Origin: Psammoneis japonica
Taxonomy: Eukaryota
Length of the DNA: 64,000 bases
Reading direction: 5' to 3'
Assembly: GCA_008632985.1 (NCBI GenBank)
Contig: QPGO01000002.1
Location: 868,001 to 932,000 of the forward strand
Position numbers and translations under genes: made by a program. Shown piece by piece: positions 1 through 64,000 of the stretch. The notes beneath the pieces were generated by a model. The model saw only the letters and a list, made by a program, of their open reading frames with translations, did not search any database and was not told where the DNA came from. The stretch's first letter is position 1, and every line of letters starts with the position of its first letter.

Positions 1-860
1 GAAGCAATCTTCCACGTTTCCGTCATCATCCTCACAACTCTTTAGCGTCATGCTTCCAAACTTGTCTTGGAGTTGCAAATCCACCGTTCCTGATGTATCG
101 AAAGTAAGCGTTTGACAGAGCCTATTTCCGTTGGGGCTAGAGATAGTACATGTCATAGTGTCTGGAAGAGTAGAGCCCTCGTTAGCCTCGAGAGTAAAGA
201 AGGGGTTGGGGTTAGGGTTGGTCTCTGGACGGATGGTGTTGTCTTCGAAGGTGAAACCATCTCCCTCACAGAAGATTCTCACGCGAGGATAACCGCTGCA
301 TTCTTCTTGAAATTCAGGATTATCTTCGCATTCGAATGCACCATCGTCGCCTTGCTGACTGTTGCTACTCGCGTCGCAGTCACAGTACTCGTACTCGAAC
401 GTGAGCTTCGTGAGCGGGTCGCTGCCTTCAGCACAGTTGCCATCAATCGGTGGGATTTCGTCACAGGGGGTACCAGCTGGTACATCGTCGGCTCCATCTT
501 GAACTTCGCACACAAGGCCCACCTGATTATTGTTCATGACAAGAAGAAGACGATGTGTGTTAGCACGGAGAGTATTCTAGAAAATGTTGTGAGACAGTAT
601 TTTCTTACTTCAACGTCGCACACTCCAGTAGGAGGTGGAGTAGGAGGAGGCGTAGGAGTGATAGGTGGTGGCGTTGGCACCACACTCATGGTGTCCTGAA
701 GAAGCCGGGACCAGTACTGCTCATCGTCAGCTCCAAGGTCACGCACGGCATCCTTGACTTTGGAAATCACAGATCTCCTCGTTCCTGCGGCGGTGACGCC
801 GTCGGCCCATGAGAGGGCAATGCTGGTAACTGCGAACAAGGCAGACCCAAGAAATCTCAT
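1..860 (-). CDS. Secreted Cys-rich diatom protein with Pro/Thr linker, DUF7467-like domain; 3' end lies outside the window
   Basis: Signal peptide MRFLGSALFAVTSIALSWA, RxL sites (RDL, RLL), TPPP repeats; GT-AG intron 608..523; exon 2 is open to base 1 (LTKLTFEYEYCDCDASSNSQ...QTLTFDTSGTVDLQLQDKFGSMTLKSC). Confidence 0.75.
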
Positions 861-1419
861 CGTTGTTCTGTCTCTTCAGGCGATCGTCAATTGTACCGGT
901 ACCTTCCGCTTGTTTTGTGTCGAACACAGAACCGGAAAAAGTGAGCGAAGGTATGTTGGCGTCGGAGGGAATCGCAGTAGAATGTGTACCGGAGGCTACG
1001 CATTGGCGATTATTCAGCGTATCTTGACACATAACGGCTAGAAATAGCACGTTATCAACGTATACGAATTTATATTGTCATTTTATGTGTGCAATATGTA
1101 GATACTCCTAAATAAATTTATTTAGTTTTGTATACTATTAAGTCGCCATAAAATATGTAAACCGATCACTATGGAAAAATTGAAGAAAGTTCTCCGTTGC
1201 TATTGAATAACGGCATTAATTACTGAATATATGAATTTGTGCCACGAACATCGCCTAAATTGGGGCGCGCGAAAATAATGGCGATAAGCGCGGAGATGTG
1301 GAGTTGCCACACTTGCCAGCCCTGGCCAGCCACGTCTCTCTACTGGTGGCTAGCAGTAGAGAGTGGCAGCCAACTCTCTAGCAGCCAGCTACCAGTTCGC
1401 ACCAACCCTAAAATGAATG

Positions 1420-3190
1420 TTGCGTTTGTTGTCATAAAAGATGAGCGCGGCGCTCACAGCTCCAGCAAGATCCCCTCCCTGCCTGTGAGATCTCACTGAT
1501 TGTCAGCCACCACATCCTCGAGTGAAGCAGGCGCCCCTGCAGCATGCTGGGTTTTGAGCTGGCACAGATGTTTTGTCATTCCTGGCCTCTTTTAGATTGT
1601 GACAGACCCAACACACATGCTGTGTGCCACCATGTCCAGCGCATTTTGGGCTGAGCGAGTTTTGCACAACGGCGAAAGGGCAAGAAGTGCTCCTCGGCCG
1701 GAGCGACTCTCAGACATCACAGAGGCCAAGTGCAAAGGTGCTTCACTGCATGTTGCAACTCACCACAATGCAGCATGCACTTTGTGCCAATGTTCTGCAT
1801 TTTGCCCACTCACCACGCCACACCAGATCGTCTGTCATTTTCCGCCAACAGCAGCAGCGACGAGTTGGGGCTTCGTCGCTTCCTCATCACATCGCATCTT
1901 CCCACCTGTCCTCACACTTGCCGGCACCTGCAGACCTCCCAAGCCGGAAGTGATCCTCGCTCCCAAGCGGGAGTGATCATCGCACCTTCGTGCTCGCGGT
2001 GTTGGGGGCTGCAGTCTGCTGCCAGTGTCCAGTCCACCGGGTTTTTTCCTCAATTGAGGCAGTCAAATCCACCTCAATTGAGGCAGTCAAAACACACCGC
2101 AGACAGAAAATGACACGCCATTTTGGCAAATGACATGAGAGACGACGATGTCAATTCCATTGTGCAAAGCAGTCTCTGCAATGACAACAAAGCCATTGCA
2201 ATGCTCGTGACACCTTGCTTTACATGCGCAATGTGCTCGCCTGTGCCAAACTTGAATCTTGAGATCCACAAATCAGCCACAAACGTGGGATGCGAAAATG
2301 GCCCATCACATTCATAAAAACTCTTTGACACACTTTCAACTGCCGCATCATCTCATGTTTAACACATGTTAATGCATCATGTGCTTGGCATTGTTGATTG
2401 TTGTGTTTTGGTCACATGAATCGATGCAAAGATTGGTGATCTCGGTCATTTAAGACTGGCCAGATAGAAAGGCACACCCAGAGCTCGAAACAGCTCGTAT
2501 GGTCAATTTTCAGGTGTGGACACCGATCGAAAGCTCTCGTTGAGCGCTTTCCAGCCATGTGTGTGTTGTTCATCGAATCACATTTTCTAATGAATTGAGA
2601 CCAGCAAAACATCTCAACGGAAATGACAACCAGTGACAAAACATGTGTGCACATGAGAAAAATGCATTGAACGGACGAATGTGTTCTGCGCGCTTTTTCT
2701 CAATAAACATTTTGGGAGCTCGCGAGCGCGCGGGTGTGCCTTTCTATCTGGCCAGTCTCATTTGTCGCGACAGCAATTCTGATGCTGCGATCGCAAAAAA
2801 ATCCTCCTTGAAAGCTCTGCACACAATGCAGCGAGCTTCTCTTGTGTGGAGAAGACATCCTGCTGCGTGTGCAGCACATGTTTGCCATCGTTGCAGAGCC
2901 GAATTTTTGAGGTGCCATTTTTTGCGTTTTGCGCTTGAACCCTCCTTTTCTCGACTGTCACTGCGATTTCGAGACTCGGGCTGCCATGACAAGGTCGTCC
3001 TTCTTGTGTCACACAACATTGTTTAAAGGTAGATTGTTGAGAGAGTCCCAGAGTTTGTAAAACGGCAGTCGCATCATCGTCAAAGTCCCAAAATTCACGC
3101 ATTTTTGGGATGCGCGTGTTTGCATGCCAACAAGGTGAAGAAGAAAATGTGTGGTCGATGGCGAGTGAAGAGCCCAATTGTTGCCCCAAG
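1420..3190. mobile_element. TpA-depleted island A (degenerate transposon DNA, includes most of a MITE)
   Basis: Very few TA dinucleotides, excess CA/TG, short Tyr-poor ORFs in all frames; boundaries approximate. Confidence 0.7.
2048..2091. repeat. Two tandem copies (24-bp period) of palindrome CCTCAATTGAGG plus cagtcaaa; left subterminal repeats of the MITE
   Basis: Copies start at 2048 and 2072. Confidence 0.9.
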
Positions 3191-3276
3191 AGGTTCTAAA
3201 GCATGGAGAACAACATTCTAGTGTCACTTAGGGGCTACAACGGTTTTAGCGATTTAGCGAGGGGGGTCGAAAAACT

Positions 3277-3308
3277 ACCTCAATTGAGGTTTTTACCTCA
3301 ATTGAGGT
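3277..3308. repeat. Two 14-bp palindromes ACCTCAATTGAGGT; right subterminal repeats of the MITE
   Basis: 3277-3290 and 3295-3308. Confidence 0.9.
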
Positions 3309-3556
3309 GCTTGGTAGACTAGACACTAGAGAGCTACCGCACTGTAGAGAGAGTTCGTGCTGTTGGTGTGAAATCTCAGAACATGAAATAACCTAAATAT
3401 GTATCCCGTATATATATTAATGATCAAGCTGTGACGTGTCGTCTCTGCGTGGCATCTTTTCAAAATATATTGACCACGCGACCAACCTCCGACGATGACA
3501 TTCCGGTTAATTTTGGCGTCTCATTTCCCGTCCCTTGAACCCTGCGATACCCTTCA

Positions 3557-4441
3557 ATGACACTCTCCACGTGTGCTTCCTTGCCTGTGCTAGTTCTGTT
3601 TGGTAATTTACTTGTTGCGTCGCAAGGATTTGTCCCTGGTGTTCCGCAGTCAACACAAACGCGCCAGAAAATGACGTGGAAAGAATCAGCCCTCCAATCA
3701 TCTACTCAAGAGACTCCATTCTTTGCCAAGGACGGGGTAAAGGGCGTAATTTTCGATGTAGACGGTACCTTGGCCGATTCTTGGAAGCTGGGATTTGATG
3801 CCACTGTCGTCGTTTTGGAAAAGAATGGTATTCCGACAATCACGGAAGAAATCTACCACGACGGTACGCGTTATGCCACCCCCGAGAGACTTGCAAGACA
3901 CGCTGGACTCATGCCAGGTGACAAAGATTTTGAAAAGTGGGAAACAACTCGGAGACGAATTCGATGGTTTGTATGTTGATTTAGTAAATATGGACACCGC
4001 GGTTTCTACGATGGCATTTATGAACTCCTTGAGAACCTACCGTCCGATGTGCGGGTCGGGGCCCTTACAAATGCATGCGTCAAATATGCACACGCGGTTC
4101 TCAAGACAAATAGCGATGCATCAGACAACAAATCGATTTATGAAATGTTCTCGTCGATTCGTGGGGCGGACAATGTACCATCTCCAAAGCCCTCGCCAGA
4201 TGGATTGTTTGTTTGCTGCAAGGAAATGGGAGTTGCACCCGAAGAGTGTATATATGTAGGTGATAGCCCGAGTGATGCTGGAGCTGCACATGCTGCAGGA
4301 ATGCCATCGATTGGAGTCATGTGGGGATCACATTCCGAAGAGAGTTTGCGAAAGGCACCGTTCACACGCCTTGCCAGTACAGTTGAAGAACTACAGACCG
4401 CAATCATGGATACAGTATCAAATTCTCCTGTTGTAAGTTGA
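3557..4441 (+). CDS. HAD-superfamily hydrolase (phosphoglycolate phosphatase-like), probably plastid-targeted; two apparent frameshifts (~3940, ~4000)
   Basis: Motif I IFDVDGTL, motif II ALTN, KPSPD, motif IV VGDSPSD; signal peptide ending SQG-F; three overlapping ORFs join into one protein. Confidence 0.85.
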
Positions 4442-4934
4442 GAGGTGGTTTGATCTAGTAGAATTCAGAATTGAGCAGAACTATACGAGCGAATTAGACG
4501 AATAGCTCTCGTACAAAATGTCGCTTCTTTCAGAAAATGTTGTTTAGTGGGCCGTGAAAGCGCAGTAACCTTACGATACGTGGCAGCAATGATCAGTGGG
4601 AGTATCCAAGAGGCATTCATGCGTGTCTTAGTTGCTCTTTGTTGCATGGTCGCGTACCGTGTCGTTAAATTGACGTACTGTAGCTTGCGGTTGATCTACC
4701 GTATCGTATCGAACGATAAATTCGTAGGACCACTTGAATAAGGTAAAGCCCACAGCAAATCCTTATTACCAACTGCCGATTTACCTTATTGAAGTTTGAT
4801 AATGGTCTGTCATCGCCGGTTGTTGAATGTATCCTCGCGTACAGCTTGCACGAGCTACATACGTAGTAAGTATGTTCGCTACGGAGGCCACGCAGAGCTC
4901 TCACATTTTCAGTCAACGTCAACACTTTTTGACC

Positions 4935-6022
4935 ATGGCGCCTCTTCGTACCCTTGCCGCTTTGGCCCTATGCCGGTGCTGTCTCAGGCTTTGCCCCAGC
5001 CTCGACAGGTGTTTCCAAGAAAGCTTTTGCTACCCCAAGGTATGGATTATAACCCCTTCGTGTCTTTTGGGTGCCTGAGAGGAAATGTTCGACCGGCAAG
5101 TTGAGGTCCGAGACGCCAAGGATCGCGATTCCTGTTTGTGTAGAATTCTACACGCGTCGTACTGCTCACGTCGACCGAGAGCCGAATTTTTTGCTCGCCA
5201 TGCCATGCCTCTTGTTGAACGAAAATGAACACGTGTTACGTCGCCTGTCCCAAGAATATGTTGATTTTGTATGTTGTGGAATGAAAGGGAGATGTGTATG
5301 ATACTGAGCCTCAGGGAGGGTGTTTCGTATTGTTGTTGCCGAGTGTCAGATTTTTTTGCGTGAAAAGTGCGGGTTTCCCTCTTTCTTGTTCGAGTCTTCT
5401 CACTCATTGAACTGTACCATCTCTATATTCTCTTTCATTTGTCACGTAATCGCAGCACTAGCTTGAACGTCTTCAACGACTACTTTGAAGATGCCGTAGA
5501 GGATTGGGAACAACAGTGGCCTCAGTTTTCCAAGTGGGGCTGGGGAACCTCCGTTCAGGCCGAGAAGTGGAACGGCCGCCACGCCATGTTTGGCTGGGTC
5601 TTTATTGCGCCACTGCTACGCCAAGGGACATGGTCTCATCCCTGATGCCGATATGCACCTCGACCTCAAGGAGTGGGGTACTCTTGCCACCATTTCTGGA
5701 AAGGAGACCATCACGAACGAACGCGCCATCATTCTGATTGCCAATGTTCACCTTTTGTGCGTGTCGGTTGCCGCCACCCTTTGCCCTCTTCCCTTTTCTG
5801 ATCCACTCTTGTATGACGCGAACTCTGATCAGTTTGACAGGATTACGGAAAAGAAGGGCTACGGCTACCTTCCAGAAATGAAGTTTGGCCTACCGAAGAA
5901 GCGAAATCTTGAACGGACGCTTGGCCATGCTTGGACTCACCTGCCTCATCCTAACCACTGCCATTTCGGGTCAAGACATGATTTCGATAGTCAATGAGTG
6001 GGTCGGAGGTGCTTACTTCTAA
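4935..6022 (+). CDS. RedCAP: Red-lineage chlorophyll a/b-binding-like protein (RedCAP), plastid-targeted; intron 5040..5455; several apparent frameshifts
   Basis: MAPLRT...VSG-FAP targeting motif; FSKWGWGTSVQAEKWNGRHAMFGW; YAKGHGLIPDAD..LDLKEWGTLATISGK.TITNERAIILIANVH; second LHC motif EILNGRLAMLG; C-terminus NEWVGGAYF*. Confidence 0.9.
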
Positions 6023-6349
6023 GTACTCTGCAACTTCTTTTTGATTTGGAAAAAGGATGCAGAAGTAAACTATTGAATAGAATGCAACTTTCTCGTTCCA
6101 TCTTTGTGTTTTGAACAGTCGACTGATACGATATCGACTGTCCTCTTCCTAATCCATGTACGCGTCACATAAAACTAGTTCTATACCTTACCCAGTCAAT
6201 CCGCGCCTGTAATCGTGGTTGCAAATCGGTTGCCAGAGAGCAAACGCGAGCGTTTGCAATTGAGCAAATACGACCGGGACAGCCAAGAAGTGGGTAAAGA
6301 GAGCTGTTAAGTGTGGCAAACAACAGTTTCTTCAATTTTAAAAGTGTTC

Positions 6350-9300
6350 ATCTAGTTCGACAAGGCGAACATGCATGCACGCACGCACATTCATGCCTGG
6401 GCACATGCAAACATTTAGTCCCTGTGAACTGATTCTGTCTCGTTCAAGTGCAGCCATTGCCATGAGATCCCAGCAAGTGGAGCAACACCTGCTTGTGCTC
6501 AACATTTCATTGGTGATGTGCTCATGCTCATGCAGAACACAGGTGAGTTGCACTCTTGTGGCTGTGCAATGACAAAGAGCAGTGGCTGTGCACAACTGGT
6601 GTGCCTGGTTTCTGGCAGTTTTTGACCACCATCTCACTGGTGCCCGGACCAACCTGTTTGATCTGCCATGCCTGGTTCCTCCTGTGGCGCTCATTTGCAG
6701 TGTCATTTTAAAAGAGATGGCAAGTGTGAGATGAGCCACAGACGCTGCTGGGAAAAGCAACTCTGGTCTCACACAAGTGGCTTGACAGTCTGACTTTTGT
6801 GACAAGCTGCGGCCGGCAGTGTGACTTGACAGTCCCCATTCAGAGCTGTGGCAATGAGATCACAACAAGAGCTTGAAGTGACTTTCTGAGAGGTGTCAGC
6901 TGGAGCTGCAATGAGTCACATCTCTGCTGGGAGCAACAAACAGAGTCCATGTCTGGGTCATGCTGACAAAGACAGCAAGTTCTTCACTTGATGGCACAGC
7001 ATCAGAAGCCCAGCATCAAGTCAGGTGCATGTGCATTTTGGGTCACTTCCTCCCTGGCACCAATGCTGACATGCTGGCAATGGTCAAACAGCTGTTCACA
7101 ATGAAAAAGTTCAAAAGCTGAGGAAGAAGTCTGCTTGGCATGCAGCCCAAGACACAGTGCCTGGAGCATGCCGCAGCACTGAAAAGTGATCTTCTGGCCA
7201 AAACCATCAAGGGCTGCAGTTTGGACAAAGCTGACAAGGGCTGCAGTGAAAGGAAGTCAATGATGAAGAGCTTTGGAGGTTCTGTCCACATGATTTTCCA
7301 TCTGTTGACTGGTGGCAACAATGATGTTGCCAAAGCCACACTCTGTCAGGAGCCTGCACTCATTGGCAAAGGCCAGAACATGAAAATGGATGCAGCCACC
7401 TGACCACCACCATGCAACAATTCTGTCTCCACAACAGCTTTGCACCAAGGGCAAAAAGCTCTTCTGTTTTTTCAATTTCTGCAATGAACCATGTGCAAGC
7501 ATCAAAAAATGGCATCAGACAGCATTTCAAACAAAGTGGCAAAAGGCATGCAGCATGTTGGCAGCATGGCAGCATCACCAGGGCAGGCAATCCACAGTGC
7601 CCAAGAACCACAGTCATTTAGAGGTGGCCTGCCACTGCATCATGAGCCCCGCATGGACCCAGCAAATCTTTGATGACAAACTCACAATTGGTCTGACACA
7701 TGTGAAGTGTGACCAGCCAGTTGCAGTGAGCCATGCTGGGAAGCAAGAAGGACATGTAAAAACTGAAGCTGGCAGCCTGCACATGTCACAGAGTCGCCAC
7801 AGACCAGCAGGCCAGCTCTGCATCCAGCCTGCACCATCTGGCATGGGATGCACCAGGTCTCATCCCTGGGCATTGTGTGGCTGCATTGTCAGGATCATGA
7901 TGCCAAGCCAGCACCTTTGCAATTGCAGGCCAATTTGTGGTGCAGTGCCCAGCTGGCTGCAGAGAGTTCATCCCTGTTTGACAGCACACACTCCACAGCA
8001 ACCTCAATTTCCTTGAGCATGTCAGCACAGGCTGCCACGTTGGTCAGTGACACCGTGCAGGACCCATGTCAGCCATTTGTTGATGGCAAGCCATTCAGGT
8101 GGTGACTTTCATGTGCACATCTGGAGTGAACAGCCACTCAATGATTGGGTCTCATGCTTGACTCACAAGCATCACATGGTCAGTGAAAACACATCCTCTC
8201 TTCTTTCTTCAACATGCCACAAAAGAAGTGGCAGTTGAGACAGTTGCCAGCCTCAGAACACCAAACACTAGAATGTCTGAGTTGGTGTGATTTCTGACAC
8301 TTTGGCAATGATCTGGTTGCATGGTTTGCTGGCAATGGAAAAGATGGAAATCTTCTTGATCTCATGAGAAGCAGGCAGATGAACACAGCTGTGCCATTGG
8401 CACACACATGTTTTGAGCACATTGCACAGCAATTTGTGCTTTGCTGGGTTGATTGATGACACACCCATGACAATCCACAAGTGGACAAACATTTCTGTTC
8501 TGCCACTGGCTGTTTTGCTTGTGCTGCTGAAAATGCACCCAAGGGTGTTGTTTGAGTGTGGTGTCAGAGGCAATGCTTCTGAGGGAAGGGATTCTCTTGG
8601 TTGTTTTGGTGCATGTGCCAAGTTCAAAGATCAGAGGCAAGACTCAGATGGCAATCTGATCTTTGAACTTGGCACATGCTGCTGGATTTCAGATTGTGCA
8701 AAGCAGAATCTCCTGATGGATCCATGGGCATGGACATGTGCAGCACACATCATTGTTGAAAGCATTGTCTCTCTGTTGAGAATGAGGGTGAGACTTGCCA
8801 AATTGTCATGGAGACTGCAGGTCACTGGAATGATGCACAAATTGCTCAGAAATGCAGCCAGCTCTCTGCACTTCCCAGAGTGGTGGGAGCAGACCCAAAC
8901 AAGCTGCTGTCAGGTGGGGCTCCCAACTGGGATGGAAGGATGGCACTGCTGGCTGGCTTCCTTTGCTTCAGGGCACATGCTTTGTTGCTCCTGTGCCTCA
9001 GGGAGGCTGTGAAGGTCAAATCCAGGTGCTGGAAGAGCACCCACATGATTTGGGATTGAAAAGTCTCAGATGGCATGGAGCAGTGCTTTCTGTGAAGAAT
9101 GAGCCAAGACTGGCTTCAATCTTCAGAAAGATGCTGCTGAGAAGAAAATGTGCATGTTGTTCCCATCTTTCAGTTCTTTGATGATGACCATGTGCCTGTT
9201 GGGCACAGGAAGACTGCTTCTTGCTGTCCTCCATTCTTTGATGCCAAAACAGATTCTGCCATGGCACGTTGGGCATTCAGAAAACATGTTCTTTGATTCC

Positions 9301-12300
9301 ATGCTGTTTGTTGGCCTGGCTTTTTGTGGCAGCCAACATGCCAGCTCCTGGGTGGCAAATCATTGTGCCTGGGCAGCAGACTGAGAAGGAGAAAAGATTT
9401 CTGTCTTGGGGTGGTGTGGTTGATCTCTGGTTGATTTGGTTGCCACACTGTTTGGCAATGACAGCAATGTTTTGGAGACACACCAACAGCCATGACTTGC
9501 TGGTGCCTGACTTGGAAACCCACTGCATTGTGGGTGGTTGTTGTCAGATTGTCAGACTGACACACCAGAGTCAGCATGCTCCTGTCATCTTGCACAACAG
9601 CATGAGAGTGGCATTTGGAGTCACACCATGCTGGGTGCTAGATGACTTTTTGGATTTTGTGAGTGCTGATGTTCAGAGTGTCCTTTTTCTCAGTGCACCT
9701 GCACCAAGGAACACTGCCACATGCTGGCCAGCTTGGAACTCAGGAAGCAAAACATGGCAGGAGCTCTCAAAGATTGTTGGGGCCCTGTGTGTTCTCAAGA
9801 GCTCTGAACAACATTCAGATGTCATGTGGAAGCAGTGCTGGGTGAAGCTGGCTGGGCTCAAATTCAGCAAGGGTGTTCCAGATGTTTGGGTGTGCACGAA
9901 GGCCACAAAACACATGCTTGTGAACATGGATGACTTTTTGGATTTGTGCCCCATCACCCCAATTACAGTCATTTGTGGACTGTGCTTGGCTGTGTGCTGT
10001 TGTGGTGCACTCAAGGAAAAAGTGTCAAGGAACTGGAGGAGTGCCTGTGCACTCAGATGCAAAAATGTCAATTGTCTGGCTCAGACAGAGAAAAACACAG
10101 TGCACTTTGTCTCATGATTTGCATGTTGAGTGGGCCACTGCCAGTGTGTCAAAATTTGAGAGCTCAAACATGCCTGACAAGGCTTCAGGAGTGAGGCTTC
10201 AACTCCAATGAGCTCAGAGGACACAAACCAGAACTCAACAGCTCTCCTCTCAGTCAAAGAAGACAGAAGAGCAACTTGCTTCTAGGGACTCACACAAGAG
10301 CATTGATTTTGGGTGGGGGTCAGACTGACATCATTGTGCCTGTGTTTGTCTCATCTCCTTCTTGCACCTCTCACTGCTTCTCTGAGGGTTGGGTGTTTGG
10401 ACAAAGAAGTGCTTGACACTGAAGAAGTGCTTCACACTTTTGCTCATTTGAAATCACCACACACTGCTGGACATGTTGGTTGAAGTTCTGCTGTTCTGCT
10501 GCTCTGGCTGCTGCCTTGTCTTTGCTCCCAATCAAAAAACTGCTCAAGAAGACACTTGGCTTTCTCTCTTTTGCTGTGGGCTCCACTTGTTCAGCAATGG
10601 TGCATGCATTGACCAGCTGCAAGTGGCACCAAAACACAGCTGAAGGCAGTCAACAACATTGCTTGCAGCTCACACACAATTGTTTTGCCACTCCAATGTT
10701 TGGACGTCATTGAAAAGCATTTTGGACAGCTGGTTTTGTGTTCTGGGGTGTGCTTCAGAGGTCACTGCATTTAAAGCCAGAGTTGAAGAAGTTGTCTGCA
10801 CAGTTTGTGTGTGTGTTGACAATGGGAAGATGTCTCCTTGTCACATTGTGCAGTTTTTAGCCTGTGTCAAGGCAAGTGGCCAGCTGTTGAACTCAACAAC
10901 CCCACACACAGCCACCCAGCACAACTCCTCAAGAAGTGGTGTCTCTCACACAATTTTGATGACAAACCTCACACTGCCAGGTGCACTGGGCCAGAGCTTG
11001 CATGATGTGCTGACTGCTGCAAGCTTGAGTGGCTCAGCTTTGACCAAGTTTTTGTTGTAAAAAACAATGTGTGGCCCACTCAAGAAAGTGCTCATTTTGA
11101 ATTGCAACATTGGCCACCAGAGTTGCCATGCCATTGAAGTTGGTTAACTTTGTTGCAATGCTGGTGGCCAGAGCTGATGTGCTGCTTGAGCTTTGGTTTC
11201 AATGGTGCCGGTCACTGGAGTTGCCATCCTGTCAAAAAGTTGGTTGCTGTGTTGGTGGTCACATGAGCTGTGCCATGCTGCTGGAACCAGCCACAACATT
11301 GGCTGCCAGACATGCCATGCCAAGAGCAAATTGCAAATCAACTGGTGATTTCTGAAAGTGCAAAGGCAAACTGCAATGTGCCACTTGAGTGGCTGCACTC
11401 AGCTCTAAATTGTCAAACAACAAGCTGGTTTTGTCATGAGAAGAACTGGAGTTGGAAACAATGATGGGGCAGGCAAGCACACAGCTTGCACATCTGCTTC
11501 TGATGTCTTTGGCTCTTGAAGTGGCTTGTTCACTCATTTTGCTTTTTGCCATGTCAAGCAACTCCTTGCAGGCTTTTGCACTCTTTGCCCCACCTCCTGT
11601 TCATCAAGATGCTTGAGAGCTCAAGGAAGAGAAAATTCCTCCATTGTCAAGACATGCACTGCAACTCATCGCACAAACAATGAAAGAGTTTTGCAAGGAA
11701 CTCAAAAACACAGTGCGGAGTGCACTGCAATGCCTTTTTGCTCAATCTTCCATTTTGCATCAAAGGCTCAATCTTCCATTTTGCATCAACAAAGGGCTTG
11801 CTGGCATGACATTTTTCATGCCAGCAAGGCCTGGGCATTGCTTTGCTCTCAGACATGGCAACTTTGCAGACTTCAATGCCATTTTTGCATTTCTCTCATC
11901 CACCAAAAAAAAGGTCTCACTTGCCACTTGCTCCCAGCTCTTTTTTGTCCCTTCAGACAAATCTCATTTGCCTTTGGGGGGCATCAAAGGATGTGCGCCG
12001 ACAACTTCATTTGAGAGGGCTGATTTGGCACTTTTGAGAATTCCCCCCTGGCAGCAGCCAGTTTCCACCAGTGTAAAATGTGACTTGGGGAGGAAGAGAG
12101 AGTTGGACTTGACCTCGATCTCATCATTTGACACACATCTTAGAGATTGCTGTTGCTGTCAGTGACAAAAGAAATGCCCTGACAACCATCCATTTCCAAA
12201 CAACTGGCAGATGACCATGCTCTGAAAGAGTGGGGAACACCAGTGAGAGCACTTGGAAAACCACAAAAAATTGAAACAGGCACTGTGCAGCAAGAACAAG

Positions 12301-12920
12301 AGAAATGCTGCAAAGCTTGACAAACTCAACTCTGACTGCTTCTTGTGCTCTTCTTTTTGATCTTCAAGCCAACCTCTTTGCCATCAAATGGGAGGCACAT
12401 CATTGACCAAGTCAGGGTGAGTTTTGACCACATGAAAATTTTTACACTGGGGTGAAATTGGCTTTGTTTGTGCAAAAATCATTGGAGGCAAACTCCTTGA
12501 GAGAGCCAGAACAGAGCCTCATGGCCAAGTGGTGCCATCGTCACACCAGTTGGTTGAGAACCCGCCCCTCTGTGCTCACATGACACACCAGATGACCAAA
12601 ACCAAAATGCACAAGAAAGACAACATTCGTCTCTTGACACACTCGCTCATTGTTTCATTTGTGTCAGAGAAACAACATGGTCCACGCCAGAAAAAAGCTT
12701 GTTCTTCTAGAGCACAATGCAAGCGAAGTCACAGAAAAATTGTGCCAAGCAAAAAACTCACCACAGCACGGGGATTTGAAAAAGGTGTGGTCAAGTGATT
12801 CACATGCAGCGCATTTGTTAAGTGGAAGAGAGGCTGAGCAGGGGGGCTGTGGTTCAACACGACTTGTTGGGGGCATGATGTCGGGGCCATCATGGTTTTT
12901 TCGAACACTGGGCCCCCCTT
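6350..12920. mobile_element. TpA- and CpG-depleted island B (heavily mutated, unclassified transposon remnant(s))
   Basis: About 6.5 kb almost devoid of TA and CG; dozens of overlapping Cys/His-rich, nearly Tyr-free ORFs; no family motif recognisable by eye. Confidence 0.65.
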
Positions 12921-13182
12921 CCAAGAATTAATTACCGGTAGACTTACGGTGCTGTAGGGCTACGTCAACGCTAATTTTTTCGAAGAGGCTAATTTGTCTT
13001 TTCATTTTAGCATAGCCCTAGGGCCCTAATATATTTATCTTTATTACGTCATGCAAAATTCTGGCGGAACACTGATTTTTTTATTTTGGTCACTTTTTGC
13101 GCCACGTCCTTCAATCCCTCTTCCTTCTTGAAGGATCTGCGCCTACTAACTGTACCAAGCCAACACAAAGCAAGGTCCAGCC

Positions 13183-15446
13183 ATGCAGAACTCCACAGTG
13201 TCCAACAAGTCCACCTTTAAGAAGCGCCATGACAGTGACCTGCGTCAAAAATTTATTCGGCAAAAGAGTCGACGTGACATATTGTCGAGCCTGGCTGCAG
13301 ACTATGGCGGCATTTACAAAGCAAGGGATGCCGCTGATGAGACCAACCCATTCATCAGAGCTCAACCCAAGCCCTCAGTGAACCACATGTTTTTACCCAT
13401 GCCGAGGTGAAGGCTCGCACGTTAATAGCGTGTGACAAGATAACAAAGAAGATCTCCAACGCGCGATCTGGGGTCCTTGTCGTTGCCGCGCAAGATTCAA
13501 GCTACTCTTCAACAATGAAGTCGCTGCTCATGTCAGCAAGTGAAGAAGGTAGCGGCGCCAAAGACGGCGACGACGACATCATTTCACTGGGTATGGACTG
13601 GATCCAGTGTATCCCCAGCACCACCTCCAAGAGTGACAAGAACGATGCCGGTCGGCCGTTCTCAGCTTTACGGCCTCCTGATCGTTCGGGTGAGGAACAA
13701 CTGCTCATCTGTGTTGGCACGACAAGCAAGTACTCCAGCATGTGCTTGGGCGACCCAATCATGACAGAGATGGATGATGCCTTCGAATCCAATAACCTTG
13801 TTGTGATCACACGGAGTGCCATCATGCTCCCAATTGGGTCTCAAGAACAGAACATGTTCGGCGTAGATTGCGACGAGGTAATGTCTGCCGTCACTCAGGC
13901 GTTGTCGGACCGTGCCTTGAAAAAGAAACGACCATTGAAGTGGGGGCATGGTGTCGGTACAAAAGATCGCATGCTATCGTGGGCATTTTCCCACCTGCCT
14001 GATGCCGATAGTAATTTGCCTCATTTGGCCGCTCCTGCTCATCCTCCCTTACCGAGCAGACCTTTAGTTGAAATTGACGACACTGAAGAGCCCAACACCT
14101 TCGATCATGTCGCCGCCTACATAGCATTCCAAAATGACATCAAGTGCAGTATCCCGGAATTACCAGTTGTAAACTACTACGATTCCGGATTGTCGGCGTC
14201 GGTTGCTCAGAAGTATGCTATAAATCAGGGTGTTAGCCTACTCATGGACCGCGATGGACTTGCAATGAACAGGGATGCATCCATTGGCCACACCCTCAGC
14301 AAAATGAATCAACTTGTTGCTGTTGAACCGTATCGATCATCCAGGGGTGTCTACAACTTCTTTGTTGGTGACGGCGCCATGCGCTTGAACGGTGGCGCCG
14401 AGCTAGCTCTGTACCTCATGGGCCGACGCCAGAACTCCAGTACAACCCAGAGCAATGGCCTGGCCAGTAGAATGGAGAACGGCCAGCGCAAGAACGGCAG
14501 TGGTCGAACTCCCAAGAACGAGGAGTCGAATGCTAGGAATAAAATCCACAAGGACGGATCGAGTATGGTCACTCTGTTTGTCTTCATCAACGAAACCTGG
14601 GCTATTGAAGACAACATCATCCAAGAGTCTGTTGAAGTACATAAACTCTACAATAGGAGTTACTATGAACTCCTTTCGGCCCACCCCAATGTTCACATGT
14701 GCCATGGGGAAGCGGAGCTCCGAAAAGAGCTTTGTCGATTGACCTCCAAGCAGCTCCAGTATGTCCGCGATGAACACCAGGCGGGTGAGATCAACGTCGT
14801 GCTTATTACCGATATGGGTCTTAGCATGCCGCCTTCGATGTTCCCTAACGATGGTGTTATGATTAGCCCCGAAGTCAAGTACCTCCGAGCAACGCTTTCG
14901 GCATTTTCCGATGGATGCGACATGCCGGTCCCGATCTATGGCTGCTCAGCATACGAATACCTGCAGTTCCTTCACGCCTTCTTGGGCACCCAGGAAGGGA
15001 GCCGGTACGACTTCATTACGGGCATGACGGATATCCAGGCATCGCACCTTTGTGGCTTTGACCACCCGGAGGGGAGGAGTGTGTTGTTTATGAATGATAT
15101 TTTTGGTCTCAATTCCTTGGGCGAGACATTGCGGATGAACCAATCTGGTATAGGGGACAACTACAGACAGCTGATTATTTTTGTTTGGCACCCTTCCGTA
15201 GCGTCCACGATCGACCACTTTCAGCCTCACAGGCCGCCTTGCATCTGGCCCAATATGTCGCCCATGTTTACAAAGTTCTTCGTGCTCAAGGAGAAAGATG
15301 CGTGTTTCGTTGACTTTGACGGGACGTTGTCTACTGTCGATACAGTGAAGGAAGCCATCGCCGCCAGAACCCCACTGATACTCATCAACATGCTCCCAGA
15401 GCAAGAACGAAATCATGCCCAACTTGATATCCACACGAGGGTCTAA
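13183..15446 (+). CDS. Thiamine-pyrophosphate-dependent enzyme-like protein; apparent frameshift in T-run ~13390
   Basis: VNYYDSG, ASIGHTLS, FFVGDGAMRLNGGAEL...LFVFINETWAI resemble the GDG...NN TPP-binding domain; normal TA/Tyr content; 13183..13410 and 13407..15446 ORFs join. Confidence 0.6.
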
Positions 15447-15759
15447 GTTGTTGAGTTTTTACAACGGGTCTGTCCCAGGCTGGCCTCTGCGGTATGCACG
15501 GAATTCAGCACTTCATCGTGTTTCCGTTCTGAACAATTTCGTCAGTTAAGAGCTTTCAAGAAAGAGTTTGGCGAAACCCACACCGGTAAAGAAACTGTAC
15601 GTAGAAAACAATCCGTGATGTCTTAGTAATCATCACGACATATTTGTAGGGGACGGGTGGGATGTAGAAGTTGAATGAAAAGATCGTGCCATCTGTAGCT
15701 ACAGCAGTCCCTGAAAAAACCAGAATGAACATGTGAAAAGATCGTCACAGCGTTCTAAT

Positions 15760-17180
15760 AACTGCACCAACAACATTTTGATGCTTGCCACTGAGCCAAA
15801 CAACCAGAGCAATTTGCGCCAATAAAGCAAAACTCAACAACTGGATTTCTGCATGGCTTTGGCTTTTTTGGCAGAGCAGGCTCCTGCTCTGTCACAACAA
15901 AACTCAGCCCAGCCTGTGCTGTTTTCAAAAACTGACCCACCCCAATTTTTGTGGGAAACGCCAGATCAAAGCATGTGTTCCCCAGGTCAAGATGCCTCCT
16001 CAGAGGTGTGGCCAAAGGCATGCTGGGACACACAACACCTCTAGATGACCCACTCTCTGGTTTGCCCAATGCTGAGACAAGTTTGATTTTTCCTTGCAAA
16101 AGCACTGGCATGGCCAAGAACCAAGCTCAGTTGCCCAGCAACAAACCCCTGTGTCAACTAAAGGTGATGTTTCCAAACCTTTCAGGCCCCAGCTCTGCCA
16201 CAACTTCCAACTCTGGGTTGCAGCTCAAAGACTGTTCTTGGGTGCTTTGCCATTTCTTTTGTTCTCCTTTCCTGTTTTGAGCATGTCAGCTGCAACAAAG
16301 GGGTTGTGAATGTTGAGACAGTTTGGTGGAAGCCCTCTCCAGCAGCTCAGGAGGCAAGCATTGGGTGATGTCTCTCTGCATTGGAAAACAAGCTCAAGCT
16401 TGCCAACAGGCCCTTGTGCTGTCATTTTTCCCATGCTCTGTGGCAACCACTGCTGCTTTGAAAACAGCACAGTGGGCTCCAAAGTCACACACAGTTGGTG
16501 GCAGAGATTGTCTGTTTGTGGGGAGCTTGACAGCTCCAGACCCATTTACCAAGGAGAAGAGGCCAAGAACAAGCCAGCTGTGGCTGTTCCCAAGAGCAGC
16601 CAATCTTGGTGGGTGGGGGCACTGCACATCAACTGTCATGGGCATGCTTGCATGAACTCACATCATTGAGCACACTGTGGTGCAACCCACATGCTGCACA
16701 ATTGTGTCAGACTGGTGCAAAAAATCAACAGCTCCTCTCTTGCACACTTTCTCGTGTGTTCTTCAGCACATTGTTGATCTGCAAAATTTGGCAGGGGTGT
16801 GAGCCTGGACAGTGGTCACCAGTCTTGCCTGTGACCTCGCTGACCACATTTGAATGTTGTGCAAACAGCTCTCATTCAAGTGTTGTGGTTGGGATGCTGT
16901 GCACAAAATCTTTGTTGGCTCTTGATGGGTCCTCTCCAGCACCCACTGACTCTTCAAACTGGGTGCTGCAATGTGGGTGCATTGCAAGTTTTGTCAATTT
17001 CAGATGAGGTTGTGGGAGAGCCAGGTTGCTTGCGTCACATTGGAAGTTGCACACCAACTTTGTGCCAGCCAGCCTGCAGAGTTTTGCATGTGCACATCAT
17101 GCAGTGCACCTCTCCTGCAGACTGTCATTGCAAAAAGTCCAAAATTTCCAAGCACTGCTGCAGTCCTTCTCCACTCAATG
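15760..17180. mobile_element. TpA- and CpG-depleted island C (unclassified remnant)
   Basis: Same compositional signature as island B. Confidence 0.6.
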
Positions 17181-17580
17181 AAGTGTAGCGCAGAAGGGCA
17201 GTCACCACGTGTTCCGAACGTGCATCGACGGACGAGCGACGAACTCAAATCTCGCGCGCGCTCGCGCGAAATACAGTGTCCACATTTTTAAAAATCAAAA
17301 CATTGTTCCATGAAGATGCGTATTCAACGTCTCCCGCCACCGCAGACCAGACGTCGCCGCGCGCGCGAGACCAACATGGAAAAACATTGCATTTTATTTT
17401 GAGTTTTTCTTGTTTGACAGCACGCTGTTCCTGTCAAAACCCCATGGCGGTTTTGCCTCAGATGTCACCAGCGGATTGACTGAAATTACTGGTAAAAGTC
17501 GATAGAAGTGTCTAGAGTGTGACCATAAAGAAACAAACGGACGAGAGGGGCGCGCACCGACCGATTGCGGTAACATCAAG

Positions 17581-20500
17581 ATGCTGAACAGCGACGCTCT
17601 CGTTGTCACTCAATTCTTGACGCAGTTTCAGTCTTATTTCTACAATGAAACGACTGAACCAATGCTGATCACTCCCGAGGATCTGAACGAGGCGATTCAG
17701 TATCGATTGGCCTTGGAACGATATCATAACCTTGAGAACGAATACAAGTCACTCCGAGACTGCCCCAAAGATCAGGAGCAAACATGGCAAGCAAAACTCG
17801 ACTCTTACAAGCTTGCGCTTGACGTCACGTCAGACAAGATCAAGGCCTTGCATTTTCTGATTCGACGGTTTGAAATCGTGTCGACCCGGGCCTTGGCCAA
17901 TCACTGCCTCGTGTATTGCAGCAGTCAGTCGGGGAAAAGCTCATCAACTTCGTCCTCACCAGCGTCGCAGTATTGTCATTCGACTCTGCTGAACCTGCCG
18001 GGAGCAAGTCATTTTCTCAAAGTATTCGAGAAAACTTCGCCAGGAGCGCAGCAGCATGGGAACTGTGGATTATTTCTTGTTCCCAACTCTGGAACTCAAT
18101 TGGAATACCAACGACTCGCGTCCATGGTTTCGTTGCTGCCCACCGTCAAGGCTCAACGGGAAGCCTTTCAATCGCCCCTGACTTGTGTCAATAGCAAGAC
18201 ATTGTCGTCTACCGAGAGCAAGAATCAGCTGTCGGTCAATTACGCGTTTCATCAAACCGACTTGGTAGCGCTATGGGTCCGTGCTCAGCGCAACACATCG
18301 GCTGCAAGGCATTTGCTCAATCTCTTTCACGTGGTTCCCACCAAGGAGGACAAGAACAAGTACGTGGCGCAGTTTGTTGGCAATCACGCTCTGACCCGTC
18401 AACGTGTTTTAGAAGAGAGTCATTTGGTGGACTTTCTACAAGAGTGGGCCGTGGTCAATCAAGTGTTCTTGACGTATCCATACATTTACAATGATATTCT
18501 ACAAGCAGAGCAAGCGGCCGACAACAAGAAGCGTGGAGCACAGGAATCCAGCAGCTGCGTCGGTCCCTCCAAGAAGCCACGGCTCCAACAATCCAGCGAC
18601 GATGACATGTCAATCTCAAGCGACGAAGAAGTCCAAGAAATGTTACCTACCAATAGTACCGGTGCTCCAGAGCAAGCCGTGGCTCTATCCAAGGAACAAG
18701 AGCAAGACCTCTTCAATGCCTGTCACTGCTTTTTGCTTTCATGGTTTGCAAGACGAAACCGTAAGGCACTGGCCATTATCTTTTCCAGAAATCCACCCGC
18801 AGCGGCGATTGGCAAGGCGGCGCTGGATGACTTGTTGGCACGAAAGGTCCCTGAACAAGTTTCGCGCGAGTTGAAGCGAATCCAGGGACGTCATTTTCAA
18901 AACAATGATTCTCTCTATCGCATTCGACGACGGCTCATTCAGAATTGGTTCACTTTTGACGATGACCAGAGCCCCACGTCGTTGCAGAAGAGCATGAAGG
19001 ATTTGATGAAAGCGTTGCAATCATATGACTTGAAGGGCGCATTGATGGGCAAGACGGAAGTTTCCGATGCGATTCAAGACTTTGAAGAATTGTATGGTTA
19101 CTTTACGAAAGCCTTGAAAGAAAAGGGACCCATGGCGGTCGCTCGGATGCTTATGGAATCCCATGACACTCCAGAAGGAATGGCGCAATCCCTATGTTCT
19201 TATCCACCTCCGTGGGTTGAGGCGCTCGGAGACACAAGTGAATTTCGGGTTTGCAGTGTGTGCGAGGTTGCTCGTCACCGAGACTGCTGTGAGGGAGAAA
19301 TGACGACATCCACGCTGGCTAATATCATTCTTGATTGTCCACCGTTGAAACGACTGTACGTTCCCGGTGTTCCTAAGGACTCCAATCCTCCAGACTTTGT
19401 ATCCGATGATTCGTGCACATTTTCAGAACTTATCATTGACGTCACTCGTCCACGAGATAAATTTGGAAAGCTCGAGAGACTTGGTTTGGTGTTGCAGCAA
19501 ACAGAAGACTGCAAGAAGCTTTTGAACAGTGTACTGAATGCAAACGTACCGGTCGACGATGCACACTTTCCTCTTTCGGTTCCAGTGAGAGGAAATTTGG
19601 TGGTGAAAGTTGTAAATGGGGCGTGCGCGCAAAAGGCAGGAATACGTGTGGGCGACATCATTACCGCCGTGAAGTATCCACAAGAAGGAGAAGAATTCGA
19701 CTTCTCCACGATTCCACCCAATTATCGAAAAAGGTACTTTTTGAATGCCCACCGTATGCGATTTACTGTCCAGCGTGCAAATATCAATGTGCTTCGGCGT
19801 GTTGCGCGGTGGAAGAAACGAGTGAAAAACGCAAGTTTTCAATATGACGGAAGTCAAGTCCTTTACGTTTGTGGCTCGTGTCGTGCTGAGGAGTCGTCTA
19901 GAAGTAGGCCTCAAGAGACGGAACGGGAGGAAAGAAAACGAGAGGCGATTCATTGCCGAGCTATCATTCGTCGATTAGGCATGGAGTGGTGTTCCCTACC
20001 TTTTCACGACGAGCATCCTTCGAATACTGACGACATGAACGGCTCACGAGAGTCGCGTCAACAGCCGAATCCTCCAGTCAGTTTTCGTCGTTTGGACAGA
20101 ATGATGAGTAGAATTATTGTAGAAGCCTCACATGAGGCCGGGAAGGAATCTTTTGATGGGGATATCGAGGATTCATTTGGCGATCCGTTTTGTGCACCGC
20201 CATGGGACACGAGGTTCGGGGAACACTTGGAATGGGTTTCAAGCGACGACCTTAAGAACAAGCCGCTGGAGCTTCTCTGTCGGGGGATGCGACTGCTCCT
20301 GGCTTCTCCCTCAGCGGACGATATGTACAAGGATCAGAGAAGTGCGCTGTCTGAAGACTTTGCGATGCTTGCATCAGCGTGGTGCTGGACTGCCGCAGCA
20401 GACTCGAAAGTGAAAAGTAAGGGGCCACCGAGTCATGCTCAGCAAGTTCGGGAGCCATGGTTAGAAGAAAGTTGTACGGTTTGCGGGTCTCGTCCTCGTT

Positions 20501-23500
20501 GTACAAATGGGTCGGATCCAGTTTGTAACAGTTTAAGTTGTCGTCGACTGTGGAGCCAACAAAAAGCGGCTGCCTCCCCGTCCTTGACGTCAGAAACAGG
20601 CGAGGAACCGTCGCAAGCGGGGGAAGTCGATGCTCAACTTCCGGATGCAGCGGACGCCTCACGTCGAGAGGAATCATCGGAGCCAACAGCAGATTCAGAG
20701 GAAAACGAATATCGTGACGTCGCTCCTATGCTCGAGAAGTCTTCAACAGACCAGAAGCTTAGTGAATATGAAGCCTGTTCGTCCCTTGTCGGTACTTGTT
20801 TTGTGGTCCTAGCCGGTGATCCTCTTCTTGACTTCGTTTCTGGAGAGCTCAAACAGAATATCGAACACATGAACCGCCCTGTGGAAATGATTGTGGTTTC
20901 GTATCTTCCATCTAACTATTTTCCGCCGCAGAATGGAAATGTTGTTGATGGAGTTTTTCATATCTTTCCTGTTCTTAATCCGAATCAGCTCGCATTCCTG
21001 AAGCAGACCTGTGGCAGTCCTACGGGTATGCGGAAGCCTCCAGTGGATATGCGGGAGAGGCGCTACGATTGGGCCGAGCTGGAAGTACTTAAGGTATGCG
21101 GGGTAATCAAGCTCTCGCACCGTGAGTTACTGGACAAAATGAAACAAAGCCATGCAATCCGTCGAGCAATTGATGATGCAGTTGCAGGTGCCGCCTCTTG
21201 TTCCACGGTAGTCGAGTTACGACATTTTCAGAAGTCGTCGAAGAATATAGGAATGGACGACTCAGTCTTGAATGCACCTGTTCTGCCGTGCTGCAGTGTG
21301 GAACAAATATCAAAATCTGCCCAGGAGAGTCTTCCAGTAGATGACTGTTGTTTGTCAGTGTCTCCATCGCTTGGTGACCACGAGCGGAAGACTTTTGTGC
21401 AAGCTAGATACCACGTTGTTCAGATGGCCGCTTTGGATGACTCTACACAATGTTCTCGGTCGTTACTACTGGCCAATCTTTCTGAGTTGATTGATGCTCT
21501 CCAGCAGGGCGCTGTTCCTCTGGTGAGGCAATTAGTTGAAAAAAACGTTGACGTGGTAGCCGAAGACTCCTCGTGTGACACACAAGAACGTGGAGCGGAA
21601 ACTGACGATTACACAGATATTGAAGACAGTGAAACAGATTCTGAAAAGAGACTCGAGCGCACCTTGCAAATGCGTCTGTTTCCAGAAGAAAACGCCAGAC
21701 CTTGTACTTCGTGGTGGCCCATTACTGCACTCCCGGAAGATGTAAGAGGTGATTGTAGTTTGTGCTTCACGGATCTAATCGATCCCCTGCGGGATGGGTG
21801 TTCGCAAACGAGTACAAAAGAAACGTCGTCACTTGTTGGGCTGACGCTTGAGACCCCTCCTCGATTTCTAGGCCTCTACAATAGAGAAACGGTAGTTTTG
21901 ACACGGGTGTCATCTGATATTACTGACCAAGCCGACGGTTTTCAAACCGAAATGGCGAATGCGAGCGGCTGGGGCTTCGAGCTATTACGTTGGAAGCACG
22001 AGAGTCGAAGGATTCGGGTTGGACGTGTACGTCCAGGCTCTGTGGCAGCTAGAGCTGGTCTTTGCAAGCATGACATTGTGCTCGTCATCAATGGACAGGA
22101 CATAGGTCACATGGAACAGGATCATGAGCTTATCAGCAACATTCTCTGTATCAGTACCGAAGAATTTCTGTCCTCAAGGGTTTTACTTTCGTCCAGCGTT
22201 GCCAGTCGTAAGTCGACTACCGGTACAGTCGTTTTGCAAGTTCGTCGACCGAAATTGCGGAACTATGGGCAGAAAGAATCAACAACTGCTTCGGCAGAAG
22301 TCGTCAATGACTCTGGCTTCCACGAGTCTCGTGAGCACAGAACCGAACATAACCAGTTGCGCAACGATAATTCTGTCATTGAGTTGTTGGACGACTCATC
22401 CACGGAGCAGGAACAAGTGTGCGCTTCTTCGTCACCTGAAAACAATGGACAATCGCCGATTCTTGCACCGACAATAGTGCATATGGAACCTCATCGGCAT
22501 TTGAATCAGTCTGGGAGACAGCAGTCCACACAAGAAACTTCGTTTCCAGCCCATTCTCCTTTACCTACTCAATCCATTGGGTTTTCGCAGGAGCACCTCT
22601 ATCAGCCAAGCGGCTTAACGATTTTCACCCTCTTAGAACAAGGCGTTGTACTCGAGGCTTGCAGACGGGATTGTCCAATGCTCGGTGCTCGCCTTTTGTG
22701 CCCTCGTTATAGTGTGGACGTGGTTAACGGGCAGCTTGATCTCATACGCCAAAACATACAGCAAGGGTACGTGTTCCCTCTTCCACGAGTTCAGGAGAGT
22801 CTATGGAAATTCCTTTTGGAAAAAGATTATCAACGGAGTCGGAATGAGACAGGACCAGTCATTTGTAGGGAGGGTCAATGGTCCTGGCAGAAACCGACTG
22901 ATCGCCTCCCGCTCGACCGGCTTGCTGAAGGTTTCCTACGCATGGGTGTTCGTTTGTCTTCTTTCAGTCAGCCTCCACAACCGCAGCAGGTTGCTCAGAG
23001 ACGTTCCGTTGATGCTACGAACCCTGCAATGGATACGGGCAACACTCGGCTCACAGATTTAAATTCAGGGAACGCGAATATGTACAGCGCCGGTCGAAGT
23101 TCGGCTCAAGGATCAGCTCCTGAATCTCTTGATGCGGCATCCCCAGAGATCGTCGCTGATTCTAACGCGTCGATTACATTAGACAGATATCCTGAGACAG
23201 AATGGAAGGCGCGCCCCGTTCATGGCGAGGGCGTAGCTTTCAGAGATGGGAAGCCCATTGGTAAAGAGAAATTTGTTGGCTACGTGCGTTCCTTCAGCAC
23301 TTCGAGCAACGATGAGGATGCTATGATTGTGGAGGTCTACGTCGTCGCAACATCTAGTGATGGATTGCTGGAGAAGCCTGTCATAAATCGCCTGAGTCCT
23401 GGCCAGCTACGCATAGTAACGCGTGGTTCAGAAGAAGCTAGAGTTGTGGAGAAATGGGCTAAATCGCTAAGAAACAGTCAGGAGCCACGGATTGAACGAA

Positions 23501-26299
23501 TCAGAGGCGGTGGTGAAGTTATTGAAGGTGGAAACGGTGAAAACGCATCTGCAGCACAGAGACTCCTAGCGGTGCCAAGTGAGAAACGGAACAACATGTT
23601 TGTACATGGAACGTGTGATTCGATGTTGGATGGCCACATGGTGGAAGCATCATTCATCGGAAAAGTTGTACTGGGAGATGACATTGACAACACGATCTAT
23701 GTGTCGCTGATATATTTGTCAACTGTCGGCCTTCTAGCTGATCACAAAGATTGCATGATCGATGCCGGTGAATTGTTTGTCGTTCAACCTGACTCAGAAC
23801 AATCAGTAATTGTGAAGGAATGGCAGAAAACGAGAGTCGAGGGATCGCTGATGCCAGAAGACGCTCGCGATGAAATCAACCCTGCCGAAACCGACAAGGA
23901 GTCGTCCGCCGACATGATTGGTTCAAACTCCTTAGGCCATGCTACCGGGACCAAAGGAGTCGAACAGGATGCGGCGAATGTTGTTGATGAAAGGACTTTA
24001 ATAGACTCAGACGATAATCGTGGTGCTGCTCGCGGTATTCGAGAGGCCTTTGGCAACGGGAGCTCTTCTTCATCGAATGGCAGAAACGACATGGATGCGG
24101 CATTTCATTCATCTGAGAAGGAGTCGTCAAATGAATCTACTGAGTCGAACTGTTTAGTTGGTGCCATTCAGGGGGAAGGAATCGAACGAGCTGTGGCGAA
24201 TGCTGTTGATGAAAGGAATTCAAGGGGCTCTGATGATGAAAGTGTGTTGGCTGCGGACAGACGAGAGAACGCCGATGACGGGAGCTCTTCTTTGTCGAAT
24301 GACAGAGGCGACGGTAATGCTGTGTCGCATTCATCTGAGAAGGAGTCGTCCACCACCGCTGTTGAATCGAACTGCTTAGATGGTGCCACCGAGGCGAACG
24401 GAATCGAACGTGCTGTGGCTAATGCCGTCGACGAAAAAAGTACAAGCGGATCTGACGATCAAAGTAGACAGGACGGTGATGACAGCAGCTCATCTTTGTC
24501 GAATGGCGCGGACGACAGAAATGTGGGGTTGCATTCATCTGGTGTTGCCAGTGCTTCCAATGACGTGGAATTCTCCTCCGAGTTGGACTCAACAGATGCT
24601 GTTGCAAACCGAACGTTTTTGGATATGAATTTGGCATCGGCGTCTCTTTTGAAGAGATTTCACCAGCAAGTAGCTTATCCGCTGGGAGTTCTTCCTGACG
24701 GAAGACGTGTGCACTGGGTTACAACGGATCCTCGCGCTCTATACATTCAGAAACACAATAATTCTTCGAACACAGTCGCTGTTGCACGAACCGAGATGCT
24801 ACAAAACAAGTACAGAGCCCACGTGGGCTGCTCTTCCACAAGCCACTACTGTGTTTGGGGTTGTAGTCAAGAACCAACAAAAAACTCCAGACATGCGCCT
24901 CTCTCCTTCTCTACGCCGTCAGATCTGGAGGAGCACATTCGTTCATTCCACTCGTACGATTCCGAGTCTTGTGAATGCGACGATTGTACCGAGAGACTTT
25001 CGGAAGGGGAGGAGCTACTGTCTCTTGTCTCTGATTTGACCGTGGCTATATCTGTAAGATGCAATGACTTCTTGAAGAAGGCCCATGCTGTGGAATGCCA
25101 GGGCGGCCGGAAACAGCAGAGATTCACGTCCATGTGGCTGCTGGCCCTCACAAATGCCTGCCGTGGCGGACTGGCATCTTTGACGGAATTCCTCGGAAAC
25201 ACAAAAGTTTGTGGAGATGCTCAACAATTGATACGCCTTCTCTCTCGACTAGCCAGACTATTTCGTATCGACGTTGGAGGAGATGGGCGTATTCGCATGG
25301 ACGAGTCAGCTCTTTTGAAACTTACGAATCGCGACGGTGATCACGTTGCAAAATACACGAGCTGTCGAAGAATGCCGAGGTTGCTTGTTTCAGCGAGACA
25401 ACAACCGAAGAAATGACCAATAGCACTCGCCGTGAATGCACCGTGTGTTATTTCGGCAATATAAGTGACGAGAGGTTTTCTTGCAGCAGCCAAGCTGTGG
25501 AGGATTCATGCTGCAAGCCCTATTCTGGCATAGGTTGCTCCTTAGCTAGCGAGGCATACTTTCCTGGTAATTCTTTGCCACATGAAAGGGAAGGATATGG
25601 AGAGGGGCGACTTGCAATGGTGAAAGGATTGCTGTCTCGTGTGGCATCCCACATTCCTCCAGCTCTTCGTCGGAATCCGTCTTGTAGAAAAGTGGGCTCG
25701 AGGAATGTGTCTGGCGATGAGATGTCACGTTATCAGATATGGAGAGATCCACATGTTGAGCAGTGGCGCATTTTTTTGAGAAACAGCAGGAGAATTGAAA
25801 TGGTTGCGCAGGCTTTTCTGATGCTACTCCACTCTGTCGACAAGAATAAAATGCCGCGTTGGTGGAAAACACCGAGAACCGGATGGTCTGGCGCTTATGC
25901 TGTTCTAGATGGAGTGACCTCTTCTAGACTCATGCTTCAAATATACGTGTTTGACGCCGCTGTTGCAGAGTTCACTGCTACATATTCACCTTCTGCAGCG
26001 TTAGGGAGAACGAAGAAGCACCTCCAACGCGAACGAACCGGCAAGGGGAAGAGAACAGACTAGACAACACCTTTCGGTTGGCGCAGGAACTCTGTTTTGA
26101 GCGTTATCAAGGTCCAAGCAGCGAGGAGTGTCTTATTTGCGGCGCAGGTGGAAGCATGCTAGCATGCAGTTTTTGCAATAACGCCCAGCATCCCAACTGT
26201 TGTGACAACCCGATTTCGAACAGATCATCCCATGATTGGGCCTGCGACTCTTGTGTTTCTCTATTTCCGTATCTTCGAAGTGCACCGCAGCATGAGTAG
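17581..26299 (+). CDS. Very large (~2900 aa) putative chromatin protein: two PDZ-like domains, PHD-like and C2H2-like fingers, WHIM/WSD-like region, C-terminal PHD finger; apparent frameshifts ~25370 and ~26050
   Basis: VKVVNGACAQKAGIRVGDIITAV; RVRPGSVAARAGLCKHDIVLVING; CVWGC..FSTPSDLEEHIRSFH; WRIFLRNS..VAQAFLMLLHSVDKNKMPRWW; CLICGAGGSMLACSFCNNAQHPNCC..WACDSC. Confidence 0.75.
23896..24540 (+). repeat. Three degenerate 222-bp (74-aa) coding tandem repeats
   Basis: aaggagtcgtc at 23896, 24118, 24340; peptide KESS...GIERAVANAVDE...GSSS.SN. Confidence 0.85.
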
Positions 26300-26385
26300 T
26301 GTGAAGCTGAACAGCATGCCCTCGCTCATTGCTTCCTATGCAAACTACAATATTCCAGACCGAAGAGGCGCTATACAAGTACTAC

Positions 26386-29300
26386 TTAATGTCCTTTCTG
26401 TCGTGCTGTCGACTCGTCAATCTGTTCTTCGGCGTCATCCTTGTTATTTTCTACTTGTTTGGCCATTATTCGGTCGACTTCTCCGTCGCGTCCTTCTTCA
26501 ACCAATTTCTCTATCTTGTTTATTTCCAGCCATGAGGCAAGCTCAGCAACGGTTAAGAACCCATCTTCGTTCTCGTCCTACCAATTCAAGTTCGCAGATA
26601 GAGAAAGGTAAATATAAGAACAGTGGAAACTACGTTGAGAAAATATGCGGTTGTTGTAACCTACCATGTGCGCTGCAATTTCCATGGCTTCTTCAGATGT
26701 CAGCTCGCGTTTCAGGACTTGCTGCAAGACGCTCGCCAATTCTTCTTGCGAGAGCATTCCGTCCATATCTTTGTCTAAAAAGTGAAGCTTATCACCGATT
26801 TTTACTTCCACGTCGGAAAGCTGGACCTCGATTTTCCCAACCATAGACTCAACTTTCGACTGCAGCCTCTTAATGGCCTTATCCAAGCGTTTGTCCTGGC
26901 TGGCATACTCTTCTTCAACATCTTTCTCCTCAGCTTCCTTTTCTTCTGAAGCAGCACCAACGTCATCAGTAGAAAAATGAGTAGTTTCGGCGGCTTCTTT
27001 TTCAACTTTTGCGTCTGATTCTGCGATCGCTTTCGGTACAGCTTCAGATATGACAGTCTCCACTATGGCGTCTCTAACTTTCTTCTCCAAGTCCTCGCCT
27101 CGTTTCCCCTCTTGCTCTTCGCCGCTTTCTTCGTTACTCTTCAATATCGCGTCTCTGATTCGCTGTAGCTCTTCCCGTTCGTTCCGGACAGGGTCGGGTG
27201 AAACCAACTGTGAAATTGCTTCCAGCTCCCCCGACGAAAGCAAGTCACGTTCTTCTTCTTTCTCCTCCTCCATCTTAATTTCCTCGTCCTTCGACTTGAT
27301 CTCTGGTGCGTCGTCTTTCTTCAAACTTTCTGGTTCCCTCGAAATCTTCACTGCAAACGTATCAGACGCCTCGACATTTTTCTGATCCTCTTCAGGAGCC
27401 ATGGCATCGGATTCTCCTGACGCACCATCTTCAACAGAGGCTTTCTCCTGTTGCTGCTCTTCCTTCTTCTTGGCAGCCGCGTCACGTTCCTTCTGTTCTT
27501 CGATAATCCGCTCGTTTTCTTTTTCCAAAACTACAAGTTTGAGTTTCATTACTTCTGGATCACTTTGTTTTTCTTGGGGTGTTGCGACCTCTAATACAAC
27601 CTCGTTGACAACATCCTTGTCCAAACCTGAAATGGCGTCTACCAATCCAGCTACGCTCTTGATGCCGTCGTCGTCCGTCGTCCGCACACCGGTGATTTCG
27701 TCGCGCAGGAAAAAGGTACGGCTCATGATTAACAACGATATTGGGACCTTTTGGTTTACACTGAGATCAAGCCACTGCTGCAGCGAGTTTTTGTACCCTT
27801 CTTTTGACAACCCAGTTGACCTCATTCCGCGCTCTCGGCATGCTTCGCGCAACTCCATTTTCGTCAGAGAATCAATACCTTCCCACAAAATCCGCTGGTC
27901 GTCTTCCTTCAGCGTTCGTATCCGGTTCCGCAATTGAAATCGAAGAAAGGAATCAGCACCATAGGGAGGGATAGACATGTACTTGCACATGTTGATGAGC
28001 TGCATTCTGGGCATGTTATCCAGTGTCAAGTCATCGTGAAAATGCGTAGCAAATCGAATGATCACATCTGGTGGGATCATTTCGCCCTTTCGCGCCTTTT
28101 CTAAAAATTCAATCATGGACGATGCTGATTCCTCTTGTTGTATGGCTAACGAGTCTTGCGTGCCATCGCCTTCGCCTTCCTCTTTCTTTTCCTTTTTTCG
28201 AAGCTTTTCGGCCTGCTTCTTTTGCTCCTTGGCTAAATCACTTAATGTTCTGAAAAGGAGAATCAGTTGAAAGGCGTGTGAGTACAAAGAGGAACGAGAA
28301 ACCGCACACACAAAGCCCCATACGTACTCTTGAAAGAACTGAGCCATTGCAATTCTCGACTGTAATTCACGCTTCATATTCTCTTCTGCCTTTAACGAGT
28401 CTTGAAAGGTACTCGGTAGCATGTTGGGAAAGATGCGCAAGGCGAACGGCAAAGCAAATTCCATAAAGGGGATGAGGACAAACATGCTCATGGGTACCAA
28501 TCGGAACAGGTCAGCCACGGTACGGAGCAATTGCTTGCGCTCACGGCGTGTCAAGGGACTACCCTGCAGTGTCCGCCCAAGCATTTGACGTGCTGTCCTC
28601 AAGTCAGCGTACAGTAACTAGAGAAAGAGAGAGAATCAACAATGCAGGATATAAGAGTGTGCGTGTCAACGGAGGACCAACTTTATGACATTGCAGACAT
28701 ACCTTGGTCCCCATCCAGTAGTGGTTCGCTTCCTTCTTTGCAGCTTCACCAAGTTCCCTGATTCGATCCCGCAGTGCACGGGGATGGGTCAAGTAGAAAA
28801 ACATGACACCCGGCAGTCGGATGAAGAAACTGGTAATCATCTTGACTGCAGAAATGAGACCCTCCTGGACCTTTTGTCCCATACTCTTTTCAATGGCTGG
28901 CAATGAGTGAGGAGATGGCTCGGGCGACGCCTCCTTTTTGATTTCTTTCGAAGCAGACGGCTCCTTTGGTTCTGATACTTTTTGCTTTTCATCGTCGAGT
29001 TTGGGACTGGCACTGGTTGAAAAGGCCACGTTGATCATTGGATTGTGTCGAGCAAATATTGGAGAGGAAGGACGGAAAACGGTTGCAGATTTCAGAAGAG
29101 GGTTTTCTGGATATAAAAATGGAGACCTGCCTGTATTACTCTTGAAGCCTGGTTGCCATAAGCTGCTGTGGCGCAATTCAGATCTACTTCTGATCCGCGG
29201 GTAAGTATCGTGTGGCAGACAGAGTTCGCCGGGAGTTTGTCGATCTTTCAACGACTTTTCGCTGTCGAGAGTTGTTGCAGAGGACAGCGTATTCCATAGC

Positions 29301-29419
29301 TGGTTTGTACTCGGAACATGCACACGACGAGTGCCAACAGGTCGTCCAAAAAGGTGATCTACTTGTTTCACATTCCTTCTTCGCGTGAAACTACCGATCG
29401 CACGTCTCGTTGCGAGCAT
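26386..29419 (-). CDS. LETM1: LETM1/Mdm38-like mitochondrial inner-membrane protein with two C-terminal EF-hands; introns 28702..28618, 28327..28250, 26664..26578
   Basis: HYWMGTKLLYADLR, LTRRERKQLLRTVADLFRLVP, IPFMEFALPFALRIFPNMLPSTF, DDQRILWEGIDSL..ELREACRERGM; EF-hands DKDMDGMLSQEE and DENEDGFLTVAE; basic N-terminal presequence. Confidence 0.92.
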
Positions 29420-30030
29420 CCTGTTAGTTGCTCTTCTTTTCTGAGAAATCTTGGTGCTCTCCCTATTTTCAGCTAGTTTTCACTACACGTAGATAAATCT
29501 CGTCGTCGCGGTGTCATCAATGGCGTTTGGTTCAATGCATGTACCACTTCATTGGCAACAAACAAACCCAACAGAGCATGGAAGAAAGATTTCTCAGATT
29601 TGCCGTTGAATGTTCGATTTTGATCTGCCACCTCATCAGTTTGGGATTCCCTCTGTCGTAAAACCTCGTAGCTTTTCTACGAATGAGATGGAATCCCTGT
29701 AGTACGACTGACGAAAACACGTCGATGTTTCACACACAGACAAAATGACATACGCTGACGTCACGAAAGAAGCGCAGTGCCGGTTAGAGGACAGACGTCA
29801 GCCTTGCGCTCCTTGCATGCATTGTCTTTATCATTGTTGTTCTTGGCCGCAGCAGTCTTCTTCGAAGACCGGTTCTTTGTTGTCTCGTGTGCAGAAAGTG
29901 CCTCGTCAATTCTGCTGGCAGCATCCTTTGCGAACGTTGCTTTCTTCTTCTTTGGGTGACCATGGCATTTCTTTTTTGAGCATTTTGGGAGGCTTCAAAG
30001 GTGGCGGCACCCCATGGCTGATCTCTGAAA

Positions 30031-30151
30031 GAGAAACGAGGTGCCAAATCTTGGTGGCATCCTGCACAAAAGTCAGTGTTGTTTCTGCATGAGAAATGAG
30101 GCACCAAAATCTTGATGGCATCCTGTGCAGAAATCAGTGCTGCATCTGTGT
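30031..30151. repeat. Degenerate 60-bp tandem duplication
   Basis: gagaaacgaggtgccaaatcttggtggcatcctgcac.. vs gagaaatgaggcaccaaaatcttgatggcatcctgtgc.. Confidence 0.85.
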
Positions 30152-30172
30152 GTGACAAAAACATTGACTCAA

Positions 30173-30670
30173 CCCTTCAACCACCGGACTTGAGCAAATC
30201 TCCACGGGTGAACATTTGCTCCCTTGCATCACAAATGCAGCAAATGAAGCAATTTCAGACATGCACAATGTCTCACTTGCACAATTTTGTTTTGGAATGT
30301 GCACGGGCCAAAAATCTGGGGAACCCTTTTTGCAATTTAGAAAGTTCAATGTCGACTTTTAACACCGGGTTTTTTGCAAGCTCCATCTGTGAACAGAGAG
30401 GAACTGAATCTCAACCTGCAACAATTCAGGTTGTCATGAATTGCTGTCACAAACAGAGCAACAATGCCACTGCCTTGGAGCAAATCTCTGCCAGCAGAGA
30501 TTTGCTCCCAACAAGCAAATGCACGTGGCATGCTTTGCACAGATTCTGCACGATGCGACATTTTTTATGCTGCGCACATTGTGTCACTGTAAAAGTCCAA
30601 TGACATGCCACAAATCCTCAAGCAGAGCAAATCTTCACCCATGGAGATTTGCTCCCTGGTGGTTGAAGGG
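30173..30670. mobile_element. piggyBac-like MITE (~500 bp) with mutated TTAA target-site duplication
   Basis: Ends CCCTTCAACCACC...GGTGGTTGAAGGG; ~50-bp imperfect TIRs; flanks TCAA (30169-72) and TTGA (30671-74). Confidence 0.75.
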
Positions 30671-32248
30671 TTGACATGTGGCATCAATCCTGTCAACAGC
30701 CGTGAGGAAACAGTTTTTGAGGGACACAAAATGACAACAACATGGAATTTTGGAGTCGGCTTTGCTTTTGTGAATGTTGAAGGTGTTTGTGTGGAATCAT
30801 TCATGCCCCCCCCCCCCCCTCTCACATTGGTGCACGACCAAATGCACTGGGGGTTGTGGTGTGTGTGCTGCTGGAAATCTCTCTGGCATCCTCACAAAAA
30901 AGAGCAAGAAAAATGACACGTGCCCAACAAGGAAAAAGGCAAGACACAAGGGAAGGTTTGGTGCAAGAGCCCCCCTTGCGTTCATGATGAAAATGGACAA
31001 AGTCACCCACACACTTGGTCGTCAGTGTGTTGACTCTTTCAATGATGTGTGGAGAGATGCCAAAATGAGAGTGACAAAAAATTTTGCATGTGGGAACTCC
31101 ATTGCACACAGCATTTGTGGTTGAGAAATTTGGATTTTGAGACATGACAAGGGCTCAAGCCCAGAGCTTGAAATGTTCAAATTGATGTGAAACCTCTCTG
31201 TTTCAAGAACAAGGGTGTGGCCATGCAAACTCTGTCTGGCACAAGCCCAAAAAATGTGAGGCTTGGACTGGGGCTAAGAGAGCTTTTTGCAGGCAATCAG
31301 AGCATTGCAAGGTGCAGAACCAGCATGTTGCTCAAGCCCAGCTTGCTGTCATTTGCACCAGCTGTGTTTTTGTGCTCAAGGGGTCTGAGTCACACAGCCA
31401 AGATTGAAAAGCTGTCAGGACCACAAGAAGAGGAAGAAATTCTGTTCATTCATTCAAGAGAGAGCATCAAGCAGCTCCACCTCAGCCACTTGCATTTTCT
31501 TGTTTGTCACATTTGATGGAAAACTGGCTTTGCCAACATGTTGTTAATTTGTTTCAGAGAGAAAGAGAAAAGAGAGTGAGAGAAACAGAGAGAGAGAGAG
31601 TTCAATTTCTGCTGCATGAGACTCACTGCAGCAATCCTCTTTGGCAGGATGGGCAGACTCCCTCACCTGGTGAGACAGGTGCTCAGTGCAAGCAGAAAAA
31701 AGCACAGCACAGACAGTTTTTGTGTCCAGGGAATCTTCTGACAGTGGTCACGCAACTTTCCCCTTCCCTCACTGTCACTTGATCTGGTGCCCCAGTGGTG
31801 ATCTTTGATGAGCAATGTCATCATTGCACATTGTCAAGGGGAGGGTGCCATCGATCCTGATTGCGGTGTGCTGGAGAGGCTCACACCCAGTGAAACAGAC
31901 GCAGAGGAGACAGACATAGATGGTTTTTGAGTCGAGGGAATCCGAAAGTAATCACTCCTCCCCTTATTGTTCCTCTCGATCCAATGCTTGCCACTCCAGC
32001 AGTCTTCGTTTCATTGGTTGTAGCCGATGCCATGTCCTGAAACTCACTTGCAAAGTAACCAAGGTATTTCACACTTGCAACCTACTGTTTGGCCTACGAA
32101 TTTCGTGTCTTTCACTTCATGGGGACCTGTCCGTGAAATAAACGTAGCTCATACTTTGATTTGGTTTTGTACGCTAGAATTTTATTATGATTTGCTTTCT
32201 ATTCTTGTTAAAATGCCATGCTCTCCCTCACAAGCATGTTAAATGAAA

Positions 32249-35200
32249 TTAGTACCCATACTCGTGCCTTCGTTGATCATAGTACTGTCTTACTGAGGCA
32301 CGATTAGCAGATGCGGACCTTCCCCTCGAACTTGGACGTGCCGCCAATTCATTGCGATAATGGCGAGAACTGGATGACTCATGACGATGGCGCCGATGGC
32401 TCATGTCGTTTCCTGACGAAGAATGCATGGCCCTGCTTCTACTATAGCGCGCCGCTTCTCTTTCAGACAAAAGGGGGCTGCGCGAACGATGGTGCACATG
32501 GCGACAGTCCGCAGCAAAACTTTCATCTCCTGGAATCGATGGCTCTGAGAAGAAGTAACGACCCCCTTTCCGGGGACTGGATCTCGTTGGGGCGATACGG
32601 TCAAAAGTGCTCCTCGACAGTCCGCGTCTCTCCAGGTAGTCGTCCACCCTTTTGTCTTTCAGACGATGAATGCCCGCATTGACCCAGGCTTCTTCCAGAC
32701 TCAACTCATCAGCAAGCCGCTTGGGGTTGTACCTCTTGTCGTATCGAGTACGATTCAAGATGGTAGGTGTGGTAAAACCGGACATTTCACTCACATCGTC
32801 GCATGCAGTAATTCCAACAGAATCAGTGGGTCGGTGTTCATATTGGGAATAGCGAAGGGATTCATACCCGTGTCTGTCGTCCCGACCGCGAGGAGCACTC
32901 TTGGAGCGGCCATACTCATGTTCTCGTCCACTTGAACGGTGTCGTGGGTTGCTTTGAGATCTCTCTCTGGCCGAACGCTCCTTCCTTTGTTCTCGCACCG
33001 CTTCCTTGGCCCGTAGTCCAGGAGGATCGCCATCACGAATGACTGATTCCTCCGAAGGGGGCGGGTCGATGTATCTACTACCTCTGCTACTAGTCCGTTC
33101 TCGTTGAGGTGCATAGCTGCCACGTTGCAGCCTTCCAGCTGACTTGGATCGCCGTTCACCGGGAGAGATAACTTCCAATTCGTAACCAGTCTTGCGTCGT
33201 CTCTTCTCCCTCGTGGATCGCTTTTCCAAATGACGCCGGACTTCGCGATCTACTTCGGATTTCACCATGACAAAGAAACGAGTAATAATAAGCGCGGCGG
33301 TGTTTTCGGACATTGATATGGCAGCCGTTTTGACCATCATATTCGAGAAACTGAGTTCGCGAGCTTCCTTCTTGGCTAGCATACCACGAGCGACTGTTTG
33401 CAGCACAATCGCGCAACCGAGTTTCATATCCGACTTGTTCCTCGCAAGATACCCACGGACATGTGCCTGGATCCTAATGCACTCAAACTTCATAATGATG
33501 AAATGGCTGCACTGCCAAAAGCCTCGCCATGTTTTCTGAATAGCAGTTGCAGAGGATTCCCACATTCGACCTCTACGCACGTTATAAGAACGCCAGGCTT
33601 TCTGTATCTTTCTTGCCGCCTCGTGCGTGGCAAGAATCGACAAAGCTCTATTAAGCGCCAATCGTCTGCGAACCACGCTCTGAAACAGACAGAACCAAGG
33701 CACGACAGAGATAAGTCAGAGAACTTTGTTTCGAGAAGGTTCTGGAACGTTGCATTGACTTACCTGTACAACAATGATGCTGTAGAGGGCATACAAGAAA
33801 TTCATTCGACCGATGTAGCTCCTGAATCTGGACTGAATGGCAGTCGCAGCATTGTTGATTCTCTCAACTTCTTGTTGCTTCCTATATCGTAGAATAGCAC
33901 AATAGCCCCTCCACGATGCCTGAATAGACGTAGCAGCACGATGATGCTTCCTAAGATGCAGCTCCTTAATTGCTGCGCGACGACGAACAAGGCTCTGTAC
34001 AACTATCACGCCAAGGAGATCAAGCTTGTATCGTATGTGAGTGCAATAACCCCGCCACGATGCCTGAATAGAGCTAGCAGCACGTTCCAGCTTCACCCAT
34101 TCCCTCACTTGGTGGCCTCTCACAACTCTCTGAATTTCTCTGGCACAGAAAAACTTCTCGTCGAGAGAATCCCGTGCGGCCCATCCTCTAAATACAGCTT
34201 GGATCTTGCAAGCAGCCGTGTCACGAAAATTCTTCTTACGAACAACACAACCTCTGAGAAATGCCTGGATGTCAATGGCAGCAAACATGCGAGCAAGAGT
34301 TATTCGAGCTAGAAAGCACCTAACAGCCGTTTGAAGACGAACAATTGACTGAGCCCTCAATCGTTCATTCCAAATCTCGTTCGCTAGCCCTCGTGCCAAC
34401 GAGCCTCTGAATGCCGATTGGATTTTCAAACACGAACGTGCATGTTCAAATTCTATCCGAGCCAGTCTTCCTCGAAACATCTTCTGAATCCTCAACGCAG
34501 CAGCAACGAACGAATAAGATGCTCGAGTGACGGATCCACGAAAGATGGACTGAATCTTTTGGCAGCAAAGACATTCGCCATTTGAAAGCTTCGCACTTCC
34601 AACGACGAAAGACACACTGAATCTCAACAAGAGCCCACATTCTATCAACCGCTTCCTTTCTCGCAAGGTATCGACGGATTTGAGCTTGAATCGGAATTGC
34701 GGATTTTGAAAGAAGACGCACTCCTGCTCGTTGAATGGGATCCTTGATGTTATGAGAGTTGATCTAGGATTAGCAAAAGAGAAAGAACACCAGTCAGAAA
34801 ACTGATAGAAAATGCTCAGAAGCGCAACATTCATAAAAAGGCTTACCATTTCGTAACTAGAAGTTCTTCTAGACATTTCCAGACGTCGCTTCTCTTCATG
34901 CGATACCCAGCGTTCGTATGATACGGAATCATCTGTCCCTTTGTTGCGAGCTTTCAATGTCAATCCGTATGCAACCGACAATGAATCTACTCGTTGTGGT
35001 AGCACTGGTTCCTTGCTGCTCGTTATCCGAAGACCAAGATTGATTTGTCGCGCCTGGTCTCTCAACGATTTTGCCTCTGCTCTCGCAACGTCAAGTCTTT
35101 TCCGTGCATCCAGTTTCTTGGCTTCTTCCTTTACGCGTTGCACCTGGTGTTCCTTCATCCTCCTGGCGATTCCCGCAGCTTCAGCCTTTGCTCGAGCGGT

Positions 35201-37397
35201 TTCCTTTTCTTGCTGGCGGGCTTTCGCCAGTGCTTTCTCTCTTGTTCGAGCCGCTTCCTCTTCCTTGATTCGAGCCTCGACTTCCATGGCTTCTAGTCTC
35301 AACGAACAACATCTTTCTTGATGCTGCGGGCCATCTCGTTTGTGCTTGGTTCTTGAGCAGCCAAATGTTTTGGTCGTTTGGATAACGCACCCTTTCTCCT
35401 GGTTCGGGATGAAACCGACGATCCTTGAAGCGAGCTGTCACTGGACGCGGTCCTTGTCAATTTGGGGCTGCTTTCTTGTTCTCCAGCGGTCCTTCGAGCT
35501 TTCAGCTTCTTGAGCTTCGCCAAATACGATGCGCTAGTCAAGGCGGGAGCGGTCTCTTTTGATGATGGTGATGCAGTGGGTGCTGATTTCGGTTTGGGTA
35601 TACTCATCAACATTTCTGGGAGAGGTCCTTTCAGCTTTCTAGACACGGGCGGAATGTGATAAGCCGGTCGCTGACTGGTCAGTGCCAACGACGACCGCGG
35701 CTCTTCTTCAATACTGCCGGCACTAAAAGAAGAGTCAATGCCCATCGGTGCACTGCTGAAGGAAGAGTCAAAGGTCATTGGAGCCGTCAACTGTTCCCCG
35801 AGTCAGATGACAGCAAACTCTTTTTCAAAGAATGAGGTTTGAAGGTGATCTCAACCTTCTTTTTCTGGGAAGAACGCCATTCATCTTCTTCCAGGAAGAA
35901 CCGCTAAGCATACTTGTGTTGTCGAGACTACCACCCATCTTCACGCGGTGCTTAGCTTCTGCTGAATTCTCCTCATCGCTACTCGAATCGTCAGTGTCCA
36001 TACCAACAATGTCAATCCCAGGATCTGACGCTGTACCATTGTCGTGATCGCAGCTTGAGTCGTCGGCATCGATATCTACAATATCCAGACCCGGATCAGA
36101 CACGTTGTAATCATCGCGGTCGTCAAACTTGGTAGAATCGAAAGCTCCAACATCATCCCTAAAGACACCACTCTCTTGGCCCTCAAATGCAGAAAGTTTT
36201 GAGGTTTTTTCGCTCTTGCTGTGCTTCTCTTTCTTGGGTGTTCGCGGTGGCGGCGGGGGAGGAGGAGGCACCATGAAATCAAATGGTACCTCCTCCATAG
36301 CATGCACTTCGTTTCCCAATGGCTCTTGAGTTGATTGGGCTCCTTCATCTTTCAATGGACCGGAAAGATCGCTGTCCTCATCTTGCGAAATGGCTGGAGC
36401 ATCGTATACTTGTCCATCAAAGACAAAAGGCTTACTAGCATTGGGTGAAACCAATTCGTTTTCAAAATTCCGGGGAGAAAACTTTTGTTGAATCAAGTCC
36501 AACTCGTCATCGTCCCCCACAATGACTTTTCTATTCAACTGCGGCGGAGGTTGGGCGAGTGTCTCCTCTTGCGTAAAATTAGGATGAATCAGTGTTGGCG
36601 AGCCACGGGAGATTTTCTTGACTCTTGTGGAGTACCCAACATCATGGAGAGTTGGGCTGGTGTTTGTCCTTGGATCGCTTCAGAATCTTTTTCAAAAAGT
36701 TACGTTTGGGAGTGCCTAGTTCCGTACTTTTCTTCTTTTTCTTTTTGCCCTTCTTGTTGGAAACCTGGGGCGTCGCCTCGACCCGATCTGCCGCCTGATT
36801 GCTCCACTGTACGGTATCCGCGTCGCTGTAGATACTCCTCGTAGACAGCGTCGCTCTCCGGTTAGAATTCCTTTCTGGATTCCTACTCGTCGAGAGTGGA
36901 GCTGCGTCAATACGTCTCAAGTCAGAATCATCGTCCCAATTGGAACTCCAGTCACTGCTATCATTCGTACTGGAACGAATGGCATCGCTCTCATTCAAAG
37001 CAGGATGGACCCACTCATCCGAGTCATCCGAGTCGTCATGTCCCAATCTGTAGACAAACGAGTCCACGCCATCGTCAAACGATGGTTTTTCCTCAGGAGG
37101 CGACAGCTTGGGAGAAGATATCTTTTGCTCTTTGCTTACCACAACTACTTCTTCTTGTTGCTGTTGTTGATTCTCTTCGTCTTCTCCAACCATGTGTGTG
37201 CTTTCATAAATCTCCATGGCTGCACGACGACGTTCCTCGACAATGTCTCGAAGAGGTTTCTTCCTTTTTTGTGTCTTTGGAGACTGCCGTGTTACAATTG
37301 GCGAAGGTGCTCGATTGCGTCCCTTTTTCGGAGGAGGAGCACCCGGGGGAGGTGGCGGTGGCGGTGCCGACAGGAGCGCGGGTGATATTGGAGCCAT
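32249..37397 (-). CDS. Large IQ-calmodulin-binding-repeat protein with Pro-rich/acidic N-terminus and Arg/Ser-rich C-terminus; introns near 34849..34768 and 33763..33680; several apparent frameshifts
   Basis: Many IQxxxRGxxxR motifs (KIQSAFRGSLAR, SIQASWRGYC, RIQAHVRGYLAR); five successive minus-strand ORFs that join across 1-bp shifts or introns. Confidence 0.8.
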
Positions 37398-38174
37398 TGT
37401 CGTTTCCTTGTTGAAGCAGCAGTTTTACACAAGAAAGTGTGGTCTTAACTGACAATCGAGACTGTTTCTTTTGCCAGCGAGGTCGAAAAGCCAATGTAAA
37501 TATCTTTTTCAATTTTTTTGTGAATGGATTTTAGTCTCGCAACGAATGGTTTTCACGCTCCTACAATTCTCTCACGATTTTGCTGTTCACGGACACTACC
37601 AAAAACCAATCTTGTGTGAACGATTTATTTCTGAACGACGGCGGCGAGTCGTCGTCCCATTGGCAGTTGTCCAAGAAGAATTATGTTCGTGTGGCGAGTG
37701 ACATTTCGTGAGCGAGTGCACGTCAACCTCGCCAAAGCCGATCAATACTAAAAAAATACGTGAAGATATTTACGTAGAGATATTACCAATCGTGCTGTGG
37801 AAAACAAACAAATGTTTCCTCTTTTTGGGTGATACAAGATTCTTGTATATATACAATCATATAGGGAAAGTGTTGATTTTAGATCAACGAATATGAATTC
37901 ATTTTATGGAAATCTTTTCCCGCCAGAAATCCTTAAATAATAGTGTATTTAAAATAGATAGGTAGCTTGTTAAAGATTTTAAAAAGTAAATAAATATGCT
38001 TAGAACCTTAAGACATATATTATTTTGAACGATGTCCGTTCATTTTTTTGCGCGCTCAGCAATGAATCGTGTGATTGCAACGGTGTCGGCCATGCTCTCA
38101 TTGCCGCCAAAGATGCAAGACATCACGACCGCAATCATAGTTCATGGAACTGATTTTTGATTGACGGCTATGCC

Positions 38175-39863
38175 ATGAGGAGACAATGTTGGAAACCTAT
38201 TGAACTATTGGTACTTTTCCTTTTGGTTGCAACAACAGGTCAAGACGCACCAAATATCGTAATTTTGTTTGCCGACAATTTGGGTTACAACGATGTGGGT
38301 ATTTTTGGATCGCCCACCGCCAAGACACCAAACATTGATCGGTTGGGGTACGAGGGCCTCAAGCTCAATAACTGGAATTCGGCCGCACACTTGTGTTCTG
38401 CCAGTCGAGCCACGCTCTTGACGGGAAAGTATGCGGTCCGCACGGGCGTGTACCCCGCTGTCTTTTGTCCCGGCGCACAGTACGGATTGATGCCGAAGGA
38501 AACGACATTGGCCGAGTACTTGAAGAAAGATGCGGGATATGCCACTAGTATCGTAGGCAAGTGGCATTTGGGTCATTTGCACGAGTATCTTCCCACCACG
38601 AGCCACGGCTTTGACGAATGGCTCGGCATTCCCTATCACATGTCGGGTGGATCGTTGGATCAACACGAATGTGGTTACGATGTCCATCGAACCATGTGGT
38701 TGCCACTGTACGAAAATGATGAAATCATACAACAGCCGGTACAAGTCCACGATTTAGCAAAACGGTATGCTGACAAGGCAACGGGGTTCATTTCGAAACA
38801 AGTATTGCAAGAAAAGAAACCATTCTTTCTGTACATGGCCTTTTCTCATGTACATCAACTGTGCGCGCCGAAGTTTGGATCCGAACAAAACACTTGTCAA
38901 TGGGCATCTGTAAAGAATGCAACTTTTGTGGATGCCGTTCAAGAAATGGATTGGATGGCGGGTGAAATACTAAATGCACTCGATGAAACGGGCGTCACCA
39001 ATGATACTTTGGTGCTGTTTACTAGTGACAATGGACCGTGGGTGGCGGAACAAATGTGCTCGGGATCCAAGGGTCCCTTTGAGGGGCGTTGGTTGCAACA
39101 GCACGTGGCCATGAATTGCACGGCTTGTCCACATGATTTTGTGCCAGACCCGACGCGGTCGCGACCACGGCGGTGCGTACTAAACACGACAACAACAAAC
39201 GACAACCCAATCCACGCCGTGGACGGTGTCCATTGCGGCGCCGACACGGGACTGGGAAGTGTCTGGGAAGCCAATGTACGACTGCCAGCCTTGGTGCGAT
39301 GGCCGAATCACGTTCCGGCGGCAACGGAAAGCATGGAGATGGTTTCCACGTTGGATGTCGTACCAACCGTACTGTCGCTTGTGAAACAGAAAATTCCGGC
39401 TGGTTTAGATGGACAGGATATATCCAATGTGTTGCTGGGAAGAAAGACAGAGACAACAAATACTACGACACGAACTCTCTTTTTTTGGCGTGATGGTTTT
39501 CAAGACGGCCCGTTGCCTCCACCCTATGGACGATTTGACGTGGTGGCTGTCAAGCACGGACGGATCAAGGCGTGGTTTTACACCAAGAGCGCACACTACA
39601 ATGCCGATGTGGAGGTCCATCACGATCCACCCCTCTTGTTTGATATTTTGGCCGATCCTGCGGAAGCACATCCACTCGATCCGGCGCATCACGAGGCACT
39701 CATTGCCTTGATTTACAAAGCCGTCGAGCAACACAAGGCGTCGGTGGATTGGACGTTTCCTCTTGCGTTGGCACAAGATCCAAAGAATATCCCATGTGTT
39801 GATCGAGAGACGTCGTGTCGAACCTCTCAAGACAGGGATACCGTTGACCTTGCCGAGGAGTAG
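38175..39863 (+). CDS. Arylsulfatase (family S1, ARSA/ARSG-like), secreted or lysosomal
   Basis: Signal peptide, PNIVILFADNLGY, LCSASRATLLTG, GKWHLG, HGFDEWLG, FTSDNGP, PPLLFD. Confidence 0.92.
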   Translation: MRRQCWKPIELLVLFLLVATTGQDAPNIVILFADNLGYNDVGIFGSPTAKTPNIDRLGYEGLKLNNWNSAAHLCSASRATLLTGKYAVRTGVYPAVFCPGAQYGLMPKETTLAEYLKKDAGYATSIVGKWHLGHLHEYLPTTSHGFDEWLGIPYHMSGGSLDQHECGYDVHRTMWLPLYENDEIIQQPVQVHDLAKRYADKATGFISKQVLQEKKPFFLYMAFSHVHQLCAPKFGSEQNTCQWASVKNATFVDAVQEMDWMAGEILNALDETGVTNDTLVLFTSDNGPWVAEQMCSGSKGPFEGRWLQQHVAMNCTACPHDFVPDPTRSRPRRCVLNTTTTNDNPIHAVDGVHCGADTGLGSVWEANVRLPALVRWPNHVPAATESMEMVSTLDVVPTVLSLVKQKIPAGLDGQDISNVLLGRKTETTNTTTRTLFFWRDGFQDGPLPPPYGRFDVVAVKHGRIKAWFYTKSAHYNADVEVHHDPPLLFDILADPAEAHPLDPAHHEALIALIYKAVEQHKASVDWTFPLALAQDPKNIPCVDRETSCRTSQDRDTVDLAEE

Positions 39864-39869
39864 ACAAAT

Positions 39870-40097
39870 AGCGTGGCGGCATAGTACCGTACGGCGTTTG
39901 GCACCAAACATTCGAGTCGCAGTCCTTCTCTTGGCAAATCCCGCAGAGGCGTATCCAATCGATGACGTTGCCTCACTGCTTCGAACTCATTCACTTGATT
40001 CGCAAAGCTGTTGACAACACAAAGCTTCCATTTGCGTTGGTACAGACCCAAAGAATGTTTCATGCGTTACTTTGTTCCACCCAATTCGTGTCGAACG
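39870..40097 (+). pseudogene. Degenerate tandem duplicate of the sulfatase 3' end
   Basis: LANPAEAYPID vs LADPAEAHPLD; caaagctgttgacaacacaaagc vs caaagccgtcgagcaacacaaggc; gcgttggtacagacccaaagaat vs gcgttggcacaagatccaaagaat; tcgtgtcgaac shared. Confidence 0.75.
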
Positions 40098-40514
40098 CCC
40101 CCCTCCAAGACTTGGCAGCACAGCCTTGAAGCAGCTCTCTTTTGGACGGTGGTTCTGCCGCCGTTGGCCAGATGCGCTCGTAAACAGAGAAAGTAACCGC
40201 TCAAGTCCGTGTAAACTTTGAACACATTTTAATTGGCTTTTACGCTCTAGCTTGTAGCTACTACTACTCTAGAGAGAACAATAGTTCGAAAAGCTAGCTC
40301 TATTTTGACAGTAAGCTTACCGGTAGTAGTAGTAAAAGTGTCTAGCTACTCTAGAGAGGGCCCTACGATGTAAGAAATCAATTTCGCGTTTTTGTGTCAA
40401 TTTTAGACTTAGTTTCGGTGAAAATGAGCTGTTTCTTCGATTTTCGTGACGTCGCTGACAATGAAACGTGAAAACCGATAAACAAGGACAAAACTAGCCA
40501 AACCGGCGAACGGC

Positions 40515-43500
40515 ATGTTCATGTATTGTTCTGATCGAGATGAAGCTGCGACGTTGACACTACACTCATCATTGCAACGCAACATGGCAAGCCCACAACA
40601 TGACGTGACCAGCCATCGATTGGCTTGTCATGAAGAAGACAGCGACGACGACGACGAATCATGGATTCCACTCGAAAAGCAAGACGACGAATCATTGCAA
40701 GTCCCGTTTGCAAGTCGTGCTGCTTCTGTGAGAATGAAGAATAATCCGACAATTGGACTAGCTTCTTATAGAAACAACAAGGCCACTCGCAGTTGTCCCG
40801 GTCGAATGACACAAGATGATCTCAATGCCATTCAACGACGGTTGGAGAATCGGAAAACACTCAAAGAAAGCTTGGTGGATCATCCCATACAACGCTTTTA
40901 CATGGTATTTCTAGGCCATCTCTGTCGAGAATTGCTATGGTCGTGCTGGACCATACCCTCGATACAAACGGTTGGAATGGTCTTGATTGTTGTGGGATTT
41001 ATCATTGGAGTGACAAAATATCTCTGGAGGTTTTGGTGGTTCATACTTTGCCCACGTCCGGCGCTTCTTTTGATGGGCATTCTGATCATTTCTGGGTTGT
41101 ACATTTTCAAGATTGACGCTGCAAAAATCACGAACTGCATCAACTCGGGACTTGCAAAGTCAGTTGCTTTTCTTCAAAGGGCGGTATCTTATTTGGATCC
41201 TCTTCAAGTATTGCGGTGGAGTTTGCTTTTCTTGCTATTCATACCGACTCTATTAGAGGCCAGAATCATGACGTTTCTCGTTTCAAAACCTTTGAACTGC
41301 ACCGGAACTGAAATCCTTTCCATTGGGACAGCTGTATCAATATGGATGGTATATCAGCACCGACATCAAAAGACGACTCCGCGAGATGCCACCATGAGTG
41401 GAATGTTGGTCTTGTACACTTGTACATGGGTCGTATGGTTGGTTGCCGCCTTCCAATCGGACCGGAGCTTGATGGACATGCTGAGTGTGGGTCAAGACGG
41501 CGTTCCATTGCTCCTTTGGATGATTGCAACGGGTTCCTTACTCTTGATCTTGTCGTCTCAGTGGCGTCGAGACTATCACGTGGTGGAGTACGCACCGTGG
41601 TTGAGCAGTCGAGCCATTCGACACGCTTTGCGCTTATCCCTGCAAGACGTCTTGGCAACCTTGGGAGAACGGGTTCAACAAGATGAAATGTTGCAGCTCG
41701 TCATGATTCGATGGATTGTCGATTATTGGTCATACACACCGCCGACGCAACCAACTACTTCGACACCTTTTGTCGGTGCTTCCAAGACACAAACGACCCT
41801 CCTACTACAACCACCTCCAATGCTGCCCCAGCGTCTACTACAACACCGCCCTCAGAGAGTCCTTCAAGGCAGCAGCAGCATCAACAACAGCCCCATGATT
41901 TGCAGTGGGGTGAGTTACTCCCTATGCTCAACATGACTACAGACCAAATGGAAAGCGAAATTCATTCTTCCAGCAGCCCGTCAAGGGACCAGCCTCAGCA
42001 ATCTCCAGGCAATTCATCGCCGCTTGACAATCTGAAGGACATGCTTGTTGGTATGGACATGGACGAGAGCGCCAAGCCCGCTGTACTGGCTTACAAGAAG
42101 GCTATAGAGACCTTTCCACCCTCGCGTCTACAAGCCGAGATTATTGCTGTGGCTTGCAGATGTCCGTCTGCAATGACCCTGTTGTGGCTTTTGTTTGCCT
42201 TTAGCAAGGACTTTTCCAAGGACTTTTCCATTGGTGGAATGCTATCGACGGTGTTTCTTCTCTCTCCTTTTATCATGATGGAAATCATTCGTGTGCAGGA
42301 ATGGGCAGCACAGTCTACAGAATCGTTCAACGCGTCACTCCATGCATCGCAAGAGGATTCAAAGCCAGCATCGACGAGTGAGGCCACTAATGACGATGCT
42401 TTGTTTTCCCTCTTGCCAAGAGACATGGACGCCATGGCTATTGTTTTGAGCAGGGATGAGGCAAACACCATGAACGATGGTTCAGCTCTGATTCAAGTTT
42501 GGAACAACATTTGCGGCTCGGTCGGTGCGCTTGAAACCGGCTTGACGGCAGCGCGGTGTGTCCAGACGACTGTGGTTGCGACAGAATTTGCGGGTAATAT
42601 TGCTTCGCTTGCGCAATTCGGAATAGAGATATCACAGCGTGGATGGATGTTTGGACTAACGACCATGGCAAAAGAGATCTTTATGCTGCATTATAACGAG
42701 CAGCTGAATAATCAGCAACAGTCAATGGGACGCAGTGCCAACGATAGCAGATATACCCACGCCGCCATTCACGCGGTTCAGAATGGTAAGGTCATGATTC
42801 ACAATGCAGGAGTGTTGCTGGATGAACAACCAGAAGTGCCTCGTGTTGTGCTGGAAGCCGTAACGGGGTTCTTGACGGCGATTGCGGGACGGGGTTGGTT
42901 ATGGGGAAAAGATGAAGATCAAGTAGGGCATCGAGCGGAAGTCGATCAAGACAATACTGATACAGACAACCTTCAGAAAGGCGAAGAAGTGGGAGAGGAA
43001 GTCACTATAACAGACAAGACCAGCGTCGTGTCGTCGGAACAAGCATTACCGGGTGAACCGGTTCTCTCCGAAAGAAAAGTCAAAGACGACTCCGACCCAC
43101 CGGTATCGACCGAAGAGACCACGACGAATGAGCAGCAAGCAATATTCCCGGAAGCTGCGCAAGAGCAATCGGAGGAATCTGTTGCAGATGCTTCCCTTGA
43201 CGCAGGTGACGAATCCGCCATACCGACTGAGGATGACGGACTCCCACGACTATTGGATTCGCTGGCGGATGCGTATGAACGAGAGATGATTTCAAAGGTA
43301 CGTTTCAGAGTAGCGGCACCCGTCTTGTTGTCATGTGAACGTATCTAAAGTTACTGCCGTGAAACATCCTTGCGACAGGAGGAAAAAGACACCTTTATGG
43401 AAATGCTCTCCACGGGGGAGACGCTGGTTGTAAAGAACAGTCTGGATTGTTTGTTTAAAGAGGCGGATCTGCATTCCGAGCTCCAAGCGGCAACGGAAGC

Positions 43501-43990
43501 ACCTCCGCTGACCGTTGGTGCGAGCCAATCTTGCGATACGGTACTGTCAAACGTAGAACCATTGCATAGCGACTTTGATGAAGGTGAATGGAAGAGCCTT
43601 TCGAATAGTCAAGAGTCTCTGGACGGAGTCAACGACTGCAGTCATCAAGCTACGGCTGCGTTGCCAGTACGGTCAGAGGATGGCGTTCACTGCGAAAGTT
43701 TCATGGCTGCCTTGGCTGCAAGGTCAAGCGTCAATCGTTCACTTGAACAGAATGAAACTCACCCACAAACAAACGCCGGAGAAGGCGAGCACGAAGATCC
43801 TGTTCCTCATTGGTTCAAGGTTGCCGCAGGGGTTGGACTGGGCGTGTTTGGCGGCGTGGCAATTGTCAACGCATCGAAAGGCAATGACAATGAGAGGCAA
43901 GAGTCATCATCCCCCATTATTGAAGAGTTGCCGCCTTTTGACGACAATGAAAGCATGGACGGATGGGAATCCTTGCCTCGCCAAGAATAG
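40515..43990 (+). CDS. Hypothetical multi-pass membrane protein; apparent frameshift ~41770; intron 43298..43378
   Basis: Three consecutive + ORFs (473, 545, 206 aa), hydrophobic helices, normal composition, GT-AG intron; start codon uncertain. Confidence 0.7.
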
Positions 43991-44874
43991 ATAGAATTTT
44001 ACTTGAGAACTTCTGTCTTCTCTCAATAGTCTCTAGATGTTCCCCTCCGAATTATCTCGGCCATGTAACGAACTTGCGTTCCAATCCAAGCATTATTATA
44101 TGAGCAGAGAACATACTTGGGTACCGTGTAGGGCGAGAGAAAGAGAAAAAGCGGAAGTAGCAAAGTAGGGATATGAACATCTGTTAGCAACGACCTCACG
44201 GTCGACTTTGAATTGCGTTCTCACAAGTGCAACCACTTGCTGTACGAGAGCTGCCGTCGTGTTCGAGTACCAGATTCTGTCGACTAGATAGTCGTTTGTT
44301 TCAGTTTAAAAACCTTGTGTATTAGATTTGCACGACTTACTCGGTCTCTTTCGCCTCTCTTCACAAAAAGGGCCTCCACATTCTTGTGGCAGTACAATTC
44401 GTTATAATATGCCACATTTTTTAGGCCATGTCAAATCACGAGAATCCTTGAAGTCTTACAATAGTCACATTTCATAGCCCGGACCTATAAAGTGAATGCT
44501 GCTGCATTATGCTCATTCAAGGTGGCAGCTCGCAAAGTCGCCGTGAGTGTAGTGGCGTTACACGTCTTGCAAACTCGTTCGCGGCCTTGAGCATACATTT
44601 CCACAGGTCGTCGCAAGCTTGGCTTGGATAGCTGAGGCAAACTTTGCAGAACGACGACTCCAAAAGACACGACGCGTAAGCGTTCGCAATAGGGCGTCAA
44701 AGCTAGCTCTTGTCTACACATATTGCGTCTCTCTCAAAACGAATTCTGCGTGGTGCCTTTCAGAACGAGATGTTGAGAAAATCACATCACCTGGGCCCCT
44801 TTTCGCAAGCATTGTTTCTCCAATCATCAGAAGTATGGAAATCCAGTGCATCGTACAGAAAAACTTGTTTTGCT

Positions 44875-45207
44875 TCAATATCTTGGACACGATGACGATC
44901 CATCGGTTATCGCCTTTCCAAATTCTTTTGGCCATGTCACTATACGTTCCAAGAATCGATTGGTACTATGACAGCAGCGCCCGCAATTCTCAAATGGCTA
45001 GAGTTATTTCAGGGATGCAGCAAGAAATGTGAGACGAAAATGCAGCGATAGCGTTGCAACACTTGTTTTGAACAAAACAAAAAAAGCAAATGTTACCTGC
45101 AATAAAAGCCATAGGACTGCACATGGAAAGACAAGTGGATATATAATGAAAATAAGAATCAACGCCCAAAGAATTGAAAAGCAGAGATTGCCATCACGAA
45201 ATCCCAT
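44875..45207 (-). CDS. Small (77 aa) hydrophobic membrane protein; intron 45096..44998
   Basis: Spliced: MGFRDGNLCFSILWALILIFIIYPLVFPCAVLWLLLQ|PFENCGRCCHSTNRFLERIVTWPKEFGKAITDGSSSCPRY*. Confidence 0.7.
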
Positions 45208-45454
45208 TGTCTCAAAGAAAATTCCAGATGTTTGAAATCTTGCACGGACGGACGGAGTTGGATTCTACGTAAAGATCGCGTTCAAAATGTACCACAGTAC
45301 AAGTTCTACACAGATTCTCGTAAGATCTTGCATAATTATTGATTCCACGTAAAAATCATACTAACCTTCTACGTAGATAGACCTCGACGAAGACAACCCA
45401 GCTGTCGGTCATTTGTTCGTCGTCGACACACTTTTACGCCAAGAACGAAAAACC

Positions 45455-46324
45455 ATGAAGCTTGCTGCAATTTTCAGCCTATTGGCTGCTTCGGCTCATG
45501 CCACCATTCTCACTCCCGACAATTGGGACAGTGAAGTCGCTGGAAAGACGGTCTTTATCAAGTTCCAAGCACCTTGGTGAGGCCACTGTAAGTCATATCA
45601 TTGTCGTTCGGTGTCGTGTCGAGTTTTTCGGGTTCGCGAGGGATACGGGATTGTAGCAGGTGCTACGTAGTTTTCTACTTACGTAGAATGAACGGAGTGT
45701 CGTGGTACAACGCGGGCAAGCAGCGAAATGGCGGCGAGAGTTGGTCCTACGTATGATTTTGGTACTCTATCTTTTTTCTAAACTAAGCTTGCGTTTTCTT
45801 GTTTGTTTAGGCAAAAAAATGAAGCCGGATTGGGACAAGCTAATGGACGCATTTGAAGGTTCCGCCACTCAATTGATGGTGATGTTGATTGCACCGCCGA
45901 TGCCAACAAGCCCCTTTGTGAATCGGCCGGTGTTCGGGGATACCCCACCATCAAGTGGGGCGATCCCAACGATCTGCAAGACTACAAGGGCGGCCGTGAC
46001 TTTGACGCTCTCAAGAAATTTGCCGACGAAAACCTCAAGCCCGTCTGCAGTCCTTCCAATATCGACTTGTGCGATGACGAGAAAAAGGCGGAAATTGAAA
46101 AGTTCCAGAAAATGGGAGCCAAGGAGCTCGAAGAGGCGATTGCCGCGGAGGAGAAGAAACTGGAAGACGCTGAGAATGATTTCAAGAACGCCGTTCAGAA
46201 GCTTCAAGATGAGTACCAAAAGCTCAGTGCCGATAAGGAGGCCAAGATGGAGGCTGTCAAGGCTGCTGGACTCGGACTGATGAAGTCCGTCAAGGCGAGT
46301 ATGCCAAAGAACGATGAGCTTTAG
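45455..46324 (+). CDS. ER thioredoxin/PDI-like selenoprotein (WUGHC; Sec TGA 45578-45580); intron 45588..45810; apparent 1-bp deletion ~45876
   Basis: Signal peptide; VFIKFQAPW-TGA-GHCKKMKPDWDKL; DVDCT; GVRGYPTIKWGDP; coiled coil; C-terminal NDEL. Confidence 0.9.
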
Positions 46325-46440
46325 GAAGTATGGTTGTTTTGAGCCGTAAGGCATGTGCGAGTTTTTCTAAACGTGGTGGTTTTGTTGGGCCGGCGACGGT
46401 TGGCTCCAAGTGATTGTTTCTGTGTATAAACAAATGCGTA

Positions 46441-46485
46441 ATGACGTTGCAATGGGTGAGTTTTATGCTTGCCCCTGTAACTGAG
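46441..46485 (+). promoter_or_regulatory. Candidate SECIS element
   Basis: AUGAC-GUUGCA-AU-GGGUGAG-loop-CUUGCCC-C-UGUAAC-UGAG: AUGA/GA quartet closing a 13-bp stem, ~120 nt after the stop; no canonical apical AA. Confidence 0.65.
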
Positions 46486-46816
46486 AAAGCGGTTTTTGGG
46501 TTTGTCTCGATGGTTGCTTCATTCCAATTGAGATGGAATCCAAACCGCGCTGCACTGTTTGTACGTTGGAGCATGAGCTTACATTATGGATAGAGAGATT
46601 TAGGCATGCTTTGCGGTAGTAAAATAGAATGTGAAATGGACGTTAGGGAGTAGTTTGCTTTACCTTTTCGTGTCGACGTCGGCCGTATTAGCAGTTTTAT
46701 TGTGCCTTCTGCCGAACACCACTCGCTCTCTTCCTACTCACGACTCTAGAGAGTAGAAGTGGACAAAACTTATTTTCTCTTCAACTGGTCTATTATTCTT
46801 ATCAAGAAGAAAGTAT

Positions 46817-47996
46817 TTACACGCCAAGCTGTTCTTTTGTAAACTCGTACACCAAAAACATGGTACCAACCTAAACAAAAAGAGAGCGAGAGAATGATAC
46901 AACGTGAGACAATCTACAAGCTACACAACATCACAAGCACACATTCGACTCTCTCACCATCGGCACTACTTTTAACATTCCGGTGTCAATCCACGATAAA
47001 TACCACGCAATCCTTCTTTTTGTACCAAATTCAACACTTGTTGTCTCGATGTCATGCGTTGGTCTTGGGGGATGTGCAAATTTTGAATTTGCATGCGCCG
47101 TCGAATGGTATCAAAGGGAAAGGTCACGACGGTGCTCAAAATACCACTGGCGGCACCACACAGTAAGGTTAAACGAAATCCCAAACTCGCTTGTCCCGTA
47201 CCGGCATCGATTTTGCGTAAATTGTAAAACAATTCATCATCGAGTGCATATTCCTTGAGGGTCCCATAGACTGTGTAGGAAATGGAAAAATTGGGAACCG
47301 CCACCATGAGCGTCGGTCCCAAACCGGAATAAAAGCCCGCCATCCCTCGGCACGTGCAATTTTTTTAAAGGCATCGACAATACCACGGTAATGTTCGTGT
47401 CCTTCCAATTCGGTTGTGAGACGTGTGCGTACCAAATCAAGTGGATAACACGCAATGCAGGCAATCGAACCAGCCGTCGCGCCGGCAATCAAGCGTGATT
47501 GTGGCATGGTTGTGGTATTCGTAGTATTCTCGAGAGGCATGTCGGCCTTGTTGGAAAACCGTCGTACAATGGCGTGGGGTTGTGAATCTTCATCGTCTAC
47601 TTCTTGTACAGCCATCATGTTATTGTTGTTGTTTTGGTAATTTTGTCGTCTTCCATTGATGAGATCCAACATGTTTTCATACACAAAAAAATTAATGGCC
47701 GAAAAGGGAAATCGATGCAATACGAAGTGAAGTTGCCTCTCCACATGCTGGTAATCCACCACGTTGTACAATTTTTTGCATTCCCTCGGAAAGGTCATGG
47801 CAAATTTGGGTCGTTCTTGTTTGGTCGTCACCATGCTGTGAACTTGATAAAGAATGGTTAATCGAGAGAGAGGTGCCGTAACGGTCTTGGCGGCGGAACC
47901 GGCAACTCCACCACAAAACAATTGTTTCAAGGCTTCGACCGAACGATCATTATTGGTTGAGTAGTAATGGACGGTATTGTTTTGTGTTATTGACAT
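46817..47996 (-). CDS. Mitochondrial carrier family (SLC25) protein; intron 46957..46871; apparent frameshifts; start uncertain
   Basis: Three carrier signatures: APLSRLTILYQ, YPLDLVRTRL, FPFDTIRRRMQ; EGLRGIYRGL. Confidence 0.9.
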
Positions 47997-48608
47997 TATT
48001 ATTGGAAGTGTTGTTGTCGTTGCTCATGGTTGCATTGTGTTGTTGTGTGTTGTTTGAATGGCCGAGGCCTCGGCATTGAATATTTTTTGGAGCGCGTCAT
48101 TGTTGTTCAGCGCTTTTAGAACACTTTCTTGTGAAATTCCTCATTCCCTCGACTGCAAAGTCTGTCCACATTTTTTCTGTCTGTTTGTGATTTTGAGGTT
48201 GAATCCACAATGACACACAGGCTATAGCTGGCATGGCAGCTGTGACTCTCTCATTGTCTCTGATTGCACTCATCGGGGGAATGAGAAAGAGGATTGCAAC
48301 ATCAGGGTGTGAGGCAGTTTTTGAAGGACAGCATCAGAGGGCGCAACACACAGTGATCGGGCCTTGCCTTTTCATTGTGATTTTTGTCTCTTCAATGGAC
48401 AAATTTTTTACAGTTTCAAACCTTGTTAGTTGTGCAGCTGGTGATAAATTTTAATCTGTGACAGCCATTTTTTTTTTTAACTGTGGAGACCCTCTTTTTG
48501 TCTGCAAGAAAAAACTTCAACTGTGCAAACGTCCCCCTCTTTTCCCATTTGGCACGTGCCTTCGTTCACTGCAACTGCTGATGATCAATGTCATCAGCAA
48601 TTTTGACA

Positions 48609-50150
48609 TCACATGACAGTTTTGTCATTTAAAGGGACAAACACAATGAATTTAGTCCACTCTTTGCAACCCACAAAGACGCACTGCCATGGCTTTTTAA
48701 CATCCATTGTCAGCCAATGCCAAGTCAATGCCACGGTCCTGGTTGTCCCACATTTCCAATTTGCTTGTGCTGGAGTCTCATTTCCTTTGCTTCTGTCACT
48801 GTCTTCCTGGCTAGCTGCATCTTCCTCCTCATCTCCTTTGCCACCCAGTGTCTCCATTGCTTCATCGTCCTCCTCCTCGTCACTGGAAAGCTCCATTGTT
48901 GCTTGCACTCTCGTCTCCGTTTTCACTGGCTCTTGAGTGGTTCTTGCCTTTTTTCCTTTTTCTTTGCTCTCCTTTTTCTTTTCGTCTGTGCACCATGTGT
49001 CGAAATGCACACCCTGCTCTCTCGCCCTGTCTTCCTTTGCCTCCTTCAGCAATTTGTTGAATCGCTTCATTCCTTCATCCTTCCAAGAGTCATGCTGTCG
49101 CGACGGGTCTGTGAACAATGGAGCCGGTTTTTCCTCTTCGCTCCCTTCCTCATTTACCTCCTGCACTTTCTTGTGCTCCCAAACCTTCCAGTGGTTTTCC
49201 ATCATCAACAGGGCCAGTGCCTCGTCGCTTGCAGCAGCCAGATCTGTGGCCTTGGTGCTTCCGGACTCTGCCATCCTCCTCCACATCGCAGTGCTCTTCG
49301 TGAATTTTAGGACATTGTCATGGAACCATGCGTGTGCCTCTCTGTTCTTTTGCTTCTCAAACACAATTGTGTCCACCGTCCCATCCTCCCAAGTTGCAAT
49401 GAACTCTTCCTCAATGTCAGCTTCGTCCTGTTTCCGCTTCCTTCCGGATTTCTTCTTCCTTGCTTCTTTCTTCTTTTTTGTCGCGGATTTCCTCTGCTTG
49501 TTTTTCTGTTGTGATGACTGCAGAAAAACAAGAAATTCATTAGCAGCACCACACCCATTTTCGCTTTGGAAATGCTCCACTCCTCCTCACTTGCCACTCA
49601 TCGCACTCCTCATTGTCGTCTGACACACGGTGTTTCTTTTCGCATTGATCGCATTGAGCACGCTTTTTTTAGCCCAGTCCTCCCATGATCCTGCCCATTC
49701 ATGCTTGCTGAACTTGCCATCTGCTGTGTTTTTGTGCATCAGCCGTGACACCTTGCCACCACTTGCCATGTCCGCCTTCATGAGGAATTTTGCCTTTGGG
49801 AACAGCTCTCTCCATGCCACCTCTTCCACCTCTCTCTTTGGTGACTGGTGATCAGCAGCAGCCCCCGACCGCTGCAATGCTGCCACAAGCCTCGGGCTGT
49901 TGGGCACTCCCTCCACCCCTGCAGCATCCATCTTTGCCGCTTTCTTCCTCCTTCCCATCGCCCTCAACTCATTGTGTCACCGTCAGTTCCTCCAGTCCGC
50001 AGTCGTGCAGTGCAACAGCTCTTCAGAAGAAGATTGTCTTTGCAAAATTTCAAACCTGTTCCCAACACTTGATGGTGACACTGCCTCCCCATCCTCATGT
50101 GTTGTCAACTGTCAAATCTTTCCTGAATCATCACAATCAGTGATGTTCAT
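48609..50150 (-). pseudogene. Transposon accessory ORF 1 (SDEALALL..EN.W..W / W.DEG..RFN type), interrupted by in-frame TGA
   Basis: 49587..49967 and 48609..49580 share a frame separated by one TGA; no Tyr in 449 translated codons; 5' end approximate. Confidence 0.65.
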
Positions 50151-50392
50151 CATTTGACTTTGAAAACCACATCCTTGGTCACATTTGTTCCAGTTCAAGA
50201 GACGAAACATTCAATTTAAATCACACAATTAATTGTCAATGACAATTTTGACATGCAACTTGATCATTGCATTTGAAACTTTTAATTGTGCAGAATTGCG
50301 CATGAACATTGATCACCACAGGGCAGAAGTTTGCATCCATGCTCCATGCGCTCTTAACCCCCAATAGAAAATCTCGGCACCAAAAATGATCT

Positions 50393-51610
50393 CTAATCCA
50401 ATTCTTCCATTGCATCCTCGTCTAAATGGTCAATGACAAAATCGCTGCACCTCCCCTCACATGAGTGATCAGTCATGCGATCAAACGCACTGGTTGCCTC
50501 ACGAACACAACCAATGAAACGCTCGACGTGATGATGACGGATCTTTTCTTTCTTCATTTTTAGATGTTGTCTCCACAGTTTCCTGTCCTTTTCATTGTCA
50601 CAACAACTGTTGGACCCCCCACCCAAGCCCATTTTCTCGATGATTTCCAAGATCCAACCGTCAACCTTCCTTGGTGTCAATTCAAAGAACTCCAATTCGT
50701 CACACCGCCAAAACCTGCAAGGTGCGTCTCACTCTGCTTGTCACTCGAACCAATGTGCCAGCTTCCTGGCATCAAACACGATGCCCTTTCTGTCCACAAC
50801 CAGTTTGCACACATCTCCCAAACCGTTGTCCAATGCAAGTGGTCCGCATTTCCCGCTTTGGTCCATTCCACATGTGGGCAAGCTGATGGTTGATTCCTCT
50901 CTCAATGAATCAACATCTTGCTTGTCAATCACCAGACGAAGCTCGCCATCCCTTGATCCTGCTGCAAACCCATCATGCAGCTCATTGTCTGGTTTGTTTG
51001 ACCAACCGCTTGCCGAATGCTGTTCTCCCTGCCTCTCCGGGTGCGTTGCCAGCAAGTTCCAACACTGCCGTGTTTTGTGAGCATTCATCGCTCACTCGAT
51101 GATCAAACTTGAATGCTCGTCCTTGTTGTGAATGGAGAACATGGCCTGTGTGGTGTGCATGTGTTCCCTCACTTCCATGGTCCATCCATGCATGTTCTCA
51201 TGCACCCGGCTCATGATGTTGCATTTGGTTTCCCACAGTTCCCTCCATTTCTCCTTGATGGTTCATTCATCTCTTTCCATGTTTTTCAAATGAATCTCCC
51301 AAATTTCTTCGACATCTGCGGGCTCTTTGCCCAAGTCACCGCACGTGACCTTGCTGCATGAGCCAATTGAACAACACATGTCCATGCAGTCTCTTTGCAA
51401 GCAGGGGTCCTTGGATGGTTCCTTCCTCCCGGTGCCCATCGATTGACCCAGCTCTTTTTTAGCTGCGCTGCAGTCCGCCTCCATCTTTTCTTCTTTTGTT
51501 TCTTGTTTCATGCTCTTCACCTCAGCCAGTTTCCTCCAGTGGTCATCAGGCCAGCATGCCAGCAACAAATTGTTCTGGACAATGGAAGCCATTGTGCAAC
51601 TGCAGGTCAC
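50393..51610 (-). pseudogene. Transposon accessory ORF 2, unknown function, interrupted by in-frame TGAs
   Basis: ORFs 51263..51610, 50741..51088 and 50393..50695 are in the same frame, separated by TGA (probable CGA>TGA); Tyr-free. Confidence 0.55.
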
Positions 51611-52046
51611 TTGTCAAGTTGTGGCACAACCAGTGTTGTTCTTGATGCGTTGACGCCGTGCCAATGGTGGAACCAACAGCCGTGGAACAACGCGTGTCTT
51701 GTCACTGCGCACGCAAGTTAAAGAATTGACAGTGAGCGGTGACCACAAAATGTTCTGAAGACTGTGTTCCAACTTGCTCTTTCCTTTCCGTTGGCAATTT
51801 TTGCATTCTCATTTGTCATGCAACCCGAAAGTGTTCAATTGTCCCAACACATTCTTTTGACAGGCAACTGCAAAAGCATTCATCAATGCAAAAAAACCAA
51901 TGATCACAATTTTTGCACCAATTTCGTGTCTTGTGTCCTGCCACCCCTCACAACACACACCGTCCACATGACCAAACCTCAGCCGGAACCATTCGCGCAA
52001 TTGTTCTCACCAATGCGTGACTGTTTCTTTCCACAAAAACCCCAAA

Positions 52047-54626
52047 ATGGAGCTGCTGCAGTCCAAAAACGAGGGTAAAGAAGCAATTGCCTGTCCTTGT
52101 TGCCATCGCTCCTTCCAGCACATGCTCGGTCACTTAAATCGCAATCCACAATGTCTCTCTGTCGCTCGTGAAATGTCAAACGTGGCGTCACAAGGTGCAT
52201 CGGGACCCAACTTGTTGCCCGATGCTTGTGTCAAAGTGGCTGGCAGGCAGAGCAACTCTGGGAATGCAAATTTGTGCACAAGAACTTCTCGGGGACTCGA
52301 TTCTTCCTCGTCATCCAACGACACCTCCACACATGGATTGAGACGATCAAGACGAGGGGCCTCTGTTTCCAATGCCCACATGGCTGGTTCCACCCGGTCG
52401 TCCGAACCACCTTCTGACGCTCCATGGTCACCAGCATTCGAAGACAACATGTCCCCTCTCTCCTCCATTTGTGGCCCAGATGATGCCAATTTCGTGTCAC
52501 TGGAGATGCTTTCAGGCGAAAGCAGCGACACAGAAGCAAACTCTTTCGCCACGCTCCCGGACATCACCATGGATCTTCCAGACAGCAATGAGACGGATGA
52601 CATGCAAGCATCTCAAGGGAACGTTTCCTCTCTGTTGGATGACAGCAGATTGGGCAAGATTTACCAACACCCCACCGAGGCAGCCTTCGCCGACTTGTCA
52701 TCATTGAGCAACCTGAGCGGGGCCTGTGTGGAGTTGAGCAAGCTGACAGATGACTGCAGAGTGCCGCTCCACCTGTGCGATGACATTGTGGCATTTGTCG
52801 AAAGACATTGCGGCATCACATTCAAGCTCGGGACAAAAATGCCTCGTCGCAGTGCACTGATGGAAAGTCTTTCCAATTCGTTCCCCGGACCTGAACGAGA
52901 GATGATCCCAGTTAACCTGGAAACTCCAAGCGGCGAACGGGGTGAGAAAACTGCAATCGTGCCACGATGGAACTTCCAAGAGGTGTGGGAATCACACATG
53001 CTTGACACTCACACATGGGCTGATAAAAGCAATCTTGTGGACACACACAATCCTTTTGGCATGTGCATTGCCAAGGGCTTGGATGACAAATGCATCTTGG
53101 CTGGAGAGTGGCACAGGAGCAAGCACTCTGCCAGAGTCAAGGATCCACTGAAACAGTTCTTGGAATGTTTGATGGTCCATGTAGACAAGACGGGACAGAC
53201 GGCTTTGATGGGATCTTCTTGTGGAGAACCCGTGATGGTGACCTCTGCACATGTTGCCTTCACACAGTGGCACGACAAAGCAAAGTGGAGAGTTCTTGGA
53301 TGCATTCCCAACCTTGAAAAAATGTCTTCTTCTGCAGCCAAACAGCAGTCCAATGCACGCAAGTCGGAAAAGGGGCAAAGTCTTTGTGAGCGCCACAAGG
53401 TTTTGAAAACCATGCTTCAGCCTTTGCTTGACGCAATGGAACGGGGTGGCTTCAGGTGTTGTGTGCAACGAGGCGATGAGATCTGTCACCTGCATGTGAT
53501 TCCAACCACAATCCCAATCAATGGGGATGCAAAGAGTGGAGACTGCCTTGTGGGCAGGTGTGGCACAAAGAATTGTCACCAACGCTGCTCCCGTTTTAGC
53601 ATGACGGGATGCAATGACCTTGACGACCCTTGGAAGGAATGCAAGCTGGTGCGTGCTGGTGACTTGCTGCGAGTTCAGTGCATGGCCAATGATGAAAGTC
53701 TTGATGACAAAGAGCGGAATCACTGGAGGGAACAACTGCACTGCATGAAGCAACACAATGTTTCAACCAACAGTTTGCTGTGTGCAGACTTTGGCGAGCA
53801 ACCATTCGGAGTGACTCTTTCCACGGCCAGCAACATGATGCACCTGCATGAAAATGGCACTCTGAAAAGGGAGATCCATGCATTTGCAGACAGCATGACT
53901 GCAAACATGAGAAAGGAGGTGGGCAGACTGGTGGAAAAGATGTTCGGGAAACACCAATCCACATGCAGTTCCTCCTTTCTGCAAACCAATTTCAAAGGTG
54001 GGGCCACTTCACTCACCTTCTTAAACTCTCATCACTGGGCGGGGATGGCCTTCATCTTTTGCCTGCTGTTGCTTGCAAAGGAGGGTTGTGAGGTGTGCGC
54101 ATCCTGCTTCAGCAAAGAAGACGTGGAGGAACCGTCACTTCCCTTGGGTCACCGCATGCCGAAATTCAGAATGGACCGTCACTGCTTTCCCCAAGAATGT
54201 GACCCGGATGATGATTGCCCGGCAGTTGATCCAGATGACTGAGAAGACACGTCCGCCGATGAATGCGACACTGACCATTCTGTGGGAAACAATGACAATG
54301 ATTCAGACAACGAAGGAGAGGGCAAGCGCAAGTGAGCCAACAAAAAGAGACTCCCAATTAGATGCAGCGTTCGCCAGCATGTAAAGCTGCTTAAAGACAT
54401 GCTCACATTCCATGCATGGTGCAAGCTGGGTGACCCTCCTTCAGACAGAAACAACCTTCACAAGATTGCGAAGAAAATTCGTTTGCTGATCGCTCATGCA
54501 GTCCATTTCTCCCCAAGGCACGAGGGTGCTGGTTGGAAGCTGCAAAAACTCCATGAATTGATTCATTTGCCCACACTCCTGTTCTTCTGCCGCCATGCCA
54601 TGAATTTCGATGCTGGTCTTGGCGAA
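52047..54626 (+). pseudogene. Plavaka-like transposase, hypermutated and 3'-truncated
   Basis: N-terminal CPCC..F..MLGHL Zn-finger; MVHVDKTG, GEPV, WRVLGCIPNL, INGDAKSGD.LVGRC, NMMHLHENG; same frame resumes after two TGAs with GWKLQKLHELIHL..NFDAGLGE. Confidence 0.75.
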
Positions 54627-57298
54627 TCAGGGAATGTGGGGAACTTGAGCCGATCCACGCACACACAGGGAATTCCCATGTCACCGCCTCCACCAATGAC
54701 AACATTGTTCCATGGCCGGCTGTCATCCAGCGAGAGTTTTTTGAATGTACGTGCGGTTGGCACAGAGTCAGGATGGTTGGGACCATCGTGTTGGAGATCC
54801 ATGTCTTTAAGCCCAAAGTCAAGCTGAGTTCGGTTGTGGTGCATCCGAGTCAACATCGGGTTCATGTCGTGCTTGTCATCGCAGCATTGACCGATGGGAC
54901 TTCTGCTGTTGGTGACTGCCTTGAAGGACCATGTGTCGCCAAAGGCATCCATGACAAAGAAACAACCAGCGGCTGTTTTCCGATGTCGAAGCCAGGTGCA
55001 GTTTTTTTCGTCGCGGTGTCCATCACAAAATTGACCACAGGATGTGCGTGATCCCTGCAGGGTGACGTCCTCACGATGGAAATGTAGACAACCCATTTCA
55101 TCACAAAATGTTTTCGAGTGCTCTTCGCACTGAAGCGACCAGTTGAACGGTGGGGGATTGCCAAGCTTCCGAAGCTCGACCTCGTTTTCGCAAAGCTGAG
55201 TCGAGTCGAGAATGTCAGCGACCATGGCCTTGATTTTGGATGACTCTTTCGCGTCGAAGTTTTTGTCAGGATCAAAAACATGAAGACCATGTGTGGCCTT
55301 GGGTTTGGCTGATTTTGCAGAGCCGGGCTCCTTCAGATGACATGACTGCCCAGCACAGCCAATCTTGATCCTTCGTCTGTCTTCCTTGTCAACTGCAAGC
55401 GAGCCGTCATGTTTGAGATCTGACTCTCCCTTCAACAAAATGAAAAGCAAAAGGGTGGGAATGCACACACGAAGGCAACCAAAGTGCCCTTTGTAAAGAG
55501 AGTTTGCATGACGGGCAATGGAGAGTTCGCATGAGCAGTGATCCAGGTCAGGAGGATGCTCAGCTCTGACACGAGATGCGGCAGTTGGGTCGCTGACAGG
55601 GGTTTTGTTGGAAAAGATGTGCCAGTTGTCCCTCAGGTTGTTGGCAAGGTAAAAGTCGGCAGCGGAATGGTGAAGCACACGCTCCATGTTGGTTGCCTTG
55701 TCAATGATGTGAAGGCGTGACACATGAGCAGCAACTTCGTCTGAGGCAACAGATTGACACTTGGACGGGTCAAAGCGCTGTCGGAGTGCAAACTTGTCCA
55801 ACCACGACATGTCGTTGGGGTCCAGTGGGGGAGGCGATGCAACCGGGCCTTTCGTGGTGCCAACCGGTGGAGAGGCTGGCAGCTGGGAGGGAGGACCTTC
55901 CAGGGAAGAGGAAGGTTTGTGGGAATCCATGGTTTCCAACAAAGTGGGAAGGTCAGCGGTGAGAGTGCGGTTTGCCTCCCGGGACGACGGCAGGTCACCA
56001 GATGAAGGAGGACATGCCTTGGTGGAGCGTGATGCAGTCTTGGACTTCTTGTTGGGGACGGTCAAGGAAGGCTCTTACGCGGCGAACACAAACAAGAGGA
56101 TAAAATGTGGACACATGAGAAGACGGATGCACACGAAACATGCAGCAACAAGGGGGGGGGGGGGGGGGGGGGGGCACGCACTGTTGCACAAGCAGGTGCC
56201 ATCTTTGCGGGTCCTCCCAATTTTGCGTTTGGTTTTGGATTGATGCTCTCGTTTGTTGTCATCATCCAAGTGGTCGGCCCTCTGATCACGCATTCTGCAT
56301 CGAAGGATTGTGAGCAACTTGCTGCACTTGGGTCGTGTGCCAGGTTGTTCCTTGGGACAGCGCTTCCCAAATTCATGGTTCAACATGAAATTCATTTTTT
56401 CTTCGTGCGCCTCCCGATGGGCAAGGGAATCACCAGCCATCATCACTTTGTTCTTCACATTGCCGATTTGGTCCAGAGCAAGGCATTCCTTGACATCATC
56501 TGCCTGGGAGCCCGGGTCGTTAGAATCGCGTGACACTGGAAAGCTGTTGACGAACAGGCGCCACTCCTTTTGCATTTTGACATGGCGAAAAATCTGCATG
56601 AACCAGCAGTCGAAGTCATTTTGTTTGTGCTGAACATGATGCGTTGTGATTTCGGTGACACAAAATGCACCGTGAAGGTCTTCTGCACGGTCGTCGATCA
56701 ATGATTTAAGATGGTCGCACCCAAGAAAACAGAAACAAGGCTTGCCGGAAACAGGATCATTCAGGTTGTCACCAGCGACAATCGTGTGGACAAATTCTAC
56801 CATGACTTTGATGTTGCGGTGAAGATGCACACGGTGCTCCTCTTCTTTAACTGTCTCTCTGGGCATTTTGGAGAAATGGAGAGCTTCACCCAAATTTCGA
56901 CAACGAAGGCAGCATTGACCTTTCAGCGAACGGGATTTCTTCAGGGACCAACCACAAGTCTTGATGCAAGACCAAACATCAGGGCATCCAAGAGTTTTCC
57001 TGACAATGTTGTTGGTGCGGATGACTTCCGTGACATGTGGAATTCGATGCAACTTTGGCTTGTGGCAAAGGAAGGGAAGAGCGAGAAATTGCAGAGAGGG
57101 AGTCCATTTGGTTGACTCCAAAAACTGCTTTTTGGATGCACGCATTGAAACTGTGCTTTTGAGCTTGGGACCAAACATTCCCATTCCAAAACCGTTGGCA
57201 AAATGTTCTGTGTCATCAAAATCACATTCATCAGGAAATTGGAAGGAAGGATCGGGGTCGACCTCGTCGTGGGATGGGGTGAAGTCGTTGACCACCAT
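54627..57298 (-). pseudogene. Transposon-borne gene with possible divergent TET/JBP-like 2OG-Fe(II) dioxygenase region; probable intron 56181..56074 containing a 23-nt C/G run; 3'-truncated
   Basis: 407-aa and 500-aa ORFs in one frame; REDVTLQ..FCDGHRDEKNC (HxDxxN at 55018-55001) then FKAVTNSRSPIG; very Tyr-poor. Confidence 0.45.
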
Positions 57299-57851
57299 GG
57301 CAAGAGGTCAGTTGTGATTTGCGTAGAAAGTGCGTGGACGACAACAGTGCATGCTCAGGTCGAATGTAGTTTGGGGAGAGGATGTGCTGTTGTGAAATGC
57401 GCGGAGAAATGCGCATGTAGAATGAGCACTCAAAGCCGGGTAGAGAGCCATGCACAGAAATTCCAGGAGGTGCTGGAAAAATGAGACTGGAAATGTGCAC
57501 GGGGGAGACTGGAGCGCACCGAACAGCAGAGGACATGCCAGTTGACACGGTGGGGTGTGCATGATGTGGAGCTGTTAAAAACCAAAATCAAAGATGTCGT
57601 TTTGACACAAATGTGATGACATGATCAAATGGAAATGTGCAAAATTCAACAAAAGAGAAAATCAAATTGAATTGTTGAGAATGATTGAAAACAAACAGGT
57701 CACAAATGTCAGCATAAAACGGATTTAATGAATGCAGTGTGTTGTTTAAATTTGCACGCAAAAATTGTGGTTAAAGGTGCAACAAAATTGACATTAATTG
57801 GCAAAAATCGCATGAAGAAAATTGAAAACCACTGTGTTGCCGCCTCTGATG

Positions 57852-58520
57852 GGCAGGTGGGGTTGCCCAGCACAGTGGCTGTTGCAAGTGCTCTGGCTCA
57901 TTTGCATGCTGCCCTCCCAGTTGAAGCATGACAAGAACATGCCTTGCTGCCTCTCTCCCCCTTGATGATCTGCAGCAGCCAGCGTGCCTGCAAAGGAGCT
58001 CCGGCTTTGCTCCCTGCAGCTTTGTCTTTTTTGCCTTTGCTTGGTTTGCACTGTGATGCATCTTGATCTTTCTTGCTCTGCCCCAGTGCTTTTTCAAACC
58101 TTGGTGCACATGCACTGACAAGGAGTGGGGGGTGAGGGACAGCAGGCTTGGTGGGCCAACAACAATGAGAGTGGGGTGTTGGGCCCAGGGTGCAAGAGAC
58201 AGACAGCCTTTCAATGAAGTCATTGACGACAGTGCCAAGAAGCATGGTGAGCAAGTTGAAATTGATGGTTGGGTGGTGCAGCCAGCTCATTCAATCCACA
58301 GAAAACAATCACAGCACATGACCAATGACTTTTGAAGTTCCCATTTGGAGGTCATTCTGCATTCTGACTTTCAGCCAGTTTCCACCAACTTTGGCATGTT
58401 GCTCTAAGGTCAACTGGAAAGTGACACTGCTGTCGTCCTTTGGACCAACAGACTAAGTTTTCTGTTCTCATGCATTGCATTGGCTGTGCATGTCGAATGA
58501 CAACATCAGATAAATAATGA
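57852..58520. mobile_element. Older TpA/CpG-depleted remnant flanking the Plavaka-type element (similar DNA at ~48130-48330)
   Basis: Both TA and CG rare, unlike the CG-retaining element interior. Confidence 0.5.
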
Positions 58521-58721
58521 GCAGTCCTTCTCAATTATCAGGTGTCTATAGGGTACAGAGGCATCACTTTGGACAGACGAGATGCAAGTGGCAGGTTGCA
58601 TTCGCTCTCTTTGTCCTCCAAAACCTTCCGACAAATCCTTCCAGCACACCTCGTGTCGACCAACAAAGTCCCTGTCACGAGAAAACCGACTTGCCGTCTA
58701 CTAGCCCGGAGCCTGGGCATC

Positions 58722-61700
58722 TCATATGCGTCCACGCTTTCTGTCGGCAAATGTCTCCAAGTCGGGCGGAATGGCATGTCTCCCTGCTCTCTGGGATTCG
58801 ACATACTGCACAAGATGCTCTTCCAGAGAATCCCTAGGAATGTCAGCATGGCCCAACTGGTTAACAAGAGCAGGCCAAAGAGTTTTGACCATGTAGTTAA
58901 CAGAGTACTTGGTTCCTCCGTTTCCTATTCGAATCAAGTCATCCACGTCAGGGTGATATCCGTCCAGATTGTCCATCATCCAGAGAGCAGGTATGACGTG
59001 GATTCCGTCCCTCCTTCGCCATCGATTCATAAATGTGTTCAGCTCTTTGACACAGAATCGGCGTTTGCGGTAGGTGGGAGAGAGAATTAAGACGGCGTGA
59101 GTGCACATGCACGCGGGAGGCAATAAAGCTTCCATTTTTGTGGTCCCTGCACTCGTGCTTTCCTCGTCTAAGAAGGCCCCCACCTTGAGAATCTTGGTCA
59201 AGAACCAGTAGGTTGGGCGCGCAATTTCTTCCTTGACTCCATCACGTCCAGTATGGGAAAGGAAGACGTACAGAGTAGGGCTTATGGGGTAAATATGTGT
59301 TGGATTATCCACATCAGGCAAAGAGAGCTCTCCCACATCCTCCTCGGCATCGTCAAGCAAGAGACGAGTGTTAGAACTGGGAGCAGTGCCCCATCCAAAG
59401 TCGATATAGTCTTGACAAAGCCGGCAAAAGGGCTTTTCCGTGGTTTCGAAAATCGTATCCCACGAGAAATCTGTTTGTTCTTCATCCTTACGTTTGCACA
59501 GACACTTTGGACACACTACTACAATGTCACACAGCAACCCTGGCAGTCTGCTCGCTCTTTCTTTTTCCACAAAATTGACGGCTTTATGGAGAAGGCTTCG
59601 CGTGCCAAGCCCAAGGAGTTCTCCTCGAACAGAAAAGATAAGGCAAGGCTCATCATTTATGTGGCCAAGCTGGGCCCGTATGCGATGGCCATCCTTCGTA
59701 ACCACAATAGCACCATAGCGCCACGCATAGACGCAATCACCATGCCGATGGGCATCAGCGGCAAAGTGGGCAGCGAGGCTCTCTGGGCAACCAGCAAAAA
59801 GCTGTATTCGGAGCTCTCGTTGCTTCATGCTGACTGGTGTTTCGTTCGGCCACATCTCGTTGGCATCTCTAATCGGCTTTTCTTGTAGACGGAAGAGAAC
59901 CACTGGACGTCTCTCGCCGCTCCGTCTTGAAGGTAGCGAGGAGTGAAATATAACACCAGCATTGACGAACATCTCAATGATTGGGTCAAAGTCTGAGAGC
60001 TTGAGTTCGAGATCGCGCCATAAGAATGGCAAAACGACTTTATCCAGCTCCCCGGACTCAGTAAGATTTTCCAGCCCATCAATTAAATGCTTGCGACTCG
60101 TTCCAGACTTCCTCACATACTCAGCTACCTCAGCTGATTTCTTCACAGAGGCTGTCGTCAGAGTGTGATCAATGAGCGGGCGCAGCAAGTCGGTCACAAA
60201 GGTGGGTCTCAAAAAGACAAGATCGGAGTCAATAAAGACATCCCCCTGTGCCTCGAGAAGATTAAGTGCATCGTTGAAAGTAAAAGGGCTTGCCCTGACA
60301 TTGGCCGACACTGCCAAAAACCGATTCCACATGGAACTGAGCTCATTTCTAGGACTGTATGCGCCTTTCGCCTTTGCAGTTGTCTCATCCACCGCACTGA
60401 CTGGTCGAGCATTTGCAGAACGGGCTTTTTCAAAGAGCTCACCTTCGTCCGTGTCAGGTCCGTGCTCCCGAAATGCTCCAAGTAACTTCCACACCAATAC
60501 CCACGTGTCTGGGATGGACTGACCAACGCTCGGGAAGTTTGGAGCAATGTGTGAGATTAAATTAAAGACTTTCTGTTTGGCGGCAAGGGGATCATTCTTC
60601 ACTGATATAGCAAGGATCTCAGGTAATATTGTTAGTGACCTGCTGCGTAAACGCGGTCGCGAAGTGCGCCATCCTTCGAGTGTCTCGTCGACCTTTCTTT
60701 TGAGCCACTTCTTTTTGCTCTCAATTCCCGAGGGATCCTCATCTACTTTAGAAAGAATTAGTTGTATTGTAGCACCTGGTGCTCGTGCATGCAGAAGCAC
60801 GAGGAAACGAAAAACGGCTTGGTCATAGTGTTCATCGCTGGCCTCATTGATCCCCACAAAGAGGAGGTAAACTGCCAGACCAGTAAGAAAGGGACACTGT
60901 CCCACGGCATAGACTTGTTGTCCGCCACAATCATAGATCAAGATCCGCAGTGGATCGCTTCTGGTTGGACGTAGATGCAATGGTATACTTTTTAATTCGA
61001 GGTAGGTAGTGGCACGATCGTGTCCATCTCCCGTGAGCGCAGGTTTTTCACCAGCCATGGCACGTCGTAGACTCGTCTTGCCCGCTTCACCACCTCCCAC
61101 AAACACGACCTTGAGCTGCTGGGAGACTGTGGCACCACCATGCAGCTCTTCAAAATAACGGGCGATAGGTGGTAGTCCTTGCTTAGCTATCTCTATAGGA
61201 GGTTCTTGAAGCGGGTTGTCTTCAACAAGGAGCTGGCAAGTGCGGGGCAATTCGGCTATTGAACGAGGCAGCTTTTTCAACAGATTTCCTCTCAAATCTA
61301 TTTTTTCAAGATCATTTGTGAGGTTACCAATTTTATCTGGCAATGATGTGAGTCCGCAGCTTCGAAGATCAAGTGTTCGAAGACTGGGAAGCAAAGGAGT
61401 ATTGCTGTCAATTTTGTAGCCGCAGATATGCTCCACTCCCTCCACAGTGATCCCTTTACACCAGATAAATTTGATTAGCTCGAGATTTGGACAATTCTTC
61501 GCAACAGCTTGAATCGTCTTATCTGTGAGTTTCCCGCCACAAATGTCGATTGTCTTGAGTTGGGAACATTTCTCAGCAAGATCCACCAAAGAATCATCCG
61601 TGAATTTTTCGCACCAGCAAACACTGAAGCTCTCAAGATTCTTGCAATTCTGCGCCATTGCACGTAGCGTCTTGTCAGTGAGTCTCCAACAGTATCGAAG

Positions 61701-62558
61701 ATCAATCGACTTGAGATTACGGCATTGAGCGGTAAGAGCTTCCAACGAATCATCAGTAAGTTTGCAGCACGAGGCAAGATTGATTGACTCAATATTCTCA
61801 CAGTTCTGCTCACAGAGAACGCGAGTTAACTCAGAATCAGTGACCTTCCAACACTCTCTGCCAGACAAGTCAATGTCGTACTGAGGTTTGGCATCTCCTT
61901 GGGTCATACTTGCCAAGTCTTCCGGTAGATTCTCAATTGGCGTTGTGTACTCGCGCATAAAGGAGTTGTTGCTCAACCCAAGTCCAGCCAAGTCTTCGTC
62001 TTCCATCAGCCAATGAAATCTCTTGTTTATGCTAGGACTTCCGTCGTAGACCTTCATACGCTCAGCCCATTCAGGGTCTCGACCAACTTGAATCTCGGAG
62101 ACCCAGTGCATACCGGGGGCATGAAAATAGCCAGGGAGCTTCATATTGTAGAGAAAGCTGGCACGTTTTAACGGTAAGATAGGGCCAAGGATTCCCATTA
62201 TTCTCTCTACTCCAAAATCATTGACAATATTCGCTGATGTCAATGTTTGTTCGCCTTTCCATTGATCGAGAAGTGTGCGGAGAAGCAGAAAACTCAACTT
62301 CCGATCCATGTTCAAGTCCACAGCGCCTTCGGCTCCTCGGTCGAGATTTTTTGCCCATTCTTCTGCCCACATGTCAACATGTTTACGGGATTGGCGTTGA
62401 TTAGCACGGATACGGTTGAGGCAATCGTTAACGATGCCGGAGTCGCACATATCGATGCACTCTTGGATATCTTTGCAGTTCCTGACAGCATCGAGAGCGA
62501 TCCGGAATTCATCCTGCGGCCAATGGTGATATGCGGGTATCCTACTCTCTTCTGCCAT
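58722..62558 (-). CDS. Roco protein: Cys-containing LRRs + classical LRRs + Roc GTPase + COR + CxxC pair + C-terminal TIR domain (1278 aa, single ORF)
   Basis: 26-aa LRRs (CRNLKSIDLRYCWRLTDKTL); P-loop VGGGEAGKTSL, YDCGGQ, SKVD, ISVK; CPKC..CRLC; TIR VFLSHTGRD..AFLDE..ILSPTY..FCVKEL. Confidence 0.92.
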   Translation of the reverse strand: MAEESRIPAYHHWPQDEFRIALDAVRNCKDIQECIDMCDSGIVNDCLNRIRANQRQSRKHVDMWAEEWAKNLDRGAEGAVDLNMDRKLSFLLLRTLLDQWKGEQTLTSANIVNDFGVERIMGILGPILPLKRASFLYNMKLPGYFHAPGMHWVSEIQVGRDPEWAERMKVYDGSPSINKRFHWLMEDEDLAGLGLSNNSFMREYTTPIENLPEDLASMTQGDAKPQYDIDLSGRECWKVTDSELTRVLCEQNCENIESINLASCCKLTDDSLEALTAQCRNLKSIDLRYCWRLTDKTLRAMAQNCKNLESFSVCWCEKFTDDSLVDLAEKCSQLKTIDICGGKLTDKTIQAVAKNCPNLELIKFIWCKGITVEGVEHICGYKIDSNTPLLPSLRTLDLRSCGLTSLPDKIGNLTNDLEKIDLRGNLLKKLPRSIAELPRTCQLLVEDNPLQEPPIEIAKQGLPPIARYFEELHGGATVSQQLKVVFVGGGEAGKTSLRRAMAGEKPALTGDGHDRATTYLELKSIPLHLRPTRSDPLRILIYDCGGQQVYAVGQCPFLTGLAVYLLFVGINEASDEHYDQAVFRFLVLLHARAPGATIQLILSKVDEDPSGIESKKKWLKRKVDETLEGWRTSRPRLRSRSLTILPEILAISVKNDPLAAKQKVFNLISHIAPNFPSVGQSIPDTWVLVWKLLGAFREHGPDTDEGELFEKARSANARPVSAVDETTAKAKGAYSPRNELSSMWNRFLAVSANVRASPFTFNDALNLLEAQGDVFIDSDLVFLRPTFVTDLLRPLIDHTLTTASVKKSAEVAEYVRKSGTSRKHLIDGLENLTESGELDKVVLPFLWRDLELKLSDFDPIIEMFVNAGVIFHSSLPSRRSGERRPVVLFRLQEKPIRDANEMWPNETPVSMKQRELRIQLFAGCPESLAAHFAADAHRHGDCVYAWRYGAIVVTKDGHRIRAQLGHINDEPCLIFSVRGELLGLGTRSLLHKAVNFVEKERASRLPGLLCDIVVVCPKCLCKRKDEEQTDFSWDTIFETTEKPFCRLCQDYIDFGWGTAPSSNTRLLLDDAEEDVGELSLPDVDNPTHIYPISPTLYVFLSHTGRDGVKEEIARPTYWFLTKILKVGAFLDEESTSAGTTKMEALLPPACMCTHAVLILSPTYRKRRFCVKELNTFMNRWRRRDGIHVIPALWMMDNLDGYHPDVDDLIRIGNGGTKYSVNYMVKTLWPALVNQLGHADIPRDSLEEHLVQYVESQRAGRHAIPPDLETFADRKRGRI

Positions 62559-62879
62559 CTTGAGAATGATCTTCTCTTGTCGGCTTTTCTCGGGACGAGC
62601 CAGGAAAAGGAAAAGAGTCCGTCGCCGTTGAGTTGCTGAAATAAGGTATCTCGTTCATTGTGTTCATTGCAGAATTTGGGCGTGCACCCCTGTGGTACAG
62701 TACAGTATGGGAGAATGGGAGAATATGGTGATGTCATGGTTACGTGGCAGTTTATATCTTATTCATTATATTTTTATATAAATGTCCTTACATTGATTTA
62801 TGCATTTGTACACAAATGCTATTATAGTAGCAGGAAAAATCCTGAACCATGTTCTCCCCTAAAACTCTAGGGCCCTAAC

Positions 62880-64000
62880 CACCAAAAACCGAGGGTTACG
62901 GAAGCGCACTTTTGGCAGCTCTTTTCTCCGCACAAAAAACACGCGTTTTGACGACTCGACCATGATGATGCCTCGTGGTTCTTCCCCATCGCCTTCCCAG
63001 GACGCCGATCCTGCTGATGCCATTGCCAATGACACTGATGCAACAGGTGATGTCATCATTTCTCGTGGGTGTGACACATGCAAAAATGCACCACTTGAAA
63101 CCTTGCCAAGTCGCCTGCAAACAAGTGCCAATTCGCTGACCTCTCCAACTTGAAACTAAAAAATGTGAAAGCATGCCTGCCATCCAATTGTTGTCAGGTT
63201 TCTAATGCACAGAGAGAGAGCCACACAGTGTGTCTGCACATTCTAAAAATTAGACTGCACTCGAGCGCCAACCAAGCGTCGCCATTCATGTCCATCGATG
63301 TGTCATCCATCAGCAGGCCGTGGTTGCCTGGGTTTCCTGGTCTGCCGTCATCCATTGTGCTCCTTCCAAAGCAAAAACAATGACAGTGTCAACAGCACCT
63401 GTGGCAGTGAGGGCAGGAGTGACAGCATCGGGCATGCCAGGGGACCGAGATGCGGGCACGGCTTTGGAGTTCGTGATGGCATCTGTGGGAGGCAGTGGGG
63501 CGAGAATGAAAGAAGTGTGAGTTGTCAGCATTTCATTGTGGATGTCATTGGCAAAAGACAATGACAGTGTCAACAGCACCTGCGGCAGCAAGGGCAGGAG
63601 CAACAGTGTCGGGCATGCTGGGGGCCCGAAACGCAGGTGCGGCTTTGGAGTTCGTGACAGCATCTGTGGGAGGCGGCAGAGCGTGCAAACAACAGTGTGC
63701 AATTCCACAAGAGGCCACTCTTGCCATTTGAATTCTACACATGATGTGCAACATGCTGTTTTTGCAAGTTGCTAAAACAGAGGCAGGTGGCAACGTGCTT
63801 TTGGCAAATGCTCGCTGTGTTTGTCACTGTCAGACCTTCAAAACCGGTGCCATGTCAACAGCTGTGCTGCCACTTTGCATGCTGGCACCTTCTCTGCCCA
63901 CATTCCATTGGCTACGTCCTCCTTCACATGTTGCTGTGGTTGTGTTTGTGCAAGTTTCCTGGTCCGCCATCATCCATTGTGCTCCTTCCAAAGCAAAAAC
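62880..64000. mobile_element. TpA-depleted island F (runs off the window)
   Basis: TA loss with CA/TG excess; internal repeats. Confidence 0.65.
63371..63683. repeat. Two ~130-bp direct repeats (period ~181); leader of a further copy at ~63968-64000
   Basis: acaatgacagtgtcaacagcacctg at 63377 and 63558; catccattgtgctccttccaaagcaaaaac at ~63349 and ~63971. Confidence 0.85.

Follow-up and report, generated by a model that had tools for sequence, protein, structure and literature searches.

The Transposase Remnant and Its Element

We analyzed a window of 64,000 nucleotides from the diatom Psammoneis japonica (GenBank assembly GCA_008632985.1, contig QPGO01000002.1, positions 868,001 to 932,000 of the forward strand). 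Positions 48332–57851 of this window hold a TIR-bounded, multi-copy DNA transposon of ~9.5 kb. Its two TIR arms (48332–48350 and 57833–57851) are 19 nt long and 89% complementary. These positions agree with the copy-number step in sequencing run X1, where the summed contig depth rises in the bin from 48335 and falls in the bin 57675–58141, and where a single-copy contig begins at 57822. No target-site duplication was recognized at the TIR flanks, which are themselves eroded. The element carries a transposase frame on the plus strand and two ORFs on the minus strand.

Judged by homology, 52047–54629 is what remains of a transposase of the Plavaka (KDZ/CACTA-like) type. A phmmer search with the ORF returned 532 homologues at E ≤ 1e-3 and 37 at E ≤ 1e-30, the best at 2.6e-115 over residues 16–692. 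Plavaka-family homology extends in one frame over 52092–54629 of the plus strand by tblastn and blastp (tblastn match at 52092–54626, E 1e-143). It corresponds to residues 2–872 of the 1154-aa homologue P0002, the C-terminal ~280 residues being missing, and for the seven homologues examined its 3′ limit falls at 54611–54632. The ORF itself did not match PF18759 (Pfam; gathering score 26.3 bits) at E ≤ 0.01 or at E ≤ 10, although the initial annotation had proposed this HMM as a check. Among the 15 best long homologues, 14 match PF18759 at E ≤ 1e-3 and 10 reach the gathering score, and the model is found in 28–92% of the members of the nearest ESM Atlas clusters. The Plavaka assignment made at the outset thus holds through phmmer homology to PF18759-bearing proteins, not through a Pfam match of the ORF's own. 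A word-indexed homologue search with the ORF gave no match, unlike the full phmmer scan, and metagenome scans with the homologues P0001 and P0061 found no relatives.

The open part of the transposase frame (52047–54239) starts with the ATG at 52047 and contains 731 codons, or 756 from stop to stop, instead of the 741 first reported. It ends at an in-frame TGA (54240–54242) in an acidic linker. Position 54626, previously taken as the end of the frame, is the limit of Plavaka homology; to get there without a change of frame, one must read through this TGA and a second one (54333–54335) in a Lys/Arg-rich linker. Both linkers are variable. Several homologues have K or R at the second site, and a CGA to TGA origin is possible there. 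Across 860 codons, only these two in-frame stops occur.

Conserved positions have also been lost. The window transposase keeps 55 of the 94 columns with a conservation of 75% or more among 50 homologues (normal homologues: median 81, range 32–90). Since the query had been cut at residue 700, the 16 of these columns that lie past that point are unreliable. D380 and D494 remain, invariant D596 has become Asn and invariant C518 has become Ser. CpG-type changes at conserved columns turned five Arg into Trp, Cys or Gln. Read from these alignments, the lesions of the copy comprise Tyr recoding, two TGA stops, a 3′ truncation and CpG-type missense changes. The initial annotation had described a frame that stays open and a protein inactivated by missense load. 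That description fits the 731 open codons and the Tyr recoding, and omits the two in-frame TGA, the ~280 residues lost at ~54629, the CpG-type changes and the invariant Asp to Asn replacement. Compared with Plavaka/KDZ (Kyakuja-Dileera-Zisupton) transposons, the element is alike in being TIR-bounded, in its homology (E 2.6e-115) and in the family's usual 1000–1400 aa transposase class. It is unlike them in that the copy fails PF18759, is truncated, carries stops, has lost conserved residues and shows no recognized target-site duplication.

On the minus strand, a convergent ORF (54566–56074) has 503 codons and two Tyr. From 55378 down to 54629 it is homologous to residues 2–252 of P0272 (613 aa, 4.1% Tyr). 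The ORF upstream of it (56078–57307, minus strand) has 410 codons and no Tyr, and terminates at a surviving TAA (56075–56077) in a GTAA context. No family was found for this upstream ORF, and neither minus-strand ORF matched Pfam at E ≤ 10. The two 3′-truncated homologies, of the transposase and of the minus-strand gene, meet at a junction at 54626–54632 (tblastn/blastp), where an internal deletion would have shortened each of the two convergent genes at its 3′ end. Deletion derivatives are present in the family, as X1 contigs with large internal skips (e.g., 49838 to 55791) indicate.

Loss of Tyrosine Codons

The sole Tyr codon of the 731-codon frame is the TAC at 52662 (…GKIYQH…), as originally noted. 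The frame encodes 37 Cys, 31 His, 30 Met, 17 Ile and 1 Tyr; by codon, these include TAT 0, TAC 1, CAT plus CAC 31, TGT plus TGC 37 and ATA 0. The median Tyr content of 150 homologues is 2.87%, corresponding to ~21 Tyr per 731 residues, and by our own arithmetic the Poisson probability of at most one is ~2e-8. Over 52047–54626, 11 TA remain where 94.8 would be predicted by the window's normal DNA (P ~1e-27). Eight of the remaining TA lie in the ORF, where they are spread over all three codon phases and only one is part of a Tyr codon, so coding TA is not protected.

Ten Tyr-rich columns were compared between the window transposase and 50 normal homologues. The normal homologues have 64.2% Tyr at these columns, with 0–2 His, Cys or Arg each, while the window transposase has no Tyr and nine His, Cys or Arg. 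Its codons there are CAC, TGC, CAC, CAC, CAT, TGC, CGC, TGT, AAG and AGG; the first eight are CAY, TGY or CGY, reachable from TAY by transitions within TA. The multiple alignment was made by MAFFT with fast settings and is approximate, and pairwise BLAST counts provided an independent check. In these counts, over 115 homologues, a homologue Tyr faces His, Arg or Cys in the window transposase at frequencies of 0.208, 0.128 and 0.119, respectively, while against 15 normal control queries it faces Tyr at 0.336 and His at 0.059. The six motifs quoted in the initial annotation contain seven His or Cys residues (H242, C340, H356, H360, H378, C419 and C505), all of which fall at columns that are 41–92% Tyr in the 50 normal homologues. 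Normal homologues thus hold Tyr at these columns and not the His or Cys that would have spoken against recoding. The proposed TAY to CAY/TGY route agrees with the codons found, and TAY to CGY, giving Arg, is to be added to it. The second gene, which is unrelated to the transposase, appears from its alignment to have undergone the same recoding: the 10 Tyr of P0272 aligned to it read five Cys, four His, one Phe and no Tyr.

Transitions at TpA would turn TAY codons into His, Cys or Arg. TpA loss also strips all six frames of TAA and TAG, so that frames stay long though the protein is ruined. A long frame, 731 codons here, could alternatively reflect selection on the element's side, in which TpA and CpG are avoided and the proteins remain functional. 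A TA-targeting nuclease, UpA-cleaving RNases, insertions at TA sites and CpG methylation could act as selecting agents, and two full-length Tyr-poor Plavaka proteins in the protein library (1290 and 1200 aa) fit such an adaptation. We consider it very unlikely. Tyr residues that are 90–94% conserved have been replaced by His, Cys or Arg, and an invariant Asp by Asn. Non-coding DNA and every codon phase are depleted to the same degree, and the copy carries stops and a truncation, its long frames following automatically from TpA loss. Different Tyr-poor lineages also have different residues at the same column. Column 449, which is 94% Tyr, reads Arg (CGC) in the window transposase and Tyr, His and Cys in the three long Tyr-poor Plavaka proteins found elsewhere in the library (P0061, P0062 and P0084). 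On this alignment, the differing residues are independent outcomes.

TpA Depletion across the Window

The initial annotation treated the effect as a property of the transposase. It spans the entire element, the second gene and non-coding stretches, and recurs in five further blocks. Together these make up ~33% of the window, and their borders with normal host genes are abrupt. In the six blocks, TA rho is 0.04–0.12, compared with 0.54 elsewhere in the window, and CA/TG rho is 1.55–1.92. CpG rho in the blocks ranges from 0.06 to 0.75. The element retains 55 TA against 349.9 expected and 341 CG against 549.0, and has lost ~85–90% of its TpA in coding and non-coding DNA and on both strands equally. 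The plus strand of the element core has 833 CA and 823 TG, and this near equality means that both strands were equally affected. By 1 kb windows, 48001–58000 has TA rho of 0.03–0.18 and a CA/TG mean mostly of 1.4–1.8, and 7001–12000 has TA rho of 0.02–0.04 and CA and TG rho of 1.80–2.10 each.

Around the element, TA density is normal up to ~48000 and again from ~58511, and the neighboring ORFs have ordinary Tyr contents (10 Tyr among 284 aa in one, 28 among 1310 aa in the other). The signature of the 48–58 kb transposon thus borders neighboring host genes within ~100–200 bp. Outside the TIR, a single-copy flank (57852–58400) has no TA against 20.2 expected and 3 CG against 31.7. This flank may be an older, fully eroded repeat that received the element.

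The largest of the other blocks (6450–12700) has 15 TA against 229.8 expected, 24 CG against 360.5, CA and TG rho of ~1.9 and a longest ORF of 291 aa; it gave no Pfam match. Blocks 15900–17180 (TA 3 vs 47.1 expected, CG 4 vs 73.9) and 29850–31900 (TA 6 vs 75.4, CG 26 vs 118.3) are similarly depleted. Block 62900–64000, which runs off the end of the window, has 7 TA against 40.5 and 39 CG against 63.5, and contains 130-nt direct repeats. Block 1500–3020 has 11 TA against 55.9 expected, with CG nearly normal (70 vs 87.7). Here, TpA was lost without much loss of CpG. A blastn comparison among the six blocks found no shared family, and a Pfam search of 45 ORFs of the TA-poor blocks gave one weak sub-threshold match (CBP4, E 0.0044). 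Only the 48–58 kb block is established as a transposon, and the direction of change in the other five is read from composition.

Surviving TA depends strongly on its neighbors. Relative to normal DNA, TA survival is 0.70 in TTAA, 0.40 in CTAA/TTAG, 0.014 in GTAC and 0.009 in ATAC/GTAT (Fisher P 2e-14), with host DNA, not the ancestral element, as the reference for these survivals and for all expected counts. ATAT does not survive at all, with none in the block cores and 128 in normal DNA. YTAR accounts for 60 of the 97 residual TA compared with 234 of 1487 in normal DNA, and RTAY for 2 of 97 compared with 475 of 1487; the YTAR bias is present in every block. CpG survival by context followed no clean R/Y rule, and CpG loss was for this reason treated as a separate process.

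Diatom transposons are CpG-methylated, and deamination of methylated CpG to TpG or CpA in the same blocks accounts for the replacement of Arg by Trp, Cys or Gln and may have produced the TGA stops. The depleted CpG rho and the five conserved Arg codons changed from CGN to TGN or CAN would also suit a wholly ordinary decay, in which such deamination is combined with GC-biased gene conversion or neutral drift and no TpA-specific process exists. This explanation is extremely doubtful. CpG decay can neither delete TpA nor give TAY to CAY/TGY, the latter point having been argued correctly in the initial annotation. It was slower here than the TpA process, with overall survival of 0.40 for CG and 0.10 for TA, and in block 1500–3020 the TA deficit coexists with nearly intact CG. 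A general AT-to-GC drive is contradicted by block G+C (0.465–0.515), which is not above the 0.482 found elsewhere, and by AA, AT and TT, which are not depleted.

A-to-I editing of a transcript by an ADAR-like activity, later copied back to DNA, was considered because ADAR-type enzymes prefer a 5′ U, which fits TA, as discussed in a preprint (10.64898/2026.01.13.699255). It is the least credible of the explanations weighed. What has been eroded here is a DNA transposon bounded by TIRs, which carries a DDE-type transposase and lacks reverse transcriptase. Both strands are alike (833 CA and 823 TG, with His and Cys outcomes both found), and the effect also reaches the single-copy flank beyond the TIR.

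Comparison of copies bears on when and how the TpA was lost. In run X1, 3823 short contigs align to the region at 80–99% identity, and the differing positions are mostly transitions (1205 of 1616). Among the 40 of 1617 variant positions listed, most reference-private changes are at CpG, one has CA in the reference where the others have TA, and three are adjacent CA-versus-TG double differences between copies. A single ancestral copy that had been hypermutated, or had drifted TA-poor, could have been amplified afterwards (e.g., in trans) and passed on its signature. The multi-copy family with deletion derivatives favors such a founder, and the mostly CpG-type private differences, with one clear TA-versus-CA among the listed variants, fit TA loss mostly before the copies diverged. 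We nevertheless judge it unlikely. Six mutually unrelated blocks share the signature and the context bias, so the process must at least have recurred many times, and the three double differences suggest that a single ancestral YpR was resolved independently once the copies had separated. With its conserved Tyr and five conserved Arg gone and an invariant Asp replaced, a transposase would also have been unable to drive its own spread.

The eroded sequence itself appears to be real. One X1 contig is identical to the window over 57822–60000, including the TA-free, CG-poor flank, and X1 contains 43% of the sampled 31-mers of 50000–58000. The runs that match the stretch are X1 (share 0.43) and two runs of the same sample, with no RNA run listed; X1 may be the window's own assembly sample and is thus not independent proof. 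Modified bases in silenced repeats (5mC at CpG; T or A at TpA) could have been miscalled as transitions in sequencing or assembly, since repeats are likeliest to carry such modifications, and the library type of the only run with the stretch is not on record. This is highly improbable in view of the contig that matches without difference, the three long Tyr-poor Plavaka proteins elsewhere in the library and the sparing of most TTAA beside the full erasure of ATAT. The parallel case in Bigelowiella comes from Illumina data (10.64898/2026.01.13.699255).

A Candidate Host Process and Its Significance

RIP in fungi changes C to T, mainly at CpA, so that TpA accumulates, A+T content increases and stop codons appear. 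The present signature resembles RIP as a host process of transitions in a dinucleotide context across repeated DNA, by which transposon genes are killed in place. It differs in that TpA is destroyed, G+C is unchanged and no stops arise from the TpA process. The contrast with RIP drawn in the initial annotation is sound, as by the genetic code TpA transitions convert no sense codon to a stop. The locus does not fit RIP itself, given the TpA depletion, the G+C of 0.465–0.515 compared with 0.482, and only two in-frame stops in 860 codons.

The evidence is that lost TpA became CpA or TpG, and sometimes CpG if both bases changed, a direction of DNA change that is deduced from protein homologues only 24–50% identical. 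Taken together, the locus probably represents a Plavaka remnant in a multi-copy transposon whose TpA was erased by a host process acting in place. Such a process would act on silenced repeats or foreign DNA and end ~100–200 bp from host genes. It would prefer RTAY, largely spare YTAR and above all TTAA, and outpace the parallel decay of CpG. The initial annotation is therefore borne out in its Tyr loss, its TA deficit and its TpA-type recoding, and needs correction in ORF length, open end and PF18759, and in a view of scope and lesions that was too narrow.

The process may be likened to the TpA-specific hypermutation reported in mutation-accumulation lines of Bigelowiella natans, where integrated NCLDV and virophage DNA is affected (Mettrop et al., bioRxiv 10.64898/2026.01.13.699255). 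According to the preprint's main text, on which all of the following comparison draws, two viral insertions acquired 231 new mutations, of which 230 were A>G or T>C and located at TpA, and TpA-poor coding sequences were enriched in DDE-endonuclease and reverse-transcriptase domains. Both cases involve TpA to CpA/TpG on both strands, seen here by indirect DNA and protein comparison. Only foreign DNA was hit there; here that description suits the 48–58 kb transposon, with neighboring ORFs of normal Tyr and TA. The preprint's cut-offs are a TpA rho of at most 0.43 and a CpA+TpG rho of at least 1.52 in clusters of consecutive 1 kb windows, and windows 7001–12000 and 51001–52000, among others, fall within them, with CA and TG rho computed separately here and not pooled as in the preprint.

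Several differences accompany these similarities. The host here is a diatom and there a chlorarachniophyte, and the target is a cut-and-paste transposon with other blocks instead of viral insertions. Erosion is near saturation here (rho 0.04–0.12), compared with a rho of 0.45 for the NCLDV region there. CpG is lost alongside and an RTAY over YTAR preference is found, whereas the preprint's main text does not contain the words CpG, "context" or "trinucleotide". New mutation was demonstrated there, and here a signature is read from sequence alone. The literature searched held no report of TpA hypermutation in diatoms.

An enzyme would lie behind the TpA loss. Adenine deamination in DNA at 5′-TA is the leading candidate chemistry, and enzymatic thymine oxidation would be an alternative. 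In dinoflagellates, thymidine hydroxylation (5hmU) by TET/JBP homologues is reported to silence transposons (PMC11572971). It is comparable as an enzymatic modification of T in another SAR lineage, linked to transposon silencing, and through it T>C at TpA could arise from the T side. Unlike the present signature, TpA is not named in the portion of that paper's text seen and its passages give no mutational outcome, which makes it a lead on mechanism only.

These observations matter for annotation as well as for biology. TpA-eroded regions give long frames in all six frames, encoding Tyr-free "proteins" that escape family models and word-based searches; here, phmmer reached E 1e-115 where Pfam and a word-indexed search missed the homology. 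Beyond the main text of the preprint, our findings indicate that erosion can reach saturation, that TpA loss accompanies CpG decay yet outpaces it, and that a tetranucleotide preference exists, with RTAY erased and TTAA spared, which constrains any candidate enzyme. A natural enzyme of such specificity, able to edit A to G in duplex DNA, might serve as a tool.

TpA hypermutation of invading DNA has been described only once, in the 2026 preprint (10.64898/2026.01.13.699255). If a host process is responsible, this hypermutation is not peculiar to one chlorarachniophyte and acts on ordinary transposons of diatoms, a major phytoplankton group, too. Going further, with somewhat less than even confidence, diatoms may possess an active, repeat-directed DNA editing defense, a "reverse RIP" that would convert TpA to CpA/TpG on both strands of silenced transposons, prefer RTAY and spare TTAA, run faster than methyl-CpG decay and kill by missense changes without stops. 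On that same tentative footing, its enzyme would by nature edit A to G in double-stranded DNA in a sequence-specific manner, and together with Bigelowiella the defense would represent a widespread, possibly ancient form of SAR immunity.

TpA loss in six blocks of the window

A dinucleotide scan of the window revealed six TA-poor blocks with sharp edges, located at 1500–3020, 6450–12700, 15900–17180, 29850–31900, 48332–57851 and 62900–64000, with cores totaling 21,335 of the 64,000 bases. These blocks contained 11, 15, 3, 6, 55 and 7 TA (55.9, 229.8, 47.1, 75.4, 349.9 and 40.5 expected) and 70, 24, 4, 26, 341 and 39 CG (87.7, 360.5, 73.9, 118.3, 549.0 and 63.5 expected), respectively. TA rho was 0.04–0.12 in the blocks versus 0.54 in the rest of the window, and CA and TG rho were 1.55–1.92. 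G+C was unchanged, and AA, AT and TT showed no depletion. CpG was also reduced in the blocks, unevenly; the 1500–3020 block had lost its TA with CG almost intact, suggesting that TpA erosion precedes CpG decay or can proceed without it. In the core of the 48332–57851 block, plus-strand CA and TG counts were about equal (833 and 823). Together with the occurrence of both His and Cys outcomes in its coding frame, this indicates that both strands are affected.

No similarity was found among the six blocks, and no recognizable protein family was found in the five blocks other than 48332–57851. These five are putative repeats. The last block, which continues past the window end, contains two 130-nt direct repeats at 63373–63683 (83% identical, 181 nt apart). 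Between host ORFs, short TA-rich islands at 1001–1250, 37751–38000 and 40251–40500 carried 32, 29 and 23 TA per 250 bp, compared to an average of about 9, and may be intergenic or promoter regions.

The TA that remained was strongly dependent on context. Survival, calculated as density in the blocks relative to normal DNA, thus with host DNA rather than the ancestral element as reference, was 0.70 for TTAA, 0.40 for CTAA/TTAG, 0.15 for GTAA/TTAC, 0.11 for CTAG, 0.056 for CTAC/GTAG, 0.051 for ATAA/TTAT, 0.035 for ATAG/CTAT, 0.014 for GTAC, 0.009 for ATAC/GTAT and 0 for ATAT (Fisher P 2e-14 for contexts containing TTA or TAA). Despite the host-DNA reference, this 70-fold spread is too large for a composition effect. 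YTAR accounted for 60 of 97 residual TA versus 234 of 1487 in normal DNA, and RTAY for 2 of 97 versus 475 of 1487. Because TpA is palindromic, preferences at –2 and +1 are inseparable in these data. The bias was present in all blocks. TA density was somewhat raised at both ends of the 48332–57851 element, mostly as TTAA.

The transposon at 48332–57851 and its surroundings

The block at 48332–57851 is bounded by inverted repeats at 48332–48350 and 57833–57851, each side starting CATCAGAGG. In the only public sequencing run containing the stretch, 3823 short contigs aligned to it at 80–99% identity, and their summed depth rose sharply at the left inverted repeat and fell at the right. A single-copy contig starting at 57822 was identical to the window through 60000. 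Transitions accounted for 1205 of the 1616 positions differing between element copies. Among 40 such positions listed, at least three were adjacent CA-versus-TG double differences, at least one was CA in the window and TA in other copies, and many were of CpG type. Contigs with large internal skips revealed deletion derivatives within the family. The 549 bases directly beyond the right inverted repeat were single-copy and contained no TA and three CG; this flank is probably an older eroded repeat into which the element inserted.

Normal TA density extended to about 48000 and resumed at about 58511, and the host ORFs beside the element were likewise normal, with 10 Tyr in 284 aa (47172–48023) and 28 Tyr in 1310 aa (58725–62654). 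The latter is uninterrupted on the minus strand and directly adjoins the eroded block. In the ESM Atlas, the clusters closest to it were bacterial Roc-COR/LRR/TIR_2 proteins (ROCO-type, scores 0.95–0.97); in this diatom-like genome it may encode an NLR-like protein of immune type. The longest host ORF of the window, at 17506–25413 on the plus strand, encodes 2636 aa without interruption and includes three in-frame 222-bp tandem units (23954–24466, 64–77% identical). An intact arylsulfatase-A-like gene lies at 38154–39860 on the plus strand; its relatives carry PF00884 and PF14707. The named relatives all come from diatoms (54–62% identity), and the best relative outside that named set is 69% identical; the host is accordingly diatom-like.

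Recoding of the transposase and of a second gene

The initial annotation described a transposase of 741 codons at 52047–54626 in which Tyr had been recoded to His or Cys. A long open frame was confirmed on the plus strand, at a slightly different length of 731 codons from ATG 52047 to TGA 54240 (stop-to-stop 51972–54239, 756 codons). Position 54626 is where homology ends rather than the frame, and reading as far as this position means crossing two TGA stops in the frame, at 54240 and 54333. The loss of Tyr is real and highly nonrandom. The sole Tyr is a TAC at 52662, and about 21 would be expected from the median of 2.87% in the 150 best homologues. The span 52047–54626 contained 11 TA versus 94.8 expected from the ordinary DNA of the window. 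The open part held 8 TA in 2193 nt, spread over all three codon phases, with the Tyr codon being one of them. TAT and ATA codons were absent, and the ORF encoded 37 Cys, 31 His, 30 Met and 17 Ile.

Neither a Pfam scan, even at E up to 10, nor a word-indexed protein search matched the ORF. A phmmer search across all 1.84 billion representatives matched 532 proteins at E ≤ 1e-3, with P0002, a 1154-aa homologue, as the top match (E 2.6e-115, 36% identity, residues 16–692). Plavaka (PF18759) was detected at E ≤ 1e-3 in 14 of 15 long top matches scanned, above the curated cutoff in 10, and the nearest ESM Atlas clusters were also Plavaka. When the frame was read through with X at stops, homology continued in the same frame to 54626–54632, corresponding to residue 872 of P0002; about 280 C-terminal residues are therefore missing.

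To follow the fate of Tyr, the ORF was aligned with 50 normal homologues, giving ten columns with at least 40% Tyr (64.2% pooled). None of these columns retains Tyr in the ORF: its residues are H, C, H, H, H, C, R, C, K and R, nine of them His, Cys or Arg, compared with 0–2 His, Cys or Arg in each normal homologue (median 6 Tyr). All seven His and Cys residues named in the initial annotation fell among these columns. The codons were CAC, TGC, CAC, CAC, CAT, TGC, CGC and TGT, plus AAG and AGG, so that eight of ten are reachable from TAY by transitions at T, A or both. The initial annotation had read this chemistry correctly. Pairwise BLAST gave the same picture: Tyr of 115 homologues faced His, Arg and Cys at 0.208, 0.128 and 0.119, respectively, and with 15 normal control queries homologue Tyr faced Tyr at 0.336 and His at 0.059. 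Three long proteins in the phmmer list, P0061, P0062 and P0084, also contain one Tyr each. At column 449 (94% Tyr), the four Tyr-poor sequences carry different residues (Arg in the window; Tyr, His and Cys in P0061, P0062 and P0084), which arose independently rather than by common descent. P0061 (1290 aa) and P0062 (1200 aa) are full-length and Plavaka-like without internal stops, 39% identical to each other, and the Tyr to His/Cys pattern recurs in them in other lineages.

The protein is damaged beyond its Tyr positions. The family has 94 columns with conservation of 75% or more, although 16 of these fall beyond the cut and cannot be relied on; the transposase keeps 55 of the 94 (median 81 in normal homologues). 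Five conserved Arg are now Trp, Cys or Gln via TGG, TGT and CAA, matching the CpG-decay pattern, and invariant D596 and C518 are Asn and Ser, respectively. Under the genetic code, changing TA to CA or TG cannot make a stop from a sense codon, and TA loss eliminates TAA and TAG on both strands; the open frame is therefore a side effect and does not point to constraint. In the element, segments of 100 codons or more between stops numbered 43 per 10 kb, about twice the 23 in normal DNA, and 41 ORFs of 80 aa or longer were listed within 6 kb.

A convergent minus-strand frame (57307–54566) had only 2 Tyr in 913 codons. The only relative found, P0272 (613 aa, 4.1% Tyr), aligned at 50% identity from 55378 down to 54629, and the ten Tyr of P0272 in this alignment faced five Cys, four His and one Phe. 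Transposase and P0272 homology both end at about 54629, suggesting a single internal deletion in which both genes lost their 3′ ends. A 410-codon minus-strand ORF ends at a surviving TAA (56075–56077) in the partly spared GTAA context. The gene-level erosion initially described is real in the transposase but extends to this second gene and across all six blocks; the transposase is where TpA erosion, block-wide, symmetric between strands and accompanied by CpG decay, can be read most easily.

Relation to TpA hypermutation in Bigelowiella

The erosion in the window probably works like the hypermutation of Bigelowiella, whose genes are intron-rich. Both long-term sequence features tested in full agreed. 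According to a 2026 preprint (10.64898/2026.01.13.699255), 230 of 231 new mutations in an integrated NCLDV and a virophage of Bigelowiella natans were A>G or T>C, and these all fell at TpA; the hypermutation appeared in some lines only. The preprint also counts 324 coding sequences poor in TpA, in which DDE and reverse-transcriptase domains are overrepresented, along with 124 genomic clusters, and proposes an ADAT2-like deaminase as the agent. Its main text makes no mention of CpG, context or diatoms. The TpA share is 6.0% in the Bigelowiella genome (10.64898/2026.01.13.699255) and 3.7% in normal DNA of the window. A T-side chemistry would also be conceivable, via 5hmU made by TET/JBP enzymes, which is reported to silence transposons in dinoflagellates (PMC11572971). 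A literature search for diatom TpA hypermutation, RIP, Plavaka or genome defense by adenine deaminase returned no report of such erosion in diatoms.

Herein, TpA erosion marks the 48–58 kb transposon in a diatom-like genome and probably several other repeats. The restriction to foreign DNA described in Bigelowiella is seen in the window only for this transposon. We regard the window as a further instance of a very recently described kind of process. Saturation, co-occurring but slower CpG loss and a preference for RTAY over YTAR are new details relative to the main text of the preprint, and they would matter for the mechanism if genome-wide analysis confirmed them.
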